Shown in pieces: positions 1 through 64,000 of a stretch of DNA of 64,000 bases. Source of the stretch: Elusimicrobiota bacterium. GTDB taxonomy: Bacteria > Elusimicrobiota > Elusimicrobia > UBA1565. Every line of letters starts with the position of its first letter. The stretch's first letter is position 1. The position numbers and the translations under genes were made by a program. The notes under the pieces were generated by a model. It was given only the letters and a program-made list of their open reading frames with translations, was not told where the DNA came from and ran no database searches. The stretch lies in assembly GCA_043827405.1 (NCBI GenBank), contig JBDRPD010000087.1, positions 53,023 through 117,022 on the forward strand, read 5' to 3'.

Positions 1-1
1 G

Positions 2-1294
2 GAAGCGTCCATCCACGGACTCGAACCGATCGACCTGGTCGCCGTGAACCTTTATCCGTTCGCGAAAGCGGCCGCCAAGGCGAGCTCGCCCTACAGCCGG
101 GAAGCGCTGGAGAATATCGATATCGGCGGCGTGACCCTGATCCGCGCCGCGGCCAAGAACTTTGAAGACGTCGCCGTGGTCGTTTCTCCGTCCGATTACG
201 GCGCGCTGCTCAAGGAACTAGGCGACTCATCCTGCCAGCTCAGCCTCGAGTCGCGGCGGCGGCTGGCGCTGACCGCCTTCCGCCATACCGCGGGCTACGA
301 CGCCATGATCTCCACCGCCTGGGGCTCGGCGGACAAGAACGCGGGGCCGTTTCCCGACAAGCTCGAGGTCGGCCTGCGGCGGGTGCAGACCCTGCGCTAC
401 GGCGAGAACCCGCACCAGAAAGCCGCGCTTTACGTGCGGGAGGAAAAAGGCGAGCCCTCTTATACCCAGCTGCAGGGCAAGGAGCTCTCCTACAACAACC
501 TGCTCGACGCCTTCGGCACCTGGGACGCGGTAAATGAATTTCAGGAACCGGCGGCGGTGATCTTTAAGCATGTGACGCCGTCCGGCATCGGCACGGCACC
601 GGCCCTGCTGGAAGCCTTCGACCGCGCCTGGGCTTCGGACCCCCTAAGCGCCTTCGGCGGCATCCTCGCCGTCAACCAGCGTTTCACCCGGGACATCGCC
701 GAGCGCCTCGCCAAGCGCTTCATGGAAGTGATCGTCGCGCCCGAGTTCGCGCCGGAGGCGCTCGAGCTGCTGGAAAAAAAGAAGAACCTGCGCCTGCTGG
801 TCATGAAGAATCCTCCGACGCGCACGCACCTGCTGCGCTCGCTGGGCGATGAGGTGCTGGTAACCGAGCCCGACCGCATGACGTTCGGCGGCGACCTCAA
901 GGTCGCGACCAAGCGCCGGCCGACGAAAGACGAGGAGGCGGCCCTGCGCTTTGCCTGGATCGTCTGCAAGCATGTGCGCTCCAACGCCATCGTGCTGGCC
1001 GATCCCAACGGCACCGTGGGCATCGGAGCGGGGCAGATGTCGCGCGTCGACTCGGTGCATATGGCGGGAGTCAAGTTCGCGGAGTACAAGAAGGATTACG
1101 GCGCGCCCAAGACCCTCGTAATGGCTTCGGACGCTTTCTTCCCCTTTCGCGACGGCATTGACGCCGCCTGCCGCTACGGCATCACGGCGGTGATCCAGCC
1201 GGGAGGCTCCATCCGCGACGAGGATGTGATCAAGGCGGCCGATGAGCATGCTCTGGCCATGGTCTTCACCGGCATGCGGCATTTCCGGCACTAA
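2..1294 (+). CDS. purH: Bifunctional AICAR transformylase/IMP cyclohydrolase (5' end lies outside the window)
   Basis: Frame is open from the window edge (..[11 protein letters not shown]). Motifs [41 protein letters not shown] and terminal RHFRH. Confidence 0.97.
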
Positions 1295-1331
1295 CTGACA
1301 CCAAGCCGCTTGGCGGATTTCCACCGGGGCT

Positions 1332-3158
1332 TCAGGACCGCGGGTCTTCGGCGAATACTTCGAGCGCCTGCGGCGTCACGGCGCCGAAAAACCGCGCGAA
1401 ATACCGGGACGCGGCGCGACGGCGCGACGCCAGGTCCGCGAGCGTCAGAGCGGATATCTCCTCGAGCGCGGCGCGCAGCTCCGCGGGCGTGCGGGCGATC
1501 CATTTCAAATCCGTAAACCCCGGCAGCGGATCGGTGCGCAAAAACGTCGTCAAGTCCAGAAACACGACCGGCAGCCCCTGGCGCGCCGCCTCCACCCCCG
1601 CGGTCGAGGAGGCGAAAAGGACGGTATCCGCCCAGTCCAGGCATTCCTGAAGGCTCATTTCTGACGCTATCCGGTACGGAAAACCGACAGATGAACGCAC
1701 AGCGCGGCTCAAAGATAGGGGGTTCGACGGATGCGGCCGCACAAGAAGCTCGGGGGCGCCGGCGGCGAAAGTGCGGTCGAGCAAATCGAACACCTGTGGG
1801 GGTTCGCTCGGTTTTGTCGCGAGGGCCACCAGCAGCCTCTCGCCTTTCGGCGTTCTCTCTTTTGGGGCGGCGTTTGCCGGCAGCATGCGCAGCGCGCAGC
1901 TGCGGCGCAGGAGCCGCGCGGGGAAGTTCCCGCGCTCAAGCAGGTGGTGCGAGACCGCGCCGTTTGTAATGATCCGGTCGGGTAGGGGAAGGTCTCGCTC
2001 TTCGCCGCGGCCGAGGAGCAGGTTAAGGTGATAATCGGTCAGGGTAGAGTGCTGATAGCCGATCACCGCCGGACGATCAACGGCGGCGCGGGCGGCGAGT
2101 GTGATCATGCGCCCCCAGGTATGATTCTCGTAAGGCAAGAAGATGCGGTCAGCGGCGAGCGCTTTCAACAGCGCGTCCATGCATTCATAGTGCCACATAT
2201 CATAAAACAGGCTGCTGTTACGGGCGTTCGCCGCCAGCTCTTCGGTGATGAACGGCGCCGCATCGAGCCCGCAGAATGATTGATCGCCGACTACGGGAAA
2301 AGCAAAATAGCGCCGCTTGAGGGCGCGGCCCAATAGGCGCAGCAAGGCCGCAAAACCGAGGAAAGTATCGATGGGAATCACCGGAGACTCGGGGTCCGGT
2401 GCGGCGATGCGCGACAGACTGCGCCGAAAATCATGCGTGATCCAGCCGATCGTGAGCGGCGCGAGCCCGCGCTCGGATAAGTATCGACGGAGCTCGCCGA
2501 AATAGGTGTCCCGATAGCGACCGCTGTTGTCGAAGGACTGGTGGTTGATTAGGGTGGCGATAACCGAATAGCGGATCGAGGGATCGGGCCTGAAACGCAT
2601 CGCCATCCGCACCCGCAGCAACCTCCAGGCCGCGCGGAAAAAACCCACCATCGGTCCGCCGGGAAGAATGCGGTTGAGGCGGGCCTTTAGCGGCTCCTGC
2701 AGGCGCGTCGTTCCGAAAACGCGAACGCCCCGATCTTCCCCCCACCGCTTCAACTGGGCCAGCAGCAGAGGGTCGGCGCAGGCGATAATCAGCGTTCCCC
2801 CTTGCTCCCTTAAGGCCAGCCCGGTTAGCAGAGAAAGACGGAAACAGCGTTCCGGCAGTAGCCCGAACGCCGGATTCTTGTCGGGCAGGCGAAATCCCCA
2901 CCAGGTACGGCTGGCGTTGGCCCTGCCGAGGGCGGCCACAAACTCGGCGTACTCTTGGGGGAAATCCACGGCGCGCTCCGCCGCTAGGGAATGGGCGTCC
3001 AGTTCACGCGCCTCGGGCAGGTGGTGGAGGCGGGAACGCAGCGCCGCCGCCGCCGCTCCCTTGTCAAGGATGAGAAGGCGGGCCGGCCGCGCTCTCAAGA
3101 CCTCGCTTGGCACGCGGCCGTCTATCGGGTCGAAGAAGTGAATCTCAGGTGGGGGCAT
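1332..3158 (-). CDS. Putative surface-carbohydrate biosynthesis protein (GT-B-like C-terminus)
   Basis: Long ORF with D.YFG.L, PYEN..W, IGYQH, LPD.I.T.G, VRPHP and SSTAG.EA...G.P motifs, resembling capsule/LPS-locus proteins. Start placed at ATG 3158, 7 nt after TGcTAGAAT. Confidence 0.5.
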   Translation of the reverse strand: MPPPEIHFFDPIDGRVPSEVLRARPARLLILDKGAAAAALRSRLHHLPEARELDAHSLAAERAVDFPQEYAEFVAALGRANASRTWWGFRLPDKNPAFGLLPERCFRLSLLTGLALREQGGTLIIACADPLLLAQLKRWGEDRGVRVFGTTRLQEPLKARLNRILPGGPMVGFFRAAWRLLRVRMAMRFRPDPSIRYSVIATLINHQSFDNSGRYRDTYFGELRRYLSERGLAPLTIGWITHDFRRSLSRIAAPDPESPVIPIDTFLGFAALLRLLGRALKRRYFAFPVVGDQSFCGLDAAPFITEELAANARNSSLFYDMWHYECMDALLKALAADRIFLPYENHTWGRMITLAARAAVDRPAVIGYQHSTLTDYHLNLLLGRGEERDLPLPDRIITNGAVSHHLLERGNFPARLLRRSCALRMLPANAAPKERTPKGERLLVALATKPSEPPQVFDLLDRTFAAGAPELLVRPHPSNPLSLSRAVRSSVGFPYRIASEMSLQECLDWADTVLFASSTAGVEAARQGLPVVFLDLTTFLRTDPLPGFTDLKWIARTPAELRAALEEISALTLADLASRRRAASRYFARFFGAVTPQALEVFAEDPRS

Positions 3159-3246
3159 GACATACATTCTAGCAAGCCCCTAGGTCCTATGCCCGGCGGG
3201 ACCATCGCCCCTGGTTGACCGGACCCGCGGCCGCTACCTTTGTAGT

Positions 3247-5232
3247 ATGCGCATCTCCAAGCTGGCCGTCCTGGCGCTGAGCGCGGCGCTTGCCGCCTTC
3301 GGCGCCCGGCCCGCCGCCGCTGATGAACGGCCGCCCGACCGGCCGGCCTCATACCACATCTATCTGCATGTACCCCCCCTCCCGGACGCCTCCAAAGAGG
3401 ACCAGCAGGCCCGACGCCAAGCCGTCGAGGTGCGGCTGACGGCCATTGTGGACGGGGGCGCCCTTGGCGACCGCATCGAGCAGACGCTCGACGGCCAATG
3501 GATCGTCCGCTGGAGCGCAAAGACATGGACCCCTCGCGACGCCGGCGCGCGTATCGCCCGGGCGAAAGCGGCCTTCGCTCCGGCCGAGAAGGTCTCGATC
3601 GCGCTCGTCCCGGTAGAGCACCAGACCGTCGAGGTGCGGGACCCGGCCGAGATCGAGCAGCGCCTGCGAACCGATACCGGCGCGGTCCACGAATGGTACC
3701 GGGAACGCTTCGGACCGTCCTTCCCGCGCGAGCTCCTGGTCTCCGCGGACGGCGGGGCCGTCTTCGATTTTTCCGCCGTCCGGCAGGACGCCCCCGGCCT
3801 CGACTCGGCCGGGGTCTTGTTCGACGCCACCGGGCGCCCGCGAGACGCCGCGGCCGTTACCGAACGCATCCGTCTCGCCCGGGCGAAGCCCGGCGCCCAA
3901 TCCGGCGTGAACTCCCGGATCAAGGAGCCCCCCGCGCCGCCGAAGTTCGACGGCGCGGTCATCGCCGCGGCCGAAGACGCCGAGACGCAGGACGCCTTAA
4001 GGGCCCTGATCTACGCCTCGCGGGGCTACGAAAACGGTTTTGGGAAGGGCAGCGGCCTCCACGGACCGATGGGATTAAGCAACGCGACTTTCCAATGGGC
4101 GCAAAAGGAGGCCGGCGCCGAGCAGAAGAAGATCCTGGAGCAGGGCATCGACGACGATCGGGCCAACATCCTCGCGGGCGCCATCGTCTTCGACCGCCTG
4201 AAGACGCAGTTCGGAGGCAATACCAGCCGCGCCGTCGCGGCGTTCCACGTCGGCGCGGGCAATGTCCGCAAGCATGGCGGCATCCCTGCCGACGCGCAGC
4301 ACTACCTCGCCCGCTTTCATTTGGCCCACCAGCAGGGCATACGCCGAGCATTGGATCCGGCCTCGCCGAAAGCCGCGCGCAAGAAGGTTGTCGCGGAGAA
4401 GCCCGTTTCCCCCATCGGAGCCATTCTCCGCCGCATCCGGGAGGAAGCCACCGCCCTCCTCCGGGGCGAGCCGCCCACCGGCCGCCGGGACTCATTCAAG
4501 AACGTCCCCAAGAGCCTGGTCGAGGACATCTGGGAGGAAGCCACCAGCGGAAAGTGGCAGACCGACCCCAATGCCCTGATCGCGCTGTCGGAAGCCGAGG
4601 GCGGCGTCAACGCCGGGACCTCGCACGCGAACGCCCGCGGCGTCCTGCAGATCACGCCGGAGACCGCGCTCTGGGAGTGCGGGCTGTCGCGCGCGGAGCT
4701 GGCCGACCGGGCAAAGAACATCGCCTGCGCCGAGAAGGTCTTCGCGCGCCGGCTAAAAAATGCGGACGGGGACATCGTCCTTGCCTGGGCGCTCTACAAC
4801 ACCAAGGTCAAGTGGCACCGGCAGATGATCGCGGAGAAGCGCGTCGCCAATATCAAGGAGACCGTCCGCCACGTAACCCGCGCCGCCTACCGCTACTACC
4901 AGCTCACCGGAAACCCGGCGTTTGACCCCGGCTCACGGGCCTTCCGTGAGAAGTACTTTAAAACCGTCCAAGCCCTGCGCTGGTCGGCGGAGTCCTACCT
5001 CGACATCCAGCGGTGGGACCGCAACGAAGGCTACAAGGGCGAGATCCGCTACGCCGAAAAAGTTCCGGCGCTGGAAGGGACTCTCGCCGCGGGTCCAAAC
5101 AGCGCGCCCGGCCGCTGGCGCCGCAACAGCACCGGGACGCACTGGTACCGCAGCTCGCGCGCCCAGGGGCAGCGCTGGGACGTCTACCCCTACCGCGACC
5201 AGAACGGCCGCGTGACCGACCCGCCTGTTTAA
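3247..5232 (+). CDS. Exported protein with two lytic transglycosylase (SLT)-like domains
   Basis: Signal peptide. SLT-like repeats GPMGL..NILAG..AVAAFHVG.GNV and AEGG..ARGVLQI.P.TA..NI..ALYN. Confidence 0.7.
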   Translation: MRISKLAVLALSAALAAFGARPAAADERPPDRPASYHIYLHVPPLPDASKEDQQARRQAVEVRLTAIVDGGALGDRIEQTLDGQWIVRWSAKTWTPRDAGARIARAKAAFAPAEKVSIALVPVEHQTVEVRDPAEIEQRLRTDTGAVHEWYRERFGPSFPRELLVSADGGAVFDFSAVRQDAPGLDSAGVLFDATGRPRDAAAVTERIRLARAKPGAQSGVNSRIKEPPAPPKFDGAVIAAAEDAETQDALRALIYASRGYENGFGKGSGLHGPMGLSNATFQWAQKEAGAEQKKILEQGIDDDRANILAGAIVFDRLKTQFGGNTSRAVAAFHVGAGNVRKHGGIPADAQHYLARFHLAHQQGIRRALDPASPKAARKKVVAEKPVSPIGAILRRIREEATALLRGEPPTGRRDSFKNVPKSLVEDIWEEATSGKWQTDPNALIALSEAEGGVNAGTSHANARGVLQITPETALWECGLSRAELADRAKNIACAEKVFARRLKNADGDIVLAWALYNTKVKWHRQMIAEKRVANIKETVRHVTRAAYRYYQLTGNPAFDPGSRAFREKYFKTVQALRWSAESYLDIQRWDRNEGYKGEIRYAEKVPALEGTLAAGPNSAPGRWRRNSTGTHWYRSSRAQGQRWDVYPYRDQNGRVTDPPV

Positions 5233-5262
5233 CGGCTCAAGAAGAAGCTCCTGCGGGGCGAA

Positions 5263-6723
5263 CTAGCTCTCCGGGCGCCGCCATGAGCGTTCGTCGCCCA
5301 TAAGCTTGTCGGCCTCTTCCGGCCCCCAGCATCCCGCCGGATAGAGGCCGGGCGCCGCGTCGTCCTCTTGGAGCAGTGGATCGAAAAAAGCCCAGGTATC
5401 GCGAACCGCGTCATCGCGGATGAAGAGCGTCTGATCTCCCAGCATGGCGTCCAGCAGCAGCCGGTGGTATGCTTCCGGCGGGTCCGCGCCGAAAATTTCT
5501 CTATAGTGGACATCCATCGTCAGCGAGCCCAGACAGAGCTTCGGTCCGGGCTTCTTCGCCTCGAGAGTCAGGGAAATGCCTTCGTCCGGCTGGATGCGGA
5601 AGGTTAAAACGTTCGCCGCCAAATCTTCGGGAGTCAGGCCGGGAATGATCGAGTGCGGAACACTTTTGAACACGACCGCGATCTCGGCGACCCGGCGGGC
5701 GAGCTTTTTCCCGGAACGCAGGAATATGGGAACTCCCTTCCAGCGCCAGTTGTCTATCTCCAGGCGCATCGCGGCATAGGTCGGCGTCCGCGAACCTTCC
5801 GCGACGCCCGGCTCTCGCGCATAACCCGCGTACTGACCGAGCACGACATGCTCGGCGCGCGCCCGCTTATCCAACGGCAGGAGCGACTGGAAAACCTTGG
5901 CCTTCTCATTGCGTATCGCATCGGCGCCGAACCCCGACGGGGGCTCCATGGCGGTCAGGGCAAGAAGCTGCGTCATATGGTTCTGAAACATATCGCGCAG
6001 GACGCCCGACGAGTCGTAATAGCCCGCCCGGCTCTCGACCCCGAGGCTTTCAAGGACCGAGATTTGGATATGGTCCACATGCTCACGGTTCCATACCGGC
6101 TCGAATATGGAGTTGGCGAAACGAAACATCATAATGTTCTGAACCGTCTCTTTCCCCAAGTAGTGGTCGATGCGGTATATCTGCTCCTCGCGTAAAAACT
6201 TCCCGATCTCGCCGCTCAGGCTGCGGGCGCTCTCGAGATCACGGCCGAATGGTTTTTCCACGACCACGCGGGAACGGCCCTTCCCGCCGACCCCTTCCAG
6301 CAGGCCGGCCTCGGCCAACCGGCGCGGGATGACGGGATAAAGCGCGGGCGGGACGGCCAGATAGTAGACCACGTTGCCCGCGGAGCCGAATTTCCGGTCC
6401 AGCTCTTCGAGCTTCGACTTCAGCGAGGCGTAGGTGGCCGGATCGTCGTAGGAGCCGCTGAGATAATAAAGGGCGTTAAGGCCGGGGGCGCGCGAACGGA
6501 AGGCCTCATCGCTGAGACTGCTGCGGGCGATGCCGAGCGCGTAGAAGCCTTGCGGCAGGAGCTTTCCTTTTTGCAGAGAAAGCAGCGCCGGCAGCAGTTT
6601 ACGCGCGGCAAGATCGCCGGAGGCGCCGAAGATGACAAGTCCGCAGGGCTCCGGCCGCGTCTCGACGCAGAGGCGCTCTCTGACGCGGATGCGGGAGCGG
6701 GACTCCTTTTCCGCTTCGTTCAA
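5263..6723 (-). CDS. zwf: Glucose-6-phosphate 1-dehydrogenase
   Basis: GASGDLA, EKPFG, RIDHYLGKE, RDMFQNH and RW.GVP motifs. Confidence 0.97.
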   Translation of the reverse strand: MNEAEKESRSRIRVRERLCVETRPEPCGLVIFGASGDLAARKLLPALLSLQKGKLLPQGFYALGIARSSLSDEAFRSRAPGLNALYYLSGSYDDPATYASLKSKLEELDRKFGSAGNVVYYLAVPPALYPVIPRRLAEAGLLEGVGGKGRSRVVVEKPFGRDLESARSLSGEIGKFLREEQIYRIDHYLGKETVQNIMMFRFANSIFEPVWNREHVDHIQISVLESLGVESRAGYYDSSGVLRDMFQNHMTQLLALTAMEPPSGFGADAIRNEKAKVFQSLLPLDKRARAEHVVLGQYAGYAREPGVAEGSRTPTYAAMRLEIDNWRWKGVPIFLRSGKKLARRVAEIAVVFKSVPHSIIPGLTPEDLAANVLTFRIQPDEGISLTLEAKKPGPKLCLGSLTMDVHYREIFGADPPEAYHRLLLDAMLGDQTLFIRDDAVRDTWAFFDPLLQEDDAAPGLYPAGCWGPEEADKLMGDERSWRRPES

Positions 6724-7625
6724 GTCCGCCCCTTCCGGCGGACCGCGTGGCCGCCGAACTCGCCGCGCAGCGCAGACAAGAGCTTGTCCGAGAATGCGTC
6801 CTTTTGGCGGGAACGGAAGCGGCGGAAAAGGGCAAGCGCGATCGTCGGCACGGGCACGGCCGCCTCCACCGCCTCCTGGACGGTCCAGCGGCCCTCGCCC
6901 GAATCCGGCACGTAGCCCGCGACCGATTTCAGCTCCGGGTCTTTTTGCAGCGCGCTCTCGATGAGCTCCAGCAGCCAGGAGCGCACGACGCTCCCCCGGT
7001 TCCAGAGGCCGGCGATTCGGCGGAGATCCATTTTCGCCGGATGGGAGCGCAGGAGCTCAAAGCCCTCGGCGTAGGCCTGCATGAGCGCATATTCGATACC
7101 GTTGTGGATCATTTTGACGAAATGCCCGGTTCCGGCCGGACCGACATGCGCATAGCCGTTCTTGGGCGCCAAGGTCTTGAACACCGGCTCAAGCGTCCTG
7201 AAGGCGCGCCGCTCGCCGCCGATCATGAGGCAGTACCCCTCTTTGAGCCCCCATATGCCGCCGCTCACCCCCGCGTCGAGGTAATGGATTCCTTGGCGGC
7301 CGAGAACACGCACATGCTCGGCGTCGTCTTTGTATAGGGAGTTCCCTCCGTCCACGACGATATCCCCCTTATCGAGAAGCGCGGAAAGCTCGCGGACCGC
7401 CGCCCGAACGGGCTCGCCGGCCGGGATCATGAGCCATACCGATCTCGGCGCCTTGAGCTTGGCCACAGCTTCCTTGATGGTCCGGGCTCGCGATGCGCCG
7501 AAGCGAACCGCGGCGGTCACGGCCTTCCCGTCGCGATCGCATCCCACGACCTGATGCCCGCCTTTAATGAGGCGGCGCGTCATGTTTAAGCCCATCTTGC
7601 CCAACCCGATCATCGCTATGCGCAT
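6720..7625 (-). CDS. gnd: Decarboxylating 6-phosphogluconate dehydrogenase (short form)
   Basis: GLGKMG, DGGNS, GVSGG, KMIHNGIEY, DSGEGRW and FGGH motifs; overlaps zwf start. Confidence 0.95.
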   Translation of the reverse strand: MRIAMIGLGKMGLNMTRRLIKGGHQVVGCDRDGKAVTAAVRFGASRARTIKEAVAKLKAPRSVWLMIPAGEPVRAAVRELSALLDKGDIVVDGGNSLYKDDAEHVRVLGRQGIHYLDAGVSGGIWGLKEGYCLMIGGERRAFRTLEPVFKTLAPKNGYAHVGPAGTGHFVKMIHNGIEYALMQAYAEGFELLRSHPAKMDLRRIAGLWNRGSVVRSWLLELIESALQKDPELKSVAGYVPDSGEGRWTVQEAVEAAVPVPTIALALFRRFRSRQKDAFSDKLLSALRGEFGGHAVRRKGRT

Positions 7626-7707
7626 AAAATCCCCCTGCCAGTGCCGACTGACAATCAGTTTCCCATACTACCTGGGTATAAGTGAAGCGCCGCGGCCGCG
7701 GCGCTCC

Positions 7708-8649
7708 TCACGCCAAGCCGCGCAGACAGGCCTGCGCGATGTGTTCGCTGGACAGTCCGTGTTTTCGGTACAGTTCGGCGCCGTCCGCGGATTCCCCGAA
7801 GTCGCGGACGCCGAGGCGCACAACGGGACAGGCCGCGCCCTGTTCAGCCAGCGCCTCGCTGACGGCGCTGCCGAGGCCGCCGATGACGTTGTGGTCCTCG
7901 ACGGTGACGATGCGGCCGCTTTCCGCCGCCGCCGCCGCCACGGCGCCGCCGTCGAACGGCGCGATGGTCGCGGCGTTGACGACGCGGACCGCGGTTCCTT
8001 GACGCTCGAGTTCGCGCGCCGCGGCGAGCGCTTCGCCGACCGTCCCGCCGGAGGCGAATATCGTCGCCTGCAGGGGAGCGCCGCCGCGCCGGGGCTCGAA
8101 CAGGGTATCGGCAACGCCGACCTTGAACACGTAGTCGCGCGCATGGACATCGTCCATCTTTTGCCGCGTCAGACGGATATAGACCGGCCCGGGGTACGTG
8201 ATCATCCACTCGACCGCCTGCTGCGTCTCCCGGTCGTCGGCGGGCTGCAGGATGGTGACATGCGGGAGCGAGCGCATCGCGCCCAAGTCCTCCAAACCCA
8301 TCTGTGAGGCCCCGTCCTCGCCGATGCCGATGCCCGCATGCGTACCGACGAGCTTGACGTCGGCGCGGTTGTAGGCGACGGCGACCCGGATCGTCTCCAA
8401 GCGGCCGACGAGGAAGCAGGCGAAGCTCGTCGCCACCGCGGTCTTGCCGCACAGCGCCAGTCCCGCCGCGGCGCCGATCATGTTCTGCTCGGCGATGCCG
8501 AACTCGAAGTGCCGGTCGGGGAATTCCTTTTGAAAATCGACGGTCATGGTCGATTTAGCCAAGTCGGCGTCGAGGACGACGAGGTTCTTGTGCTTGCGTC
8601 CGAGCCGCGCCAATGCTTCGCCGAAGGAGCTGCGCGTCGCCCTACCCAT
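7708..8649 (-). CDS. Transketolase, C-terminal (pyrimidine-binding) subunit
   Basis: DADL..ST, GIAEQNM, GEDGASQ, GPVYIRL and EDH..IGGLG motifs. Confidence 0.93.
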   Translation of the reverse strand: MGRATRSSFGEALARLGRKHKNLVVLDADLAKSTMTVDFQKEFPDRHFEFGIAEQNMIGAAAGLALCGKTAVATSFACFLVGRLETIRVAVAYNRADVKLVGTHAGIGIGEDGASQMGLEDLGAMRSLPHVTILQPADDRETQQAVEWMITYPGPVYIRLTRQKMDDVHARDYVFKVGVADTLFEPRRGGAPLQATIFASGGTVGEALAAARELERQGTAVRVVNAATIAPFDGGAVAAAAAESGRIVTVEDHNVIGGLGSAVSEALAEQGAACPVVRLGVRDFGESADGAELYRKHGLSSEHIAQACLRGLA

Positions 8650-9478
8650 TGCGCAGCTCCTTGACGGCGCGGTCCGCCTCGTCTTTGCCGGGGACCTTGC
8701 CGTGCCAGCCGATGTCGTTTTCCATAAATGAGACGCCCTTCCCTTTTACCGTTTTTGCGATGATCGCCAACGGCCGCTGCTGTTCCCGCCGCGCCTCGCC
8801 CAGCGCCCGCCGGATCGCGGCGAAATCGTGGCCGTTGATCTCGGCCGTATTCCAGTTGAAGGCCTGGAACTTGGCGGCGAGGGGCGCGATATCCATGATC
8901 TCCGCGACCGGTCCGTCGATCTGCCCGCCGTTGCAGTCGACGATTGCCGTCAGATTGCCCAGCTTGAACTTCGGCGCCGACATGACCGCCTCCCACACCT
9001 GGCCCTCCTGCATCTCGCCGTCTCCGAGGATGCACCAAGTGCGGTAGTCCAGCTTATCCAGACGGGCGGCCAATGCCATGCCGACGCCGATGGATAGGCC
9101 TTGTCCCAGTGAACCGGTTGAGACCTCGATGCCGGGCAGGCGCAAGCGGTCCGGGTGTCCCTGCAGCGGGCTGTCCAGCCGGCGCAGGCGCAGCAGTTCC
9201 GTTTTAGGGAAATAGCCCGCGTGCGCCATGATGCTGTAAAGCGCCGGGCAGGCGTGCCCCTTCGAGAGGATGACACGGTCGCGCTCCGGCCAGCCGGGTT
9301 CGTCCGGCCGGTGGCGGATGAACTCGGTATAAAGCACGGACAGGATGTCGATGATCGACAGGGAGCCCCCAGGATGTCCGGAGCCGGCCCGCTCCAGCAT
9401 GCGGATGATGTCGATGCGCAGTTCGCGCGTGAGCGCTTCGAGGTCGGTATTCCGTCGTTCATTCCGGACGTCGGCCAT
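8642..9478 (-). CDS. Transketolase, N-terminal (TPP-binding) subunit
   Basis: SGHPGGSLS, LSKGH, LQGHP, TGSLGQG, GDGE..EG and KGKG..WHG motifs. Start moved to ATG 9478 (MADVRN); the upstream extension in the ORF track is non-homologous. Confidence 0.93.
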   Translation of the reverse strand: MADVRNERRNTDLEALTRELRIDIIRMLERAGSGHPGGSLSIIDILSVLYTEFIRHRPDEPGWPERDRVILSKGHACPALYSIMAHAGYFPKTELLRLRRLDSPLQGHPDRLRLPGIEVSTGSLGQGLSIGVGMALAARLDKLDYRTWCILGDGEMQEGQVWEAVMSAPKFKLGNLTAIVDCNGGQIDGPVAEIMDIAPLAAKFQAFNWNTAEINGHDFAAIRRALGEARREQQRPLAIIAKTVKGKGVSFMENDIGWHGKVPGKDEADRAVKELRNG

Positions 9479-9667
9479 AAGTCTGATTCTACAATAATGC
9501 GGAATCGCGAAAATTAAATGCGCATCAATAAATCCGTCGCAAGAGCCCGCCGGTGGAAACCGCCCAAGCCGAGGCCTTCCGGGCAATAAAAACTGGGCCC
9601 AAAGCCGCCCGCCCCTGGGGCCAAATACCCTTAACCAAGAGAACGGCGCCGCTATCCTATACGCAGA

Positions 9668-10966
9668 GTGATCCAAATAAGAACAAACGGCAAGCGCATT
9701 ATCGCGTGTCTGCTCGTCCGCGCCCTGCTGCTGAATGTCGCCTGGGCCGCCGTAAAAGCGCCGAAAGCGGCGCCCGTCGGCCAAACCGGCGCCGTCCCGG
9801 TCCATATCGCCGCGCTCGGCGGCCTGCTCTCATCCCAACACGGTTTTCAGCCGGCGCTCAATACGTCGCTCCCCTCTCTCGCCGGACCGCAGAGCCCGCA
9901 TACCCTGACGCCGGTCGGTATTAGAGCATCAGACCTCAAAGTGCTGACGGTATTGCCAAGCCATACCGTCAAGCCGGTCGAGACCGCGGCCAAAGCGCCG
10001 GCGCGAACGCTCACCCGCCTGCAGAAATGGTTCGGCAAGTCCGGTTCCAATAAAGAGAAAGTAAGGAATGTATGGGACGGTGGGGGATTCCAGAACACCG
10101 CCGGAGCCGTCTCCGGGAACTACCGCGCCCCGAACCCCGGCTGGCGGTCCAGCCACGACACGCGAACCGAGGCCGAGAAGTTCACCAGCGTCCCCGGCAG
10201 CGTCTTCGACTGGAAATCCGTGGAGGACTCACCCGGCCACGGCATCCCCCCCCTGGACTGGCTCATCCGCAGGATTTACGGCCGCAAAGACTCGCGCTTC
10301 ACCCAAGGATTCGAGATGTCAAATACCGCGCGGCGGGAAGACGCGCGGGTGTTCCTCTACGGCGAGAAGCACACCGACAAAGGGCTGATCGCCGAGAACT
10401 TCCGCCGGCTCGCACAGGACACCACGCCGGGCCGGCGCGCCGTCGTCATGGTCGAGGCCTACCTCGGTCCCAATCTCTTCGGCAGCGAGGCGCTGGGCTA
10501 CCTGGCCGCGCGCGGGATGGATGTGCGCGGGATATCCCCGGAAGACGTCGAGCTGCGCACCTGGGAGACTCCCGAGATCTACCGGGAGACCAGCCACAGC
10601 GTGCTCCAGCACCACATGAACCAGTACGATCTCAACCAGCTCATCGGCGGCGGCGGCCGCTGGTTCTCCTACTATCCGCGCCTGGCGGCCAAGATGACGC
10701 GCAACTTCCTAAGCTGGTTCACGATGCGCCGCCAAGCCATCACCCGGCGCAACGCCGAGCTCGACAAGAACCTGGGAGCGGCGCTAGGCGAGGCGGAGCG
10801 CACAGGCGGCAGCGTGCACCTGATCACCGGCGCCGAGCACCTCCTGGAACGCCCGCTCATGGCGAACATGCCCCTGCTCGGCGGCTATAAGCTCAGAAAG
10901 AGCCTGGGCGCCGTTCTCGGCGCAGTGCCCTACCAGATCAGCCGCCCTCCCGATTCGCCGGAGTAA
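9668..10966 (+). CDS. Exported protein: low-complexity leader plus ChaN/TraB/EreA-like domain
   Basis: Signal peptide and Pro/Ala/Thr-rich leader, then FLYGEKH, MVE, RN and ITGAEH motifs. Confidence 0.55.
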   Translation: MIQIRTNGKRIIACLLVRALLLNVAWAAVKAPKAAPVGQTGAVPVHIAALGGLLSSQHGFQPALNTSLPSLAGPQSPHTLTPVGIRASDLKVLTVLPSHTVKPVETAAKAPARTLTRLQKWFGKSGSNKEKVRNVWDGGGFQNTAGAVSGNYRAPNPGWRSSHDTRTEAEKFTSVPGSVFDWKSVEDSPGHGIPPLDWLIRRIYGRKDSRFTQGFEMSNTARREDARVFLYGEKHTDKGLIAENFRRLAQDTTPGRRAVVMVEAYLGPNLFGSEALGYLAARGMDVRGISPEDVELRTWETPEIYRETSHSVLQHHMNQYDLNQLIGGGGRWFSYYPRLAAKMTRNFLSWFTMRRQAITRRNAELDKNLGAALGEAERTGGSVHLITGAEHLLERPLMANMPLLGGYKLRKSLGAVLGAVPYQISRPPDSPE

Positions 10967-10996
10967 GCCGGCGGCGCTTTTTGCTAATCTCCATCC

Positions 10997-13114
10997 ATGA
11001 TCATCCGACCAATATTTGTTCTGCTGGCCGCTGTCGCGGCCGTCATCCTGCCGGCGCAAGCCGGCGCCGAGCAGCCCCGCCCGCCGCAAGCGAAGCGCGT
11101 ATTCCAGAAGCTGGAAAAGCACGGAGTGACGCGGGTCGATCCCTACTACTGGCTCAAAGAGCGCGACAACCCGGAGGTCCTCGCCTACCTCAAAGCGGAA
11201 AACGAATACGCCGAGGCCATGCTCAAGCCGGTGCGCCGGCTGCGCCGGAAGCTGTTCGCCGAGTTCAAATCGCGCATCAAGGAAAACGAAGCCTCCGCGC
11301 CCGTCCGCAGCGGCCCCTACGTCTACTACACGCGCTACCAGAAAGGGAAGGAGTACTCCCTGCACTGCCGGCGCCGGGGCGGCATGGACGGCGCCGAAGA
11401 GGTGCTGCTCGACGTCAACAAGCTCGCCAAGGGCCACAAGTTCTTCCAGCTCGGCGCCTTCGAGATATCCGACGACCACAACCTTGCGGCCTACTCATTC
11501 GATACCGAGGGCCGGCGCATCCACACCATCCGCGTGCGCGACCTGCGCACCGGAAAGGACCTTCCCGACCGGATCGAAAAGGTGACCAGCAACGCCGCCT
11601 GGGCCGCCGACAACAAAACGCTGTTCTACACCAAGCAGGACTCCAGCACTCTGCGCGCGGACGAGATCTACCGGCATACGCTCGGCGGCGCGCAGGATGA
11701 GCTGGTCTACCGCGAGCAGGACGAGACCTTCTCGGTAAGCGTTTTCCGCACGCTCTCGAAACGGCACCTGCTGATTCCGTCGCAAGCGACGCTGACCACG
11801 GAGTGGCGCTACCTGCCGGCGGCCGAGCCGGACAGCGAGCCGCGCCTGTTCGCCGCCCGCCGGCGCGGCCACGAGTACTCCGTCAGTCACGGCGGCGACC
11901 GCTGGTACGTCCTTTCCAACGACGGGGCGCGCAACTTCAAGCTCATGGAGGCGCCCGAAGACCAGACGGAGGAGAAGCACTGGCGGGAACTGGTCGCGCA
12001 CCGCCAGGACGTCTTTATCTCCGGCTTCGCGGCGTTCAAGGATTACCTCGTCCTGCAGGAGCAGGAAAACGCCCTCAACCAGCTGCGCGTCCTGCCGCGC
12101 GGCGGCGGCGCGCCCTTCCGGCTGGATTTCCCCGACCAAGTCTACAGCGCCATGCTCGGACATAACGAGGAGTACGACGCCGCGGCCTTCCGGCATACCT
12201 ACGAGTCTTTGACCACGCCGTTCTCGCAGTACGACTTCGATCCGGCGTCGCGCCGCAGCGTCCTGGTCAAGCGCAAGGCCGTCCTCGGCGGCTTCCGGGC
12301 GGAGAACTACGATTCCCGGCGCGTCTGGGCGACGGCCGCCGACGGGGCGAAGATCCCGGTCAACCTGGTCCACAAAAAAGGCATCCAGCCCGACGGAAAG
12401 AACCCGCTGCTGCTCTACGGCTACGGCTCCTACGGGGTCAACCTCGATCCCTGGTTCAGCGCGCAGCGGCTTTCCTGGCTGGACCGCGGCGGCGTCTACG
12501 CCATCGCGCAGACCCGCGGCGGCCAGGATCTGGGACGCAAGTGGTACGAGGACGGACGGCAGATGAATAAATGGAACACCTTCAACGACTTCATCGCCGC
12601 CGCCGAGCATCTCCAGGCGGCCGGCTGGGCGGACCCGGCGCGGACCTACGCGGAAGGCGGCAGCGCCGGCGGCCTGCTGATGGGCGCGGTGGCCAACAAG
12701 CGTCCCGACCTGTTTCACGGCCAGCTGGTCGAGGTCCCTTTCGTCGATGTCGTCACCACCATGCTCGACGACAGCATCCCGCTGACCACCTCCGAGTACG
12801 ATGAATGGGGCAACCCCAACGAGAAACCGGCCTTCGACTATATGCTGTCCTACTCGCCCTACGACAATATCGAAGCCAAGGACTACCCGCACCTGCTGGT
12901 GACGGCGGGGCTGACGGACTCGCAGGTCCAGTACTGGGAGCCGGCAAAATACGCGGCCCGGCTGCGCGCCCGAAAAACCGGCGATTCCCAGCTGCTGCTG
13001 TGGACCGAGATGAAAGCCGGGCACTCGGGCCAGGCCGGGCGCTATGAAAGCCTCAAGCTGCTGGCCATGGAGTATGCCTGGTTTATGGGGTTGGCCGGGC
13101 TGGACAAGCGGTGA
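10997..13114 (+). CDS. ptrB: Oligopeptidase B (S9A serine peptidase) with signal peptide
   Basis: DPYYWL, YGYGSYG, RGG, GGSAGG (catalytic Ser), PFVD, EWGNP, DSQVQYWEPAK and AGH motifs. Confidence 0.95.
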   Translation: MIIRPIFVLLAAVAAVILPAQAGAEQPRPPQAKRVFQKLEKHGVTRVDPYYWLKERDNPEVLAYLKAENEYAEAMLKPVRRLRRKLFAEFKSRIKENEASAPVRSGPYVYYTRYQKGKEYSLHCRRRGGMDGAEEVLLDVNKLAKGHKFFQLGAFEISDDHNLAAYSFDTEGRRIHTIRVRDLRTGKDLPDRIEKVTSNAAWAADNKTLFYTKQDSSTLRADEIYRHTLGGAQDELVYREQDETFSVSVFRTLSKRHLLIPSQATLTTEWRYLPAAEPDSEPRLFAARRRGHEYSVSHGGDRWYVLSNDGARNFKLMEAPEDQTEEKHWRELVAHRQDVFISGFAAFKDYLVLQEQENALNQLRVLPRGGGAPFRLDFPDQVYSAMLGHNEEYDAAAFRHTYESLTTPFSQYDFDPASRRSVLVKRKAVLGGFRAENYDSRRVWATAADGAKIPVNLVHKKGIQPDGKNPLLLYGYGSYGVNLDPWFSAQRLSWLDRGGVYAIAQTRGGQDLGRKWYEDGRQMNKWNTFNDFIAAAEHLQAAGWADPARTYAEGGSAGGLLMGAVANKRPDLFHGQLVEVPFVDVVTTMLDDSIPLTTSEYDEWGNPNEKPAFDYMLSYSPYDNIEAKDYPHLLVTAGLTDSQVQYWEPAKYAARLRARKTGDSQLLLWTEMKAGHSGQAGRYESLKLLAMEYAWFMGLAGLDKR

Positions 13115-13791
13115 ACGCCAAAAGTTCCGAGAGCGAACTAAAGTTCGCCCTCGCCGACGGCGAGGAGTGGCTGCGCCTGGTCGATAATATCCGGCCGGTC
13201 CGCGCGACGCGGGTGCAGACCAACATCTTTCTCGACTCCCCCGGCGGGGATATCGTCGACGCCCGCGGCGCCCTGCGCGTACGGCATGAGCGGGTGTACC
13301 TCCCCGGCGGGGTCAGCCGTCCGCAAGAACACATCCTGCTGACCCTCAAGCACAGCGGCCGCAGAAAGGACGCGCTCTTCGAGCGCTTCGAGCATGAGTG
13401 CGAGATCGCGACCCCGCTGCTGGAAGTGCGGGCCAACCCCTCCCAGCTCCTCGCGCTCGACCTCGCCCCGATCACGGCGCTCAAGTCGCTGGTGCCCGAT
13501 ATCCGCGAGCTCAAAGTCCTCGGCGGGTTCGAGAACCTGCGCTACGAAGCCGCGGGCGAACTCGAGCTTAAAGGCAAGAAGCTGTCGATCGTCTGGGAAG
13601 CGGACCGCACGACCTTCGGCGAAGGCCGCACCGACTACGAGGTCGAGATCGAGCTCACGGACGCCGCGCAGGCGAAGACGGTAACGGCGGCGGTGCGCGG
13701 CCGCCTGCGCGCGCTCGGCATCAAGGAACTCCCCACCCCGGAGAGCAAGTTCCGGCGCTTCCTCGGAGTTCTTAAAGAAACCTCCGCATGA
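13111..13791 (+). CDS. CYTH (triphosphate tunnel metalloenzyme) domain protein
   Basis: ESELK (ExExK), Q.N.FLD, ALRVR, LTLK, YEVEIE and SKF.RF motifs. Confidence 0.85.
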   Translation: MNAKSSESELKFALADGEEWLRLVDNIRPVRATRVQTNIFLDSPGGDIVDARGALRVRHERVYLPGGVSRPQEHILLTLKHSGRRKDALFERFEHECEIATPLLEVRANPSQLLALDLAPITALKSLVPDIRELKVLGGFENLRYEAAGELELKGKKLSIVWEADRTTFGEGRTDYEVEIELTDAAQAKTVTAAVRGRLRALGIKELPTPESKFRRFLGVLKETSA

Positions 13792-14351
13792 GCTGGCCCG
13801 TGCTGCTCGCCGTCGCGGTCGGCCTGGCGATGGACGCCATGTCGGTCGCCTTGGCCGTGGGCGCGACGCGGCGCGAGCTCTCCCGCGGGCAGCTGTTCCG
13901 CCTGTCCTGGCACTTCGGCCTGTTTCAGGCCTTCATGCCGGCGATCGGCTGGGGCGTCGGGCAGACGATCCTGCCGTGGATTGAACGCTGGGACCACTGG
14001 GTCGCCTGCGCCCTGCTGACGCTCGTCGGCCTCAAGGCGATCCGCGAATCGCTCACCGGCGAAAGCTATGAGGCCGCGGCGGAAGATCCCACCCGCGGCT
14101 GGACGCTGCTGGCGCTCTCGGTGGCGACCAGCATCGACGCCCTGGCGGTCGGACTGAGCTTCGCGGCGCTGGGGCTCAATATCGTCGCCCCCTGCCTGGT
14201 TATCGGCGTCGTGACCGGAGCGCTGACGCTCGCGGGCATGCTGGCCGGCGGACGCCTGGGAAAGCGTTTCGGCAGCGGTATGGGGGTGCTGGGCGGCGTG
14301 GTCCTAATCGCAATCGGAATCAAAATCGTGCTCGAGCATATGGCGGGCTAG
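13788..14351 (+). CDS. mntP: Manganese efflux pump MntP family
   Basis: LAMDAMSV, FGLFQA.MP, ATSIDALAVG motifs; multiple TM helices. Confidence 0.92.
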   Translation: MSWPVLLAVAVGLAMDAMSVALAVGATRRELSRGQLFRLSWHFGLFQAFMPAIGWGVGQTILPWIERWDHWVACALLTLVGLKAIRESLTGESYEAAAEDPTRGWTLLALSVATSIDALAVGLSFAALGLNIVAPCLVIGVVTGALTLAGMLAGGRLGKRFGSGMGVLGGVVLIAIGIKIVLEHMAG

Positions 14352-14415
14352 GCCGCCCGCTTGGCCGGCCGGCACAGCGAGCGCGTCTCCGGCTTCTCGT
14401 CGAGCTTCTTCGGCA

Positions 14416-15060
14416 TCAGATCCAGGACTCCTTCTTGCGGTACTTGCGACGGGCACGCACGCTGACCAGCCGCCGCTCGGGCAGGATGAGGGCGGTCAGT
14501 GCGCCGCCGTTGACGCAGCCGGTGTCGAGGCCGACGGCATTGTCGCGGAAGACCGGCCTCTTCTTGACCCAGTGGCCGAAAACCACGAGACGCTCACCGT
14601 CATAGAGCTCGTACCAGGGAATCCCCGCCTTGCCGAGGCGCCGCAGGTTGACGAGCTCGGAGACGGGCTGGTCCATGATCGGCACCTGCGGGTCGAAGCC
14701 GGCGTGCACGACGATGAGGTCTTTATAGAGCACGAAAGCCGGCCACGAGGCGATGTAGCGCATATAGACATCGAACTTGCGCCCCATCTGCCGGACCACC
14801 TCGAGGTCGTAGGACTTCTCGTCGGGCGTCATGCCCTTCTTCCAGTGCTTGAGAAAGCGGTACTCGTGGTTTCCCACGACCACCTGCAGATTCCGCGTCT
14901 TCATGGCCCAATCGAGAACCGCCCGCGAGTTCGGCCCCTTGCAGATCAGGTCGCCGACGCTGATCAAGCGGTCGTCCGGCCGCAGCCGCGCCTTGCGCAG
15001 CAGCGCCAGCAGCTCGTGATAGCAGCCGTGAATATCGCCGATGATGATGGTCCGGCTCAC
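14416..15060 (-). CDS. PPP-family metallophosphoesterase (ApaH/PrpE-like)
   Basis: GDIHG, GDL..KGP.S, GNHE, VHAG, FGH and LDTGCV.GG.LTA motifs; GTG start overlaps the ppk1 stop. Confidence 0.9.
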   Translation of the reverse strand: MSRTIIIGDIHGCYHELLALLRKARLRPDDRLISVGDLICKGPNSRAVLDWAMKTRNLQVVVGNHEYRFLKHWKKGMTPDEKSYDLEVVRQMGRKFDVYMRYIASWPAFVLYKDLIVVHAGFDPQVPIMDQPVSELVNLRRLGKAGIPWYELYDGERLVVFGHWVKKRPVFRDNAVGLDTGCVNGGALTALILPERRLVSVRARRKYRKKESWI

Positions 15061-17204
15061 GGCGCGACCGCCTTGAGCGGAATGCGGTTTTCCAGGACCG
15101 TGCCCCGGTACTGCTTTTTCGCCAGCTCCTCGAGCTGAAACTGCGAGCGCACCTGCTTGTCCTCGGCCGGCAGGGGAGGCTTGAAATACGTGCCGTCCGC
15201 TCGCAGGTGCCAGGCCTTGACGTTGTCGGCGAGCGCCTTGTTGAGGATGACGTCGCGGATGTAGCGCTTGAGCGCCTCGTCCTTGACCGGGAAGGCCAGC
15301 TCGAAGCGGTTGTAGAAGTTGCGCGGCATCCAGTCGGCGCTGGAGAGATAGAGCTTGCCCTTGCCGCCGGCGCGGAAGTAGTAGATGCGGCTGTGCTCGA
15401 GAAAGCGGTCGATGATGCTGACGACGCAGATATTCTCGCTTAAGCCCCGGATGCCGGGCCGCAGGCAGCAGATGCCGCGCACCAGGAGCTCCACCTTGAC
15501 CCCCGCCTGCGAGGCGTCGTAGAGCTTCCCGATGACGTCCTTGTCGACCAGCGAGTTCATCTTGGCGATGATGTGCCCGCGGCCGCCCTGGCGCTGGATT
15601 TCGATCTCGCCGTCGATAAAGGACGCCATCTTCTGGTGCAGGTTGATGGGCGCGACCAGGAGCTCGGCGAAGTCCGCGGGCTCCTGGTGGCGGATGAGCG
15701 CCGAGAAGAAAGCCGACACGTCGCGGCCCAGGGTCTCGTCGCTGGTGAGCAGCCCCGCGTCGGTGTACTGGCGCGACGTCGTCTCGTGGTAGTTGCCCGT
15801 TCCCAGGTGCAGGTAGGATATGTCCTTCCCGTCCTCGACGCGGATGATCTGGGTCGCCTTGCTGTGCACCTTGCGCCGGCCCATGGGCCGGACGACGCGG
15901 GCGCCGAAGCTGCGCAGCTCGGCGGCCCAGCGCAGGTTGTTCTGCTCGTCGAAGCGCGCCTTGATCTCGATGTAGACCGTGACCCGCTTGCCGTTCTGCG
16001 CCGCGGTCTTGAGCGCCTCCATGACCTGCGAGCGGATGCCGGTCCGGTAGAGCGTATGATAGATATGGGTAACCTGGGGGTCTTCCGCCGCCAGCTGGAT
16101 GAAGTTCAGGACGATGTCGAAGGAATCGTAGGGATGGTGCAGGAGCACGTCGTGCTTGCGCACGATATCGAACAGGCGCTCCTTGCGCTGCAGCGGCGCC
16201 GGCGTCTGCGGGACCACCGCCGGGTAGCGCAGCTTGGGCTTCTGCTGATAGATGTCGGCCAACGCGCGCAGGTCGAGCGGCAGGTTGAAGCGGTAGAGCG
16301 AGCCGGAGTCCAGCCTCAGCCCCGTGGCCAAAAACAGCGCCCCCTCCGAGTAGGAAGACGCGTCGACCTCGAGGCGCACCACCTTGGCGCGGGCCCGGCG
16401 GCCGACCGCCTCCCGGATCTGCTCCTCCAGGGTTTCGAGCTCGTCCGGACGGTACCGCAGGTCCGCCTCGCGGATCACCTTGAAGGGGAAAGCCTCGATC
16501 ACGTCCTTGCCCTTGAACAGCCGGTCCGCCCGCGCCGCCAGCCAGCGCTCGAGCAGGACGAAGTGGCTGCGGTTGCCCGGCATCTGCAGCAGCCGCGCCT
16601 CCCGGTCCCGGATGGTGATGATGGCGAACTCGCCGGGAAAGCCGACGTAGATATGCAGGCGCTCGCTGGCCAGATGCGGCAGGCCCTGGGTGCTGCGCCG
16701 CAGCACCAGCTCGAGCTCCGGCAGGTTCTCCAGAATGGTCTTGTCCAGCGGGGTTATGCGGCCGAACTCGGCGTCGAGGCGCATGCCGTGCTGGCGCAGC
16801 CCCTCGACGATCTCCTTGAAGACCACGGCCTGCCGCCCTTTCTGCCGCAGAACATGCTCGCGGACCTGGGCGTAGGTATGCGCGGCCGTCATGCCGTCGG
16901 GCGTGCGCGCCTCGGGCTCGCGGACGGCCTTGTTCTGGAGGCCCGCTACGCGGACCATGAAGAACTCGTCGAGGTTGGAGCTGACGATGGCGGCGAAGCG
17001 CAGCCGCTCGAGCGGCGGCACCGTCGGATCGGCCGCCTCGCTGAGCACCCGGTCGTTGAACTGCAGCCAGCTCAGTTCCCGGTTGAAGAGAGTCTCCTGA
17101 TACGGGATCTTCGCGGGATCGGCCGGCTGACCGGTCGGCGCTACCTGCAGGCGGCGCGTCAGCACGTCCCAGTCGATCTCCTCCGGATTGTCGCTCGCGA
17201 CCAT
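15057..17204 (-). CDS. ppk1: Polyphosphate kinase 1
   Basis: NRELSWL.FN.RVL, SNLDEFFMVRV, HHPYDSF, TLYRT, KARFDE, KVHSK, GTGNY, LEHSR and SADWM.RN motifs. Confidence 0.96.
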   Translation of the reverse strand: MVASDNPEEIDWDVLTRRLQVAPTGQPADPAKIPYQETLFNRELSWLQFNDRVLSEAADPTVPPLERLRFAAIVSSNLDEFFMVRVAGLQNKAVREPEARTPDGMTAAHTYAQVREHVLRQKGRQAVVFKEIVEGLRQHGMRLDAEFGRITPLDKTILENLPELELVLRRSTQGLPHLASERLHIYVGFPGEFAIITIRDREARLLQMPGNRSHFVLLERWLAARADRLFKGKDVIEAFPFKVIREADLRYRPDELETLEEQIREAVGRRARAKVVRLEVDASSYSEGALFLATGLRLDSGSLYRFNLPLDLRALADIYQQKPKLRYPAVVPQTPAPLQRKERLFDIVRKHDVLLHHPYDSFDIVLNFIQLAAEDPQVTHIYHTLYRTGIRSQVMEALKTAAQNGKRVTVYIEIKARFDEQNNLRWAAELRSFGARVVRPMGRRKVHSKATQIIRVEDGKDISYLHLGTGNYHETTSRQYTDAGLLTSDETLGRDVSAFFSALIRHQEPADFAELLVAPINLHQKMASFIDGEIEIQRQGGRGHIIAKMNSLVDKDVIGKLYDASQAGVKVELLVRGICCLRPGIRGLSENICVVSIIDRFLEHSRIYYFRAGGKGKLYLSSADWMPRNFYNRFELAFPVKDEALKRYIRDVILNKALADNVKAWHLRADGTYFKPPLPAEDKQVRSQFQLEELAKKQYRGTVLENRIPLKAVAP

Positions 17205-17291
17205 AGGCCTTTATTATATAATTCCTCGTCGATCCTCTGGTGACGACCGCTTGACCGACAGCGACAAAATTCTAATTTTTGCAGTAATAAT

Positions 17292-17807
17292 ATGAATATT
17301 CTTATTATCAGACATGCCCCGGCGGGCAACTCTGAGCAATGGCTGTCGCAGGGAAAGAAGGACTCCCTGCGGCCGCTGACCCCCGAGGGCCGGGAGAAGA
17401 TGCAGAAGACCGCCGCCGGCCTCAAGAGCCAGCTCGACGGGATCGATCTCATCGTCTCCAGCCCTTATGTCCGCTGCCGGCAGACTGTGGAAATCCTGGC
17501 GCTCGCCTTCCCCGAGGCCAAGAAAATCGAGTGGGCGGCCCTGCGCCCGGGCGGCGGCTTTAAAGATATCCCCGCCAAGCTCGCGGCCCTCAATGACGTC
17601 GCGAGCGTCGCCCTAGTCGGCCACGAGCCGACGCTGAGCCTCCTCGGCAGCCATCTGCTCTCCGGCCGGCAGGGAGCGTTCATCCGGCTGAGAAAAGGCG
17701 GCTGCGCGCTGCTGGAAGCCCCCGTGCCCGTCCGCCCGGGACGCGCCGTTCTGCAGTGGCTGCTCCAGTCCAAACAGCTCAGGAAGCTGGGTAAGAAAGC
17801 CGATTGA
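17292..17807 (+). CDS. sixA: Phosphohistidine phosphatase SixA
   Basis: RHA, RPLT..G, SSP..R..QT and VGHEP motifs. Confidence 0.9.
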   Translation: MNILIIRHAPAGNSEQWLSQGKKDSLRPLTPEGREKMQKTAAGLKSQLDGIDLIVSSPYVRCRQTVEILALAFPEAKKIEWAALRPGGGFKDIPAKLAALNDVASVALVGHEPTLSLLGSHLLSGRQGAFIRLRKGGCALLEAPVPVRPGRAVLQWLLQSKQLRKLGKKAD

Positions 17808-18847
17808 TGAAGCTTCCCGCCGACCTCCTGCGGCGGCCGGCCGCGCGCGGCGCCCGCCTGGTCTGCCTGCACCAGCTGGATATGGCCGTGCACAATGCGC
17901 CGCGCCTGCGCAACCCTGAGGACGCCGAGTCGCTGCACGATTTCCGGGTATCCCTGCGCCGGCTGCGCAGCCTCCTGAAGTGCTTCCGCCGGACCCTGCG
18001 GCCGCCCTTCCCCAGAAAGCACCTCCGCCGCATCAAGAAGATCGCCGCCGCCACCGGACAGGGCCGGGACGCCGAGGTGCAGGCGGCCTATCTCCGAAGC
18101 TGGGAAAAAAGCTTCTCTCCGGCGCACCGCAAAGGCGTCGCCTGGCTGCGCGCCCGGCTGGAGCGGCTCGCGGCCGAGAACTGCGCCGCCGCCGTCGAAG
18201 CGGCGCGGCTGGCCTTTCTGGAGTCCGCGCCGGTCCTGCGCGAAGCCTTGCCCCTGCCGGCGCGCGTCCGGCGCCCGCCGGGAGCGCCGCCCGAGCCGTG
18301 CTTCGGCGGGGAGGCGGGGAAGGCGGCGCTAAAGACCGCCGCTCTGCTCAACCGGCGGCTGACCGTCATCGGCTCGGAGCGGGATGTTGAACGCGCGCAT
18401 GAAGCGCGCATCCAGGGCAAGCGCCTGCGCTACCTGCTCGAGCCGCTGCGGGACTATTCGCCGGCCTGGAAGAGGCTCCTGACGCGGCTCAAGAGCCTGC
18501 AGGATATCCTCGGCGAGCTCCACGACATGCATGTCTTGGAGGACGAGAGCGTCCGCATCGTCGAGGAGCTGGCGCTCGGCGGCGTGCGCCGGAGGCTGCG
18601 GCGGGCGCTGGGCGAAACGCCGCCGCGCGCCGCCGGCGGCGAACGCCCGTTCGATCCGACGACGGGACTGCTGCGGCTGGCGCGGCGCGTACGCGAGCGC
18701 GAGAAGCTGCTTTTCCGCCGCCTCAAGCGCAGCTGGAACGATGCGCGCCGCGCCCGGTTTTTTGGCGAGCTGAGCGCCCTGGCCGAAGGCCTCCGCCTGA
18801 TGGAGCCGCTGCCTCTCCCCGCAGCGCCCCCCCGCGCACAGCGGTAA
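17804..18847 (+). CDS. CHAD-domain polyphosphate-binding protein
   Basis: LHDFRV.LRRLRS, RD.EV, HEARI..KRLRY..E and LQD.LGELHD motifs; Arg-rich. Confidence 0.9.
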   Translation: MMKLPADLLRRPAARGARLVCLHQLDMAVHNAPRLRNPEDAESLHDFRVSLRRLRSLLKCFRRTLRPPFPRKHLRRIKKIAAATGQGRDAEVQAAYLRSWEKSFSPAHRKGVAWLRARLERLAAENCAAAVEAARLAFLESAPVLREALPLPARVRRPPGAPPEPCFGGEAGKAALKTAALLNRRLTVIGSERDVERAHEARIQGKRLRYLLEPLRDYSPAWKRLLTRLKSLQDILGELHDMHVLEDESVRIVEELALGGVRRRLRRALGETPPRAAGGERPFDPTTGLLRLARRVREREKLLFRRLKRSWNDARRARFFGELSALAEGLRLMEPLPLPAAPPRAQR

Positions 18848-18877
18848 CCTCCACGCGATAACTATTAGAATCTTTCC

Positions 18878-19750
18878 ATGAACAGAACAGCTTTCCCGGT
18901 TTTTATCGCCGTGATCTTCGCCCTTGGCTGCAGCATGACCGCCGAGGAAATGAAGAAGGGCATCCATGCCGCCGGCGACGCCAAGCTGGTCGCCAAAATA
19001 CTCAAGCAGGACAAGGAGTACGCAACCGACATTTCCGACGACAAGAACAAGACTCCGCTGCACACGGCGACGACCCCGGAAGTCGCGCAGCTGCTCATCG
19101 ATCACGGCGCCGACGTCAACGCCATGGACGCCGAGCTCAATACCCCCCTGCATCTAGCCAAGACCGCGGCCATGGTCAACCTCCTGCTTGATAAGGGCGC
19201 CGACATCAACGCGTCCAACGTCAACCTCGCCAAACCGATTGAGACCGCCGCCAACCCCGAGGTCATCAAGGCCCTGGTCGGCCGCGGCGCCAAGCTCAAC
19301 GTCGACCCAAAGGCGGTTTTTCGGGCGGCCGGCGGAGGCCAGGCGGCGCTGCTCGACATCCTGCTGGCCAACGGCGGCGACGCCAATGCCCGGACCGGAA
19401 GCGGCAAATACGGCGACACCCTGCTCCACGTCGCGGCCAAGAACGACCGCCCCGAGGTCATAAAGATTCTGCTCAAGCACGGCGCCGACGTCGATGCCCG
19501 GGCGAGCTACGACGCCACGCCGCTGCATCACGCGGCGATGAACGGCAAGGTGGACGCGGCGCGCGCGCTGCTCGACGGCGGGGCGAACATCAACGCGGAA
19601 CTCAGCGGGAACGTGGCGGTGCAGAGGTTTGATCCCAACCGCATAAAGGGCTTCATGCGGCCGGATCAGGACGCCGGCGGCGGCACGCCGCTGAAGATCG
19701 CGGCCGATCCCGGCATGCGCGGCCTGCTCAAAGAGCGCGGCGGGCGCTAG
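18878..19750 (+). CDS. Ankyrin-repeat lipoprotein
   Basis: Lipobox (ALGC) and repeated TPLH...LL..GAD(V/I)NA units. Confidence 0.9.
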   Translation: MNRTAFPVFIAVIFALGCSMTAEEMKKGIHAAGDAKLVAKILKQDKEYATDISDDKNKTPLHTATTPEVAQLLIDHGADVNAMDAELNTPLHLAKTAAMVNLLLDKGADINASNVNLAKPIETAANPEVIKALVGRGAKLNVDPKAVFRAAGGGQAALLDILLANGGDANARTGSGKYGDTLLHVAAKNDRPEVIKILLKHGADVDARASYDATPLHHAAMNGKVDAARALLDGGANINAELSGNVAVQRFDPNRIKGFMRPDQDAGGGTPLKIAADPGMRGLLKERGGR

Positions 19751-19758
19751 CCGCCGAC

Positions 19759-21237
19759 CTAGTACGCCTCGTCTATCTTCTCCACCACGGTGCGGATGAC
19801 CTTGATGCGGGCCCCGCGCTTGTCGTTGCCTTCGACCAGCGTCCAGGGCGCGCAGTCGGTGCTGGTCTTCTCGATCATATCGCAGGCCGCCGCCTCATAG
19901 GCGTCCCACTTCTTGCGGTTGCGCCAGTCCTCCTCGGTCAGCTTGTACTGCTTATAGGGCTTGAGGTTGCGGTCCTTAAAGCGCTGGAGCTGCTCCTGCG
20001 GCGTGATGGCGATCCAGAACTTGAGGAGGATGATCCCGAAGTCGGTGAGCTGTTCCTCGAAAGCGTTGATCTCGCCGTAAGCGCGCGTCCATTCATCGGG
20101 GGAGCAGAAGCCCTCCAGACGCTCGACGAGCACGCGCCCGTACCAGGAGCGGTCGTAGACCGCCATCCGCCCGGTGCGCGGCAGGTCGCGCCAAAAACGC
20201 CACAGGTAGGGGTGCGCGCGTTCGATCTCGTCCGGCGCCGAAGTCGATATAACGCGGTAGAGCCGCGCATCCATGGCCCGCGTCATGCGCCGGATCGAGC
20301 CGCCCTTGCCGGCCGCATCCGGCCCCTCAAAAAGCAGCAGCACCGACTTCTTGCGGCCGCGCAGGCGCCGCGTCAGGTCCGCGAGCCGGCCCTGCCACCG
20401 GGGAAGCTCCTTGTCGTAATCCTCCCGGCTCAGCGCTTTCGTGAAATCGAGGCGGCGCAGGATATTGACCGGCTTGGGCCTGGGGACCGTCGGTTTGGCG
20501 TCAGGCTGCAGCTTATTGGATTTCAACTTATTGTTGATCGCCTTGATCAGCGCCTTGGCGGCGGTCAAAGCGGTATGCCGGCGGTCCGCCGCCTCGACGA
20601 TCTGCCACGGGACCGCGGCCGTGCCGGTCTTGCGCAGCGTCTGCTCCGATACTTCACGGAAACGGTCGTAGCGCTTGAGGAAGCGCCAGTCCTTGGCGGT
20701 AACGCGCCAGCGCGTTTCAGGATCCTTCTCGAGCTTATTGAAGCGCCGCCGCTGATCCTTCTTGGATAGATGCAGCCACAGCTTGACCACCAGGACTTTC
20801 TCATCGGCCAGCAGCGTCTCGAAATCCTTGATGTGCCCCAGTTCCTTATAGAAGGAAGCCTTCTTCTTGCGGTGAAAGACGCGGTCCACTATCAGGTCGC
20901 TGTACCAGGATCCCAGAAAAACCGCCATTTTCCCCTTGGGCGGGAGCATCCGCCAGTAGCGCCAGAAGCGCGGCCGCTCCTTTTCCTCATCCGAGGGCTC
21001 CCACGGCGCGTGGACCTCAACGCCGCGCGCGTCCATCCACTCGACAAGAAGGTTGACAAGCTGGGTCTTGCCGGCGCCTTCCACTCCGGAGACCAGGAGC
21101 GCCACCGAGAAGTCCGCCTTGGAGAGCTGCTTTTGCGCCTCCAGCAGGGCCAGGCGCAGCTTGGGGACCTCCTTGTCGAAGGTCTCCTTGTCGGTCTTTA
21201 TTCCAAGCTCGGCGATTTCGAACATGATGCCCCCCAT
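19759..21237 (-). CDS. pap: Polyphosphate:AMP phosphotransferase (two-domain PPK2)
   Basis: Two PPK2 domains (GVEGAGK / EGPDAAGKGG, GSWY / DRSWYGRV, EDWRNR). Confidence 0.93.
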   Translation of the reverse strand: MGGIMFEIAELGIKTDKETFDKEVPKLRLALLEAQKQLSKADFSVALLVSGVEGAGKTQLVNLLVEWMDARGVEVHAPWEPSDEEKERPRFWRYWRMLPPKGKMAVFLGSWYSDLIVDRVFHRKKKASFYKELGHIKDFETLLADEKVLVVKLWLHLSKKDQRRRFNKLEKDPETRWRVTAKDWRFLKRYDRFREVSEQTLRKTGTAAVPWQIVEAADRRHTALTAAKALIKAINNKLKSNKLQPDAKPTVPRPKPVNILRRLDFTKALSREDYDKELPRWQGRLADLTRRLRGRKKSVLLLFEGPDAAGKGGSIRRMTRAMDARLYRVISTSAPDEIERAHPYLWRFWRDLPRTGRMAVYDRSWYGRVLVERLEGFCSPDEWTRAYGEINAFEEQLTDFGIILLKFWIAITPQEQLQRFKDRNLKPYKQYKLTEEDWRNRKKWDAYEAAACDMIEKTSTDCAPWTLVEGNDKRGARIKVIRTVVEKIDEAY

Positions 21238-21282
21238 ATAGAAAGCATACTCCGCGCGGCGCGATCAAGCGGACGAGGGGCC

Positions 21283-21951
21283 TTAGTAGCAGCCGTCTAT
21301 GCCGCGAAACGACCTGAGCAGGATGTTCCCCGCCGGGACGGTCCGCACGAGCTCGAGCTCGAGGTGGTACTTGTTGCCTGCCGGGTCTTCGGTATCGCCC
21401 TTGATGACGACCTGATACAGCGTCTCCGCGGGTCCCGGAACGGCCGCCTGCCGACTAACGACCAGGAGCTCGTCGTAGTAGAGGTTAGGACAATGCTTAC
21501 GGACCTGGGCATGCACGGCGATCTGCAGCGGCGGCGGGATCACGGAGTCGTCGAAGAACTCGATGATGCCGGTCAGCTCCGCGCTCTGGGCACTGAAGCC
21601 GCCGGAGCCATCCGCGGGAACGATCATCTGCGGGCAGGCGCGCAGGTCGCCGCGCGGGGCGCCGGGCGGCAGCGCGTGCCGGTATGTGCCGCCGTAGCGG
21701 CAGGCGTAGAGGCAGACGCCGTCATCCACGCTCCGCAGGTAGCAGGCCCGGCGAACGAGGTCCCCGTTCATCACCAGCGGCGCGAACGCCGGGGAGGCGG
21801 CCTTCATCTCCGCCACGATCTTTTTGATGCTGAAGTCCTGCTGGTCGAAATCTAAAGCCGGCTGACCGGCCCTGGCGGCGGTTCCGTTCGCGGCCAGACC
21901 GAAGGCCGCGCCGAGAACTACGGTCTTTACTACGTGCGCTACTCTGCTCAT
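21283..21951 (-). CDS. Exported hypothetical protein with a Cys-containing module
   Basis: SD GGAGG before ATG 21951 (MSRVAH); signal peptide ending ..AARA; C-x9-C-x3-C..C module. Confidence 0.65.
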   Translation of the reverse strand: MSRVAHVVKTVVLGAAFGLAANGTAARAGQPALDFDQQDFSIKKIVAEMKAASPAFAPLVMNGDLVRRACYLRSVDDGVCLYACRYGGTYRHALPPGAPRGDLRACPQMIVPADGSGGFSAQSAELTGIIEFFDDSVIPPPLQIAVHAQVRKHCPNLYYDELLVVSRQAAVPGPAETLYQVVIKGDTEDPAGNKYHLELELVRTVPAGNILLRSFRGIDGCY

Positions 21952-22097
21952 TCCACCTCCGTTCGCTGCGCTCCCCCGGGCTCTGCGGCTGCCCGAAGGT
22001 TGCAGGAACATTATAGGCGCATCACCCCATCAACATCATGAGCCGTTGGGCCCAGAGCGATCTTGACGCCTGCGCGCGAACGAGCCTCTTCCCCCTA

Positions 22098-22283
22098 CTA
22101 CAGCAACCCCAGGATAAAAACGTAAACGCTCACCAGGATGAGATGAACGACGGCGAACGGCAGCGCCTTTTTTTCGACCAAATCAGTAACCAGCAGGACC
22201 TTGGGGAAATGGACTTCCTGATATTCATAGGGCTCCCGCATGGCGCGCTTGAAGACAGATTCGAATACATCTAATTTTGCCAT
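22098..22283 (-). pseudogene. Small ORF or deletion remnant divergent from rnfB
   Basis: 61-aa ORF (MAKLDVFESVFK...) with a soluble-looking N-half joined abruptly to a hydrophobic tail. Confidence 0.3.
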
Positions 22284-22381
22284 TATCATATTAATTAACT
22301 TTTTTATGGCTTTTTCCAAATCATCCCATTGGCTGTTTTGTTGCAATTTGATTAGCCGACACCTGACTCCTCGCATCGCTA

Positions 22382-23254
22382 ATGACTACACAGGCATTTA
22401 TCACCGCAACCTCTTTTATGGTAGGCCTTGGCGCGACGCTGGCGATCGTGCTGGCCCTGGCCAATAAGCGGCTCCATGTTGAGGAAGACCCGCGCATCGA
22501 CGAAGTGGAAGAGAAGCTTCCCGGCAATAACTGCGGCGCCTGTGGACTGCCGGGCTGCCGGGCCTTCGCCGAAAAAGCCGTGGCCGGCGAGGTAAACCCC
22601 GCCAAGTGCACGGTGAGCCCACCGGAAGAGATCGATGCCATCGCCGCCCTGCTCGGCGTCGAGGCCGAGGCCGAAGAAAAACGCGTCGCGCGGCTGGCCT
22701 GCGCCGGCGGCGACAACGTCGCACGTCAGCGCGTGCACTACCAGGGCATGGCATCCTGCCAGGCCGCCGCGCTGGCCACCGGCGGCGGCAAGGGCTGCGT
22801 CTGGGGCTGTCTCGGCTTCGGCGACTGCGGCGACGTCTGCACCTTCGAAGCCATCAAGATGGACGCCAACGGCCTGCCCATCGTCGACCCCGATAAGTGC
22901 ACGGCCTGCGGCGACTGCGTCGAAATCTGTCCCAAATCCCTGTTTTCCCTGCAGCCGGTGAGCCGCAAGCTCTGGGTCGCCTGCATGAACGGGGCCGCGG
23001 GCGACGCCGCCGAGAACGAATGCGCCGTCGCCTGCACCGCCTGCGGCCTATGCGCCGCCGACGCGGCCGAAGGCCTTATCACAATGCGCAACAACCTCCC
23101 TTTTATCGATTACCGCAAAAACGAACAGGCTTCGGACGACGCCATCGAGCGCTGCCCCACGGGCGCGATCGTATGGCTGGAAAGCCGGACTCGCCGCGTG
23201 AAAGGCGCCAGCGCCAAGCGGATCGTCCGCGAGACCCCTCTGCCGGTCGGATAG
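22382..23254 (+). CDS. rnfB: Rnf complex subunit B (polyferredoxin type)
   Basis: N-terminal TM helix, LPG.NCGACG..GC, GCLGFGDC...C, CTACGDCVEICP, CTACGLC and CPTGAI motifs. Confidence 0.95.
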   Translation: MTTQAFITATSFMVGLGATLAIVLALANKRLHVEEDPRIDEVEEKLPGNNCGACGLPGCRAFAEKAVAGEVNPAKCTVSPPEEIDAIAALLGVEAEAEEKRVARLACAGGDNVARQRVHYQGMASCQAAALATGGGKGCVWGCLGFGDCGDVCTFEAIKMDANGLPIVDPDKCTACGDCVEICPKSLFSLQPVSRKLWVACMNGAAGDAAENECAVACTACGLCAADAAEGLITMRNNLPFIDYRKNEQASDDAIERCPTGAIVWLESRTRRVKGASAKRIVRETPLPVG

Positions 23255-23258
23255 AACC

Positions 23259-26200
23259 ATGATGAGCTTTTTTCGCCGCAAAGAAACCCAGCGTGCCCCC
23301 TTCCCGGGAATACGCACGGCGCAGTCGGGCCGCGCCGCGGCCATAGTATGGACCAAAGACGGCGCCCCATCGGTCGCACGCTTGGCCGGAATCGCGATGA
23401 CCGGCGCGCGCGCCAGCGCCTGGATCGACGGCGAGACGCTCCTCGCCGAATTCGGCATGCTGCGCGAAGCGGCCGCGCGCCACATCCCCTTCGTGCTCCA
23501 CCTGGAGCGCGGCGCGGCCTCCTCCGGCGGCCTGTCCGATTTCCCCGCTTTCGACGACGCGGGCTGCTTTCTCATGCACGCCCGCAGCGCCCAGGAAGCC
23601 GCCGACTTCTCGCTTATCGCGCACCGGATCGCGGAGCGCGCCCTCGTTCCCGGCGTGGTAATCCAGGACGCGCCGCTGACCACCCAGACCACGGCCTCCA
23701 TCCTGCGGCCGGAAGACGATCTGGTCAAAGAGTACCTCGGCTCGGCGGACGACCTGGTGGCGGCGCCCACAGGGGCGCAGAAGATTCTATTCGGCGGCCG
23801 CCGGCGGCGGATTCCCGAGCTGTGGTCCGTGGACCGCCCGCTGGTCGCCCCGTCCTCGTACGGCGAGGACTCTCTTGGTGAGAGCCGGGTCGGCGGGCGC
23901 CTGTTCTTCCTCGACCACGTAGCCGGAATCGCCGACGAGGCGATGCGGCGCTTCGAGGAGCTTACCGGCCGCGGCTACGACCGCGCGGCGGCGGTGCTCA
24001 ACGGCGACGCCGAATATACGATCCTCTGCACGGGAGCCGAGACCGGCACCGCGGAGGCCGCCGCCGCCGACTTCAGCCGCAAGCGCTGCGGCATGGGCCT
24101 GGTCAGCCTGTCGATGCTGCGGCCGTTTCCGGCCGAAGACCTGCGGCGCCTGCTGGCGGGACGCAAGGGCATCCTGGTGTTGGAGAACCGCGACGCCGCC
24201 CTGGCCGAGGACCCGCCGCTGACCCGCGAAACGCGCGCGGCGCTCGGCGCCTCCTGCCCGCCGCTCTACACCGCCGTCCATGGGCTCGGCGGCAGCGCGC
24301 TCCGTCCCGGCGAGCTGTACCCGGCGCTGGAGAACATCCTCGCCCAAGGCAGCCGCCGGCGCAGCGTCTACCTGTCGCTTTCCCAGCCCGCACCGCGGTC
24401 GCCCAAGCAGGAGATCGAACAGCAGGCGGTGCTCGACGCCTATCCCGAAGCCGCCGAGCGCATGCCCGCCCCGGCGCCCGCCGCCGACCTGCTGCCGGCG
24501 GGCGCGTTCACGATCCGTTTATTGGGCGCCGCCCCCGCGCTGCGCGACGCCGCCGGCGAGCGCCTCGGCGCGCTGCTCGCGGAGCTTTTCGAGCACCGCC
24601 TGCGGGCGCACGCCGAGCCGGAAAGCGGCTCCTACCGGATCACGGTGGCGCACGAGGAAATCCGCACCGCCGCCGCTCCCGCCGCGGCCGACATCGCGAT
24701 CATTCTCGACCCCGCGCTGCTGCGCGGCGGCGCGCTCGACGGCGTGCGCAAAAGCGGCTGCGTCATCCTGCAGAGCGTCGCCGACAAGCCCGAGCATGTC
24801 CGCGACGCCCTCCCCCCGCGAGCCCTGCGCACCGCCCGCGACCGGATGCTGCGGCTGTTCGCCGCCGACATCCGCGCGCTGTCGAGCATGCAGAATCCCG
24901 AAGAACTGGCCTACGTACTCCTGGGCTGCGCGACGGCGGCGATGAACTCCCTCGTTTACGCCGCCCCCCCCGAAGCGCGCCTAAAAGAGACCTTGCGCCA
25001 GCCGCTCGTCAAGCGCGGCCACAACGCGCTTATCGAGCTCGGCGAGATCCCCGGCGCCGCATCCGCCCCGGAAACCGGGAAGGAGCCGGAGCTTCCGCTG
25101 CGCCTAAATACGCACCCCTGCGCCGACGTCCCGGTCGCGGACATCCACCGCTTCTATGCGCAAACCGGACATCGTTACGCCGCCGACAGCGGCGGCAACC
25201 CCGTGGACCCCTTCCTCGCTTCGGGCCATGCTCCCGCCGCGACCGGCATCCTGCGCAGCCACAGCGCCGAGCGCGACAGCTACCCGCGTCTCAACCCGGA
25301 GAAGTGCAGCGGCTGCGGCGACTGCTGGCTCGCCTGCCCGGACGCCGCTCTGCCGGCGCGCGTCAACGACTTCTCCGAGATCTGCGAGTGCGCGATCAGC
25401 CAGCTGGAAACGGAAGGCCACAAGATTGAGCACCTGCCGACGACCCTGCGCCAGGTCCAAGCCGAGTACGAGGCGCTGGCAGGAGACCTGCCGGCCGGCC
25501 GCTCGTTCCAGGAGCTGCTGCGCCGCGCGATCGAACGAACGGCAACGGCGTCCCGGCTCGCCGGCGGCGCGCGCGCGGAATTCGAAGCCGAGCTCGCCCT
25601 CTTCCAGGACAAGCTCAAGAATTTCCCGGCCGCGATGACCGAGCCTTTTTACGCCCAAGGCGGCGGCGGGCTGCTGTCGATCGCCGTCGACGCCGATGCC
25701 TGCCGCGGCTGCCTGAGCTGCGTCGCGGTATGCCGGGAAAACGCGCTCGTCCCCGCCAAGCAGACGCCGGCGGCGGACATGGAGCTGCGCCGCAGCTTCG
25801 CTTTTGCCCAGTCGCTGCCGGGCACCGACACGCGGCACATCCTCAGCGTCGATACGGAAGGGGACGCCAAGGGAGCGGCGACGCTGCTCCTTGATGCCCG
25901 AGCCCACGGCGCGACCGTCGGCGGCGGCGGCGGCGAAGCAGGCGCGGGCGAGCGCACGGCGCTGCGGCTCTTCGCGGCGGCGACGACCGCCACGCTCCGG
26001 CAGCGTCTCAACCGGAAGGCGGCCGTGCTCAAAGGGCTTATCGAAAGACTTGAGAACCACATTCGCCTGGGGCTGTCGGTCGATATCCAGGACCCCTCCG
26101 CCCTCGCCGACATCCTGAAGGACCCGGAAGGCGGGGCCGTCACGCTGGCGGAAATATCCGCGCGGCTCGACCGCGAAAACAAGCCGCTCGATAAAGAGTG

Positions 26201-27392
26201 GCTCAAGCGGGTCACCGGCGCGCTCGCGGAGCTCAAATCCTGGCGCGCGCGCATCATAACCGGCGGGACCGCGCGCGCGGATTTCGGCGCCGTGCTCGTC
26301 GGCGCGGGACAGCTCGCCCGCTACCCCTACAACCCCTTCGCTTTCCCCTGCGCCCGGGTCGACAAGAACGGCGGCGTCGACCTCGCGCTCGGGCTGTTCA
26401 CGGGACATATGCGCAAGATGGCCGCGGGGATCAAGGCCTGCCGCATCGCCGAGCTTGAGCTCGACGGAAAATACAAGCCGAAGATCCATGACGAGGTATT
26501 CCGGCGCTTCGACTGGCGCTCCTTCAGCGATGACGAGCGGCGCCTGTGCCCGCCCGTCGCCGTATTCGGCGCGGCGCGCGACCTTTTCGGGCCGGCCTTC
26601 CAAAGCCTCAGCGCCGCGCTGTCCTCCGGGTGCCCGATTAAAATAATCGCCTTCGCCGCTGCGGGGGACCTGCCGGAGAACGCGCTGATCGCGGCGGCGC
26701 ACCCCGAAATCTACGTCCTGCAAAGCGGCATTGCCGATCCCGTGCATCTTATTAACGGCTTCATCGCCGGCATCTCCTCGCGGCGCCCCGCGCTCTTTCA
26801 GGTCTTTGCCGGCGGCGCCGGGGACACCGCCGCCCGCCAGGCGCGCGGGGCGCGGGACGCGCGCGCCCTGCCCTATCTGCGCTACGATCCCGAGCAGGGA
26901 GCGGGCGACGATGAGCGTCTGGATCTCTCCGGCAATCCCGAACTTGAGGCCGACTGGACCACCCGCAAGCTGCACCACATCGACGAAGAAGGCCGTCCGG
27001 CCACCCTGGACATACCTTATACGTTCGCCGACTACGCCGCGACCGAGCCGGCCTTCCGCGACGAGTTCGTCGAGGTTCCGCCGCGCTCCTGGGGCTCCGA
27101 CATGGTCCCGGTCGCCGACTATCTCGAAATGGACGCCGACGAGCGCGCCGAAGCGGTCGCCTTTGTCTGGGCGGTGGACTGGTCCGGCACACTCAAACGT
27201 CTCAAGGTCTCCGCCGCCATACTGCGGACCTGCGAGCGCCGGCTGGTTTTCTGGCGGGGACTCAAACGCCGCAAGCGCCTGGATATCGCGACCGTCGACG
27301 AAAACGTCATCGCGGAGAAGGCCCGCGGCGAGATGGTGGAAAAATTGACGCAGTCCCTCATGGAACTGGCGCAGAGCGGTAGGAGCGGATGA
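23259..27392 (+). CDS. Pyruvate:ferredoxin oxidoreductase (NifJ)-like protein with degenerate catalytic motifs
   Basis: PFOR landmarks AQEAADF..IAH..AE, RPFP, ATG..R, CSGCGDCWLACPD, CRGCLSCVAVC, YPYNPF, YDP..LSGNP and TFAD. YPITP and GDG..N are absent. Confidence 0.8.
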   Translation: MMSFFRRKETQRAPFPGIRTAQSGRAAAIVWTKDGAPSVARLAGIAMTGARASAWIDGETLLAEFGMLREAAARHIPFVLHLERGAASSGGLSDFPAFDDAGCFLMHARSAQEAADFSLIAHRIAERALVPGVVIQDAPLTTQTTASILRPEDDLVKEYLGSADDLVAAPTGAQKILFGGRRRRIPELWSVDRPLVAPSSYGEDSLGESRVGGRLFFLDHVAGIADEAMRRFEELTGRGYDRAAAVLNGDAEYTILCTGAETGTAEAAAADFSRKRCGMGLVSLSMLRPFPAEDLRRLLAGRKGILVLENRDAALAEDPPLTRETRAALGASCPPLYTAVHGLGGSALRPGELYPALENILAQGSRRRSVYLSLSQPAPRSPKQEIEQQAVLDAYPEAAERMPAPAPAADLLPAGAFTIRLLGAAPALRDAAGERLGALLAELFEHRLRAHAEPESGSYRITVAHEEIRTAAAPAAADIAIILDPALLRGGALDGVRKSGCVILQSVADKPEHVRDALPPRALRTARDRMLRLFAADIRALSSMQNPEELAYVLLGCATAAMNSLVYAAPPEARLKETLRQPLVKRGHNALIELGEIPGAASAPETGKEPELPLRLNTHPCADVPVADIHRFYAQTGHRYAADSGGNPVDPFLASGHAPAATGILRSHSAERDSYPRLNPEKCSGCGDCWLACPDAALPARVNDFSEICECAISQLETEGHKIEHLPTTLRQVQAEYEALAGDLPAGRSFQELLRRAIERTATASRLAGGARAEFEAELALFQDKLKNFPAAMTEPFYAQGGGGLLSIAVDADACRGCLSCVAVCRENALVPAKQTPAADMELRRSFAFAQSLPGTDTRHILSVDTEGDAKGAATLLLDARAHGATVGGGGGEAGAGERTALRLFAAATTATLRQRLNRKAAVLKGLIERLENHIRLGLSVDIQDPSALADILKDPEGGAVTLAEISARLDRENKPLDKEWLKRVTGALAELKSWRARIITGGTARADFGAVLVGAGQLARYPYNPFAFPCARVDKNGGVDLALGLFTGHMRKMAAGIKACRIAELELDGKYKPKIHDEVFRRFDWRSFSDDERRLCPPVAVFGAARDLFGPAFQSLSAALSSGCPIKIIAFAAAGDLPENALIAAAHPEIYVLQSGIADPVHLINGFIAGISSRRPALFQVFAGGAGDTAARQARGARDARALPYLRYDPEQGAGDDERLDLSGNPELEADWTTRKLHHIDEEGRPATLDIPYTFADYAATEPAFRDEFVEVPPRSWGSDMVPVADYLEMDADERAEAVAFVWAVDWSGTLKRLKVSAAILRTCERRLVFWRGLKRRKRLDIATVDENVIAEKARGEMVEKLTQSLMELAQSGRSG

Positions 27393-28735
27393 GCCTGCCG
27401 ACCTTTCCGCACGGCATCCATCCCCCGGAGGCCAAGGAGATTTCAAACTCCAAGCCCATCCGGCGCTTCCCCTTCGCCCCCTACCTGGTCATTTTCCTGT
27501 CCCAGCATACGGGCAAGCCCGCCCGCGCCCTGGTCCGCGCCGGGCAGGAGGTGCGCCGCGGCGACAAAATCGCGGAGGCCGACGGCTTCGTCTCCGTCCC
27601 GCATTACGCGCCCGCGACCGGCAGGATCAAGGCCGTAACCCAGGCGATGAATTTCGACGGCAAAATGGCGGATGCCATCATCCTCATCCCCCATCCCGGC
27701 TCGCCGCAGGAGCTCGCGCCGAGCAAGCAGATCGACGTCACGCGGCTCACGCCAGCGCAGATCGTCGCCGGCATCCAGAACATGGGCATGGTGGGCCTCG
27801 GCGGGGCGGCTTTTCCGACGCATGTAAAGCTCACCCCCCCCAAGGGCCGCAAGATCGACACCCTAATCATCAACGGCTGCGAATGCGAGCCCTACCTGAC
27901 CAGCGACCACCGCGTCATGCTTGAGCGCTCGGCTGAGATTATCCTCGGCGCGCGGCTGCTGGCGAAAGCCCTGATGGTCAAGCGCACCATTATCGCCGTC
28001 GAGTCGAACAAGCCGGACGCCATTGAGGTCCTCCGGCGCGCCGCGGCCGGAGCGGAGAAGATCGAGGTCGCCGCGCTGGAAACCAAGTACCCGCAGGGCG
28101 CGGAGAAGATGCTGACCAAGGCGCTGCTGGACCGCGAAATTCCCTCCGGCGGACTGCCGGCCGACATCGGGACCATGGTCTCCAACGTGGCCACCGCCGC
28201 CGAGATCGGCGAGCTCCTGCCCGCCGGCCGCGGCCTCTTTGAGCGGGTCGTAACGATCAGCGGCGAGGGGATAGAGCGGCCCGGCAACTACATCATTCCC
28301 ATCGGCACGCCGCTCGACTTCATCCTCGACACCGTCGGCTTCCGGGGCCGGGCCAAACAGGTCCTCTTCGGCGGGCCGATGATGGGCAAGGCCGTGGTGT
28401 TCCTGGAGACGCCGACGATCAAGGGGCTGACCGGCATCGTGGTCCTCGCCAAAGAGGAGCTTGCCGAGAAGAAACAGATTTACTCCTGCATCCGCTGCGC
28501 GGCCTGCGTCAACGCCTGCCCCATGCACCTCAATCCCACGCGCCTGGGCCTCCTGGCGCGGGTACACGCCTTTGACAAGATGAAGGATGAGTTCCATCTC
28601 CTCGACTGCTTCGAATGCGGCTGCTGCGCCTATGTCTGCCCATCCAATATCCCGCTGGTGCAGCACTTCCGGCTCGCCAAGGGCATCCTGCGCAAGCGCC
28701 AACTGGCGGCGGCCGCGAACGGAGCCGCCAAATGA
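27389..28735 (+). CDS. rnfC: Rnf complex subunit C
   Basis: GIHP, QH.G, GLGGA.FPT..K, ECEPYLTSD, KYPQG.E, GGPMMG, CIRC..C...CP and CFECG.C.YVCP motifs. Confidence 0.97.
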   Translation: MSLPTFPHGIHPPEAKEISNSKPIRRFPFAPYLVIFLSQHTGKPARALVRAGQEVRRGDKIAEADGFVSVPHYAPATGRIKAVTQAMNFDGKMADAIILIPHPGSPQELAPSKQIDVTRLTPAQIVAGIQNMGMVGLGGAAFPTHVKLTPPKGRKIDTLIINGCECEPYLTSDHRVMLERSAEIILGARLLAKALMVKRTIIAVESNKPDAIEVLRRAAAGAEKIEVAALETKYPQGAEKMLTKALLDREIPSGGLPADIGTMVSNVATAAEIGELLPAGRGLFERVVTISGEGIERPGNYIIPIGTPLDFILDTVGFRGRAKQVLFGGPMMGKAVVFLETPTIKGLTGIVVLAKEELAEKKQIYSCIRCAACVNACPMHLNPTRLGLLARVHAFDKMKDEFHLLDCFECGCCAYVCPSNIPLVQHFRLAKGILRKRQLAAAANGAAK

Positions 28736-29757
28736 CCATGCCGGCGAAGTATCTCGACATGGAGCTGCGCATCTCGCCGCACGGCAAGCGCCCCGTCGAC
28801 ACCGTCGCCATTATGCGCACCGTGGTGCTGGCCCTGCTCCCGGTCGCCGCCGCCGCCGTATACATCTTCGGCGCCGGCGCGCTGCTGCTGCTGCTGAGCA
28901 CCGTCGCCTCCTGCCTCGCGGCGGAAGCCGCCGCCTGCCGGGTGAGCGGCCGCGCCTCTTCGCTGCCGGACTACTCCGCAGTCATCACCGGCCTGCTCCT
29001 CGGCCTGACTTTGCCGCCCGGTTTTCCGTTATGGATGGCGGCGGTCGGCGGCTTTGTCTCCATCGGGCTGGGCAAAACCCTGTTCGGCGGCCTAGGCTTC
29101 AATATCTTTAATCCCGCGCTGGTCGGCCGCGCCTTCCTGCAGGCGGCCTTTCCGGTCGCCATCACCAGCTGGTCGCCGGTCCTGTCCGCGGCCCGCTTCC
29201 GGAGCCTGCCGCCGGGGACGCTGACAGTGCCGTTCACGCACCCGACCGCCGACGCCTTCTCCGGCGCCACCCCTCTGGCGGCGATGAAGTTCGACCATGC
29301 GGCGGCGCCGCTGGGCGACCTGCTCTTCGGCGGCGTGCCGGGCTCAATGGGCGAGACCTGCGCCGCGGTTATCCTGCTCTGCGGCCTCTACCTGGCGCTG
29401 CGCCGGATGCTGGACTGGCGCATCCCGGCCGGCATCTTCACCGCGGTCATCGTGACCAGCGCGATGGTGCGCCTGATCGTCCCCTCCGCGCCGACGCCCG
29501 GATTCATGCTGCTCTCGGGAGGCCTCATGCTGGGCGCGGTATTTATGGCGACGGACATGGTCACCTCCCCCGTCACCTCCCGCGGCGTATGGCTCTACGC
29601 CGGCCTCATCGGCATGCTGGTCGTCATCATCCGCGTCTGGGGCGGCCTGCCGGAGGGCGTGATGTACGCCATCCTTATCGGCAACGCCGTGACGCCGGGA
29701 CTCAACCGCATCACCCAGCCCAGAGTTTACGGGACCTCGTGCAGGAGCGTGAAGTGA
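28732..29757 (+). CDS. rnfD: Rnf complex subunit D
   Basis: SPH, FGGLG.NIFNPA, SGATPL (FMN-Thr), GS.GE and FMATD.VTSP motifs; ATG overlaps the rnfC stop (ATGA). Confidence 0.96.
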   Translation: MTMPAKYLDMELRISPHGKRPVDTVAIMRTVVLALLPVAAAAVYIFGAGALLLLLSTVASCLAAEAAACRVSGRASSLPDYSAVITGLLLGLTLPPGFPLWMAAVGGFVSIGLGKTLFGGLGFNIFNPALVGRAFLQAAFPVAITSWSPVLSAARFRSLPPGTLTVPFTHPTADAFSGATPLAAMKFDHAAAPLGDLLFGGVPGSMGETCAAVILLCGLYLALRRMLDWRIPAGIFTAVIVTSAMVRLIVPSAPTPGFMLLSGGLMLGAVFMATDMVTSPVTSRGVWLYAGLIGMLVVIIRVWGGLPEGVMYAILIGNAVTPGLNRITQPRVYGTSCRSVK

Positions 29758-30410
29758 AAGGCAAGAGCGCGGAGATGATCGGCGTCCTCACGGGAGTCGC
29801 GACGATCTGCGGCGTCCTCATCGTCGGCGCCTACCAGACCACTTTACCGCTGATCAACGCCAATAAGGCGGCCTACCTCAAAGCGGCCGTCTTCAAGGTC
29901 ATCCCGGGCGCGGTGAAGACCGCCGCCTTCACTGTGGACGCCGACGGCAGCTTGACCCCGGCGGGCGAAGGGCAGCCGGCCGCGGCCCATGCGGTTTATG
30001 ACGAGAACGGCGGCCTCCTCGGCATCGCCCTGGAGGCCAGCGGCCAGGGCTTCCAGGAAATCATCCGGGTGCTCTACGGCTATTCGCCGGCGCAGCGCGC
30101 GGTCGTCGGCTTCATGGTGCTGGAAAGCAAAGAGACGCCGGGGCTCGGCGACAAGATCGAGAAAGACCCCGCCTTCCTGGCGAATTTCAACGCCCTCGAC
30201 GTCGCCCTGGACGCCGGCGGCGACCAGCTCGCGCACCCGATCACGGTGGTAAAGCCCGGCAAGAAGACCTCGGCCTGGGAGATCGATGCGATCTCCGGGG
30301 CGACGATCTCCTCTAAAGCCATCGGCCGCCTGCTCGATGAAAGCACCCGCGTGAAGATTCCCCTGGTGCACCGGAACCTGCAGCGGCTTAAGGAAGGCGC
30401 CGGCGGATGA
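29754..30410 (+). CDS. rnfG: Rnf complex subunit G
   Basis: N-terminal TM, ETPGLG, DAISGATISS (FMN-Thr); GTG overlaps the rnfD stop. Confidence 0.93.
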   Translation: MKGKSAEMIGVLTGVATICGVLIVGAYQTTLPLINANKAAYLKAAVFKVIPGAVKTAAFTVDADGSLTPAGEGQPAAAHAVYDENGGLLGIALEASGQGFQEIIRVLYGYSPAQRAVVGFMVLESKETPGLGDKIEKDPAFLANFNALDVALDAGGDQLAHPITVVKPGKKTSAWEIDAISGATISSKAIGRLLDESTRVKIPLVHRNLQRLKEGAGG

Positions 30411-31015
30411 GCGAAAAGAACGCGGACGTATTCCTTAAGAAGCTGTGGGAGGAAAACCCCGTCTTCGTGCATCTCCTCGGCATGTGCCCGACGCTGGCGG
30501 TGTCCAACTCAGTGATCAACGCGCTGGCGATGGGGCTGGCCACGCTGTTCGTGCTCGTAATGTCGAGCATGCTGATCTCCATGCTGCGCCGGCTGATCCC
30601 CAAGCAGGTGCGCATCGCCACCTTCATCATGATCATCGCCACCTTTGTCACCCTGGCCGAGTACGTCATCCAGGCGGTCAGCCTCGAGATCCACAAGAGC
30701 CTCGGCGCCTTCATCTCGCTGATCGTCGTCAACTGCATCATTCTGGGGCGCGCCGAGTCCTTCGCCTACAAAAAACCGGTCATCCCGTCGATCCTCGACG
30801 CCCTCGGCACCGGCATCGGCTTCACTCTGGCCATCCTGGCCATGGGCTCGATCCGCGAAATCCTCGGCTCGGGCTCTTTCGCCGGCGTCCCGCTGTTCGG
30901 GCCGTCGTTTGAGCCCTGGGTCGTCATGATCCTGCCGGGCGGCGGCTTCTTCGTCCTCGGCCTGCTGCTGCTGGCCGTCAATAAAATCAACCTGCTCCGG
31001 GGGAAGAAGCAATGA
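30407..31015 (+). CDS. rnfE: Rnf complex subunit E
   Basis: ENP....LGMCP.LAV, LIVVNCIILGRAE, REILG and LP.GGF motifs. Confidence 0.96.
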   Translation: MSEKNADVFLKKLWEENPVFVHLLGMCPTLAVSNSVINALAMGLATLFVLVMSSMLISMLRRLIPKQVRIATFIMIIATFVTLAEYVIQAVSLEIHKSLGAFISLIVVNCIILGRAESFAYKKPVIPSILDALGTGIGFTLAILAMGSIREILGSGSFAGVPLFGPSFEPWVVMILPGGGFFVLGLLLLAVNKINLLRGKKQ

Positions 31016-31599
31016 ACAGCGATCCCCTGTGGCTGATCTTCGTCAACGCCTGCTTCGTCAATAACTTCGTGCTGGCCTACTTCCTCGGCATCTGCCCCTT
31101 CCTCGGCGTATCCGGGAAGCTCGAAACAGCGAGCCGCATGGGCATCGCCGTCACCTTCGTGATGCTGGTCAGCTCGACCTGCGCCTTCGGCATCCACACC
31201 TTCCTGGTGCGCATCGACGCGCAGTATCTGCAGCTGATCGCCTATATCGCCGTGATCGCCTCCTCGGTGCAGCTGGTCGAAATGTTCATCAAGAAGTTCA
31301 GCCCGGCGCTGTTCCGGGCGCTCGGAATTTTCCTGCCGCTGATCACGACCAACTGCGCTATCCTCGGCCTGGCGCTCTTCCAGACCAGCCGCGCCTACAG
31401 TCTGCCGCAGTCGCTGGCCTTCGCGGTCGGCGCCGGCGCCGGCTTCACCCTCGCCCTGGTGATCATGGCGGGGATACGCGAGGAGCTCGAGCTCGCGGAC
31501 GTCCCCGACGTGGTCCGCGGCGCCGCGATCACGCTGATGATCGCGGGCGTGCTGTCTTTGGCGTTCATGGGCTTCGCCGGACTCGGAGGCGGAGCATGA
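31012..31599 (+). CDS. rnfA: Rnf complex subunit A
   Basis: NNFVL..FLGICPF.GVS, LGIFLPLITTNCAILG and AFMGF motifs. Confidence 0.96.
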   Translation: MNSDPLWLIFVNACFVNNFVLAYFLGICPFLGVSGKLETASRMGIAVTFVMLVSSTCAFGIHTFLVRIDAQYLQLIAYIAVIASSVQLVEMFIKKFSPALFRALGIFLPLITTNCAILGLALFQTSRAYSLPQSLAFAVGAGAGFTLALVIMAGIREELELADVPDVVRGAAITLMIAGVLSLAFMGFAGLGGGA

Positions 31600-31751
31600 T
31601 CCGCGACCTCCTCATCGCTATCGGCGGCATCGCGGTCTTATCGATTTTTTGGGTCGTCGTCGAACACCTGCGCTGTTCCGTCATCGGCCGCCCCGCATCC
31701 TCATGCGCGGGCTGCCCGGACACGGACTGCGGGAAGCAACCAATCCCATGA
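31596..31751 (+). CDS. 51-aa single-TM Cys-rich peptide (not in ORF track)
   Basis: ATG overlaps the rnfA stop (ATGA), preceded by GGAGG. Translates MIRDLLIAIGGIAVLSIFWVVVEHLRCSVIGRPASSCAGCPDTDCGKQPIP. Confidence 0.7.
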   Translation: MIRDLLIAIGGIAVLSIFWVVVEHLRCSVIGRPASSCAGCPDTDCGKQPIP

Positions 31752-31764
31752 AAGGACGGGCGCA

Positions 31765-33681
31765 ATGAAAAAACCACGCAAGATCAGGAAAGAAGAACAC
31801 ATCGTTGAGATTGTCAGCGACGCCGGCGAGGGCGCGCAAAAGGCCGCCGTGGCTTTCGCCCAGACCTGCGCCCGGATGGGCAACGGCCTGTGGACGGTCG
31901 AGATCATCCCCTCGGAGATCCAGCCGCCGCCGCATACCACCGGCAGCGCCAGCGGCAACCGCATCCGCCTGTCCGAAAAGCCGCTGGTAACCAATGCCGG
32001 CGACAAGGCGAATTTGGTCCTGGCCTTCAACGAGATGGCTTTCCTATCACGCATCGAAGCCAACTCGGTGGCCGACGACGTCATCCTGGTCATCGACAGC
32101 ATGTGGGCCGAGCACGACGACCCGGAAATCCGCAAGAACTACGCCCAGATCACCGAGGACGTGCGCCAGAAGGGCGGCACGGTCCTGGAGATCCCGTTCG
32201 AGAAAGAGACCCTAAAGATCGTGGAAGACCCGCGGCGCGGCAAGAACATGTTCGCCTACGGCTTCCTCTGCGCCCTCTACTGCCGCGACAAGGAAGTGAT
32301 GCTCGAGGTGGTAAAGACGACCTTCGGCAAAAAATCGCAAAAAGTGATCGACACCAACGTCGCCCTGGCCGACAAGGGCTACCAGTACGGAGAGGAGCAC
32401 CTGGAGTACCAGTTCGAGATCCTCGCCAAGCCCTCCGACAAGCAAATGGTGGCGATGAACGGCAACCTCGCGATCGCGCTGGGCGCGATCGCCGCCGGCT
32501 ACGAGATGTGCTCGATGTATCCGATCACGCCGGCGACCTCGGCCTCGCACTTCCTGTCCGACATCTTCGAGGACCTGGGCGGCTTCGTGCACCAGGCCGA
32601 AGACGAGATCGCCGCCATCGGCGTGGCCATCGGCGCCTCTTATGCCGGCAAGGCGGCCATCACCATCACCTCGGGCCCGGGCATGGCGCTCAAAACCGAG
32701 TTCCAGGGCCTGGCCGTCATGACCGAAACGCCGCTGGTCATCGTCGACGTACAGCGCGGCGGACCGAGCACCGGCCTGCCGACAAAGATCGAGCAGGGCG
32801 ATCTCTTGTCCTCGATCTTCGGCACCCCGGGAGACGCCCCCAAGGTGGTCTTGGCCGCGAGCAACATCGAGGACTGCTTCTACATCCTGGCAACGGCGCG
32901 CAAGATCTCCGAAGAGTTTCGGACTCTGGTTATCGTCCTGACCGACGCCAACCTGGCCACCGGCCAGCAGATCTTCCAGCGGCCGGAGCTCTCCGAGGCG
33001 ACCCTGCCGCCGCCGATGGACCTCAACCCCGTCCCCAAGGGGACTTTGCCTTTCGACTGGGACGAAAAGACCGGCCTGTCGCGGCGGCTGATCCCGGGCC
33101 AGGCCAACGGCATGTCGGTGATCACCACGCTCAACCACGCAAAGGACGGCAAGGCCTGCTACGACTACGAGAGCAACCAGCACGGCCACCGCATGCGCAG
33201 CCGCAAGCTGGCCACCCTGCAGAAGACGCTCAAGACCCCGCCGATCTACGGACCGGACGAGGGCGACCTGCTGATCGTCGGCTGGGGCAGCACGCGCGGC
33301 GCGATCGAGGAGGCGGTGGACCGGGCGCAGGCGGAAGGCTACCACGTGTCTTCGATGAACATCCAGTTCCTCAACCCGCTGCCGTCGGGGCTCAAGCAGG
33401 CCTTCTCGCGCTTCGATAAGGTGATGACGATCGAGCTCAACTACAGCGACGACGCGGACGATCCGGAGATCACCGCGGAAAACCGCCGCTACAGCCAGCT
33501 CTGCCTGCTGCTGCGCGCGAATACGCTCATGGATATCGACACCTGGTCCCGCGTACCGGGCCGGCCCTTCATGCCCTTTGAGCTGACGGAAGTGATTCGA
33601 CATGAGCTGGGCGAACCGAGGAAGCCCGGTGAGGAACGCAAGAAGAAACCCAAGCAGACCGCGGTACGAGGTGCGAAATGA
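31765..33681 (+). CDS. korA: 2-oxoacid:ferredoxin oxidoreductase alpha subunit (gamma-alpha fusion, KorA-like)
   Basis: YPITPA, QAEDEIAA, TSGPG..LK.E, QRGGPSTGLPTK.EQ.D and GWGST.G motifs. Confidence 0.9.
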   Translation: MKKPRKIRKEEHIVEIVSDAGEGAQKAAVAFAQTCARMGNGLWTVEIIPSEIQPPPHTTGSASGNRIRLSEKPLVTNAGDKANLVLAFNEMAFLSRIEANSVADDVILVIDSMWAEHDDPEIRKNYAQITEDVRQKGGTVLEIPFEKETLKIVEDPRRGKNMFAYGFLCALYCRDKEVMLEVVKTTFGKKSQKVIDTNVALADKGYQYGEEHLEYQFEILAKPSDKQMVAMNGNLAIALGAIAAGYEMCSMYPITPATSASHFLSDIFEDLGGFVHQAEDEIAAIGVAIGASYAGKAAITITSGPGMALKTEFQGLAVMTETPLVIVDVQRGGPSTGLPTKIEQGDLLSSIFGTPGDAPKVVLAASNIEDCFYILATARKISEEFRTLVIVLTDANLATGQQIFQRPELSEATLPPPMDLNPVPKGTLPFDWDEKTGLSRRLIPGQANGMSVITTLNHAKDGKACYDYESNQHGHRMRSRKLATLQKTLKTPPIYGPDEGDLLIVGWGSTRGAIEEAVDRAQAEGYHVSSMNIQFLNPLPSGLKQAFSRFDKVMTIELNYSDDADDPEITAENRRYSQLCLLLRANTLMDIDTWSRVPGRPFMPFELTEVIRHELGEPRKPGEERKKKPKQTAVRGAK

Positions 33682-34646
33682 CCCCCCTGAATATCGAAGA
33701 ACTGGTAGAGAAAGACTGCGCCACCAAGAACTACAAGCTCGAGGACTACGAGGCGCCTTATCCGGCACGCTGGTGCAAAGGCTGCGGCGACTTCGGCGTT
33801 CTGACGGCCATCCAGAAAGTGCTGCGCGACGCCAATATGGCTCCGGAAAACGTGGTCTGCTGCTCGGGCATCGGCTGCTCCAGCCGCCTGCCCCACTACC
33901 TGAAGACCTACGGCTTCCACGGCATCCACGGCCGGGCGCTGACGCTGTCGACCGGCGTATCGCTGGCCCGGCCGGACCTGAAAGTCATCACCATCATGGG
34001 CGACGGCGACTGCTTCTCGATCGGCGGCAACCACTGGCTGCACGCGATCCGCTACAACGTGGATCTCACGGTCCTGGTGCTCGACAACGAGGTCTACGCC
34101 CTGACCAAGAAGCAGGCATCGCCCACGACGCCCCAAGGCGGGATAACCAATACGACGCCGCGCGGCTCGTATCTCAAGCCGCTCAATCCCATCAGCACCA
34201 TGATGGGAATCGCCAATGTCTCATTTTTGGCGCAGACGGCGACGTGGTTTCCGACGCACCTGGAAGCGACCATCCAGAAGGCCTGGAAGCACAAAGGCCT
34301 GTCCTTCGTGCGCGTGCTGCAGCGCTGCCCGGCGTACATGCCAGCCGCCTTCGGCAACGGCGGCCTGCAGTATCCGGCCGCCTTCCTCAAAAACGACAAC
34401 GGCATACCGTTTGACGCCGACGACGCGGCCGCCGCCAAGGTGCAGGAGCATGACCAGCACGACCTCAACATGGCCCTGCGCGTCGCGGCCGTCACCGATC
34501 CGGCGCCCATGGGACTCATCTACTGGAACCCCGATCTGCCGACGTACAACGAAACGCGGCTGTCGCGCGTGCGCAAGCATGACCGCAAGACGCTGCTGGC
34601 CCGGCTCGACGGGGAGCTGGATAAATACGCCGTAAAACGCAAGTAG
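33678..34646 (+). CDS. korB: 2-oxoacid:ferredoxin oxidoreductase beta subunit (KorB-like)
   Basis: WC.GCGD, SGIGCSSR, HGR, GDGD..SIGGNH, DNEVY.LTK.Q.SPT and Q.CP motifs. Confidence 0.92.
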   Translation: MTPLNIEELVEKDCATKNYKLEDYEAPYPARWCKGCGDFGVLTAIQKVLRDANMAPENVVCCSGIGCSSRLPHYLKTYGFHGIHGRALTLSTGVSLARPDLKVITIMGDGDCFSIGGNHWLHAIRYNVDLTVLVLDNEVYALTKKQASPTTPQGGITNTTPRGSYLKPLNPISTMMGIANVSFLAQTATWFPTHLEATIQKAWKHKGLSFVRVLQRCPAYMPAAFGNGGLQYPAAFLKNDNGIPFDADDAAAAKVQEHDQHDLNMALRVAAVTDPAPMGLIYWNPDLPTYNETRLSRVRKHDRKTLLARLDGELDKYAVKRK

Positions 34647-34653
34647 GCCCAAA

Positions 34654-36468
34654 ATGAAACAGCAGGAAGTCACCCAACAAATCGAAACGTGCTCAGAGCA
34701 CGCGCAGGCGGACCTGATGGAACGCCTGCATACGGCGCACCGCGAGATCGACGACCTTCTGACGCTCGAAGAGCATCACCGCACCGGACATCAGAGCGAG
34801 AGGCTGCAGACCTCGATGCGCGGCTTCGGCGACGGAGTCCTCGACACCCGGGCCCTCTCCGCGGTCCTCGACCAAGGCGACGAGAGCCGGCGCATGAACA
34901 AGGACCGCCACCAGCGCATCCTCAAGGTGCGCGACGAGCTCAAGGCCCTCATCGAGAGCTACGAGAAGAGTCCGCCCAAGCCGGCGACCATGCCGCTGGG
35001 CGCCGATGCCGACGCGATCCTCAAGCGCGCAGAGGACCATCTCAACAAGATGGCCAAGGCCTTCCGCCTGATACGGATCGTGCGCCTCGAGGTCCGCGCC
35101 CAGTACCAGAAGGAGCTCCACGATCCGTTCTTCAAGCGCTTCAACTGGGAGCATCTGAGCAACGACGAAGTCGCCCTCTGCCCGCCTTTCCTCGTGACGG
35201 ACGAGCCGGCGGGAGAGCTCGACATCGCCAAGGTGCTGCACCTCATCTCCAGCGGCCGCCCGGTAAAGCTGCTGCTGCTGCGCACCGAACTGCGCAAGCG
35301 GCCGGGGACCACCGGCCGCTCGTCGGCGCTGCAATGCGTAATGGATCTGGAAATGCTGCCGGTCGCCATGCGCGGCGTCTACTTCATCCAGACCACGACC
35401 GCCCGCCAGGACCTCGACGCCCTGCTGGAGGCGGGGCTTCGCTCACCCCGGCCGGCGCTGTTCTCGCTGTTCGGCGCCGACGCCGCGCACGAGAACGGCT
35501 TTCGCACCCGCGCCGAGCGGGCGCTGTCCTCAAGGGCCCATCCGCATATCGTATACGACCCCGACCGCTCGCCCCAGTTCGTCGCCTGCTTTGACCTCTC
35601 GGGCAACCCGGCCATGGACCGCAACTGGACCAACGCTCAGCTCGAACACCGCACGGACAAGGGCGACGCCGAGACCCTGGAACGGGAGTTCACCTTCGCC
35701 GACTTCGCGGTGCAGGAAGCCGCGTTTTCGGGCGAGTTCTCGGTGCTGCCCGCCGACCTGGAAGGCCGGGAGCCCGTCACGCTGGCGGAATACATCTCCC
35801 TGCCCGCCGACCAGCGCAGCGGCAAGCTGCCCTTCGTCTATTCGCTCAACGAAAAGCAGCGCCTCACCAAGCTCGTGCCTTCGCGCGCCATGATCGTACA
35901 GACCGCCGAGCGGCTCAAGCTGTGGCGGGCGCTGCGCGAAATGGCGGGCGTCGAAAACCCCTTCGTCAAGGAAGCCGAGAAGCGGGTCAAGACCCGCCTC
36001 ACCGACGAGAAGGAAGCCTCGCTAAAGGAGCTGCAGGGCCGCATGGAGACGCAGATCGCGGCCCGGCAGAAGGAGGCGGTCACGACGGCGATGCGCAACC
36101 TCGCCCGCCAGTTGACCGGCCTGGAGGCGCTCGCGCCGGCGCCGGAGACGGCGCCCGCGGCGTCGGCGACCACTGAGGCCGCGCCGGCCGCCGCCGCGCC
36201 GGCCAAGCCGACGGGAACCAGCGACCTGCCGTGGATCCAAAGCAAGAAGTGCACGACCTGCGACGAATGCACCAATATCAATAAAAAGATATTCGCCTAT
36301 AACGAGAACAAGCAGGCCATCATCGCCGACCCCAAGGGCGGACCTTTCCGGGATATCGTCAAGGCGGCCGAGAAGTGCTCGGCGCGCATCATCCATCCCG
36401 GCAGGCCGCAGGACCCGAGCGAGAAGAACCTCGATAAGTGGGTTAAGAAGGCCGAAGCGTTTCAGTAA
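34654..36468 (+). CDS. PFOR C-terminal-like protein with a terminal ferredoxin domain
   Basis: Shares F.W...S.DE..LCPP, YDP..DLSGNP and TFAD blocks with the 1377-aa protein; Ala/Pro linker; CTTCDEC...AAEKC ferredoxin. Confidence 0.8.
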   Translation: MKQQEVTQQIETCSEHAQADLMERLHTAHREIDDLLTLEEHHRTGHQSERLQTSMRGFGDGVLDTRALSAVLDQGDESRRMNKDRHQRILKVRDELKALIESYEKSPPKPATMPLGADADAILKRAEDHLNKMAKAFRLIRIVRLEVRAQYQKELHDPFFKRFNWEHLSNDEVALCPPFLVTDEPAGELDIAKVLHLISSGRPVKLLLLRTELRKRPGTTGRSSALQCVMDLEMLPVAMRGVYFIQTTTARQDLDALLEAGLRSPRPALFSLFGADAAHENGFRTRAERALSSRAHPHIVYDPDRSPQFVACFDLSGNPAMDRNWTNAQLEHRTDKGDAETLEREFTFADFAVQEAAFSGEFSVLPADLEGREPVTLAEYISLPADQRSGKLPFVYSLNEKQRLTKLVPSRAMIVQTAERLKLWRALREMAGVENPFVKEAEKRVKTRLTDEKEASLKELQGRMETQIAARQKEAVTTAMRNLARQLTGLEALAPAPETAPAASATTEAAPAAAAPAKPTGTSDLPWIQSKKCTTCDECTNINKKIFAYNENKQAIIADPKGGPFRDIVKAAEKCSARIIHPGRPQDPSEKNLDKWVKKAEAFQ

Positions 36469-36876
36469 TCAGTCGGCGGGGCCGACGTCGGTGAGGTACG
36501 CCTTTTGGATCGCGTCCATTTCGCGCGCGCCATGGCGTTTTAGCGCGGTGAAAAATTCCTGAAGCTCGGCGCAGACATCGTCGCCGCCCTTCGCGCAGAG
36601 CTCCGTCAGGCGGCCGATCAGCTCGTCGTGTTCTTTATATATGCGGGCGAAGGTGCTGCGCATCTCCGGCGATTCCTGGGAGAACTCCTCAAACTTCTCG
36701 ATCGACTCCTCGTACGCGAAGTGCTTGCGCATCAGCTCGCGAAAAACGGCCAGCTCACGGCGGAACTCATCGGACGGCCCACCGCCGGCCAGCGCCTTTA
36801 GGCGCGAGACGACCGTATCGATCTCCGCATGCTGCCGGTCCAGCTCCTGCCTTATCTTTTCGCTTTTCTCGTCCAT
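36469..36876 (-). CDS. Hemerythrin-like (HHE) domain protein
   Basis: Pattern QH..., HF..EE, EH.., H...E on predicted helices. Confidence 0.75.
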   Translation of the reverse strand: MDEKSEKIRQELDRQHAEIDTVVSRLKALAGGGPSDEFRRELAVFRELMRKHFAYEESIEKFEEFSQESPEMRSTFARIYKEHDELIGRLTELCAKGGDDVCAELQEFFTALKRHGAREMDAIQKAYLTDVGPAD

Positions 36877-36900
36877 ATCAGCCCTTAATATTACAGCAAA

Positions 36901-38271
36901 TTAGTACCAGACCAGCCTGAGCCCCAATTGTCCGGCCAGCGCGCGGATACCCCCCTCGGCGGGCGTGCCGCGGTAGGCGCGGTGCGCGGCCATGCGCTCG
37001 ACGTCGTCTTTGAGCCGCACTTCGTCAAAAATCTGGACCTCGGGGTTGGTGCGCACGTCCGGGCGCGGCCCGACCCGCCCGCCGGCCACCCAGCGGAAGA
37101 GCTCGAGCAGATTCTCCCGGGGCATGTCGTTAAGGGCATAGGCGGCATTATCGAAGGTCCCCACGGGGACGGTGCCCATATTATCGAGCGTGTCGCGCGC
37201 GGTCAGAGTCGCGCGCCGCTTGAGGCCGTCTTTTAACACGAAGTAGACGCCTTTCTCACCTTTGCTGTAGTCGGAGTAGCGCGGCGCGCCGCCGGCGGGA
37301 TCTTCGGTGACGTTTACGGAAGCGTACTTCGGCCGCTTCTCGGGGGCGGCGCCCGCGAGGCCTTCGAACATTTTATCTTCCGCCACCGCCCGCTGCTTGG
37401 TCGCGATTCCCTGGGTCACGCCGGTCTGCGCGTAGTTCTTGTAGACGCCGTCGGCCATGAAGCCGTCTATGATGGAACGGCCGTCGGGCAGCTTCATATT
37501 GGGGTCGAAATTGATGGTGAGCTCGGCGTTTTGTACGTGGCTAATAAAATTCTCCATCGCGGCGTCGGCTTCTGCTTTTGGGAAGTAGGCGTCGATTAGG
37601 GCTTCGAGGCTTAGGTCTTGGAGCCGGTTGCTCTCCTTGATCAATTCTTTTTTCCGCTCTTCAGGGACGGTCTTAATTTGTTCCTGTACGTTCTTGAGCT
37701 GGGCGTTGCGGCGCTCGACGGCGATGCTGCGGCGCAAAAATTCTCCGATCTCATTTTGCGCGGCCTGTTCTTTGGTTGCGGCTTTTTTGTTCGCGGCGGC
37801 TACGGGTGCGGGGAGAGTCTTGTTTGCGGAGTCAAAGAGGATGCTGCTTTCATGCGCGGCTTTTATGCCGCTGAGGTCGCTGAACTTGGCGGACTCTTCG
37901 GCGGTTTTTTCCGCTTGGCCGTGGACGCCGGGGTTTTGTTCGGCGTTCGACTGCTCTCTCTTGCCGAAGGTTTTGACGGGATTTATTGTTTTGGCCGGGA
38001 TTATGGTGCTGTTGGGTAGTGTTTTGATTTGGGCGGTATTGGTTTGCGGCCCGTTGATCGCCGTATTTACGGTGGGGAGTACGCCGGGGGCGCCGATGGC
38101 CATGTTTAGCGGCTGGATATTGGTTATTCCGCTATTTGTGCTAGTAGCGGCTCCGGCGGCGCCGGTTGGGGTCGCTGCTTTGCCCGCGGCGGTCCCGAGG
38201 CGAATGGCGGCCCCGGCCGGCGGGGCAAAGCAGAGCGCGGCCGTTAGGATGACGCGGCCTATATATTCCAT
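36901..38271 (-). CDS. Exported protein: low-complexity leader plus DUF3626-like domain
   Basis: Signal peptide and Thr/Ala/Asn-rich leader, then TINF.P, G.Y....TG...G, R...E..MF, RPKY, PRY, R.T.T..D and EVQI...V.L.DDV motifs. Confidence 0.6.
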   Translation of the reverse strand: MEYIGRVILTAALCFAPPAGAAIRLGTAAGKAATPTGAAGAATSTNSGITNIQPLNMAIGAPGVLPTVNTAINGPQTNTAQIKTLPNSTIIPAKTINPVKTFGKREQSNAEQNPGVHGQAEKTAEESAKFSDLSGIKAAHESSILFDSANKTLPAPVAAANKKAATKEQAAQNEIGEFLRRSIAVERRNAQLKNVQEQIKTVPEERKKELIKESNRLQDLSLEALIDAYFPKAEADAAMENFISHVQNAELTINFDPNMKLPDGRSIIDGFMADGVYKNYAQTGVTQGIATKQRAVAEDKMFEGLAGAAPEKRPKYASVNVTEDPAGGAPRYSDYSKGEKGVYFVLKDGLKRRATLTARDTLDNMGTVPVGTFDNAAYALNDMPRENLLELFRWVAGGRVGPRPDVRTNPEVQIFDEVRLKDDVERMAAHRAYRGTPAEGGIRALAGQLGLRLVWY

Positions 38272-38386
38272 ATACCTAATAGTGCACGGAAAACGCTGCT
38301 ATTACAATGGTCATGGGGGTACGGGCGGGGCGGGTCGATGGGCCCAATTGCCATTTTCGACCTGGGCGTTAGGCGCGAATTAGCCC

Positions 38387-38417
38387 TTGCGAAAGTATAC
38401 CCTACAGTGTATACTTT
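38387..38417 (+). promoter_or_regulatory. Sigma70 promoter and operator of the TA operon
   Basis: TTGCGA(38387)-17 nt-TATACT(38410), overlapped by the inverted repeat AAAGTATAC-N8-GTATACTTT (38392-38417). Confidence 0.8.
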
Positions 38418-38432
38418 GATTAGGAGGCGACG

Positions 38433-38705
38433 ATGACCAAAACCATCACACTAAAGGCCCTCCGCCCCGGGCTGCCTAAAGTAGCAGACGCCATCGAATC
38501 CAAGCTGGATCGGTATATCGTTACACGGCGAGGCGAGCCGGTAATGATGCTCATTAGCCCGGAGGATTACGAAGGCCTTCTCGAGACCATTGAGATACTT
38601 TCCGACAAAGCCTCAGTTAAGCGTATTCGAAAATCTCAGAAAGAGGCTCGCACGGGCAAGACGATATCTCTCGAAGCGCTTCGGCGAAAACTAGAGGGTG
38701 TATAG
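38433..38705 (+). CDS. Type II antitoxin, Phd/YefM family
   Basis: IVTRRGEP...LIS..DYE.L.ET.EIL motif; SD AGGAGG; overlaps the toxin gene. Confidence 0.92.
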   Translation: MTKTITLKALRPGLPKVADAIESKLDRYIVTRRGEPVMMLISPEDYEGLLETIEILSDKASVKRIRKSQKEARTGKTISLEALRRKLEGV

Positions 38706-38958
38706 CCTTAGTCTGAGCCGTCAGGCTGGGAAGGACCTGGAGCGGGTATATCGGGCGGATCGAAAACTATATCAGCGCTTTCTAAATGCCTTCGAAGCTA
38801 TTGCCGCGGACCCCGACCAGGGCAAACCGCTTCATGGCGAACTCCGGGGCATGTTGTCGTATCGCCTAGGGAGCTATCGAATTCTTTATGAGATTCATCG
38901 GGGGAAGCTCCTGGTTATTGTTATTGACCTAGGCCATCGAGGAGAAATTTACAGATAA
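38698..38958 (+). CDS. Type II toxin, RelE/ParE family
   Basis: A.KDL, P..GKPL.G.L.G, YR.GSYRILY and GHR.EIY motifs. Confidence 0.92.
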   Translation: MYSLSLSRQAGKDLERVYRADRKLYQRFLNAFEAIAADPDQGKPLHGELRGMLSYRLGSYRILYEIHRGKLLVIVIDLGHRGEIYR

Positions 38959-39037
38959 AAACAACTGCCGCCGACCGCGCTTCTAAGGCAGGCTGCGGGG
39001 CGGCGGCGGCAGAGCGTAAGAAAACCGACTTTAGGAA

Positions 39038-39862
39038 ATGAAAAACTACCCACGGACGCTTGTCTGTGTCGGCATCGGGATTCAGGTCTTCTGCAATACC
39101 TTTGAAGCGGCCGGAGGATGGCTTCAATTCCTCACGCCGCTAGGGATGGCTGTTTCTGGCGTCGGGCTCTATGCCTTTCATAAGTCGAAAAGCCACTCCA
39201 ACCGCTATGTGATTTTTGGAACAACCTCAGCGGTAGTCCCCTTCGTCGGTCCGGTTATAGGCCTAATTCTTAAGCCACCGAAGCCGACCCAGGATTCTCG
39301 CCCAACGTCTTACGCGAGCTGGGGCTTCTTCATGGTCGGCTGCGCGTTGCTTTGGGCGATATGCCCTGCTTACGAGGCGCAGGCGTTTGCTCTGGGCAGT
39401 CTCTTTGCGGCTGGTTTTTCCTTCGCAGCCTGGGGCGCCGATCACTTCAATCGGCCCCGGATGGCGCTCCTCCTCTTTATCTCAAGCTTCGGGGGCTGTG
39501 TTGTCGGTGCCGGGCTGGGCGCCGTGATCAATCCATCACTGATTCGAAAATCTAATGCGGGCGCGACTAAGGATAATCTTGGCGCCATTCGCACAGCGCT
39601 GAGCATCTACTATGAGGATTCACAGGGGATGTACCCTGCCGGGCTCGAATCGCTCACCATATCGGGGGAGTCCATGCGCCAGATGCCACCGGCGCGGGTC
39701 TACCCCCACCACTCGGACAGTTCTGCTGTTATTATTGGGAAGACGTCTACCGATATGGGAGGGTGGCTCTACAATAATGACACCACGGACGACGGATTCG
39801 GTTCCTTGCAGGTGAACTGCACACACACGGATACCCGGAGTATCGTCTGGAGCTCATATTGA
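39038..39862 (+). CDS. Membrane protein with a C-terminal pilin/pseudopilin (GspG)-like domain
   Basis: Several TM helices, then ATKDNLGAIR.ALSIYY.D..G.YP..L..L, GGWLY and VNCTH.D...W..Y. Confidence 0.6.
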   Translation: MKNYPRTLVCVGIGIQVFCNTFEAAGGWLQFLTPLGMAVSGVGLYAFHKSKSHSNRYVIFGTTSAVVPFVGPVIGLILKPPKPTQDSRPTSYASWGFFMVGCALLWAICPAYEAQAFALGSLFAAGFSFAAWGADHFNRPRMALLLFISSFGGCVVGAGLGAVINPSLIRKSNAGATKDNLGAIRTALSIYYEDSQGMYPAGLESLTISGESMRQMPPARVYPHHSDSSAVIIGKTSTDMGGWLYNNDTTDDGFGSLQVNCTHTDTRSIVWSSY

Positions 39863-39875
39863 TGACCCAATCGCG

Positions 39876-39952
39876 TCCCGACAAGCGCTTCTGCCGGCCG
39901 CACTTCATGGGCTCGGCTTCGACCCAGCGGCAGTTGCGCCCCAGCGTTAGAG
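39876..39952 (+). other. Degenerate attC-like hairpin
   Basis: TCCCGAC-AAGCGCTTCTGCCG...CGGCAGTTGCGC..GTTAGAG, 77 bp, between two co-oriented genes. Confidence 0.4.
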
Positions 39953-39959
39953 TTCGATA

Positions 39960-40760
39960 ATGGGACAGCACAAAACAGGACAGGGGATGCCACAAGAGTC
40001 CGAAGACCAATCCAGCAACAAGACCCATTGGCGGCGCACTCTTCTCAAGCGACTGGCGATACTGGCTCTCTGCGTCTTCGGGGTTGTGGCCGCAATGTTT
40101 GGACCGAGAGCGCTCCGCTTGTACAAGCACATGAAGAGCTATGGCGAAGAAGTATCGACTCAGATGGAGCTTAAATTGATGAACAGCAGGATCGCGCTGT
40201 TTCGCTTTCTCCATAATGGGAAATCACCGCCGGCACTCGACCACCCCGAATTCTTGGCTCTCATGAGAACCTATCCCATGGCACAGAAAGCACTCGGGAG
40301 AAGTGACTACAACTGGTACTACAATCCAGAAGACTCCGACCCCTATTTTTATCCAGATGACTCAGACCCAACGTTTCTCGCGACCCTAAAACCCATGCTT
40401 GCCCAAGATATGGGGCGAAACAAGGCCGGGCTTCCATCGGTTAGGTTAAAGCATCTAGGACACCCATCATCGTCAATAGCCGAGACGCACTCCTTTGTGG
40501 GCGCGTCGGGGAAGATCGACCCGGCGCTGCTTAATGATTCAGGACACTGGATATATGATTCCAAGGAAGGCGTAGCAATAATCGACTGCACCCATATTCG
40601 CTACAGTGAGACCAATACCCCGCCGATATCGAAGACGATGTGCTTCACGGGGAAGTCTAGTTTAGGCCCGGCGTACACATTAAGGGCCCAGCCGAACAGC
40701 ACGCCAAAACATAGCGCCGAAATCATTCCCATCCGCCGTGTATTCATACCGCCCCCATGA
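39960..40760 (+). CDS. Pilin/pseudopilin-like protein, probably with a rearranged 3' end
   Basis: Single TM, L..M...I..F....G..P..L, GH..S, DSG.W.YD and IDCTH motifs; sequence after CTH looks unrelated. Confidence 0.5.
   Translation: MGQHKTGQGMPQESEDQSSNKTHWRRTLLKRLAILALCVFGVVAAMFGPRALRLYKHMKSYGEEVSTQMELKLMNSRIALFRFLHNGKSPPALDHPEFLALMRTYPMAQKALGRSDYNWYYNPEDSDPYFYPDDSDPTFLATLKPMLAQDMGRNKAGLPSVRLKHLGHPSSSIAETHSFVGASGKIDPALLNDSGHWIYDSKEGVAIIDCTHIRYSETNTPPISKTMCFTGKSSLGPAYTLRAQPNSTPKHSAEIIPIRRVFIPPP
40601..40747 (-). pseudogene. 5' fragment of an exported HAD-family phosphatase
   Basis: Signal-like peptide followed by VKHIVFDIGGVLV (HAD motif I), then an immediate stop. Confidence 0.5.
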
Positions 40761-40979
40761 TCGGGAATTTGCCCACTATACAGAAATAACTGCCCGTCGC
40801 CCAAACCAACGGCGCCTTAAAGATCACAGTTCCCCGGCTAAAAAGAGTGCTGTCCGAACTTTCCAGCTGTCACCAAAAGGCGAGCGGTCCCGGCAGCCGG
40901 AAGTTTTGGGAGAAGATCGATGGAAGCTGCGGATGAGTTTTACGCTTCGCGGGCGGCTGAGCCCTCGCGCTGACGCTCC

Positions 40980-41870
40980 CTATCTCCCGGTAAAGAAATC
41001 CTCTGCGGCCGAGACCGGCGGGGTATAGGCCGCCGAGGAGCGTACGACGACGGGAGAAGACGGGACAGCGGGGGGCGGCGCGCCGATCTTCCCGCGCAGA
41101 CGCTCGACGCGCTCGCGCTCGCCGGGGTGGGTGCGGAAATAGTCGACGAGCGCCTCGGCCAGGAACTCGTCCGGCCGCCGGTGCGTGCCCGCTTCCTCGC
41201 TGCTGCCGCGCGCCAAGCGCGCGAAAAACTCGACCGAAGCCTCCAGCCGGTAGTCGCAGCGCCGCATCATCTCAAAAGCGAAGGCGTCGGCCTCAAGCTC
41301 CTGGCCCGGCGCGAAGGAAAGCGCCGCCAGCTCGCGCAGGGCTTGACCGATATTCGCGCCGGGCAGACGCCATTTTGTCAGCCACGCCTTATAGCGGACG
41401 CGGTCCGCGGTGTGGCCGAGCTCGGCATGGGCGATCTCATGGCCGAGCACGAAGGCGATCCGGTCCGGATCATGCTCCATGGCGTCAAGCAGGCCTTGCG
41501 AGACGTAGACGAAGCCGCCGGGAGCGGCGAAGGCGTAGACGCCGCGGCCCGGAATCACCCGGTACTCGTAGCGCCCGGCGAAACGCTTGACCATGCCGCT
41601 GCGCTCGAGACGGGCCGCGATCTCCTCGAGGCGGGCGTCGCGGACGGCGCCGTGCGCGCAGATGCGTCCGATCTCGCGGCCGAGCTCCCGCTCGGCCGCC
41701 GCGTCGACCGGCATTCCCAGCGCCGCCGCCCGCTCGACCTGCTTTACATGATCCTGCCCGGTGCGCATCAGCGGCAGCAGGCTCTCACGGGTCCTCCCGG
41801 CCCGGGCCGCCAGCAGCCCGGTCGAGGCGAATAGAAACGCTATCAGGATCATCGCGGCTTTACGAGGCAT
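40980..41870 (-). CDS. M48-family zinc metallopeptidase
   Basis: AFA.PGG.VYV..GL, HEIAH, QE.EAD and THP...R motifs; signal peptide from ATG 41870. Confidence 0.9.
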   Translation of the reverse strand: MPRKAAMILIAFLFASTGLLAARAGRTRESLLPLMRTGQDHVKQVERAAALGMPVDAAAERELGREIGRICAHGAVRDARLEEIAARLERSGMVKRFAGRYEYRVIPGRGVYAFAAPGGFVYVSQGLLDAMEHDPDRIAFVLGHEIAHAELGHTADRVRYKAWLTKWRLPGANIGQALRELAALSFAPGQELEADAFAFEMMRRCDYRLEASVEFFARLARGSSEEAGTHRRPDEFLAEALVDYFRTHPGERERVERLRGKIGAPPPAVPSSPVVVRSSAAYTPPVSAAEDFFTGR

Positions 41871-44112
41871 AGGATTTCTCCTCCTCACGCTTCACGCGGA
41901 CGTAGATATAAGACGAAAGGACGAGTAGGGCGCCCAATACAATGTAGCTCAGCACGCGGTAGGGCAGTTCGAGCCCCGTCAGATCCATAAACAGCGCCTT
42001 CAGCACGCAGATGCCGAGAAGTCCAAGTCCGGGCAGTCTCATACAATGCTTATCGCTGCAGAGTCCGGCGATCAGATAGACGGCTCCCGCGAGTGAGCAG
42101 CCGAGCGTCACGTAAAAGTCATGCGCTTCCTTGGCGATAAAGAGCGCGACGAGCGCGAGGCTCAGGATGGCGAAGAGATGCTCGGCGGCCGTCTCCTCGA
42201 TCTCCTCGGCGCGATCTTGCGCCCACTTCGGCCAGGCGACCGGCAAGAGCAGCAGCGCGGCCGAACCGCAGTAGATCACGCCCTTGAGCCAGCCGAGCTC
42301 GCCGATCAAGGCGCCCGGATAGAGCAGGTAGGAAAGAACGCCTTCCGCCGCGGTTGCGGCCGTCACCAGGTAGGCCATGGCCCGCAGATCGGCGCCGAAC
42401 TCCCCCCGCCTGCGCCCCAGATAGAGCAGCGCGAGCGCGGCGAGCCCCCAGACCGGCAGACGCATGCGCGGATCGAACTCGTGATAGACGCCGAAAGCCG
42501 CGACGGACGTCATCAGCCACGGCAGGATGCGCCGCAGCTTCGCGTGCGGAGCATCCAGCAGGTTTCCTTCCGGCGTCCTCTCGCGCAGGAAAGCAAGCGC
42601 GGCGAAAGCCGCCGTCAACGATACCGTAACGATTATGCGCGGAGTGAACTCCCACCATACGGGGAGGTTCGAACCATAGTCGATGACGAAGCTATAAGTA
42701 CCGATGAAAACCGCGACCATAAACCCCTGCTGAAACAGCGGCACCGCCGCGAACTCTTCGGACGCCCAGTCGAGCATGATCGCGAAAGAAATCGCCGCGA
42801 CGGCGAACGGCGCCGGCTCGAACCAGGTGGCCAAAGCGAGCAGGATATAGGCCATGCCGCCGTAGAGCCACGCCCCGCGAAGCCAGCGCTCGCCCCGGCC
42901 GGACCGCTGGGACAAGGCGGCCAAGACGTAGCCCGCGGCGCCGAGGAAAAAGAGGCTCGCGCCGATGACGGTCTTGAGCGGCGGGAATTCCGTCAGATGC
43001 GCCGCGTAAAACAGGAGATTGAGCGCAGCCAGAACGAAGCCGAAGGTCGCGAAGGTACGCCGGTCGAGCCATAGGCCAACGGCGCCGAACGCGGACGCGG
43101 CGAGGGCGAAGCCCCAGAACTGCTCGGGGAGCGGCACGATCCGCACCAAAGCGATATAGGTCACCCCCGCGCAGAGGACGAAGGTGACGGCGGAGAGCGC
43201 CGTGCTCTCCTTGCCCCGACCGCCCATGATCGACAGCGCGGCCAGAACGCCGGCGATCGTGAGCAGCGCCGGCGTCGCGTGATCCGGGGCGAAAGCCGTG
43301 ACCTGGGAGAAAGTCGTCACCGCGTACAAGACGGCGCTCAGCGACAGGCAGACATCGAGGGCGCGGCTTCCGCCCTCGCTTTCCTTCTTTAAAGGAGTGC
43401 GCCACAACAAGACCGCCTGCACCGCCGTGACGACCGCGAGGCTGTACCAGAAATCGGGGGCGGTCGCCGGATCGCCGCGCGCCGCCAGGATATCCCGAAA
43501 GACGGGGAAGTAGTTCAGATAGAAGCCCGTCAGGCTGACCGCGGCCAGCTCGGGGCTCTTGAGCGGACGGACCAGGTAAGCCGCCGAAATCGCGAGGATG
43601 CCGCAGACGGTCAGCGTCCCGATATCCGCGTTAGTCAGCAGGAAGACGAAGTAGGCCGTGCCGAAGGCGAAGGCCGTCAGCCAGCGCGAACGGACGTGCA
43701 GGCTGTGGGCGATCATGCCGGCGGCCGCGACGCAGAGCAGGACGAACTCCGCGCGCGCATCGGTGACGATGCGCGCCGACTCGACATAATGCGCGGCGTA
43801 GACCGTGTAGTAGAGGAGTATCCAGCCGCCGCCGATGACGGGAACGCTGAATAGGCTGAACCGGCGCTGACGCCGCAGCGACTCTCCGAACGCGACCAAG
43901 CCCATGCCGGAAATCGCGCCCAGAGCCACCTTCATCATGGGGCCGTACATATTGGCCGTGTACTTCAGGAAGAAGGCGCCGCCGAGCACCAGCAGCACCA
44001 TGCCTACATAGTTGAGGAGCTTCTCGCCGACGAGGCGTTCGGTCCCCATCGCGCGGAGATCGCTCCAGACGGTCTTCCACCATGACGCGAGTCCCGTCTC
44101 TTTCGTTTCCAT
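41860..44112 (-). CDS. DUF2339-like polytopic membrane protein
   Basis: E..VG..LLN.VG...LVLG..FFLKY start and K....DL..L...YR..S...LG..L end; many TM helices. Confidence 0.8.
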   Translation of the reverse strand: METKETGLASWWKTVWSDLRAMGTERLVGEKLLNYVGMVLLVLGGAFFLKYTANMYGPMMKVALGAISGMGLVAFGESLRRQRRFSLFSVPVIGGGWILLYYTVYAAHYVESARIVTDARAEFVLLCVAAAGMIAHSLHVRSRWLTAFAFGTAYFVFLLTNADIGTLTVCGILAISAAYLVRPLKSPELAAVSLTGFYLNYFPVFRDILAARGDPATAPDFWYSLAVVTAVQAVLLWRTPLKKESEGGSRALDVCLSLSAVLYAVTTFSQVTAFAPDHATPALLTIAGVLAALSIMGGRGKESTALSAVTFVLCAGVTYIALVRIVPLPEQFWGFALAASAFGAVGLWLDRRTFATFGFVLAALNLLFYAAHLTEFPPLKTVIGASLFFLGAAGYVLAALSQRSGRGERWLRGAWLYGGMAYILLALATWFEPAPFAVAAISFAIMLDWASEEFAAVPLFQQGFMVAVFIGTYSFVIDYGSNLPVWWEFTPRIIVTVSLTAAFAALAFLRERTPEGNLLDAPHAKLRRILPWLMTSVAAFGVYHEFDPRMRLPVWGLAALALLYLGRRRGEFGADLRAMAYLVTAATAAEGVLSYLLYPGALIGELGWLKGVIYCGSAALLLLPVAWPKWAQDRAEEIEETAAEHLFAILSLALVALFIAKEAHDFYVTLGCSLAGAVYLIAGLCSDKHCMRLPGLGLLGICVLKALFMDLTGLELPYRVLSYIVLGALLVLSSYIYVRVKREEEKSYAS

Positions 44113-44174
44113 TTTAATCTCCGGGGCGCCGCTGCCCTCGATTAAAACGGATCAATTATTATGCCAGCGATGAC

Positions 44175-45392
44175 TCAGCGATACCTAAAAAAACCCCGCT
44201 CCGCCTTCGACAAAAAACCCTCCTCCTCCAGCCAGCGCAGCATGAACCGCGCCACCCGGCCGTCCTCGGCCGCCTCCGGCCCATGCTCCGAAAAATAGAT
44301 GCTCAGATCATTCGCCAGGAGCTCCCAGTCGGCCCAGGCCATCCGCGCCGCGATAGCATTATAAAGCCCCGTCTGTTCGGCGGGAAACTTATCCATCCGG
44401 TAAACCCGGTCCAGAAAGGCGTAAAACAGCAAAAGACTTAAAGTATCGCGCCGCGATTCATCCGCATCACCATAGCGCTTGCCGAATCGCGCCGCGCGCA
44501 GCGGCCGGTTATACGGGACCATCCGCAGCCCGCCGCGAGCCGGCGCCGGATGGAACTCCCGCTGCGCCTCATAACCCCGCCGCCGCAGCTCATGATACGG
44601 CTGGGTATGAAACATCCCGAAGATGACGCCCACGCTCTTGGCCCGCTTGCGTCCCAGACGGCGCTCCAAGTCCTTAACCAAGGACTCCTCGCGCAGCGCA
44701 TGCACCTCAGCCATCAAGGCGTTGAACTTTTCAAGATCCGCCGCCGCCCCGGCCGCATCGCCGTCTTCCAAAAACTTCTCATAGGCGCTGCTCAAATGCT
44801 CGCTCGCCTCGGGCAGCAGCTTCTCATCAATACGGCGGCGCACGCTCGTATGCCCCCGCGCATGCACCGACTCGGGCAGTACGCGAACCCCCGAGCCGTA
44901 CAAAGCCTCCAGCACCGCCGCGTCCATGGGCTCGGCGCGTCCGCGCAGCAGCCGCAGCGCCTGCGCCGGAGTGCGCGCGCCGTCCGCCACCGACTGAAAG
45001 GCCTCGAGATTCGGTCCCGGCTCAAGAGACTCCACCAGAACTTCGTCGTGCCGGCGCACAAACTGCGCGAGCTCGCCCAGATAGCTCGCCGAGGCATTAT
45101 GATCGTTATAGAAAAAGCCCACTTTCGCGACGCCCTTGAAGACTTTAAGCTCGACCGGCGCGCTGAAGCGAACCTGCGGGATCGCCGCCGGGGCCGGAAA
45201 AGAACTCAGGCCAAAATTCAGCATCGGGGCGCTGAGCAATCGCGGCTGCGCCAGCCCGGCGGGCATGGTCAGCGGCATGCTGGGGAGAGCCGGCAGGCGC
45301 AGCTTCCCGGCGCTCATCAAGCGCGCCAATGAGCCGGAGGCGGGAGCGGCCAGCCATAAGACGGCGCATGCCGTCGTCAGCAGCTTACGCAT
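44175..45392 (-). CDS. Exported hypothetical protein, possible ChaN/TraB-like fold
   Basis: ATG 45392 (MRKLLTTACAVLWLAAPASG), Pro-rich leader, then H..., LVE, RE and IFG.FH motifs. Confidence 0.5.
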   Translation of the reverse strand: MRKLLTTACAVLWLAAPASGSLARLMSAGKLRLPALPSMPLTMPAGLAQPRLLSAPMLNFGLSSFPAPAAIPQVRFSAPVELKVFKGVAKVGFFYNDHNASASYLGELAQFVRRHDEVLVESLEPGPNLEAFQSVADGARTPAQALRLLRGRAEPMDAAVLEALYGSGVRVLPESVHARGHTSVRRRIDEKLLPEASEHLSSAYEKFLEDGDAAGAAADLEKFNALMAEVHALREESLVKDLERRLGRKRAKSVGVIFGMFHTQPYHELRRRGYEAQREFHPAPARGGLRMVPYNRPLRAARFGKRYGDADESRRDTLSLLLFYAFLDRVYRMDKFPAEQTGLYNAIAARMAWADWELLANDLSIYFSEHGPEAAEDGRVARFMLRWLEEEGFLSKAERGFFRYR

Positions 45393-45521
45393 ACGCAGAA
45401 GCTTACTTAAGAGTTCCGCCGCCCATCCTGGGCCTTCCGCGCAATATGGCCGCGGCAAAAGACCCGGGATTAAGGGCCGAGGAGGAGGCGGTGGTTCCGC
45501 GACAAAAGATAAAATCCAACC

Positions 45522-45950
45522 ATGACCACCGCGAAAAAAACCGGCCGCACTTTTCTCTTTAGAATCCCGCCCAAGGCGGACCTCTGCGAGGCGCTGGAGA
45601 AATTCCTCGCCCGGAAGAAAATACGCCTGGGCACCGTATCCGCGATCGGCGCGCTGTCGCAGGCGACGATCGGCTACTACGACCAGGAAAAAAGAAAATA
45701 CTTCAAGAAGACGATCAAGGGCGAGCTCGAGATCGTCGCCTGCATCGGCAATGTCAGCCTCAAAGACGGCAAGCCTTTCCCCCACCTGCACGCGGCATTA
45801 AGCGATACCAAGATGCGCCTGCTGGGCGGCCATCTCTTCCCCGGCTCCACCGTATTTGTCGCCGAAGTCCAGGTGCAGGAGATCAAGGGCAAGCCCTATG
45901 CGCGGCGCCTCGACTCCGCCACCGGGCTCCCCCTGTGGCCGATCCGCTGA
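45522..45950 (+). CDS. PPC/DUF296 domain protein
   Basis: AIGA, EI....GN.S, HLH..LSD and GGHL motifs. Confidence 0.9.
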   Translation: MTTAKKTGRTFLFRIPPKADLCEALEKFLARKKIRLGTVSAIGALSQATIGYYDQEKRKYFKKTIKGELEIVACIGNVSLKDGKPFPHLHAALSDTKMRLLGGHLFPGSTVFVAEVQVQEIKGKPYARRLDSATGLPLWPIR

Positions 45951-47062
45951 TCCTCTACTACGTATCGGGGCACGGCTACGGCCATGCCACGCGTACCGTC
46001 GCCGTGCTCGAGGCCCTGCGCGCCCAATCGCCCGGACTGCGCCTGCACGTGCGCAGCGAAGCGCCGCACTGGCTCTTCACCGACGCGGTGCGCGAGGTCG
46101 AAACTTCTTCCGCGCATATCGATGTCGGCATGATTCAGGCCGATCCGATCGCCATCGACCTGCCCGCGAGCCTGCGCGCCCATGAAGGCTTCGGCGCCCA
46201 CTGGGAGGAAGCGGCGGTGCGCGAAGCGGACTTTATCCGGACGCTGCGCCCCGACCTGGTGGTCAGCGATATCGCGGCGCTGCCGTTTGCCGCCGCCCGC
46301 GCCGCCGGGGTGCGAGGTATCGCCGTTACCAATTTCTCCTGGGACTGGATACTGGAGATGTACGCGGCCGACGAGCCGCGCTGGCGGCCTATAATCGAGC
46401 GCTACGCACAAGCCTACGGGGAAGCGGAGCTGCTGCTGCGCCTGCCCATGGGCGGCGCGCTTACCGCTTTTCGCCGGACGGAAGATATGCCGCTGGTCGC
46501 CCGTAACCTGCGTATCGGAAAAAAAGAAGCGCGCTCGCGACTGGGGCTTAAGCCCGACGACGCGCGGCGAATCGTCCTCGTCACCTTCGGCGGCTTTTCG
46601 ACCTATCTGGCGCCGATTACCGGCGCCGACGAGCTGCCAGACTTCATTTTCATCGGCTTCCAGGCCGCGCCGCCGGGGTTTTGCGGCGAGTGGCGGGAAC
46701 TCGCCATGCATACGCCGGTCCCCTATATGGACCTGCTGGCCGCGGCCGACGCCATGATCGGCAAACCGGGTTTCGGCACGGCCGCCGAAGGAATCGCGCA
46801 TGGCGTGCCGCAGCTCTACCTGCCGCGTCACGATTTCCGGGAAACCAAGCCTTTGCTCGCCTACCTGCACCGGCACGGCGCCGCCCGGGCGATGCCGCAT
46901 GCGGATTTCTTCACCGGACGCTGGCGCGCCCACCTGGAAGCGCTTCTGGCTTTACCCCGCACCGCGCCGCCCGGAGCGGGCGGCGCTGCGGCGGTCGCCG
47001 CGCGCCTGCGGGAGCTGGCGCAGAACAGCCCCAACGGCCCATTACCCCCTGGGCCCAAATAG
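45935..47062 (+). CDS. GT-B glycosyltransferase-like protein (arabinokinase N-domain-like)
   Basis: SGHGYGHATR, DVG..Q.D, SDI, NFSWD.I and KPGFGT..E motifs. Confidence 0.8.
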   Translation: MADPLILYYVSGHGYGHATRTVAVLEALRAQSPGLRLHVRSEAPHWLFTDAVREVETSSAHIDVGMIQADPIAIDLPASLRAHEGFGAHWEEAAVREADFIRTLRPDLVVSDIAALPFAAARAAGVRGIAVTNFSWDWILEMYAADEPRWRPIIERYAQAYGEAELLLRLPMGGALTAFRRTEDMPLVARNLRIGKKEARSRLGLKPDDARRIVLVTFGGFSTYLAPITGADELPDFIFIGFQAAPPGFCGEWRELAMHTPVPYMDLLAAADAMIGKPGFGTAAEGIAHGVPQLYLPRHDFRETKPLLAYLHRHGAARAMPHADFFTGRWRAHLEALLALPRTAPPGAGGAAAVAARLRELAQNSPNGPLPPGPK

Positions 47063-47131
47063 CCGCCGTACCGGGGCCCAAAGGCCGGGACGCAAAATGC
47101 CGGCGCGAAGTATACTTCAGCTATACAGCTA

Positions 47132-50029
47132 ATGCTCCAGCGACCAGGTATTTCTTTAACGAAAGGGCTGGCCGGGCTCATATGCGCGGCCGTACTCGCC
47201 GCCGCGCCCGGGCCGGCCTGCTACGCGGCCGTCGCCGTGGTGGCCCGAACCGCCGCAGGAACGCCGGTGGTCTCACCGGCCGGAGCGGCTTTGCTTTCCG
47301 CCGGGGCGGCGCCGACAAGCCTGAAGCTCGGCTCGCTGACGGGCGGGCTCAGCCTCAACAGCTCTCTCCCCGCGCTGCGGTTTAACGGCTCCGTAGCCAT
47401 CGCGCCCGAAGGCATGGTGCGCAGCGCCCTGGCCGTATCGCCGGTGGCGGAGCGCTCCGTCCTGAAAGAAGCTCAGCCGTCCGCGCCCGCCGGGACTCCC
47501 CTCTTGGGAACCCTCCTCAAAGAGAGTCCGCGCTTTACCCAGATCGCCGCGGACATCCCGGACATGCCCGCCGGCTCCGCGCACAGCGCCGGAATCTCGA
47601 TCATGGACCGCATCCTCGGACGGCATTCCCGTTTCGGGGCGGTCCCGGCCAAGTCCCGCCTGGCCGCTATCGGAAGCCTGGACGGATCTCTTCCGGCCGC
47701 GGGCGGACAGTTTGAACTCCAGCCCGCGCCGCTCGCCGGAGGCGTCCAAACCCCGCAGACCCCGCCCCCGGCGCCCGCGGAAACCCAGGAAGTCTTCAGC
47801 CCGGTCACCGCAGCGGGACAGCTGCTCGCGGGCCTGGTGCAGGCCGGATTGGCGGCAGGATCCTATTACTCCGCTTACGCCTATCTCGGCCACAGCGGCT
47901 GGCTCAACTACCTCGGAATTCCCATGTTCGGCGTGGCGGGATTTCTGGCCGTGAGCGCGCTGGGCTTTTCCATGCTCGCCATAAGAGTCGCGCTGTCGCG
48001 CAGCGGCGAGATCGAAGAGGGCCGCGCGCCCCCCATGGAAGCCCCCTACAGCTTCTACAACCTCAATGACATAAAGAAGATTCTGTTCACCTCGCCGCGG
48101 GGGACCGCACCGGTCTACATACCTGAGCACGCGACGCGGCCGCTCAAGTTCCACCAGCGCCTGCGCGGCAAGATGAAGGGATTTTTCGCCTACGCGCTGC
48201 AGGGCTTCTCGCATATCCGCTACGTGGCCATGGAGGCGGTCAGCGCGGTCCGCTCCCTGCTCGGCCTTTCCCGGCTGGTCGCGGACATGTATCGCGGCAA
48301 CCCGGAAGTGAAGCCCTTCGTCGCCAAACACAGGAAGCATATGCGCCTGCTGCAGGCCATCAACATCCTCCAGGCCGTGGCCGGCGTCGGGACCAGCTAT
48401 ATCGTCGGCACGCTGGTAGACGCCGCCATCGGCAGAAACGCCGGGTTCGCCATGCTCCTGGCCGCGGGCGCTATCGCCATCCCGCTGCTCAACGCCTACT
48501 CCAATGTGGTCTACAACTGGACCAAGAACCGCCTCAACGGCGAGGTGCTGCGGGATTTCCGCATCCACCTGTTCGAGCATGTCCTCAAGCTTCCACGGTC
48601 GTTCTTCCTCAAGGAGAAGCCCTCCGAGGTCGCGGTCAGAATCTCCGACGACGTAAACCAGGTCTCCGCCAAAAACATCGATATCCCGGCGGTGCTCCCC
48701 TACTACGCCGCGTTCGCGCTGGTTTCGGGCGCCATGATGATCATCACCAGCTGGCAGACGACTTTGCTCATGCTGGTGGCCGTCCCGCTGCTGGGCGTGC
48801 TTTCCTCCGTCTACGGCAATAAGGCCGAAAAGCTAAATGAGGCCGTCATGAACCGGCGCGCCCGGATGGTCGGATCGGCGCAGCGCTCCCTTTCCGATAT
48901 CCGCGATGTGCGCGGGTTCTCCGCCGAGGATGACGAGAAGGAGCTCTACGCCGAACGCGCGGACCGGTTTCTCGGGACCGCCCTGCGCAAGGAGCGGCTG
49001 GCCGCGATCTACGGCCAGGTCATGGAGCAGCTTTATCACTTCTCTTTCTATATCGCCGTGCTGTTAATCGGGCTGTTCTCCTTTATCTACACCGGCGCGC
49101 CCAGCGTCGGCCAAACCATGGCCATGGTGGGCTATGCGGGCTACATGCAAAAGGCCTTGTCGGGATTTATCGATCTCTACACCAGGTATCGCGAGACGAC
49201 CGGCTCCGCCAAGAAGATTTTCGACTACCTCAAGCAGCGCCCCGCCGTGGAGGATGCCGCGGACGCGATTTCCCCGGGAGAACTGGAGGGACGGATCACT
49301 TTTAAGAATGTCACCGTCGCGCAGGATGGGGCCCGGCCCGTGCTCCAGGATATTTCCTTCTCGGTCGAGCCCGGACAAAGGGTCTCCATCGTCGGGGAGG
49401 CCGGCGACGGAAAGAGCGCCGTACTCGACCTGCTCCTGCGGCTCAACGACCCCGACTCAGGAACGGTTTCCTTCGACGGCCTGGACGCGCGAAAAGTAAA
49501 GATGCGGGAACTCCGCTCCCGGATATCCATCCTGCATGACCAGGGCATTTGGAACGGCGATCGCACCATCCGCGAGAACCTGCTGTATGGGCTCGGTAAG
49601 GAGGTCTCGGACGACGACATCCTCGCCGCCGTCCAGCGTACCGGCGCGGGCAGCGTCCTGAATAAATCCCTATTTCCCGATGGGCTCGACTCGCGCGTGG
49701 CCGCCGATGACTGGCGCTTGGGCGGAGCGAGAAAGCGGCTGCTCGAAGTCGCCCGCGCCCTGCTGGCCCAGCCCCGCCTGCTGCTGCTCGACAATGCGGA
49801 ATCCGGGCTGAGCGACACCGAGGCCCGGCAATTGCGCGGGGCGCTCGCAGTCCTTATGGCGGGCCGGACGACCTTCACCGCGGAGAATCATATCGAACGA
49901 GCCGAGAGCGCCGACGTCATCCTCGTCTTGGACAAGGGGCGCCTCATTGAGCGGGGCACCCATAGCGAACTCATGGCGCTGCAGGGAATCTACTACCGGC
50001 TATGGAACTCCGAAGCCGCGAAGAAGTAG
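47132..50029 (+). CDS. ABC exporter (TMD+NBD) with a long exported-type leader and a degenerate ATPase site
   Basis: MsbA-like TMD; Walker A GEAGDGKS, signature LGGAR, Walker B LLLDN, ERGTH.EL....G.Y..L. Confidence 0.85.
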   Translation: MLQRPGISLTKGLAGLICAAVLAAAPGPACYAAVAVVARTAAGTPVVSPAGAALLSAGAAPTSLKLGSLTGGLSLNSSLPALRFNGSVAIAPEGMVRSALAVSPVAERSVLKEAQPSAPAGTPLLGTLLKESPRFTQIAADIPDMPAGSAHSAGISIMDRILGRHSRFGAVPAKSRLAAIGSLDGSLPAAGGQFELQPAPLAGGVQTPQTPPPAPAETQEVFSPVTAAGQLLAGLVQAGLAAGSYYSAYAYLGHSGWLNYLGIPMFGVAGFLAVSALGFSMLAIRVALSRSGEIEEGRAPPMEAPYSFYNLNDIKKILFTSPRGTAPVYIPEHATRPLKFHQRLRGKMKGFFAYALQGFSHIRYVAMEAVSAVRSLLGLSRLVADMYRGNPEVKPFVAKHRKHMRLLQAINILQAVAGVGTSYIVGTLVDAAIGRNAGFAMLLAAGAIAIPLLNAYSNVVYNWTKNRLNGEVLRDFRIHLFEHVLKLPRSFFLKEKPSEVAVRISDDVNQVSAKNIDIPAVLPYYAAFALVSGAMMIITSWQTTLLMLVAVPLLGVLSSVYGNKAEKLNEAVMNRRARMVGSAQRSLSDIRDVRGFSAEDDEKELYAERADRFLGTALRKERLAAIYGQVMEQLYHFSFYIAVLLIGLFSFIYTGAPSVGQTMAMVGYAGYMQKALSGFIDLYTRYRETTGSAKKIFDYLKQRPAVEDAADAISPGELEGRITFKNVTVAQDGARPVLQDISFSVEPGQRVSIVGEAGDGKSAVLDLLLRLNDPDSGTVSFDGLDARKVKMRELRSRISILHDQGIWNGDRTIRENLLYGLGKEVSDDDILAAVQRTGAGSVLNKSLFPDGLDSRVAADDWRLGGARKRLLEVARALLAQPRLLLLDNAESGLSDTEARQLRGALAVLMAGRTTFTAENHIERAESADVILVLDKGRLIERGTHSELMALQGIYYRLWNSEAAKK

Positions 50030-50033
50030 CGAA

Positions 50034-51560
50034 TTACTGGCTGTAGCGCTTATCGTACTCCTTCTTCAGGGCCTCGATCTCCTGCTTCGACAAACCCTTC
50101 TGCCACAGGTGCTCATCCTTTTCCAGGAGCGCATCGATCTTGGCCTGCCACTTCTCGCCCAACTCGGCGCTCTTGCTCTTCGCCGCCTTGACCACCGCCG
50201 GCAGGAACTTGTTGTAGAAGTGCTTGGACACTTCATACATGCCGTGCCAATGCGTATAATCCGGCCCCATCATGCTGGCGCCGTGACGGGCGCGCCGGCC
50301 TTCATGATGCCACAGCTCCCAGAACACCCACTGGACATCCTGCTCGAAGGGCGACTTCGGATTTAAGACGCCGTCTTTGGTGAGCTCGTCCATGATCGCC
50401 ACCGAGGGCTTGGCGAACTTCTCGTTATACAGGACCACCAGGCTGTCGAACTGCACATAGAAGTTGGCGACGAACGTTTCGCCGTGGCAGTTCCGGCAGG
50501 CGCCCTGCATGGCCTCACGGCGCTGCTCCCAGCGAATGATCTTCGCCGCCTTGCGCTCTACCGACTTGCTGACCAGGGACTCATTCTCCACCACCTTCTC
50601 GCTGGTGGCGACCGTATCGCCGATCTCGGGCAGCTTGCGGCTGTCCGGATAGTCTTCTTTATAGCCGTCGGCGTACACGACCTGGTTCAGCTTGGTGCTG
50701 ACCTTGGGCCGCAGCGTCCAGCTGATCCGCTCGCCGATGTCGTGCGAGTTGCCCTTCACCTTCCCGTCCGGAGTCATATAGGAGGAGACATGGCAGGTCG
50801 CGCAAGTCGGCGCGGCCGAGTAGTCGCGCCCCAGCACCCAGTCGCCGTCCTTTTCCAGCGCCATCTTGTCCCGGTTGCCGTAGAAGGCGATGCCGTGCTT
50901 GGATTCGTTGTAGATCTCGATCTGCGGGTGATCCGGGCCCAGGTGACATTTGCCGCAATTCTCCGGCGCCCGGGCGATCTTCGCCGCAAAGGAATGGCGC
51001 GAGTGGCAGGCATGGCAGGACCCTTTCGAGCCGTCGGGATTGAGCCGTCCCATGCCGCTATTGGGCCAGGTGTCGGGATCGATAACCGGCTTGCCCTTTT
51101 CGCGCAGCACCTTGCCCTTCGCGTCCTTCTGGTACTTGATGATGGTACCATGGCATTGCCAGCAGCCGTTTACCGCGTCGGCGATATTGCCGGGCATGCC
51201 CGCGACCTTCTCGGCCAGCACATTATCGAGGCTGGCGAGAATCTCGCCGGCCTTGGCGTGATGGCTGGTGGAGAACTCGTCGAACTGCGCCTGGTGGCAT
51301 TGCGCGCAGTCCTTCGGCGTCACGATCGGAGTGACCCATTGCCCGCCGTGCTGCCAGGCATCGACATCCTTCTCGTCGGCGCTGTGGCAGGTCAGACAAT
51401 CCAATCCCAGCTCAGCATGACGGGACTTTTTAAACTCCATGACCAGCGCGGGCGACCGCTTCTCATGGCAGTCGACGCAGCTTTCCGCCGCCGCCGGCTG
51501 GACGACGGCGCATAGCGCACAGGCAAACAGCAAAACAGCACTCCATCGGCTTACCGGCAT
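50034..51560 (-). CDS. Octaheme cytochrome c, hydroxylamine oxidoreductase (HAO) family
   Basis: Signal peptide from ATG 51560; eight CxxCH motifs; CH.GPDHPQ.EIY.ESKHG and GRR.RHG..M.GPDY..WHG motifs. Confidence 0.88.
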   Translation of the reverse strand: MPVSRWSAVLLFACALCAVVQPAAAESCVDCHEKRSPALVMEFKKSRHAELGLDCLTCHSADEKDVDAWQHGGQWVTPIVTPKDCAQCHQAQFDEFSTSHHAKAGEILASLDNVLAEKVAGMPGNIADAVNGCWQCHGTIIKYQKDAKGKVLREKGKPVIDPDTWPNSGMGRLNPDGSKGSCHACHSRHSFAAKIARAPENCGKCHLGPDHPQIEIYNESKHGIAFYGNRDKMALEKDGDWVLGRDYSAAPTCATCHVSSYMTPDGKVKGNSHDIGERISWTLRPKVSTKLNQVVYADGYKEDYPDSRKLPEIGDTVATSEKVVENESLVSKSVERKAAKIIRWEQRREAMQGACRNCHGETFVANFYVQFDSLVVLYNEKFAKPSVAIMDELTKDGVLNPKSPFEQDVQWVFWELWHHEGRRARHGASMMGPDYTHWHGMYEVSKHFYNKFLPAVVKAAKSKSAELGEKWQAKIDALLEKDEHLWQKGLSKQEIEALKKEYDKRYSQ

Positions 51561-51594
51561 ATTCCCCCTCCTCCCGATGCGCGGCGTGCTCGAA

Positions 51595-53949
51595 CTACCC
51601 TTTCTTGGCGAAGCGCTTGACCCAGGCGCGCACGACCTTGAGCTGCGCCGGGGCATCCATGCCGCCTTCCTCAAAGACCTTCTTCCAGTCGCCGCTGCTG
51701 AGGAACTCTCCCTTCTGGAAGGAGTGCATGGTATGCTCGGCGCCCGCTTCCGAACGCACCCAGCGCTGCATGGTCGGCAGGGTAAAGTCGGTAATCCCCA
51801 TGGCCGAATCAAACAGCGCCGAAGGGAAGATCTTCTCGCGCCGCGCCTTGGGCAGCATCCCGAAGAGCTCGGCGCTCGCCACGTAAAACACGTTGAGCTT
51901 GATCCCTTCCCGCTCAAGGACCGGCAGCACTTCGTAAACGAAGACGGTCGCGGCGCCGCAGCCCTGCAGGACGACGGTCGCCGGGGTCTTCGCCCGGCGT
52001 ATGGCGTAGACGCCCTGCGCCGCGGCCGCGGCCGGCGGCATGCCCATACGACGGCGGTCGGGGACTTGAACCGGCGGCCGCGGCACGAACGGACACAGCG
52101 CCGCCGGGCGCTTGGCGAGTCCCGCGGCGATCAGCGGCCACAACTCCTGCGGCTCCCAAGGCGTCAGCGTGATGAGCGACCCCTGCGGAAAGTTATTCTG
52201 CAGCAGCTGCAGCGGCTGCGGATCGGCATGCGTCGGGCCGTCCTCGCCGGTCATGGCGCCGGCATGGGCGTTGATCATGATCCAGGTATTGCGCGCCTCC
52301 TTAGTCGCCATGTGCCGCGCCCCCTGACCGATGCCGTGGAGACGCGCCGTGATATGCTGCAGCGGCGTGATAAAGGCGGCGTAGGACGAGGTAACGCCGA
52401 CATGAGAACCGAAAGTCGATGCGCCGGCCATCGCCCCGCCCATCGCGTCCTCGCAGATGCCGCCGACGGCCGTAATGCGCGCGTCGGGATTATTGCGGAC
52501 GTGATAGAATCCTCCCTTAAAGCCCTCGCCCATCTTCGACAAGCTCGTCGAACCCGTAAGATCGGCGGAACAGCCGATAAAGGCGCCCCGCGTGCTCCGG
52601 TTGAGGTAGCCGAGCGCGGCGCCGAGCGCGTCGCGCAGGGTCGCGTTCTTCCCAGGGACGAGCGTGAGCTCCTTGGGCGCCTTGGCCGGATTAAGCAATC
52701 CCTTCTTGTAGAGCCGTTTAAGCTCGGGCGCGCCCTGGCGGGGCTTGCGCTTAAGGCCCCGCAGCCGCTTCTGAGAAGCCGCGACCCGCTCGGCGGCCGC
52801 TTTCGCGAAGCCCGGCCGCGCGGCGATCACCCGGCGGAAAGCCGTCAGCGTCTCGAAGAAGGCGCGCTCGTTTTCAACGGCTCCCGACTCGGCGGAGAAG
52901 TGCGGCAGCTGCGCGTCGAAGCGCTTCTCGAAGTCCTCGACGGCGCGGTAGAACTCGGGCGAGCAGTAGCCGTGGCCGGCGCCGTGCGACTTGCGCCCCT
53001 CGATTCCGTAGCGCCAGCCCTTGACGGTCCGGTAGACGACGGCCGTGGGCTGGCCGTTCTTGATGCTCTCCGCCAAGCGCTGGGCCTCAAATACCCGCCC
53101 CAGGTCGTGGCCGTCGGCCGCGTAGACGACGTTCCAGTCATGCAGGTGCATCAGCTCCATCGGCGTCCACTGGACATAATCCCCCGGCTTGCCGTCCCAT
53201 GGGCAGACCTGATCGGAGTCGATGGAGCTCTGGTTCCAGTCGATATGAAGCATGAGGTTGTCGAGCCCGACAGTCGCGGCGGCGGCGATCGCCTCATGCA
53301 CGCGGCCGGGCGTCATACCGCCCTCGCCCTCGAGCAGGTGAATTCGCGGCGCCTTGACGCCGTAGGCGTCCCGCGCGCCCAGCGCGTAGCCGACGCCGAC
53401 GGTGACGCCGACCCCGCTGGCGCCGGTTGCGAACGGAACGAACGGCGTCGCCGGCGTCGGATGCCCGTCGAGCGCTTTGGATTTGAATTTCTTGAACAGC
53501 GGCGTCTCCTGGGTCGGGTTGCGCCGGAAGCCCAGCAGGTCCTCGAAGCGGAGCTGCCGTTTGACGTGCGGCAGGAGCTTCGGCCGCGCCAAGCGGACGA
53601 GCTCATTGCGCAGCGCCCACATGGCGTAGAGGCCGAGCGCCTTATGCCCGGCGGTGTAGCAGAGATGGTCGGCTTGCGGAGCGTCGGGATCAGAGAAGTC
53701 GTAGTCCATGCGCTCAAAGAGAAGCCCTTGAATGATGCGCGAGGACGACACGCTCCCTCCGGGATGCCCCGACTTCGGGACGAAATTGAACAGGATCGCG
53801 CACAGCGCGCGATAGGCGGCGTCGAGATCGTCGAAGAACGGCGCGCCGTGGACGGCCTTCGACCGCGCCTCATAGTACACGCCTCGACGCGGCTGCATCG
53901 GAGTCTTCTTCAAAGCATCGTTTCTGCGGATGGTCGCGGTTGCGGTCAT
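51595..53949 (-). CDS. Atypical full-length transketolase-like TPP enzyme
   Basis: SGHPGGS, AGH, DGHP, GEG..N, SADL..S, GICE.AM and GEDGPTH motifs. Confidence 0.8.
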   Translation of the reverse strand: MTATATIRRNDALKKTPMQPRRGVYYEARSKAVHGAPFFDDLDAAYRALCAILFNFVPKSGHPGGSVSSSRIIQGLLFERMDYDFSDPDAPQADHLCYTAGHKALGLYAMWALRNELVRLARPKLLPHVKRQLRFEDLLGFRRNPTQETPLFKKFKSKALDGHPTPATPFVPFATGASGVGVTVGVGYALGARDAYGVKAPRIHLLEGEGGMTPGRVHEAIAAAATVGLDNLMLHIDWNQSSIDSDQVCPWDGKPGDYVQWTPMELMHLHDWNVVYAADGHDLGRVFEAQRLAESIKNGQPTAVVYRTVKGWRYGIEGRKSHGAGHGYCSPEFYRAVEDFEKRFDAQLPHFSAESGAVENERAFFETLTAFRRVIAARPGFAKAAAERVAASQKRLRGLKRKPRQGAPELKRLYKKGLLNPAKAPKELTLVPGKNATLRDALGAALGYLNRSTRGAFIGCSADLTGSTSLSKMGEGFKGGFYHVRNNPDARITAVGGICEDAMGGAMAGASTFGSHVGVTSSYAAFITPLQHITARLHGIGQGARHMATKEARNTWIMINAHAGAMTGEDGPTHADPQPLQLLQNNFPQGSLITLTPWEPQELWPLIAAGLAKRPAALCPFVPRPPVQVPDRRRMGMPPAAAAAQGVYAIRRAKTPATVVLQGCGAATVFVYEVLPVLEREGIKLNVFYVASAELFGMLPKARREKIFPSALFDSAMGITDFTLPTMQRWVRSEAGAEHTMHSFQKGEFLSSGDWKKVFEEGGMDAPAQLKVVRAWVKRFAKKG

Positions 53950-53959
53950 AGTAACACCT

Positions 53960-55186
53960 CTAACGAGTGGACGGGAGAAGCGTCTTCTCCAGCTCCTTGT
54001 ATTTATCCTGCGCGGCGCGCATGAACTTCTGCCTCTTTTGGTTGTTGCCCGGGAAGAAGCTCCCCTTAAAACCGGCGATGACGATATTGCGCAGCTGGCG
54101 CCGCGAGAGCTTAAGGGCCTTCGCGACCAGCTCCAATTCCTTGGAAACCGTCGTATTGGAGATCAGGCGGTTATCGGTGCAGATACTCACCGGGATTCCC
54201 CATTCGATCATCTTGCGCACCGGATGCCGGGAGATTGAGGTGATCGCGGGATTGGTCTGCAGGTTGCTCGTCGGGCAGACCTCGATGCCGATACGCTGGT
54301 TGGCGATATAGTTGGCCAGATTCTCAACATACTTCCGGCGGTCTTTGATCAGCGGGTCCCGGATCCTGCTCTGGGCGAAGAGGAATGTCCCATGCCCGAT
54401 CCGGTTGGCATGGCATTCGGTGATCGCCTGGAAGATGGACTCCGGTCCATAGGCCTCGCCCGCATGCACGGTCTTGCGGATAAAGTGCTTGTGCGCGTAC
54501 TGGTAGGCCGGCCAATGGTCGATCGACGGAAAGCCGGCCTCCTCTCCCGCCAAATCGAAACCCACGATCGGCAGCCCCTCGCTCTCGACGAGCGCGACTA
54601 CGGCGCGGGCCAACTCAAGCGACGCCGCGGAGAAGACCTCCTTGCGGTTGGAGTGCGACATAATGCGGATGAGGTCGGCGAAATACGGCGACATGCTCTT
54701 GCCGAAGCGGCGCATAGCGCAGGCGATAACGCCGAAGCGGAAGGGCATTTCCTCCCCGGCCTTGACCGCACGGCTGCGGTTGTGGGCATTGGCCGCGGAC
54801 ATCAGCCCGCGCACCACCGCGCGCAGCACGTCCGGGGTGGATAGGTCCCGGGTCGTATGGAGCTGCGGCGCGAAGCGCACTTCAATATAGCGCACCCCTT
54901 CCTCGACATTGTCCTCGACGAGCTCGCGCCCGGCGCGTTCAAGATTCTCGGCCGTATTAAGCACGGCGCAGGTATAGGCGAAGCCGTGCAGGTAGTCGGG
55001 CAGGCTGCGGTACTTCGGCTTAAACACCAGCTTCTTGAGGCCTTCCTGGGAATAGGCCGGCAGCTTGACCTTCTCCTGGCGCGCCAGCTCGATAAGCGTT
55101 TTCAGGCGCAGTGAACCGTCGAGGTGGACGTGCAGGTCGGATTTGGGAATTTTACGGATGAAGTCGGAGGTAATGTTATCGCGCAT
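53960..55186 (-). CDS. add: Adenosine deaminase family protein
   Basis: PK.DLHVHLDGS, EVRFAP, DLAG.E, HAGE, RIGHG, CPTSN and TD motifs. Confidence 0.9.
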   Translation of the reverse strand: MRDNITSDFIRKIPKSDLHVHLDGSLRLKTLIELARQEKVKLPAYSQEGLKKLVFKPKYRSLPDYLHGFAYTCAVLNTAENLERAGRELVEDNVEEGVRYIEVRFAPQLHTTRDLSTPDVLRAVVRGLMSAANAHNRSRAVKAGEEMPFRFGVIACAMRRFGKSMSPYFADLIRIMSHSNRKEVFSAASLELARAVVALVESEGLPIVGFDLAGEEAGFPSIDHWPAYQYAHKHFIRKTVHAGEAYGPESIFQAITECHANRIGHGTFLFAQSRIRDPLIKDRRKYVENLANYIANQRIGIEVCPTSNLQTNPAITSISRHPVRKMIEWGIPVSICTDNRLISNTTVSKELELVAKALKLSRRQLRNIVIAGFKGSFFPGNNQKRQKFMRAAQDKYKELEKTLLPSTR

Positions 55187-55243
55187 AGTTGCTGATTATT
55201 TTAACCTTTTGCCCCCAAACAAGGCCAGCGTCAGGCTGCGGCC

Positions 55244-56752
55244 CTATGGGGAGTAGAGCGCGGAGAACTTCTTCTCCAAATACTGGAGCAGGGGCTCATG
55301 ATCCATGCCTCGCCCCGTGACCCTCCGGCACAGGTCATCGGCTCGATAGCGCCGACCATGGATATGGATGTTCTTGCGCAGCCAGTCACGGAATCCCTGA
55401 AACTCCCCCCGGCTCACTCGCGACTCCAGATCGGGGATGTCGGCCTGGGCCCGGGCATAGAACTGGGCGGAGTAGATATTGCCCAGGGTGTAGGTAGGGA
55501 AGTAGCCGATCAGGCCGGCGGACCAATGGACGTCCTGCAGGCAGCCGTTGGCCGGCCGGTCCACTTCCAGTCCGAAATACTTCTTGAAGCGCGCGTCCCA
55601 CTCTCCCGGCACGTCCTTGGGCTTGAGCTCGCCGTCGACCAGCAGCCGCTCCAGCTCGTAGCGCAGGAGGATATGCAGGTTGTAGGTGACCTCGTCGGAT
55701 TCCACCCGGATATAGGACGGCTGCACGATATTGACGGCGCCGTAGAAGTCATCGAGCGTCACGCCGGCGAGCTGCGTCCGGAATAGCCGCTGCGCCTGCG
55801 GAAAAAAGTAGCTCCAGAAGGGCAGGGAACGGCCGATCTGGTTCTCCCAGATGCGCGACTGCGACTCATGCATGCCCATGGAGGCGGCTTCGCCCGCGGG
55901 CATGCCGAACTCCGCGGCCTTATCGAGCCCCATCTCATAGAGCCCGTGGCCGGCCTCATGCATGCTGCTGAAAAGGGCGTCGATCAGGTTATGGGGCTTG
56001 TAGTTGGTGAGAATGCGGGTGTCGCCCGGCCCGATGCCGACGCAGAAGGGATGGGTGGTGACGTCGAGGCGCCCGGCATTGAAGTCGAAGCCCATGGCCT
56101 GGATCACCGACTCGCCCAAAATGCGCTGCCGCGCGACATCGTAGGGCCGCTCGATGATGGAGCGGTCCGGCCGCTTGGCGGCCCCGCGTATTTTCTCCAG
56201 CAGCGTCGTCAAACCCCGGCGCAGGTCCGTGAACACGCCGTCGAGCGCCGCGACCTGCGCGCCGGGCTCGTATTCGTCCAGCAAAGCGTTGTAGGGCTCG
56301 CCGCCGTAAGCCTCGGCCTTCTTTCTGACCAAAGCGAGAACCTTGACCAGCCAAGGCTCGAAGCGCTTGAAATCCGAGCGCTCGCGGGCGTCTTTCCATT
56401 GCTCATGGGCGAGAGCGGTGGTCTTGTTGAGCTCCTCCACCAGCTCCGGAGACAGCCTGGTCTGCTTGTCGTAGCGCCGCCGGAGCTCGCGGATGTTCGC
56501 GGCCTCCACGGAAGCGGGGCGCTTGGCCAGGTCGGACTCTTCGAGCTCGCCGAGGAGCTCGCCGACGCGCGGATCGGTGAACATGCCGTGGGCGAGCCGG
56601 GCCGCCTGGGACGTCATCTCCGCGCGATGGGCGGTCCCTCGCGCGGGCATATAGGTTTGCTGGTCCCACTCCAGAATCCCGCCGGTGGAGTGAAGGAGGG
56701 CGACCTCCTTCATCCGCCGCTTGAGCTCGCCGTAGGAGTTCGCCTTGGCCAT
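55244..56752 (-). CDS. Carboxypeptidase Taq (M32)
   Basis: WDQ.T.MP, HPF, HEAGH, HESQS, IRVESDE.TY, QDVHW and GYFPTY motifs. Confidence 0.95.
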   Translation of the reverse strand: MAKANSYGELKRRMKEVALLHSTGGILEWDQQTYMPARGTAHRAEMTSQAARLAHGMFTDPRVGELLGELEESDLAKRPASVEAANIRELRRRYDKQTRLSPELVEELNKTTALAHEQWKDARERSDFKRFEPWLVKVLALVRKKAEAYGGEPYNALLDEYEPGAQVAALDGVFTDLRRGLTTLLEKIRGAAKRPDRSIIERPYDVARQRILGESVIQAMGFDFNAGRLDVTTHPFCVGIGPGDTRILTNYKPHNLIDALFSSMHEAGHGLYEMGLDKAAEFGMPAGEAASMGMHESQSRIWENQIGRSLPFWSYFFPQAQRLFRTQLAGVTLDDFYGAVNIVQPSYIRVESDEVTYNLHILLRYELERLLVDGELKPKDVPGEWDARFKKYFGLEVDRPANGCLQDVHWSAGLIGYFPTYTLGNIYSAQFYARAQADIPDLESRVSRGEFQGFRDWLRKNIHIHGRRYRADDLCRRVTGRGMDHEPLLQYLEKKFSALYSP

Positions 56753-56758
56753 GCCGGT

Positions 56759-58429
56759 CTACTTGCCCAGCCGCTCGAGAATAGTCCGCTCCACTCCGTC
56801 AGCCAAATCCCGGGCCTCCTCGACCAATGCTTCCGCCTTGGTCCGCGTTAGCCGGCGCCATTTTTCGTCGTCGATTCCCGGCAGGTTGATCAGCACGTTG
56901 TAGTAGGCGCCGTAAGCGGCGGCGCGGGCCATCAGGGCGGCGACCCCGGCATCGGAAAGCGAGTTGGGGTTCCCCTTCTCGGCGGCCAGGGCGGCCAACT
57001 CCAAAGTCGGAATGGTGCGCTCGAGCGTCTGCAGCGGCACCAAGGTCGCTGTTTTAGTGGCGGCCAGCAGGGCGGCGGCGCGTTCTTTTTTCTGCGCCGG
57101 CGTCTCCTTGGGCAAGCGCATCGCCGCCATCACCGCGTCGAAGGCCGCGGTGTCGGCATCGATGGCCGCCAGCTGCAGGTCCTTGAGCTTCTGCGCCGTG
57201 ACGCCGAGCTTTTCCATATCGTCCCAGACCTGCTCATAGATCCGCTTGCCGTGGGTCAGCGCCGCCACCATCGACGCCAAGGACGCCGCCAGCGCCCCGG
57301 ACAGAGCCGCGACCGAGCCGCCGCCCGGCGCCGGCGAGTCCGCGGCCAGCTCATCAATAAATCCCGTGAGCGTCATATCCGCCAACGGCATCGCGTCCGT
57401 AAAGCGCTCCTCAATAATCTTCTGCGTTGGATCAAAAGGCGCCACATCCTCCAGCCCGAAGGACTGCACGGCGCAGCGCACGATCTCGCGCTCCGAGACG
57501 CCGGTGGAGACGCCCTGCTTCTTAAGGAAGTAGCGCCCCGCTTCCACCATGACCCGTTTGGGCACCATGCCGACGATCTCGCTGCCGGTAACACGGCAGC
57601 CGAGCTGGGCCGCCAGATCGCAGCAGGCGTCGTAGACCTTATGCACCGGAGAGGCGTCGATATCGAGTATGTTGACCGTGATCTGCGCCCGGTTGTACTC
57701 GGGGATGAGCCAGCCCGTACCCTGGACGCTTTTAAACATCCCGGGCTCCTGCAGCGGATTGCCCGCGGCGTCGCGCACGAACTTGCCGTCCGGACCGCGC
57801 TGATTGCCCCCCTTCTCGCGCACGCGGTTGGCGATGCGCTTGGCGATATTGACGCTGCGCGTGTTGAGGTTGATATTGTAGGCGATCAGGAAGTTCCGCG
57901 CGCCGATCACGGTCGCTCCGGACCGGGCGTTGAACTCCGCGGGGCCGTAATCGGGCGCCCACTGAGGCTCTTTGAGCTTCTCTTCGAGAGCCTCGTACTC
58001 GCCGACCCGGATATCCGGCATGCGCCGGCGCTCCGGGCGCTGCGCGGCCTCGGCATAGAGGTAGACGGGAATCTTCAGCTCACGCCCGACACGCTCGCCG
58101 AGGCGCTTGGCGAGGTCGACGCATTCCGCCATCGTCACGTCGGCGATCGGCACAAACGGGCAGACGTCGCAGGCGCCCTGCCGGGCATGCTCACCCTTAT
58201 GCCGGCGCATGTCGATAAGCTCCGCCCCCTTGGCGATGGCGGCGAACGCCGCCTCCAGCACGGTATCCGGGGAGCCGGCGAAGGTGTAGACGGTGCGGTT
58301 GGTCGCCGCGCCCGGGTCGACATCGAGCACGCGCACGCCGGCGACCGAGCGGATCGCGGCGGTAATCGCCTCGATGACGCTTTTATCCTGCCCTTCGCTA
58401 AAATTGGGGACGCATTCGACGAGTTTCAT
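56759..58429 (-). CDS. ftcd: Fused glutamate formimidoyltransferase / formiminoTHF cyclodeaminase
   Basis: VECVPNFSEG, IDM..H.G.H, GAR.FLIAYN, GSEIVG, PAPGGGS and NV.INL motifs; start ATG 58429. Confidence 0.93.
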   Translation of the reverse strand: MKLVECVPNFSEGQDKSVIEAITAAIRSVAGVRVLDVDPGAATNRTVYTFAGSPDTVLEAAFAAIAKGAELIDMRRHKGEHARQGACDVCPFVPIADVTMAECVDLAKRLGERVGRELKIPVYLYAEAAQRPERRRMPDIRVGEYEALEEKLKEPQWAPDYGPAEFNARSGATVIGARNFLIAYNINLNTRSVNIAKRIANRVREKGGNQRGPDGKFVRDAAGNPLQEPGMFKSVQGTGWLIPEYNRAQITVNILDIDASPVHKVYDACCDLAAQLGCRVTGSEIVGMVPKRVMVEAGRYFLKKQGVSTGVSEREIVRCAVQSFGLEDVAPFDPTQKIIEERFTDAMPLADMTLTGFIDELAADSPAPGGGSVAALSGALAASLASMVAALTHGKRIYEQVWDDMEKLGVTAQKLKDLQLAAIDADTAAFDAVMAAMRLPKETPAQKKERAAALLAATKTATLVPLQTLERTIPTLELAALAAEKGNPNSLSDAGVAALMARAAAYGAYYNVLINLPGIDDEKWRRLTRTKAEALVEEARDLADGVERTILERLGK

Positions 58430-58476
58430 AAGCCGTTTATCCTCACTAAAGGGGTCCTCCGACAAATAAAGGATAG

Positions 58477-59514
58477 CTATTCCGACCGGCCGCCGACAAA
58501 GTCCAAAACCGCACCGGGAGCGATCTCATGTCCTATGTCCGGAGTCAGAACGAATTCAGCGCGACCGCCTATGCGGGAAAAAATCTTGGCGGTACGTACG
58601 AACGCCGCGTCAACGGCGGGGGTGTAGTTCCGGTCCAGCGCGCCGTATTGCACCAGAAGGGAACGAGGAGCGACCAGCCCCGCGACATCGAATAGATCCG
58701 CTTGGTCCCGCAACCCCGCGAAGCGCTGACAACCGTCATGGCGGCGGGAATTCACACAGGCATAGGAAACGAACAGCCCGGAAACAAAAACGCGTCCTAT
58801 GGCGGGATGGACCGCCGCCAGATGGAGGGCGGCATATCCGCCCAAAGAGTGACCGACGAGGCTCATCGAGCGCGTCCGAGGAAACCGCGACCGGATATGC
58901 CGGATTGCCGACAGCGTATCGACCATTACTTCCTTGAGGAACTCGCCGTCCTTCTTCCTGCGGTAGTAGGCGCGGTGACTGAGTCCGCCGACGCCAAAAC
59001 CGCCGAGGCTCCGAATACGCGGCACCAGCACGACGCGACCGGACGCGGCGAGGCGCAGTATGGTCTCGTTAAGCGCGGGCCGCATAGACAAAACCGTAGG
59101 TCCGCCGCTGCCGTGTCCATGCAGCAGGACCACGACATCAACCGGATGGTCCGCAGCGATACTTCGATCATAGACATAGAAGAGCGGCATCCGGACACCG
59201 TCCATCAGCGACTCGATTTCAACATTACTGACAGCGAGACGCTCCACCGACTCTCCGGGGAGCGCAGGCAGCGAGCCGGAAGAGATCAGCACCGACACAG
59301 GGAGCCGCTTAGAACCGATGTATTTATCGACGCGCAGCTGCTCTTCGAGCGCGTCCGCGAGACGGGTCCGCCAAACGGCGGGATCTCCCCCATCCGTAAG
59401 CACCATTTTCTCAAAGCTCAACGACTTGGGCGCCGCCGTCAGCTCGCGGCAGGACCTCGGCTGACAGCCGCATAGCAGCAGCGCCGCGACCGGCAGGACC
59501 CGGATATCGGCCAT
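58477..59514 (-). CDS. Alpha/beta-hydrolase lipoprotein
   Basis: Lipobox LCGC, LHGHG, GHSLGG nucleophile, APR.LL...G..D and GH motifs. Confidence 0.75.
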   Translation of the reverse strand: MADIRVLPVAALLLCGCQPRSCRELTAAPKSLSFEKMVLTDGGDPAVWRTRLADALEEQLRVDKYIGSKRLPVSVLISSGSLPALPGESVERLAVSNVEIESLMDGVRMPLFYVYDRSIAADHPVDVVVLLHGHGSGGPTVLSMRPALNETILRLAASGRVVLVPRIRSLGGFGVGGLSHRAYYRRKKDGEFLKEVMVDTLSAIRHIRSRFPRTRSMSLVGHSLGGYAALHLAAVHPAIGRVFVSGLFVSYACVNSRRHDGCQRFAGLRDQADLFDVAGLVAPRSLLVQYGALDRNYTPAVDAAFVRTAKIFSRIGGRAEFVLTPDIGHEIAPGAVLDFVGGRSE

Positions 59515-59636
59515 ATCTCACTTAAGCAAATATTTGCGCACGATAAAAGACCGCAAAAATAAGCACAATTTATTATTGTTTACTTTCATAGGACCTTTGG
59601 CATATAATACCTAGGCCGAACGGTTCATAAACAGGG

Positions 59637-60968
59637 GTGGTTATGAATGTATTGCGCTACGCCGGCTTGCTGGCGGCCGGATTGCTTGTCGTCTATCCGC
59701 TGAACGCCGAGGAAATCCCTTTCGACGACGGCGTCCGTGTCGCACCCATCCTGCAGAGCGCCCGCCAGGAAGCCGGCCGCGCGCCGCAGTCAACGCTCAA
59801 GACCTCCCCCTCCGTAGAAATCGTCCCGGATATGTCATGGGTAGCGATGGAGGACGCCGATGCCGACGCCGTCCGTCAGGAGATCGACCTCTCCCGCCGC
59901 GAGGTCCTGCAGCAGAAAAACGGCATCACTCTTATCCAGGTGGCGGAAGTTGAACTGCTCCATCTCGCGGACATCATGCACCGGCGGCGCAACCGCTGCG
60001 GCGGATTTTTCACCTACAGCTCAAAAGATGAAGCGCTGCGCGAGCTCGCCGCCCCCCGGGTCAAGGTCCCCGTCCGCATGTACTCGCTGGGTCAGCCGGC
60101 CGCCGTGGCGCCCATGGTGGACCGGGTCAGCGAAGCCAGCCTGCGGCAGGTCATCTCCTCGCTCGCGGGTTTCAACAACCGCTACTACAAATCCAAGGAC
60201 GGCGTCGCGTCCGCGGAATGGATCAGCAGCCAGTGGAAAGATTTAGCCAAGGGGCGCGACGATATTGACGTCGAGTTCTACCGCCACGACTGGCCGCAAT
60301 CTTCGGTGATCCTGACCGTCCGCGGAACCAAGGAGCCCGGCAAGATCCTCATTATGGGCGGGCATGCGGACTCGATCGCCGGCTACTGGGGCGGCGAGAC
60401 GGCCCGGGCGCCGGGCGCCGATGACAACGCCTCGGGCATCGCGGTCCTGACCGAGGCCCTGCGCGTAATCGTCGAATCGGGATTCCGGCCCGAGCGCACC
60501 ATCAAGCTGATCGCCTATGCGGCCGAGGAAGTCGGCCTGCGGGGCTCCAAGGACATCGCCGCGGACTTCGCGGCGCGGGGCGTCGACGTCGTGGGCGCCG
60601 TTCAGTTCGACATGACCCTCTACAAGGGCTCGAGCAAGGCTCTCTATTTCATCACCGACAATACCAGCGCCGCGCTGAACTCGCACCTCGGGAAGCTGGT
60701 CGACCGCTACGTCAAGGTCGAATGGGGAACGACCGAGTGCGGCTACGGCTGCTCCGACCACGCCTCCTGGAACAGCAAGGGCTATCCCGCGGCCTTCCCG
60801 TTCGAAGCCGAGAAGAACGGAGCCAACGGCAACATCCACTCCGCGCGCGACACCCTGGCCAGCGCCGGCGGGACGGCCGGGCACGCGGTGCCCTTCGCCA
60901 AGCTCGCCGTAGCCTATGTCGTCACGACCTCGAAGGCGGGATCGAGCCAGCTGGCCCACGCCCGCTAA
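59637..60968 (+). CDS. Exported leucyl aminopeptidase (M28)
   Basis: CGGF propeptide, NRYY, GGHADS, APGADDNASG, AEEVGLRGS, DMT, CSDHASW and IH motifs. Confidence 0.93.
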   Translation: MVMNVLRYAGLLAAGLLVVYPLNAEEIPFDDGVRVAPILQSARQEAGRAPQSTLKTSPSVEIVPDMSWVAMEDADADAVRQEIDLSRREVLQQKNGITLIQVAEVELLHLADIMHRRRNRCGGFFTYSSKDEALRELAAPRVKVPVRMYSLGQPAAVAPMVDRVSEASLRQVISSLAGFNNRYYKSKDGVASAEWISSQWKDLAKGRDDIDVEFYRHDWPQSSVILTVRGTKEPGKILIMGGHADSIAGYWGGETARAPGADDNASGIAVLTEALRVIVESGFRPERTIKLIAYAAEEVGLRGSKDIAADFAARGVDVVGAVQFDMTLYKGSSKALYFITDNTSAALNSHLGKLVDRYVKVEWGTTECGYGCSDHASWNSKGYPAAFPFEAEKNGANGNIHSARDTLASAGGTAGHAVPFAKLAVAYVVTTSKAGSSQLAHAR

Positions 60969-60977
60969 GCCGTCGTC

Positions 60978-62531
60978 TTACGGGGAGTCGCTGATTATCC
61001 AGGTAAAGTAGGGCGGCCGCTCGCAGTCCCAGCAGTAGCGGACGGCGATGCTCCTGCCGGGGGCGCAGTCATGGCTCTTGCGGGTGAAGAAGATCGGGAG
61101 ATCGATCATGCTCTCGTCCTGATCGAGTACGCAGATTTTCTCCTTTTCAATAATCTCATGCACCGCGCGCTTGCTGAGGAAATCCGCCGATTTCTCCAAA
61201 CGCCAGCCGATGCGGAAGCGCAGGGGGCGCCGCACCGCGGGCGAGGTCAGCTCCGCCCAGTAAAAGCCGTTGAGCATAACGGCGACGAGCAGACCCGCGG
61301 CCAAGACCGCGCGCCGGCGCAGCGCCGGCAGGCGCGGCAGGACGAACGCCGCGCTCACCATAAACAGAAACGCCGGAATGATGTAGTAGCGGATCGAACT
61401 CGTATGGCGAAAGATGATATGAATAACCGAATGCACGACCGGCCAAAAGACGAGCAGGCGCTCATACGGCCGCAGGGCGGAAAAACGCACGACGGGCAGG
61501 CTGCGGTAGGCGAAAAGCAGGCAGGCCCCGAGGATCGCGGCCGCCCATACATGCAGCACGGCGCTGACGATCAGCGGCGGCTGCCAGGACGCGGTCCGCT
61601 TGAAGATCAGGACGTTCGAGCCGATCTGCACCAGCGGGACGACGTGATAGGCGAAAAACACCAGCAGCCCGACGATAAAGACCCGCCGGGCATACTCCCG
61701 CGGACGCGGCTGCGCAAGCCGCTCCATGACCGCCCGGACAGCGGACTCGGACCAGCAGGCGACGAAGCCGAATAATGCGGCAAAAATAAACGGCGCCGCC
61801 AGGCACAGCGGCAGCAGCCAGAGAATATGCGCCTGCCAGAAGGCCTCGGTCAGCGGAGGCTTAAGCAGATAGACCAACGCCGACAGCAGCAGGCTCCATA
61901 GCGCGAGCTGGAAAAACCGCAGGCGCGGCCAGTCGCGATAGAACATAAGATTGTAAAACGCCGCCAGCCCCAAGGAAACGGGCACCGACAGGAAGATGAA
62001 ATGATTCCAGACGCCGATATAGACGGCGGCGAGAAAGGCGGCGACGGCGCCGAAGGGATAGCGCCGCTCATCGAGAAACAAGCGGCTGACGATGAAGAGC
62101 GCCGTCAGCAAAGCGGCCTGCAGGGCGCAGACCTCCCAGGCGATCCGCGCCGCATAAAGGAACAGCGCCGAGGTGGCCAGCAGATAAGTCCAGGCCAGCG
62201 CGCTGTCGCGGCCGACCCGCCGGAACAGATGGCCGGCCATCGCCCATACCGCCAGCAGGTTCAGCAGCGCTCCCGTCAGCCGCAGATAGAAGACGTTGAC
62301 CGAGAACGCGGTGAACCACTTCGCCACCAGCCAGCCGTACAGCGGTCCCGTATAGGTATTCATCTCGTGCGGGGTATACAGGCCGCGCGTGCGCAGCCGC
62401 TGGGCGAACAGGCCCACCCAAGCCTCGTCGCCGTGCAGCGCGGGGAATGCGTCCAGCTGATAGAATGTCAGGGCGGCGAGGTAGAGACATAGTCCCGCGA
62501 GCAGCCCGATGGGGAGCAAACGGCGCAGCAC
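60978..62531 (-). CDS. GT-C (ArnT/PMT-like) membrane glycosyltransferase
   Basis: TM1 followed by LHGDEA, P.Y, LRL, R..WE and RY motifs; many TMs; GTG 62531 follows the exonuclease stop. Confidence 0.7.
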   Translation of the reverse strand: MLRRLLPIGLLAGLCLYLAALTFYQLDAFPALHGDEAWVGLFAQRLRTRGLYTPHEMNTYTGPLYGWLVAKWFTAFSVNVFYLRLTGALLNLLAVWAMAGHLFRRVGRDSALAWTYLLATSALFLYAARIAWEVCALQAALLTALFIVSRLFLDERRYPFGAVAAFLAAVYIGVWNHFIFLSVPVSLGLAAFYNLMFYRDWPRLRFFQLALWSLLLSALVYLLKPPLTEAFWQAHILWLLPLCLAAPFIFAALFGFVACWSESAVRAVMERLAQPRPREYARRVFIVGLLVFFAYHVVPLVQIGSNVLIFKRTASWQPPLIVSAVLHVWAAAILGACLLFAYRSLPVVRFSALRPYERLLVFWPVVHSVIHIIFRHTSSIRYYIIPAFLFMVSAAFVLPRLPALRRRAVLAAGLLVAVMLNGFYWAELTSPAVRRPLRFRIGWRLEKSADFLSKRAVHEIIEKEKICVLDQDESMIDLPIFFTRKSHDCAPGRSIAVRYCWDCERPPYFTWIISDSP

Positions 62532-62532
62532 G

Positions 62533-63135
62533 TCAGCCGATGTCGAACGTGAGTTGGCTGGATCCCTTGCCCGCTTCCGGGATGAAATCCAGCATTTTAT
62601 GGAAAACCGCGCGCGTGGCGCGCACATCTTCCAGCGCGTCATGCGCCTTCAGCGGGACGCCGAAAGCTTCGCACAGCGTCCCGAGCTTGAAGTTCTCGGG
62701 GTCGATCCGCCCCCGCATCTTCATCGCCACGCCCAGGCTGATGAGATCGGCCGGACGATTATCCCACCAGGCGCCGAAGAACTTGTCGCCCTGCTCACGG
62801 AAAAATGCCCGCACGAACGGCATATCAAACGACGGATTCTGCCCCACCCACAACAGCTTGTCGGCGCGGTCAAAGCGATCGACATGGCGGCCGAGGATGC
62901 CGGTCAGCTTTTTAAACGCCGCCCCCCGCTCCGGATAGGTAAGAAGCTCCTTAATGGTCTTATTGGTGACCTTCAGCGCCTCCGGAGAGGCCTCATCCGG
63001 GCGCTCCGGGCGCATCTTGATATCCGCCTCCTCGACGACCTCTCCGTCGATCTCAATAATAAACGAGAACTGAAAGACCTCGTGAATCCTCGGATCGAGG
63101 CCGGTCGTCTCGGTATCGGCGAAAAACAGTTTCAT
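62533..63135 (-). CDS. DEDDh 3'-5' exonuclease (DnaQ-like)
   Basis: DTETTG, QN..FD and HDAL.D motifs; SD GGAGG before ATG 63135. Confidence 0.9.
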   Translation of the reverse strand: MKLFFADTETTGLDPRIHEVFQFSFIIEIDGEVVEEADIKMRPERPDEASPEALKVTNKTIKELLTYPERGAAFKKLTGILGRHVDRFDRADKLLWVGQNPSFDMPFVRAFFREQGDKFFGAWWDNRPADLISLGVAMKMRGRIDPENFKLGTLCEAFGVPLKAHDALEDVRATRAVFHKMLDFIPEAGKGSSQLTFDIG

Positions 63136-63190
63136 CGTCGTCCCTCCACGCAGAGAATAGCAAAGTTCACCGCCGCAGACCGCCGTCCCC

Positions 63191-63234
63191 TTGACAAGTG
63201 GACAGATGTACATTAAACTATGTACAAGTGTCCA
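63191..63234 (+). promoter_or_regulatory. lexA promoter with a double operator
   Basis: TTGACA(63191)-17 nt-TAAACT(63214), flanked by GGAC-N4-GTAC (63200) and GTAC-N4-GTCC (63222). Confidence 0.8.
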
Positions 63235-63265
63235 GAATTATCAATTAGCTTCATCGGGGTGCGCC

Positions 63266-63847
63266 ATGGGTGAAAAGATCTCAGCTCTCCAGCAGAAAAT
63301 CCACGATTTTGTAGCCGAATCCATTCAGCAGCGGGGCCTGCCGCCCACCATGCGCGAGATCGGCCGCCGCCTCAACATTCCGTCACCGAGCACCGTCGCC
63401 TACCATCTGAAGATTCTGGAAGCCAAGGGCTATCTAAAGCGGAAAGGCTCGGTCAGCCGGGGCATCCAGCTCGCCGAGGATCCGAACCGCCTCCCCATCA
63501 TCGGACGCGTCGGCGCCGGCAGCGGCATCATCGCCCAGGAAGACATTGAAGGCTACCTGTCGCTTGACGCCGACATGACCCGCCAGGCGAACTATCTGCT
63601 GCGCGTGCGCGGCGACAGCATGACCAATGCGGGGATCCTCGAAGGCGACCTGCTGCAGGTCCGCCGGCAGGACTGGGCCGACGACGGCGGCATCGTCGTG
63701 GCCATGGTGGAAGAGGAAGGGGTGGTCAAGCGCCTGGCCCGCAGCCGCGAGGGCTGGCGGCTGGAGTCGGCGAACCCGCGCTACTCGCCGATCACCCAGG
63801 AGTTCCAAGTGATCGGCACCGTGGTCGGCCTGATCCGGCGCTACTGA
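63266..63847 (+). CDS. lexA: SOS repressor LexA
   Basis: PPT.REI..S.STV..HL..L..KG HTH, Ala-Gly cleavage site (GRVGAG), GDSM serine, VKR lysine. Confidence 0.95.
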   Translation: MGEKISALQQKIHDFVAESIQQRGLPPTMREIGRRLNIPSPSTVAYHLKILEAKGYLKRKGSVSRGIQLAEDPNRLPIIGRVGAGSGIIAQEDIEGYLSLDADMTRQANYLLRVRGDSMTNAGILEGDLLQVRRQDWADDGGIVVAMVEEEGVVKRLARSREGWRLESANPRYSPITQEFQVIGTVVGLIRRY

Positions 63848-64000
63848 TCAGCCCGTCGCCCCGCCGCCGAGAACTTCGATCGCCTTCTTGAGCTGCGGGT
63901 CCGGCGCGGGCTCGGCGACATCTCCGCCGTTGAGCTCACGGTAGATGTCCTGCATGATCCTGCCCGCCTGCTCCGGGGTGACCTCGACGTCGATATCCGG
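63848..64000 (-). CDS. C-terminus of a probable S41 (CtpA-like) peptidase, partial
   Basis: Translates PDIDV...DPQLKKAIEVL...stop; the gene runs off the window edge. Confidence 0.6.
   Translation of the reverse strand, partial: PDIDVEVTPEQAGRIMQDIYRELNGGDVAEPAPDPQLKKAIEVLGGGATG

Follow-up and report, generated by a model that had tools for sequence, protein, structure and literature searches.

The window, a 64,000-nt stretch of DNA from an Elusimicrobiota bacterium, contains between positions 22382 and 36468 an operon in which the genes of a complete Rnf complex are combined with those of an intact-looking 2-oxoacid oxidoreductase (KorAB) and of two PFOR-family proteins that appear to have lost catalysis, one of which carries a ferredoxin on a predicted leash. 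We consider it reasonably probable that the operon encodes a dedicated electron path, probably working in the oxidative direction, from 2-oxoglutarate to the tethered ferredoxin, then to Rnf and finally to NAD+.

All eleven genes are read from the + strand, in the order rnfB, the gene for a 1377-aa protein, rnfC, rnfD, rnfG, rnfE, rnfA, the gene for a 51-aa Cys peptide, korA, korB and the gene for a 604-aa protein. Seven of the ten junctions are 4-nt overlaps (six ATGA and one GTGA), and the other three are gaps of 4, 13 and 7 nt; coordinates and junctions were re-derived, and all agree with the earlier note on this DNA, which had described the same order, overlaps and gaps. Short gene overlaps are ordinary in operons; it is the conservation of the gene order in other genomes, and not the overlaps, which argues that the arrangement is not due to chance. 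The earlier suspicion that the arrangement may not be unique is borne out by a neighbourhood comparison, which finds the layout widespread: a genome of the same family (G011) shows the identical tail order (long gene-rnfCDGEA-korA; korB-604), divided between contigs, locus L081 has the order rnfA-peptide-korA-korB-604, and a further 67 loci are complete over the korB-rnfC span. The window is covered at an even depth of 19-21, with zero differences, by three contigs of run X1 (possibly the source) that overlap one another, and fragments of a close relative are present in a second study (X2). An AT-rich leader (22251..22350, +; 26-34% GC, against 63% for the genome) is the likely promoter region. 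A promoter scan retrieved no sigma-70 consensus on the + strand and one promoter-like site versus 1.9 expected, a terminator scan yielded 18 terminator-like sites versus 13.1 +/- 3.5 expected, and the two RNA sequencing runs searched gave short unrelated matches only; no RNA run is listed as containing this DNA.

All six Rnf subunits are encoded. NCBIfam cut-offs are passed by RnfB, the polyferredoxin subunit (22382..23254, 290 aa; TIGR01944, 71.8 bits, cut-off 68.7), RnfC, the NAD/FMN subunit (27389..28735, 448 aa; TIGR01945, 496.7 bits), RnfD (28732..29757, 341 aa; TIGR01946, 296.6 bits; start chosen from the overlap and from the homologue in L164), RnfE (30407..31015, 202 aa; TIGR01948, 238.3 bits) and RnfA (31012..31599, 195 aa; TIGR01943, 243.8 bits). 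RnfG (29754..30410, 218 aa, GTG start) is recognized above cut-off by Pfam PF04205 (FMN_bind) only, its TIGR01947 score being 79.9 versus a cut-off of 102 bits. The Cys pattern of RnfB is kept across 91 operon RnfBs, and the other Rnf/Nqr-family pair of the genome (contig C66) is an Nqr-like operon. The 51-aa peptide (31596..31751) has a single membrane helix. It belongs to a genuine gene class: 50 of 59 loci have, after rnfA, an ORF that combines a membrane helix with CxxC, and such an ORF occurs at 2 of 3000 random positions. A role in Rnf metal insertion or assembly is possible. Profile PF12669 (FeoB-associated) matches 13 of 30 peptide homologues, all under its cut-off and the window copy not among them; the NqrM profile matches none of the 30, matches over cut-off to either family being likewise zero, and an identity as NqrM was dropped on the zero profile matches.

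KorA (31765..33681, 638 aa, domains III-I-II) scores above the TIGR03710 cut-off, with YPITP, E279 and R331 all intact, and its best solved relative is Magnetococcus marinus OGOR (6n2n_A, E 1e-79). KorB (33678..34646, 322 aa) falls under the TIGR02177 cut-off (237.7 versus 261.9) and has C33, C36, C67, C217, GDGD and N137 intact. As the earlier note had proposed, the operon appears to encode one active KorAB, to judge from the retention of every catalytic motif; YPITP, the catalytic Glu, the substrate Arg, GDG..N and the four proximal-cluster Cys are invariant in all 55 KorAB compared. This KorA type is a subfamily of its own, marked by an insertion conserved in domain II; its members are 52-57% identical to each other and 35% identical to the genome's own canonical KorA. 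Samples from two large groups contain it in 19 of 301 and 10 of 401 genomes, and it also occurs in many Gemmatimonadota loci. R70 of KorB aligns with R63 of 6n2n_B, a residue with a putative role in 2-oxoglutarate specificity; the position is Arg in M. marinus OGOR and Helicobacter pylori OorB and Lys in Sulfolobus OFORs. We infer that the substrate is 2-oxoglutarate. A conserved C-terminal helix of KorB was considered as a docking site, for which it is weak evidence, since its final codons overlap the start of the short adaptor by 11 nt in many loci.

The 1377-aa protein (23259..27392, domains I-II-III-V-VI) has lost the YPITP loop, the catalytic Glu, the TPP motif and each of the four proximal-cluster Cys; intact long PFORs and the ordinary PFOR of the genome have the catalytic motifs. 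It scores 63 bits with TIGR02176 (cut-off 911). Domain V retains two [4Fe-4S] motifs (C683/686/689/693 and C815/818/821/825), and the protein ends, without a ferredoxin tail, in a terminal helix (about 1348-1373). The model of residues 623-1377 has a pLDDT of 89.5 and matches best the PFOR fold of 6cin (E 4e-10). Both cluster motifs are kept in 18 of 20 dead long proteins; those of L111 and L142 lack both, and therefore domain V is not an obligatory relay. Its gene always occupies the slot that separates rnfB from rnfC, which places the dead long protein on the Rnf side.

The 604-aa protein (34654..36468), hereafter the adaptor, consists in its predicted model (pLDDT 85.6) of a helical hairpin, a dead PFOR domain VI, a long helix (436-488), a low-confidence linker (492-520) and a ferredoxin, the linker being predicted to act as a flexible leash. 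The GDG..N TPP motif and the cluster Cys are lost, the domain VI fold being retained in the model, which matches PFOR 6cio (E 2e-5); searched by sequence against solved structures, the protein gave no matches at E 0.1. The tail is a single [4Fe-4S] ferredoxin (C533/536/539/575), with a PF13370 score of 24.3 versus a cut-off of 24.5 and a fold match to Desulfovibrio africanus ferredoxin I (1fxr; TM(target) 0.84, 1.2 A). By sequence, the 1377-aa protein and the adaptor appear to be dead paralogues of an unusual PFOR of about 1,700 aa. A single branch of the unrooted tree parts all dead from all intact forms, and several independent origins of dead forms are accordingly not claimed. Of the two non-catalytic Fe-S scaffolds that had been proposed earlier, the loss of catalytic motifs and the retention of Fe-S motifs hold for both, but their roles are not equivalent. 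The proposal that KorAB is wired directly, with no diffusible ferredoxin, has to be reworded: since the adaptor carries a ferredoxin on a predicted leash, the coupling would be by a tethered ferredoxin and not by no ferredoxin.

Exactly one tethered-ferredoxin gene is present in each of the 68 complete operons counted. In the set of 67 further loci complete over the korB-rnfC span, from which 7 loci were excluded and in which about 3 near-duplicates remain, 42 combine a short adaptor with an intact PFOR with a tail, 23 a tailed adaptor with a dead long protein, and 2 a tail-less adaptor with both an intact tailed PFOR and a dead protein; none has two tailed genes. One tailed gene per operon suggests that the ferredoxin is shared in trans at close range. 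In an unbiased KorA search the adaptor gene directly followed korB in 24 of the 25 loci with room, and 17 of those 24 run on into rnfB.

The adaptor also has a terminal helix, which none of the 16 unbiased adaptor-rnfB loci lacks (a profile detected it in 13, inspection by eye in 3). A second partner of the same unit is NfnAB: the order nfnA-nfnB-korA-korB-adaptor occurs in 7 of 7 loci with both upstream genes scanned as a pair, locus L131 having other genes in place of nfnAB. Nfn-linked adaptors lack the terminal helix, and their loci lack the dead long protein; rnfC was found in none of 6 genomes with Nfn-type adaptors versus 6 of 6 other genomes tested alongside. The helix-less adaptors form one clade (support 0.94), and the swap to Nfn with loss of the helix therefore counts as one evolutionary event. 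Because it is absent in the NfnAB clade, whose 6 tested genomes lack rnfC, the helix may be a hook to the Rnf side. About 20 helix-bearing adaptors of metagenome loci, many of them near-identical to one another or from short contigs, have no rnf gene within the fetched flank. In a test chosen after the sequences had been seen, the net charge of one terminal helix falls as that of the other rises (rho -0.70, n=19; rho -0.71, n=12 after collapsing kin), a result matched by 0.3% of 3000 random window pairs. A complex prediction for residues 405-497 of the adaptor and 1290-1377 of the 1377-aa protein, with the partner fold uncertain and the controls unfolded, scored 0.00 (mark 0.32).

In the path that we propose, KorAB would oxidise 2-oxoglutarate, the adaptor would bind KorAB, and its leashed ferredoxin would pass the electrons on to RnfB, to the cluster pair in the 1377-aa protein, or to both. 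The 1377-aa protein would dock on Rnf, the terminal helices of both proteins would latch one half onto the other, and NAD+ reduction by Rnf would be accompanied by ion pumping. The likely origin would be the duplication of a long PFOR that carried a leashed ferredoxin of its own, one copy having retained domain V and the other the ferredoxin tail, with catalysis coming from KorAB. More tentatively, and with somewhat less than an even chance of being right, we envisage a modular, widely distributed swinging-arm machine in which the adaptor clamps the leashed ferredoxin on KorAB and its charge-matched helix hooks the Rnf-docked pseudoenzyme, the whole being a membrane-bound, ion-pumping 2-oxoglutarate:NAD+ oxidoreductase. 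If so, it would offer bacteria that largely respire oxygen an alternative to 2-oxoglutarate dehydrogenase that conserves energy, and removal of the hook would re-plug the same KorAB unit into NfnAB. A stable Rnf-OFOR supercomplex is an unproven candidate.

The korAB-adaptor block is mobile: it lies 3' of rnfA in the window and 5' of rnfB elsewhere. Its movement as a unit, apart from rnf in L093, L122 and L138, together with its work alongside NfnAB where the dead long protein is missing, would suit a loose metabolic operon in which KorAB and the adaptor are soluble and reach Rnf by diffusion, the halves being unhooked and the 1377-aa protein serving Rnf as a bound dock or as an assembly factor. 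We find this unlikely, as the terminal helix is constant in the unbiased adaptor-rnfB loci and gone where Rnf is gone, the helix charges co-vary, and the single tailed gene per operon suggests sharing at close range. In L208, KorAB of the same type adjoins a beta-keto-acid cleavage enzyme, without an adaptor.

The same wiring might run mainly in reverse, the ion-motive force driving electrons from NADH through Rnf to the leashed ferredoxin, for carboxylation of succinyl-CoA by KorAB or for biosynthetic ferredoxin supply. Both Rnf and OFORs can work in either direction, an oxidative cycle run backwards could make use of citrate synthase, and the cluster of the Escarpia symbiont is listed as 'rTCA cycle cluster 2' in Table S1 of PMC6315080. 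The genome, 98% complete, encodes a haem-copper oxidase as well as citrate synthase; sucA was not found in it, nor was, in a paralogue search, a SucCD paralogue of ATP-citrate-lyase type, and the ATP-citrate-lyase profile PF16114 matched neither the genome nor the control. The direction looks mainly oxidative, reverse carboxylation being less likely than oxidation in this genome, and we hold the reverse reading to be improbable overall. Next to sucCD the genome carries another korAB, of canonical type, and it also has a small free ferredoxin-like ORF; sucA is over cut-off in 36 of 47 carrier genomes; the module is thus not simply the cell's only 2-oxoglutarate oxidiser, and replacement of the dehydrogenase by KorAB is ruled out as a general rule. 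That the two PFOR-like genes are decaying relics, oxygen shields or regulators outside electron transfer is very improbable: the dead proteins stand on long branches, 2 of 20 have lost their clusters and many carriers respire oxygen, but reading frames 1050-1700 aa long have stayed open in several phyla with their cluster cysteines invariant, the ferredoxin Cys are invariant in 35 of 35 adaptors, and the ferredoxin tail is triplicated in L214.

In 2-oxoglutarate and pyruvate dehydrogenases, electrons at about -500 mV go directly to NAD+, and the difference is lost as heat. A ferredoxin-linked enzyme wired to Rnf would store part of that energy as an ion gradient, so that the cell, if the proposed path is true, conserves energy from a step of the citric acid cycle. 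The leash would shield the electrons from oxygen and competing acceptors, and the putative helix hook, with the exchange of Rnf for Nfn, offers a possible plug-in part to direct low-potential electrons. Annotations as 'PFOR' or 'ferredoxin' would be mis-read in the carrier groups, with consequences for claims of carbon fixation by the rTCA cycle.

The window KorAB shares with M. marinus OGOR (6n2n) and the Sulfolobus OFORs (5b46, 5b48) the domain order III-I-II / VI, all TPP, CoA-region and proximal-cluster residues, and Arg at the R63-beta position as in 6n2n; it differs from them as a distinct subfamily with the domain-II insertion and a dedicated adaptor gene. Both window paralogues have the fold of single-chain PFOR (D. 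africanus 1b0p, Moorella thermoacetica 6cin), but lack its catalytic motifs and have domains V and VI enlarged by sizeable helical insertions. The adaptor tail has the fold of D. africanus ferredoxin I (1fxr), here covalently leashed. Characterised Rnf complexes use free ferredoxin or flavodoxin as partner; those of Acetobacterium, Clostridium, Azotobacter and Thermotoga share the six subunits RnfABCDGE with the window, which unlike them has a PFOR-family gene between rnfB and rnfC and the ferredoxin as a leashed domain. In line with the earlier note, which knew of no biochemical characterisation, the literature searched yielded no description of the dead paralogues or of the biochemistry of the system. 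The gene order has already been noted in passing for Solemya and tubeworm symbionts. In the Solemya velum symbiont, the rnf2 operon reads rnfB2-PFOR-rnfC2DGEA, the PFOR being taken as an active pyruvate enzyme (PMC4287430); the order is the same, but the window has a dead gene in the PFOR position and, in addition, korAB and the adaptor. The Escarpia cluster comprises por, rnfB, por-like, korB and korA (PMC6315080, Table S1 and Notes 2 and 4). In the Riftia symbiont, according to PMC11636981, korA(3), korB(3) and a 'PFOR-like ferredoxin', assigned to the adaptor family by name and gene order only, are consecutive (RS16060/65/70) and drop jointly (-2.6, -2.6 and -1.9), whereas korAB of the rTCA operon rise (+2.5 and +2.8). 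Both clusters are described by their authors as co-localised, and as either co-transcribed or co-regulated (PMC6315080, PMC11636981). Likened by names and order alone, they have the same gene neighbours as the window; the dead paralogues and the tether go unrecognised in the portions of these accounts consulted, and the window differs in that its korAB-adaptor block sits after rnfA.

The eleven-gene operon (22382..36468, + strand) lies where the earlier note placed it, and its close packing is confirmed: seven junctions are 4-nt overlaps and the remaining gaps are of 4, 13 and 7 nt. Profiles recognised rnfB, C, D, G, E and A, korA and korB, as that note had named them. The host genome, 98% complete and of 63% GC, occurs in groundwater metagenomes; the stretch is covered evenly by overlapping contigs from one sequencing run, and a second study contains a relative. 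Of 60 relatives searched with an adaptor profile, two gave a match (G011, where the operon is present, and G028, where the match is a long PFOR), and none of 300 further Elusimicrobiota genomes has the window's KorA type. The operon being so rare among kin, we infer that it was acquired laterally. Genes for a CHAD-domain protein, an ankyrin-repeat protein and a PPK2 polyphosphate:AMP phosphotransferase (17804-21237) lie upstream. A hemerythrin-domain gene (36469-36876, - strand) converges on the 604-aa gene with zero gap between stop codons; its product is a candidate oxygen sensor, possibly linked to the operon. A Phd/YefM antitoxin and ParE toxin pair (38433-38958, + strand) lies in a lower-GC stretch.

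The 1377-aa protein encoded between rnfB and rnfC (23259..27392) and the 604-aa adaptor encoded after korB (34654..36468) both belong to a family of PFORs of about 1,650-1,700 aa with helical insertions and a ferredoxin end. Motifs of the former were compared in an alignment with four intact family members and the host's ordinary PFOR. In the 1377-aa protein the YPITP loop is gone, and so are the region of the catalytic Glu, the four cysteines of the proximal cluster and, from the TPP motif, GDG and Asn; Gly stands at the position of the substrate Arg, next to an Arg. Both CxxCxxCxxxC motifs of domain V are retained, as they are in 18 of 20 dead homologues, and the C-terminal half is confidently predicted to fold as PFOR domains V-VI (domain roles follow the accessible text of PMC13768988). 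Long PFORs of this family also occur with no rnf neighbours (L001, L006, L135, G390:C4).

In the predicted model of the 604-aa protein, a dead domain VI leads into a helix of 53 residues and then into an Ala/Pro linker modelled at low confidence; the chain ends in a ferredoxin with four Cys, which fits D. africanus ferredoxin I to 1.2 A on superposition. Homologues measure about 1300, 830, 730, 604 and 335 aa, and traces of domains I-II remain in the longest; this series and these remnants fit adaptors that would have arisen by duplication of a full long PFOR and later trimming. The adaptors of about 1300 aa in L200, L203, L206 and L210 have decayed domains I-II and lack domain V; one adaptor in an NfnAB-type operon (L214:6637-9570) carries three tandem leashed ferredoxins.

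Every catalytic and cluster residue of KorA and KorB is kept in 55 of 55 aligned copies, and the KorB R70 position is Arg in two 2-oxoglutarate enzymes. Among 28 loci collected by a KorA search alone, the adaptor immediately follows korB in 24 of the 25 with room for it; with the layouts described below, this places the adaptor with KorAB and the dead long protein with Rnf. The sole exception (L208:3646-7501) has window-type KorAB followed by a beta-keto-acid cleavage enzyme, a neighbour which may hint at a different substrate for this subtype. In L003 and other Gemmatimonadota loci the last korB codons overlap the start of a short adaptor by 11 nt, both proteins being constrained.

These 28 loci and 160 obtained with two family alignments (best 80 matches of each scan) show five layouts. 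Layout A is rnfB-intact PFOR with tail-rnfCDGEA, with korAB absent upstream; B is korAB-short adaptor-rnfB-intact PFOR with tail-rnfC (42 loci); C is korAB-tailed adaptor-rnfB-dead protein-rnfC (23 loci), rearranged in the window, L081 and G011, where korAB-adaptor follows rnfA; D has three paralogues (2 loci); E is nfnAB-korAB-tailed adaptor, without Rnf. The count leaves out one repeat genome and six loci whose gene calls were split or frameshifted, and retains about three near-duplicates. The earlier suspicion that the interleaving recurs elsewhere is borne out. Exactly one gene is tailed, ending in a ferredoxin, in 68 of 68 complete Rnf layouts, window included; as the metagenome scan selected for the tail, "at least one" is biased for that scan, and "never two" is unbiased. 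A dedicated path through the tethered ferredoxin is, on balance, the reading we favour. ApbE flavin transferase and FNR-like NAD-binding genes lie beside intact-PFOR Rnf operons in L005, L084 and L115.

An amphipathic segment closes the long helix of adaptors in Rnf loci, and dead long proteins have a similar end. It is lacking from 11 of 60 tailed adaptors of the first set, none with an rnf gene seen beside it, though the contigs of five of the 11 are no longer than about 3 kb. Six further helix-less adaptors come from the KorA-only set; rnfC is in none of their genomes, and nfnAB lies upstream in 5/5 loci checked. Helix-less adaptors form one clade, so their link with the lack of Rnf counts as a single event. 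In a post hoc test, charges of the paired terminal helices anticorrelate (rho -0.71 across 12 groups of kin, against 0.3% of sequence segments paired at random); the usual signs are reversed in the window and L100, and about 20 helix-bearing adaptors have no rnf gene within the flank. We regard a hook formed by these helices as a lead, not a result, and a full hooked supercomplex is a tentative proposal, somewhat less probable than its absence.

Following rnfA, an ORF with a membrane helix and CxxC is found at 50 of 59 loci, vs 2 of 3000 random positions; the peptide resembles the FeoB-associated Cys-rich family, below cut-off. NqrM is a model for a role in metal insertion, and by analogy we would guess that the peptide inserts metal into RnfA/E.

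The host genome encodes citrate synthase, haem-copper oxidase, Nqr, an ordinary PFOR and E1-type dehydrogenases, and a canonical second korAB adjoins sucCD. A genome search found neither sucA nor an ATP-citrate-lyase-like SucCD paralogue; sucA is in 36 of 47 other carrier genomes. According to the accessible text of PMC11636981, korA(3), korB(3) and a "PFOR-like ferredoxin" of the Riftia symbiont, at consecutive loci, all go down under sulfide limitation, and the korAB of the rTCA operon goes up. A single-cluster tail would suit oxidation over CO2 reduction (cf. the available part of PMC12337175). The operon probably works in oxidation rather than in reduction. Away from it, a distant RnfC-like gene (G000:C33, about 10125-11000; 30% identity over 301 aa) is present in the same genome.

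The earlier note knew of no biochemical characterisation, and likewise our searches of an open-access library showed no paper on biochemistry, dead paralogues or the tether. In the accessible text of a 2026 PFOR review the terms "pseudoenzyme" and "C-terminal ferredoxin" do not occur, and Rnf has two generic mentions; that of PMC4914600 holds nothing further on gene order. The portions available of two other papers record a PFOR between rnfB2 and rnfC2 (PMC4287430) and a list of por, rnfB, por-like, korB and korA, with rnf and por genes described as co-localised and co-transcribed (PMC6315080). A weak RnfC-like, possibly NuoF-like, gene upstream of korA in L100, L213, L215 and L218 recalls the "nuoF*" of the Escarpia cluster. 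The conserved arrangement is real, and in it two known systems are joined through pseudoenzymes.

What the first reader, a model, noticed from the sequence alone, without database searches (positions are those of the whole stretch)
23259..27392. Full-length PFOR homolog that looks catalytically dead but keeps its electron wire
Seen: the N-terminal YPITP/catalytic-Glu segment is missing. The proximal-cluster motif (normally ACxGCGE) reads GEAGAGE, and the TPP/Mg motif (normally GGDG...DT.VYSNTGGQ) reads FGAARD...IIAFAAAGD. Both ferredoxin motifs survive (CSGCGDCWLACP near 25305, CRGCLSCVAVC near 25701), separated by a long helical insert, and the 4.1-kb frame is uninterrupted. Inference: a pseudo-enzyme acting as scaffold or electron conduit between RnfB and KorAB. 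The alternative is recent decay of a once-active enzyme.
Basis: partly seen in the sequence, partly recalled or inferred. Interest (0 to 1): 0.78.

Follow-up and report, generated by a model that had tools for sequence, protein, structure and literature searches.

The report
Dead PFOR built into Rnf operon
This gene encodes a conserved relative of pyruvate:ferredoxin oxidoreductase that has lost its thiamine, substrate and third-cluster motifs but keeps the eight cysteines of two iron-sulfur sites, and it sits inside an Rnf ion-pump operon with a second dead copy carrying a tethered ferredoxin, so the pair likely forms a private electron wire from the neighbouring 2-oxoacid enzyme KorAB to the pump.

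Summary
Observation confirmed; recent decay is not supported. The 1377-aa ORF is a catalytically stripped member of a widespread 'long PFOR' family (~1650-1700 aa) that sits between rnfB and rnfC. A ~42-residue in-frame deletion removes YPITP and the catalytic Glu. The GDG/NTGGQ motifs, all four proximal-cluster Cys and the family's C-terminal ferredoxin are gone, while all eight domain-V Cys remain, as in 14 of 14 dead orthologues covering them. Orthologues at 39-64% identity share the deletion. Strain variants give pN/pS 0.31 (p=0.002). Across 55 loci that ferredoxin sits on the long protein or on the korB follower, nearly never on both. Best model (0.5): a two-part non-catalytic wire KorAB → tethered Fd → domain V → RnfB; no binding or electron transfer is shown. 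The intact gene between rnfB and rnfC is noted in print (PMC4287430). My searches found no dead form in print. This scan reported the same operon type before on other genomes.

The parts
22382..23254 (+). rnfB, long polyferredoxin type with N-terminal membrane anchor
   Evidence: TIGR01944 71.8 bits over cut-off 68.7; PRK07118-type models score highest; FeS and Fer4 domains
23259..27392 (+). Dead long PFOR (LONG), 1377 aa: domains I-II-III-IV-V-VI plus C-terminal helix; no TPP, substrate or proximal-cluster motifs, CoA-domain signature mostly lost, no C-terminal ferredoxin
   Evidence: starts 4 nt after the rnfB stop and overlaps the rnfC start (ATGA)
23298..23381 (+). Site of the ~42-residue in-frame deletion (YPITP and catalytic Glu), shared with P0002, P0003 and the G011 orthologue
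   Evidence: pairwise alignments with intact P0004; G011 translation
25305..25340 (+). Ferredoxin motif 1 (C683, C686, C689, C693)
25701..25733 (+). Ferredoxin motif 2 (C815, C818, C821, C825), after a ~110-residue helical insert
25932..25952 (+). Dead proximal-cluster motif GEAGAGE (family: ACxGCGE)
26565..26669 (+). Dead TPP/Mg motifs (FGAARD; IIAFAAAGD with the NTGGQ loop deleted)
27389..31599 (+). rnfC (27389-28735), rnfD (probable start 28732-29757), rnfG (probable start 29754-30410), rnfE (30407-31015), rnfA (31012-31599), joined by overlapping stop/start codons
   Evidence: TIGR01945, 01946, 01948 over cut-off; 01943 over cut-off; 01947 79.9 bits under cut-off 102 but with an FMN_bind domain; junctions
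31765..34646 (+). korA (31765-33681) and korB (33678-34646): two-subunit 2-oxoacid:ferredoxin oxidoreductase with intact YPITP, catalytic Glu, GDGD and four Cys; no domain V
   Evidence: TIGR03710 513 bits and TIGR02177 238 bits (KorB under cut-off 262); best PDB hits M. marinus OGOR 6n2n and Sulfolobus OFOR 5b46; motifs
34654..36468 (+). Second pseudo-PFOR (SHORT), 604 aa: helical N-terminus, dead domain VI, long helix, disordered Ala/Pro linker (492-522), single-cluster ferredoxin (CTTCDEC at 36250; fourth Cys in EKCS at 36370)
   Evidence: 32% identity to LONG 1039-1349; conserved family; AlphaFold pLDDT 91.6; Foldseek hits PFOR 6cin and D. africanus ferredoxin I 1fxr, TM 0.85

Best explanation
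The gene encodes a selected, catalytically stripped PFOR paralogue that keeps two ferredoxin-type cysteine motifs and likely serves as an iron-sulfur relay subunit feeding RnfB, working with the second pseudo-PFOR after korB, whose tethered ferredoxin would carry electrons from KorAB. Shown: loss of the TPP, substrate and proximal-cluster motifs and of most CoA-domain invariants; retention of all eight domain-V cysteines; purifying selection; a fixed place between rnfB and rnfC; a korB-linked paralogue that carries the ferredoxin when the long copy lacks it. Inferred: both clusters are assembled; the proteins form one complex with Rnf and KorAB; electrons run 2-oxoacid → KorAB cluster → tethered ferredoxin → domain-V clusters → RnfB → NAD+, pumping ions. 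The path should be reversible, and the oxidative direction is assumed, not tested. Evolutionarily it is an Rnf-coupled long PFOR whose electron-transfer parts were kept and divided between two genes after catalysis became dispensable; this genome has a separate canonical PFOR.
For: 14 of 14 dead copies that cover domain V keep all 8 Cys, and 13 of 13 that cover domain VI have no proximal Cys (the group was defined by the losses, so only the retention is informative). Dead copies keep 0.76, 0.78 and 0.65 of intact-invariant residues in domain IV and the two Fd motifs, against 0.23 in domain III, 0.35 in VI and 0.41 in I. Strain X2: 15 synonymous and 13 non-synonymous differences, pN/pS 0.31, p=0.002, no indels listed, no Cys changed. 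73 of 80 genome loci of the family carry an rnf gene; 5 of the other 7 are contigs under 5 kb. G011 shows the same order, read from separate contigs. korA-korB-SHORT-rnfB-dead LONG-rnfC, or the part of it that the contig covers, recurs without an intact copy in the locus in 7 of 80 metagenome loci, plus 3 cut early. A SHORT-family gene follows korB in 60 of 64 loci. In 55 loci with both genes, the follower lacks the ferredoxin in 49 (all with an intact or semi-intact long copy) and has it in 6 (5 with dead-only long copies, 1 semi-intact). Two-subunit OFORs lack domain V (PMC13768988 section 3). The AlphaFold model has pLDDT 84.6 and keeps PFOR domain folds.
Against: No experiment and no expression data exist. 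LONG evolves faster than its neighbours against G011 (dN/dS 0.20-0.46 versus 0.08-0.18; dS saturated), so constraint is relaxed. In some loci a dead copy coexists with an intact long PFOR that has its own domain V and ferredoxin (L080, L082; N-terminal or partial dead copies in L036, L078), where a second wire looks redundant and a structural role fits as well. The ferredoxin complementarity is biased: the metagenome loci were found with ferredoxin patterns, 54 of the 80 genome loci are Gemmatimonadota, and L119 has a ferredoxin on both genes. A SHORT homologue also occurs beside gltD-like and nuo-like genes (L155), and two intact long PFORs lack rnf within 10 kb (L029, L034), so the parts are not exclusive to Rnf. 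The model's overall domain packing differs from one-chain PFORs (rmsd 27-30 Å), so cluster distances could not be judged.
Confidence: 0.5

Rival explanations
1. Structural scaffold: LONG holds or assembles an Rnf-KorAB supercomplex through its dimer surfaces and helical inserts; the clusters stabilise the fold or sense redox but are off the main electron path, and the tethered ferredoxin hands electrons straight to RnfB.
For: Family-specific surface motifs are kept in dead copies (the PTxAQ..FG..RRR.P stretch, domain II 0.62, tail 0.75). 130 kDa of fold is maintained, far more than two clusters need. Dead and intact copies coexist in L080 and L082.
Against: All eight domain-V Cys are kept in 14 of 14 copies while the proximal cluster, which could equally be structural, is lost in 13 of 13.
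Confidence: 0.22
2. Regulatory or half-site pseudo-subunit: LONG pairs with an active OFOR protomer (KorAB, the canonical PFOR, or an intact paralogue) in the usual OFOR dimer geometry and tunes it or lends it domain V.
For: All OFORs dimerise (PMC13768988 section 3). Domains I, II and VI keep their folds. KorAB lacks domain V.
Against: The gene stays between rnfB and rnfC and is translationally coupled to rnfC, whereas the korB-linked gene is SHORT. In known PFOR structures domain V lies next to its own protomer's proximal cluster (established knowledge).
Confidence: 0.12
3. Co-regulated but physically independent soluble two-cluster electron carrier or buffer in the ferredoxin pool.
For: OFORs show weak partner specificity in vitro (PMC13768988 passage). 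Operon linkage alone does not show binding.
Against: Does not explain why the large scaffold is kept, nor the one-ferredoxin-per-operon pattern.
Confidence: 0.09
4. A new TPP-independent activity or ligand site has evolved in the old active-site cleft.
For: Long survival under selection.
Against: The former catalytic columns hold no common replacement residues across dead copies.
Confidence: 0.04
5. Recent decay of a once-active enzyme.
For: Higher dN than neighbouring genes. Partial motif loss arose several times among otherwise intact copies.
Against: The deletion is shared with orthologues at 39-64% identity. The frame is open in the orthologue pieces despite dS above 1.4. pN/pS is 0.31. 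GC3 is 0.86, like its neighbours at 0.81-0.91.
Confidence: 0.03

Closest known systems
One-subunit PFOR (Desulfovibrio africanus 1B0P, Moorella thermoacetica 6CIN; TIGR02176)
   Same: Domain order I-II-III-IV-V-VI, folds and two domain-V cysteine motifs.
   Different: No YPITP, catalytic Glu, GDG/NTGGQ motif or proximal Cys; large helical inserts; about 18-19% structural identity; 63 bits against a cut-off of 911.
Magnetococcus marinus PFOR Mmc1_1741/1742 (active, three clusters; PMC12337175)
   Same: By eye, its published sequence shares the signature motifs of the intact long family (HAGHDD, VQNQD, YGSEKKG, STYPYNP, DTQVYSNTGGQ), which suggests that intact members are pyruvate enzymes.
   Different: It is split in two, catalytically active, and lacks the helical inserts and the C-terminal ferredoxin. 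Compared by eye only, not aligned.
Intact PFOR gene between rnfB2 and rnfC2 of the Solemya velum symbiont rnfBCDGEA operon (PMC4287430)
   Same: Same slot in the same operon type; the authors proposed pyruvate as electron donor for Rnf (passage).
   Different: Described as an ordinary PFOR; no mention of a dead copy, a korB-linked paralogue or a tethered ferredoxin. I did not check its sequence.
Rnf complex (RnfABCDGE)
   Same: All six subunits are present.
   Different: Characterised complexes take electrons from free ferredoxin or flavodoxin (established knowledge); PFOR-derived accessory subunits are not described in the papers searched.
PorD/KorD delta subunit of four-subunit OFORs
   Same: Supplies the two domain-V clusters as a separate chain (PMC12337175 passage).
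   Different: PorD is about 10 kDa and binds its own enzyme; here the two clusters ride on a 1377-aa dead enzyme tied to rnf genes.

Membership tests
Active PFOR / OFOR | YPITP substrate motif and catalytic Glu in domain I | tested here: not met
   ~42-residue in-frame deletion
Active PFOR / OFOR | GDG...N TPP/Mg motif in domain VI | tested here: not met
   FGAARD; NTGGQ loop absent; no TPP_enzyme_C hit
Active PFOR / OFOR | Four Cys for the proximal [4Fe-4S] cluster | tested here: not met
   all four replaced
Active PFOR / OFOR | CoA-binding domain III signature | tested here: not met
   21 of 73 intact-invariant residues kept; Gly-rich loop and YGSEKKG lost; the fold itself is kept
Active PFOR / OFOR | Eight Cys for medial and distal clusters (domain V) | tested here: met
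   C683/686/689/693 and C815/818/821/825
Active PFOR / OFOR | 2-oxoacid:ferredoxin activity, TPP and Fe content | not testable with these tools
   needs purified protein
OFOR structural superfamily | PYR, TK-C, gamma, ferredoxin and PP domain folds | tested here: met
   model versus 9bt4_A Z 29.1, rmsd 2.4 over 329; versus 5exe_C Z 18.5, rmsd 2.5 over 215
Rnf-operon long PFOR family (unnamed, ~1650-1700 aa) | Family inserts and place between rnfB and rnfC | tested here: met
   906 bits to the intact-family HMM, against 346 for the genome's canonical PFOR; gene order
Rnf-operon long PFOR family (unnamed, ~1650-1700 aa) | C-terminal tethered single-cluster ferredoxin | tested here: not met
   protein ends after the tail helix; the domain is on the 604-aa paralogue
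Rnf subunit | Stable part of the Rnf complex | not testable with these tools
   only gene adjacency and translational coupling are seen
Pseudogene | Stops, frameshifts, dN/dS near 1 | tested here: not met

The most novel reading that the evidence does not exclude
A hard-wired 2-oxoacid:NAD+ ion-pumping respirasome: KorAB, two PFOR-derived pseudo-enzymes and Rnf form one complex. A swinging tethered ferredoxin and the domain-V clusters of a dead PFOR carry electrons from TPP to RnfB without the free ferredoxin pool, and loss of catalysis with retention of the wire happened repeatedly in this family.
Probability: 0.35. Interest if true: 0.85.

Novelty: new variant of a known kind. Interest (0 to 1): 0.64.

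Why it matters
Rnf is usually pictured drawing on a shared pool of free ferredoxin. If this operon encodes a dedicated wire, 2-oxoacid oxidation (or, in reverse, reductive carboxylation) is coupled directly to the membrane gradient in many bacterial phyla; the long family has at least 548 loci among GTDB species genomes. I found no pseudo-enzyme of the OFOR superfamily in the papers searched. Genes like this are annotated as pyruvate-ferredoxin oxidoreductase (P0003, P0011, P0021), so metabolic reconstructions credit them with an activity they very likely lack. The natural series intact → semi-dead → dead plus partner makes the electron path testable by comparison.

Tried and rejected
Complex prediction of LONG 868-1377 with SHORT 1-488 gave no verdict (score 0.01 in both runs, controls not folded); it is not used either way. 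A first genome scan with the single protein found no relative (73 pattern matches, 0 confirmed). The deeper profile search of protein representatives was unavailable, so distant dead copies are under-sampled. Public runs: no RNA holder listed. Class-wide search with SHORT: 3 of 301 genomes matched, own included; class of G301 with a dead copy: 5 of 201, two with apparently dead copies (L197, L198). So the operon is patchy; not found in those searched is not absence. Single or multiple origin of the dead copies is unresolved: the best tree has two groups, but one clade is not rejected (p-AU 0.28) and long branches are involved; the canonical PFOR fell out of both trees, so they are unrooted. 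My early idea that intact-only operons lack a korB follower was wrong. Promoter and terminator scans gave nothing useful (1 promoter-like site against 1.8 expected). dN/dS against G011 is saturated and only a rough bound. The TPP pocket could not be inspected because model coordinates are not returned. Literature searches with no description of a dead form: 0 papers; 0 papers. Passages of PMC3534657, PMC5317091 and PMC13147460 had nothing relevant. The Biegel 2011 Rnf review is not held, and subscription journals are mostly not searched.
Full report
Observation. The ORF 23259-27392 is open for 1377 codons. It matches one-subunit PFORs weakly (E 5e-14 to 1b0p over residues 39-705) and scores 63 bits on TIGR02176 against a cut-off of 911. 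Pfam finds POR_N, PFOR_II, POR and Fer4 but no TPP domain. In an alignment of 110 sequences they fall in the columns of ACxGCGE, GGDG and DTQVYSNTGGQ of intact relatives. The third and fourth proximal-cluster cysteines are lost too. The N-terminal loss is an internal in-frame deletion of about 42 residues.

Context. The gene lies in a one-strand block: rnfB - LONG - rnfC-D-G-E-A - korA - korB - SHORT. It has a 4-nt gap to rnfB and an ATGA overlap with rnfC. KorAB keeps its catalytic motifs and is closest to M. marinus OGOR and Sulfolobus OFOR among solved structures; its substrate is not established. SHORT (604 aa) is a second pseudo-PFOR: 32% identical to LONG 1039-1349, and a member of a conserved family of about 600 aa (18 full-length hits at 40-53% among 57). 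It is predicted as a helical region, a dead domain VI, a disordered linker (492-522) and a single-cluster ferredoxin fold (pLDDT 91.6; 1fxr TM 0.85). The genome (98% complete) has a canonical PFOR on C66 (1778 bits), a four-subunit POR on C83 and a second KorAB on C53. A profile search of its ORFs found no intact long-family copy.

The family. The closest relatives are not D. africanus-type enzymes but ~1650-1700-aa proteins with helical inserts and a C-terminal ferredoxin on an Ala/Pro linker. 73 of these 80 have an rnf gene in the locus; most are Gemmatimonadota (54), with Acidobacteriota (10), Pseudomonadota (7), Planctomycetota (2) and others. Most keep every catalytic motif. M. marinus PFOR, which is active on pyruvate (PMC12337175, passages and supplement part 1 of 2), shares the family's signature motifs by eye but lacks the inserts and the extra ferredoxin. 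An intact PFOR gene between rnfB and rnfC was noted for the Solemya velum symbiont (PMC4287430, passage). In Riftia symbionts a 'PFOR-like ferredoxin' fell in expression together with a dimeric korAB under sulfide limitation (PMC11636981, passages and one supplement row; one supplement is a scan and could not be searched); I did not check whether it is a SHORT homologue. PMC6315080 (passages, supplement passages) notes korAB, PFOR and rnf genes in tubeworm-symbiont clusters.

Three states. (i) Intact. (ii) Semi-dead: TPP motifs lost or altered, all Fe-S cysteines kept (P0005, P0007, P0009, L047, L119); four of these five nest among intact rows at three places in the tree. (iii) Dead: 16 rows, of which 14 cover domain V and all keep 8 of 8 Cys, and 13 cover domain VI and keep none of the proximal Cys (the group was defined by the losses). 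Retention of intact-invariant residues in dead copies is 0.76-0.78 around ferredoxin motif 1, 0.65 around motif 2, 0.75 in the tail, 0.62 in domain II, 0.41 in I, 0.35 in VI and 0.23 in the CoA domain. The window's copy groups with P0002 (64%) and P0003 (39%) (100/99). Its weakly supported sister is semi-dead L119 (95/65), which has the same gene order as the window. Whether all dead copies share one origin is open (p-AU 0.28; unrooted; 42 rows, L078 and the canonical PFOR dropped).

Decay test. P0002, P0003 and the G011 orthologue share the N-terminal deletion. G011, of the same family, shows the same gene order across five short contigs. Against G011, LONG has dN 0.50-0.65 with saturated dS 1.4-2.6, a ratio of 0.20-0.46 compared with 0.08-0.18 for the seven neighbours tested: constrained, but less so. 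A strain from another study covers about 3.3 kb of the gene in low-depth contigs (depth 3-6, so some differences may be errors). It shows 28 differences, 15 synonymous, pN/pS 0.31, binomial p=0.002, no indels listed and no cysteine changed. Three further differences seen only in X3/X4 were left out of that count. GC3 is 0.86, like the operon. Recent decay is therefore rejected.

Division of labour. A lead from earlier scan notes was that a cofactor-less domain-VI copy also follows korB in intact operons. I tested it: a SHORT-family ORF follows korB in 60 of 64 loci (66 with korB, less the window's own and one ending at korB), usually as a ~335-aa form that was not in the profile. In the 55 loci holding both a follower and a long gene, 49 followers lack the ferredoxin, and all 49 have an intact or semi-intact long copy beside them (ferredoxin seen on it in 43; four are cut by the contig end, one is frameshifted, one was missed by the pattern). 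Six followers carry it, five beside dead-only long copies and one (L119) beside a semi-dead copy that also has one. The window and L176/L187 fit the second pattern. The pattern is biased by how loci were found and by kinship, but it suggests one tethered ferredoxin serving the whole unit.

Structure. AlphaFold on residues 30-1229 with an 81-row alignment gives pLDDT 84.6 and pTM 0.82. Individual domains match OFOR subunits at 2.3-2.5 Å, while the whole-chain fit to one-subunit PFORs is poor (27-30 Å). Domain packing is therefore either different or mis-predicted, and cluster distances were not assessed.

Mechanism. Two-subunit OFORs have only the proximal cluster (PMC13768988, passages and section 3). 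The operon supplies the missing relay in two non-catalytic chains: a mobile ferredoxin on the korB-linked protein and two fixed clusters on the rnfB/rnfC-linked protein. If the ferredoxin docked directly on RnfB, domain V would be free to decay like the proximal site; it never does in the copies seen, which is the main reason to put it on the path. This is inference (0.5); a scaffold role (0.22) and a regulatory half-site role (0.12) remain. No physical contact is shown.

Novelty. The parts are known kinds (Rnf, KorAB, PFOR folds), and the intact gene's position is in print. Nine literature searches found no description of dead copies or of the tethered-ferredoxin partner; most subscription journals and the Biegel 2011 review were out of reach. 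This scan's own earlier notes describe the same operon type in at least eight other genomes (unchecked AI notes, not independent support); a sequence look-up found no note on this protein. My reading was recorded before that look-up. What this window adds is a rearranged order (rnf first, korAB-SHORT last), strain-level evidence of selection, and the intact → semi-dead → dead series. Verdict: a real, selected pseudo-enzyme; new variant of a known kind; interest 0.64.

Noticed in passing
window 36469-36876 (-): Hemerythrin-domain gene (PF01814) converging on SHORT with no gap; an earlier scan note lists a hemerythrin gene in a related operon, so an oxygen link is possible.
   Followed up: no
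L155:55-9530: A SHORT-family protein with ferredoxin is followed by a gltD-like flavoprotein and nuoA/B/C/D/I/H/J-like genes (names from sequence appearance), suggesting the adaptor can also serve a complex-I-like membrane enzyme.
   Followed up: no
L036, L078, L080, L082, L181: Loci with more than one long-family paralogue: korA-korB-SHORT(no Fd)-intact long-rnfB-dead long-rnfC, complete in L080 and L082, partial in the others.
   Followed up: partly
P0005, P0007, P0009, L047, L094, L119: Semi-dead long PFORs: TPP motifs altered, all Fe-S cysteines and the C-terminal ferredoxin kept; several separate origins.
   Followed up: partly
L029, L034, L112 (G028): Intact long PFORs with no rnf or kor genes detected in the fetched flanks; L029 and L112 also lack the C-terminal ferredoxin.
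   Followed up: no
P0036-P0056: A ~494-aa SHORT subfamily without ferredoxin, one named from an Opitutaceae genome; context not seen.
   Followed up: no
window 13111-21237: Polyphosphate-related cluster upstream: PPK2 (19759-21237, PF03976) and, by sequence appearance only (recalled), PPK1 (15057-17204), a SixA-like phosphatase, a CHAD protein and a CYTH protein.
   Followed up: no
G000:C33:9741-11063 and C66:61622-62806: Further RnfC-like proteins below the family cut-off elsewhere in the genome.
   Followed up: no
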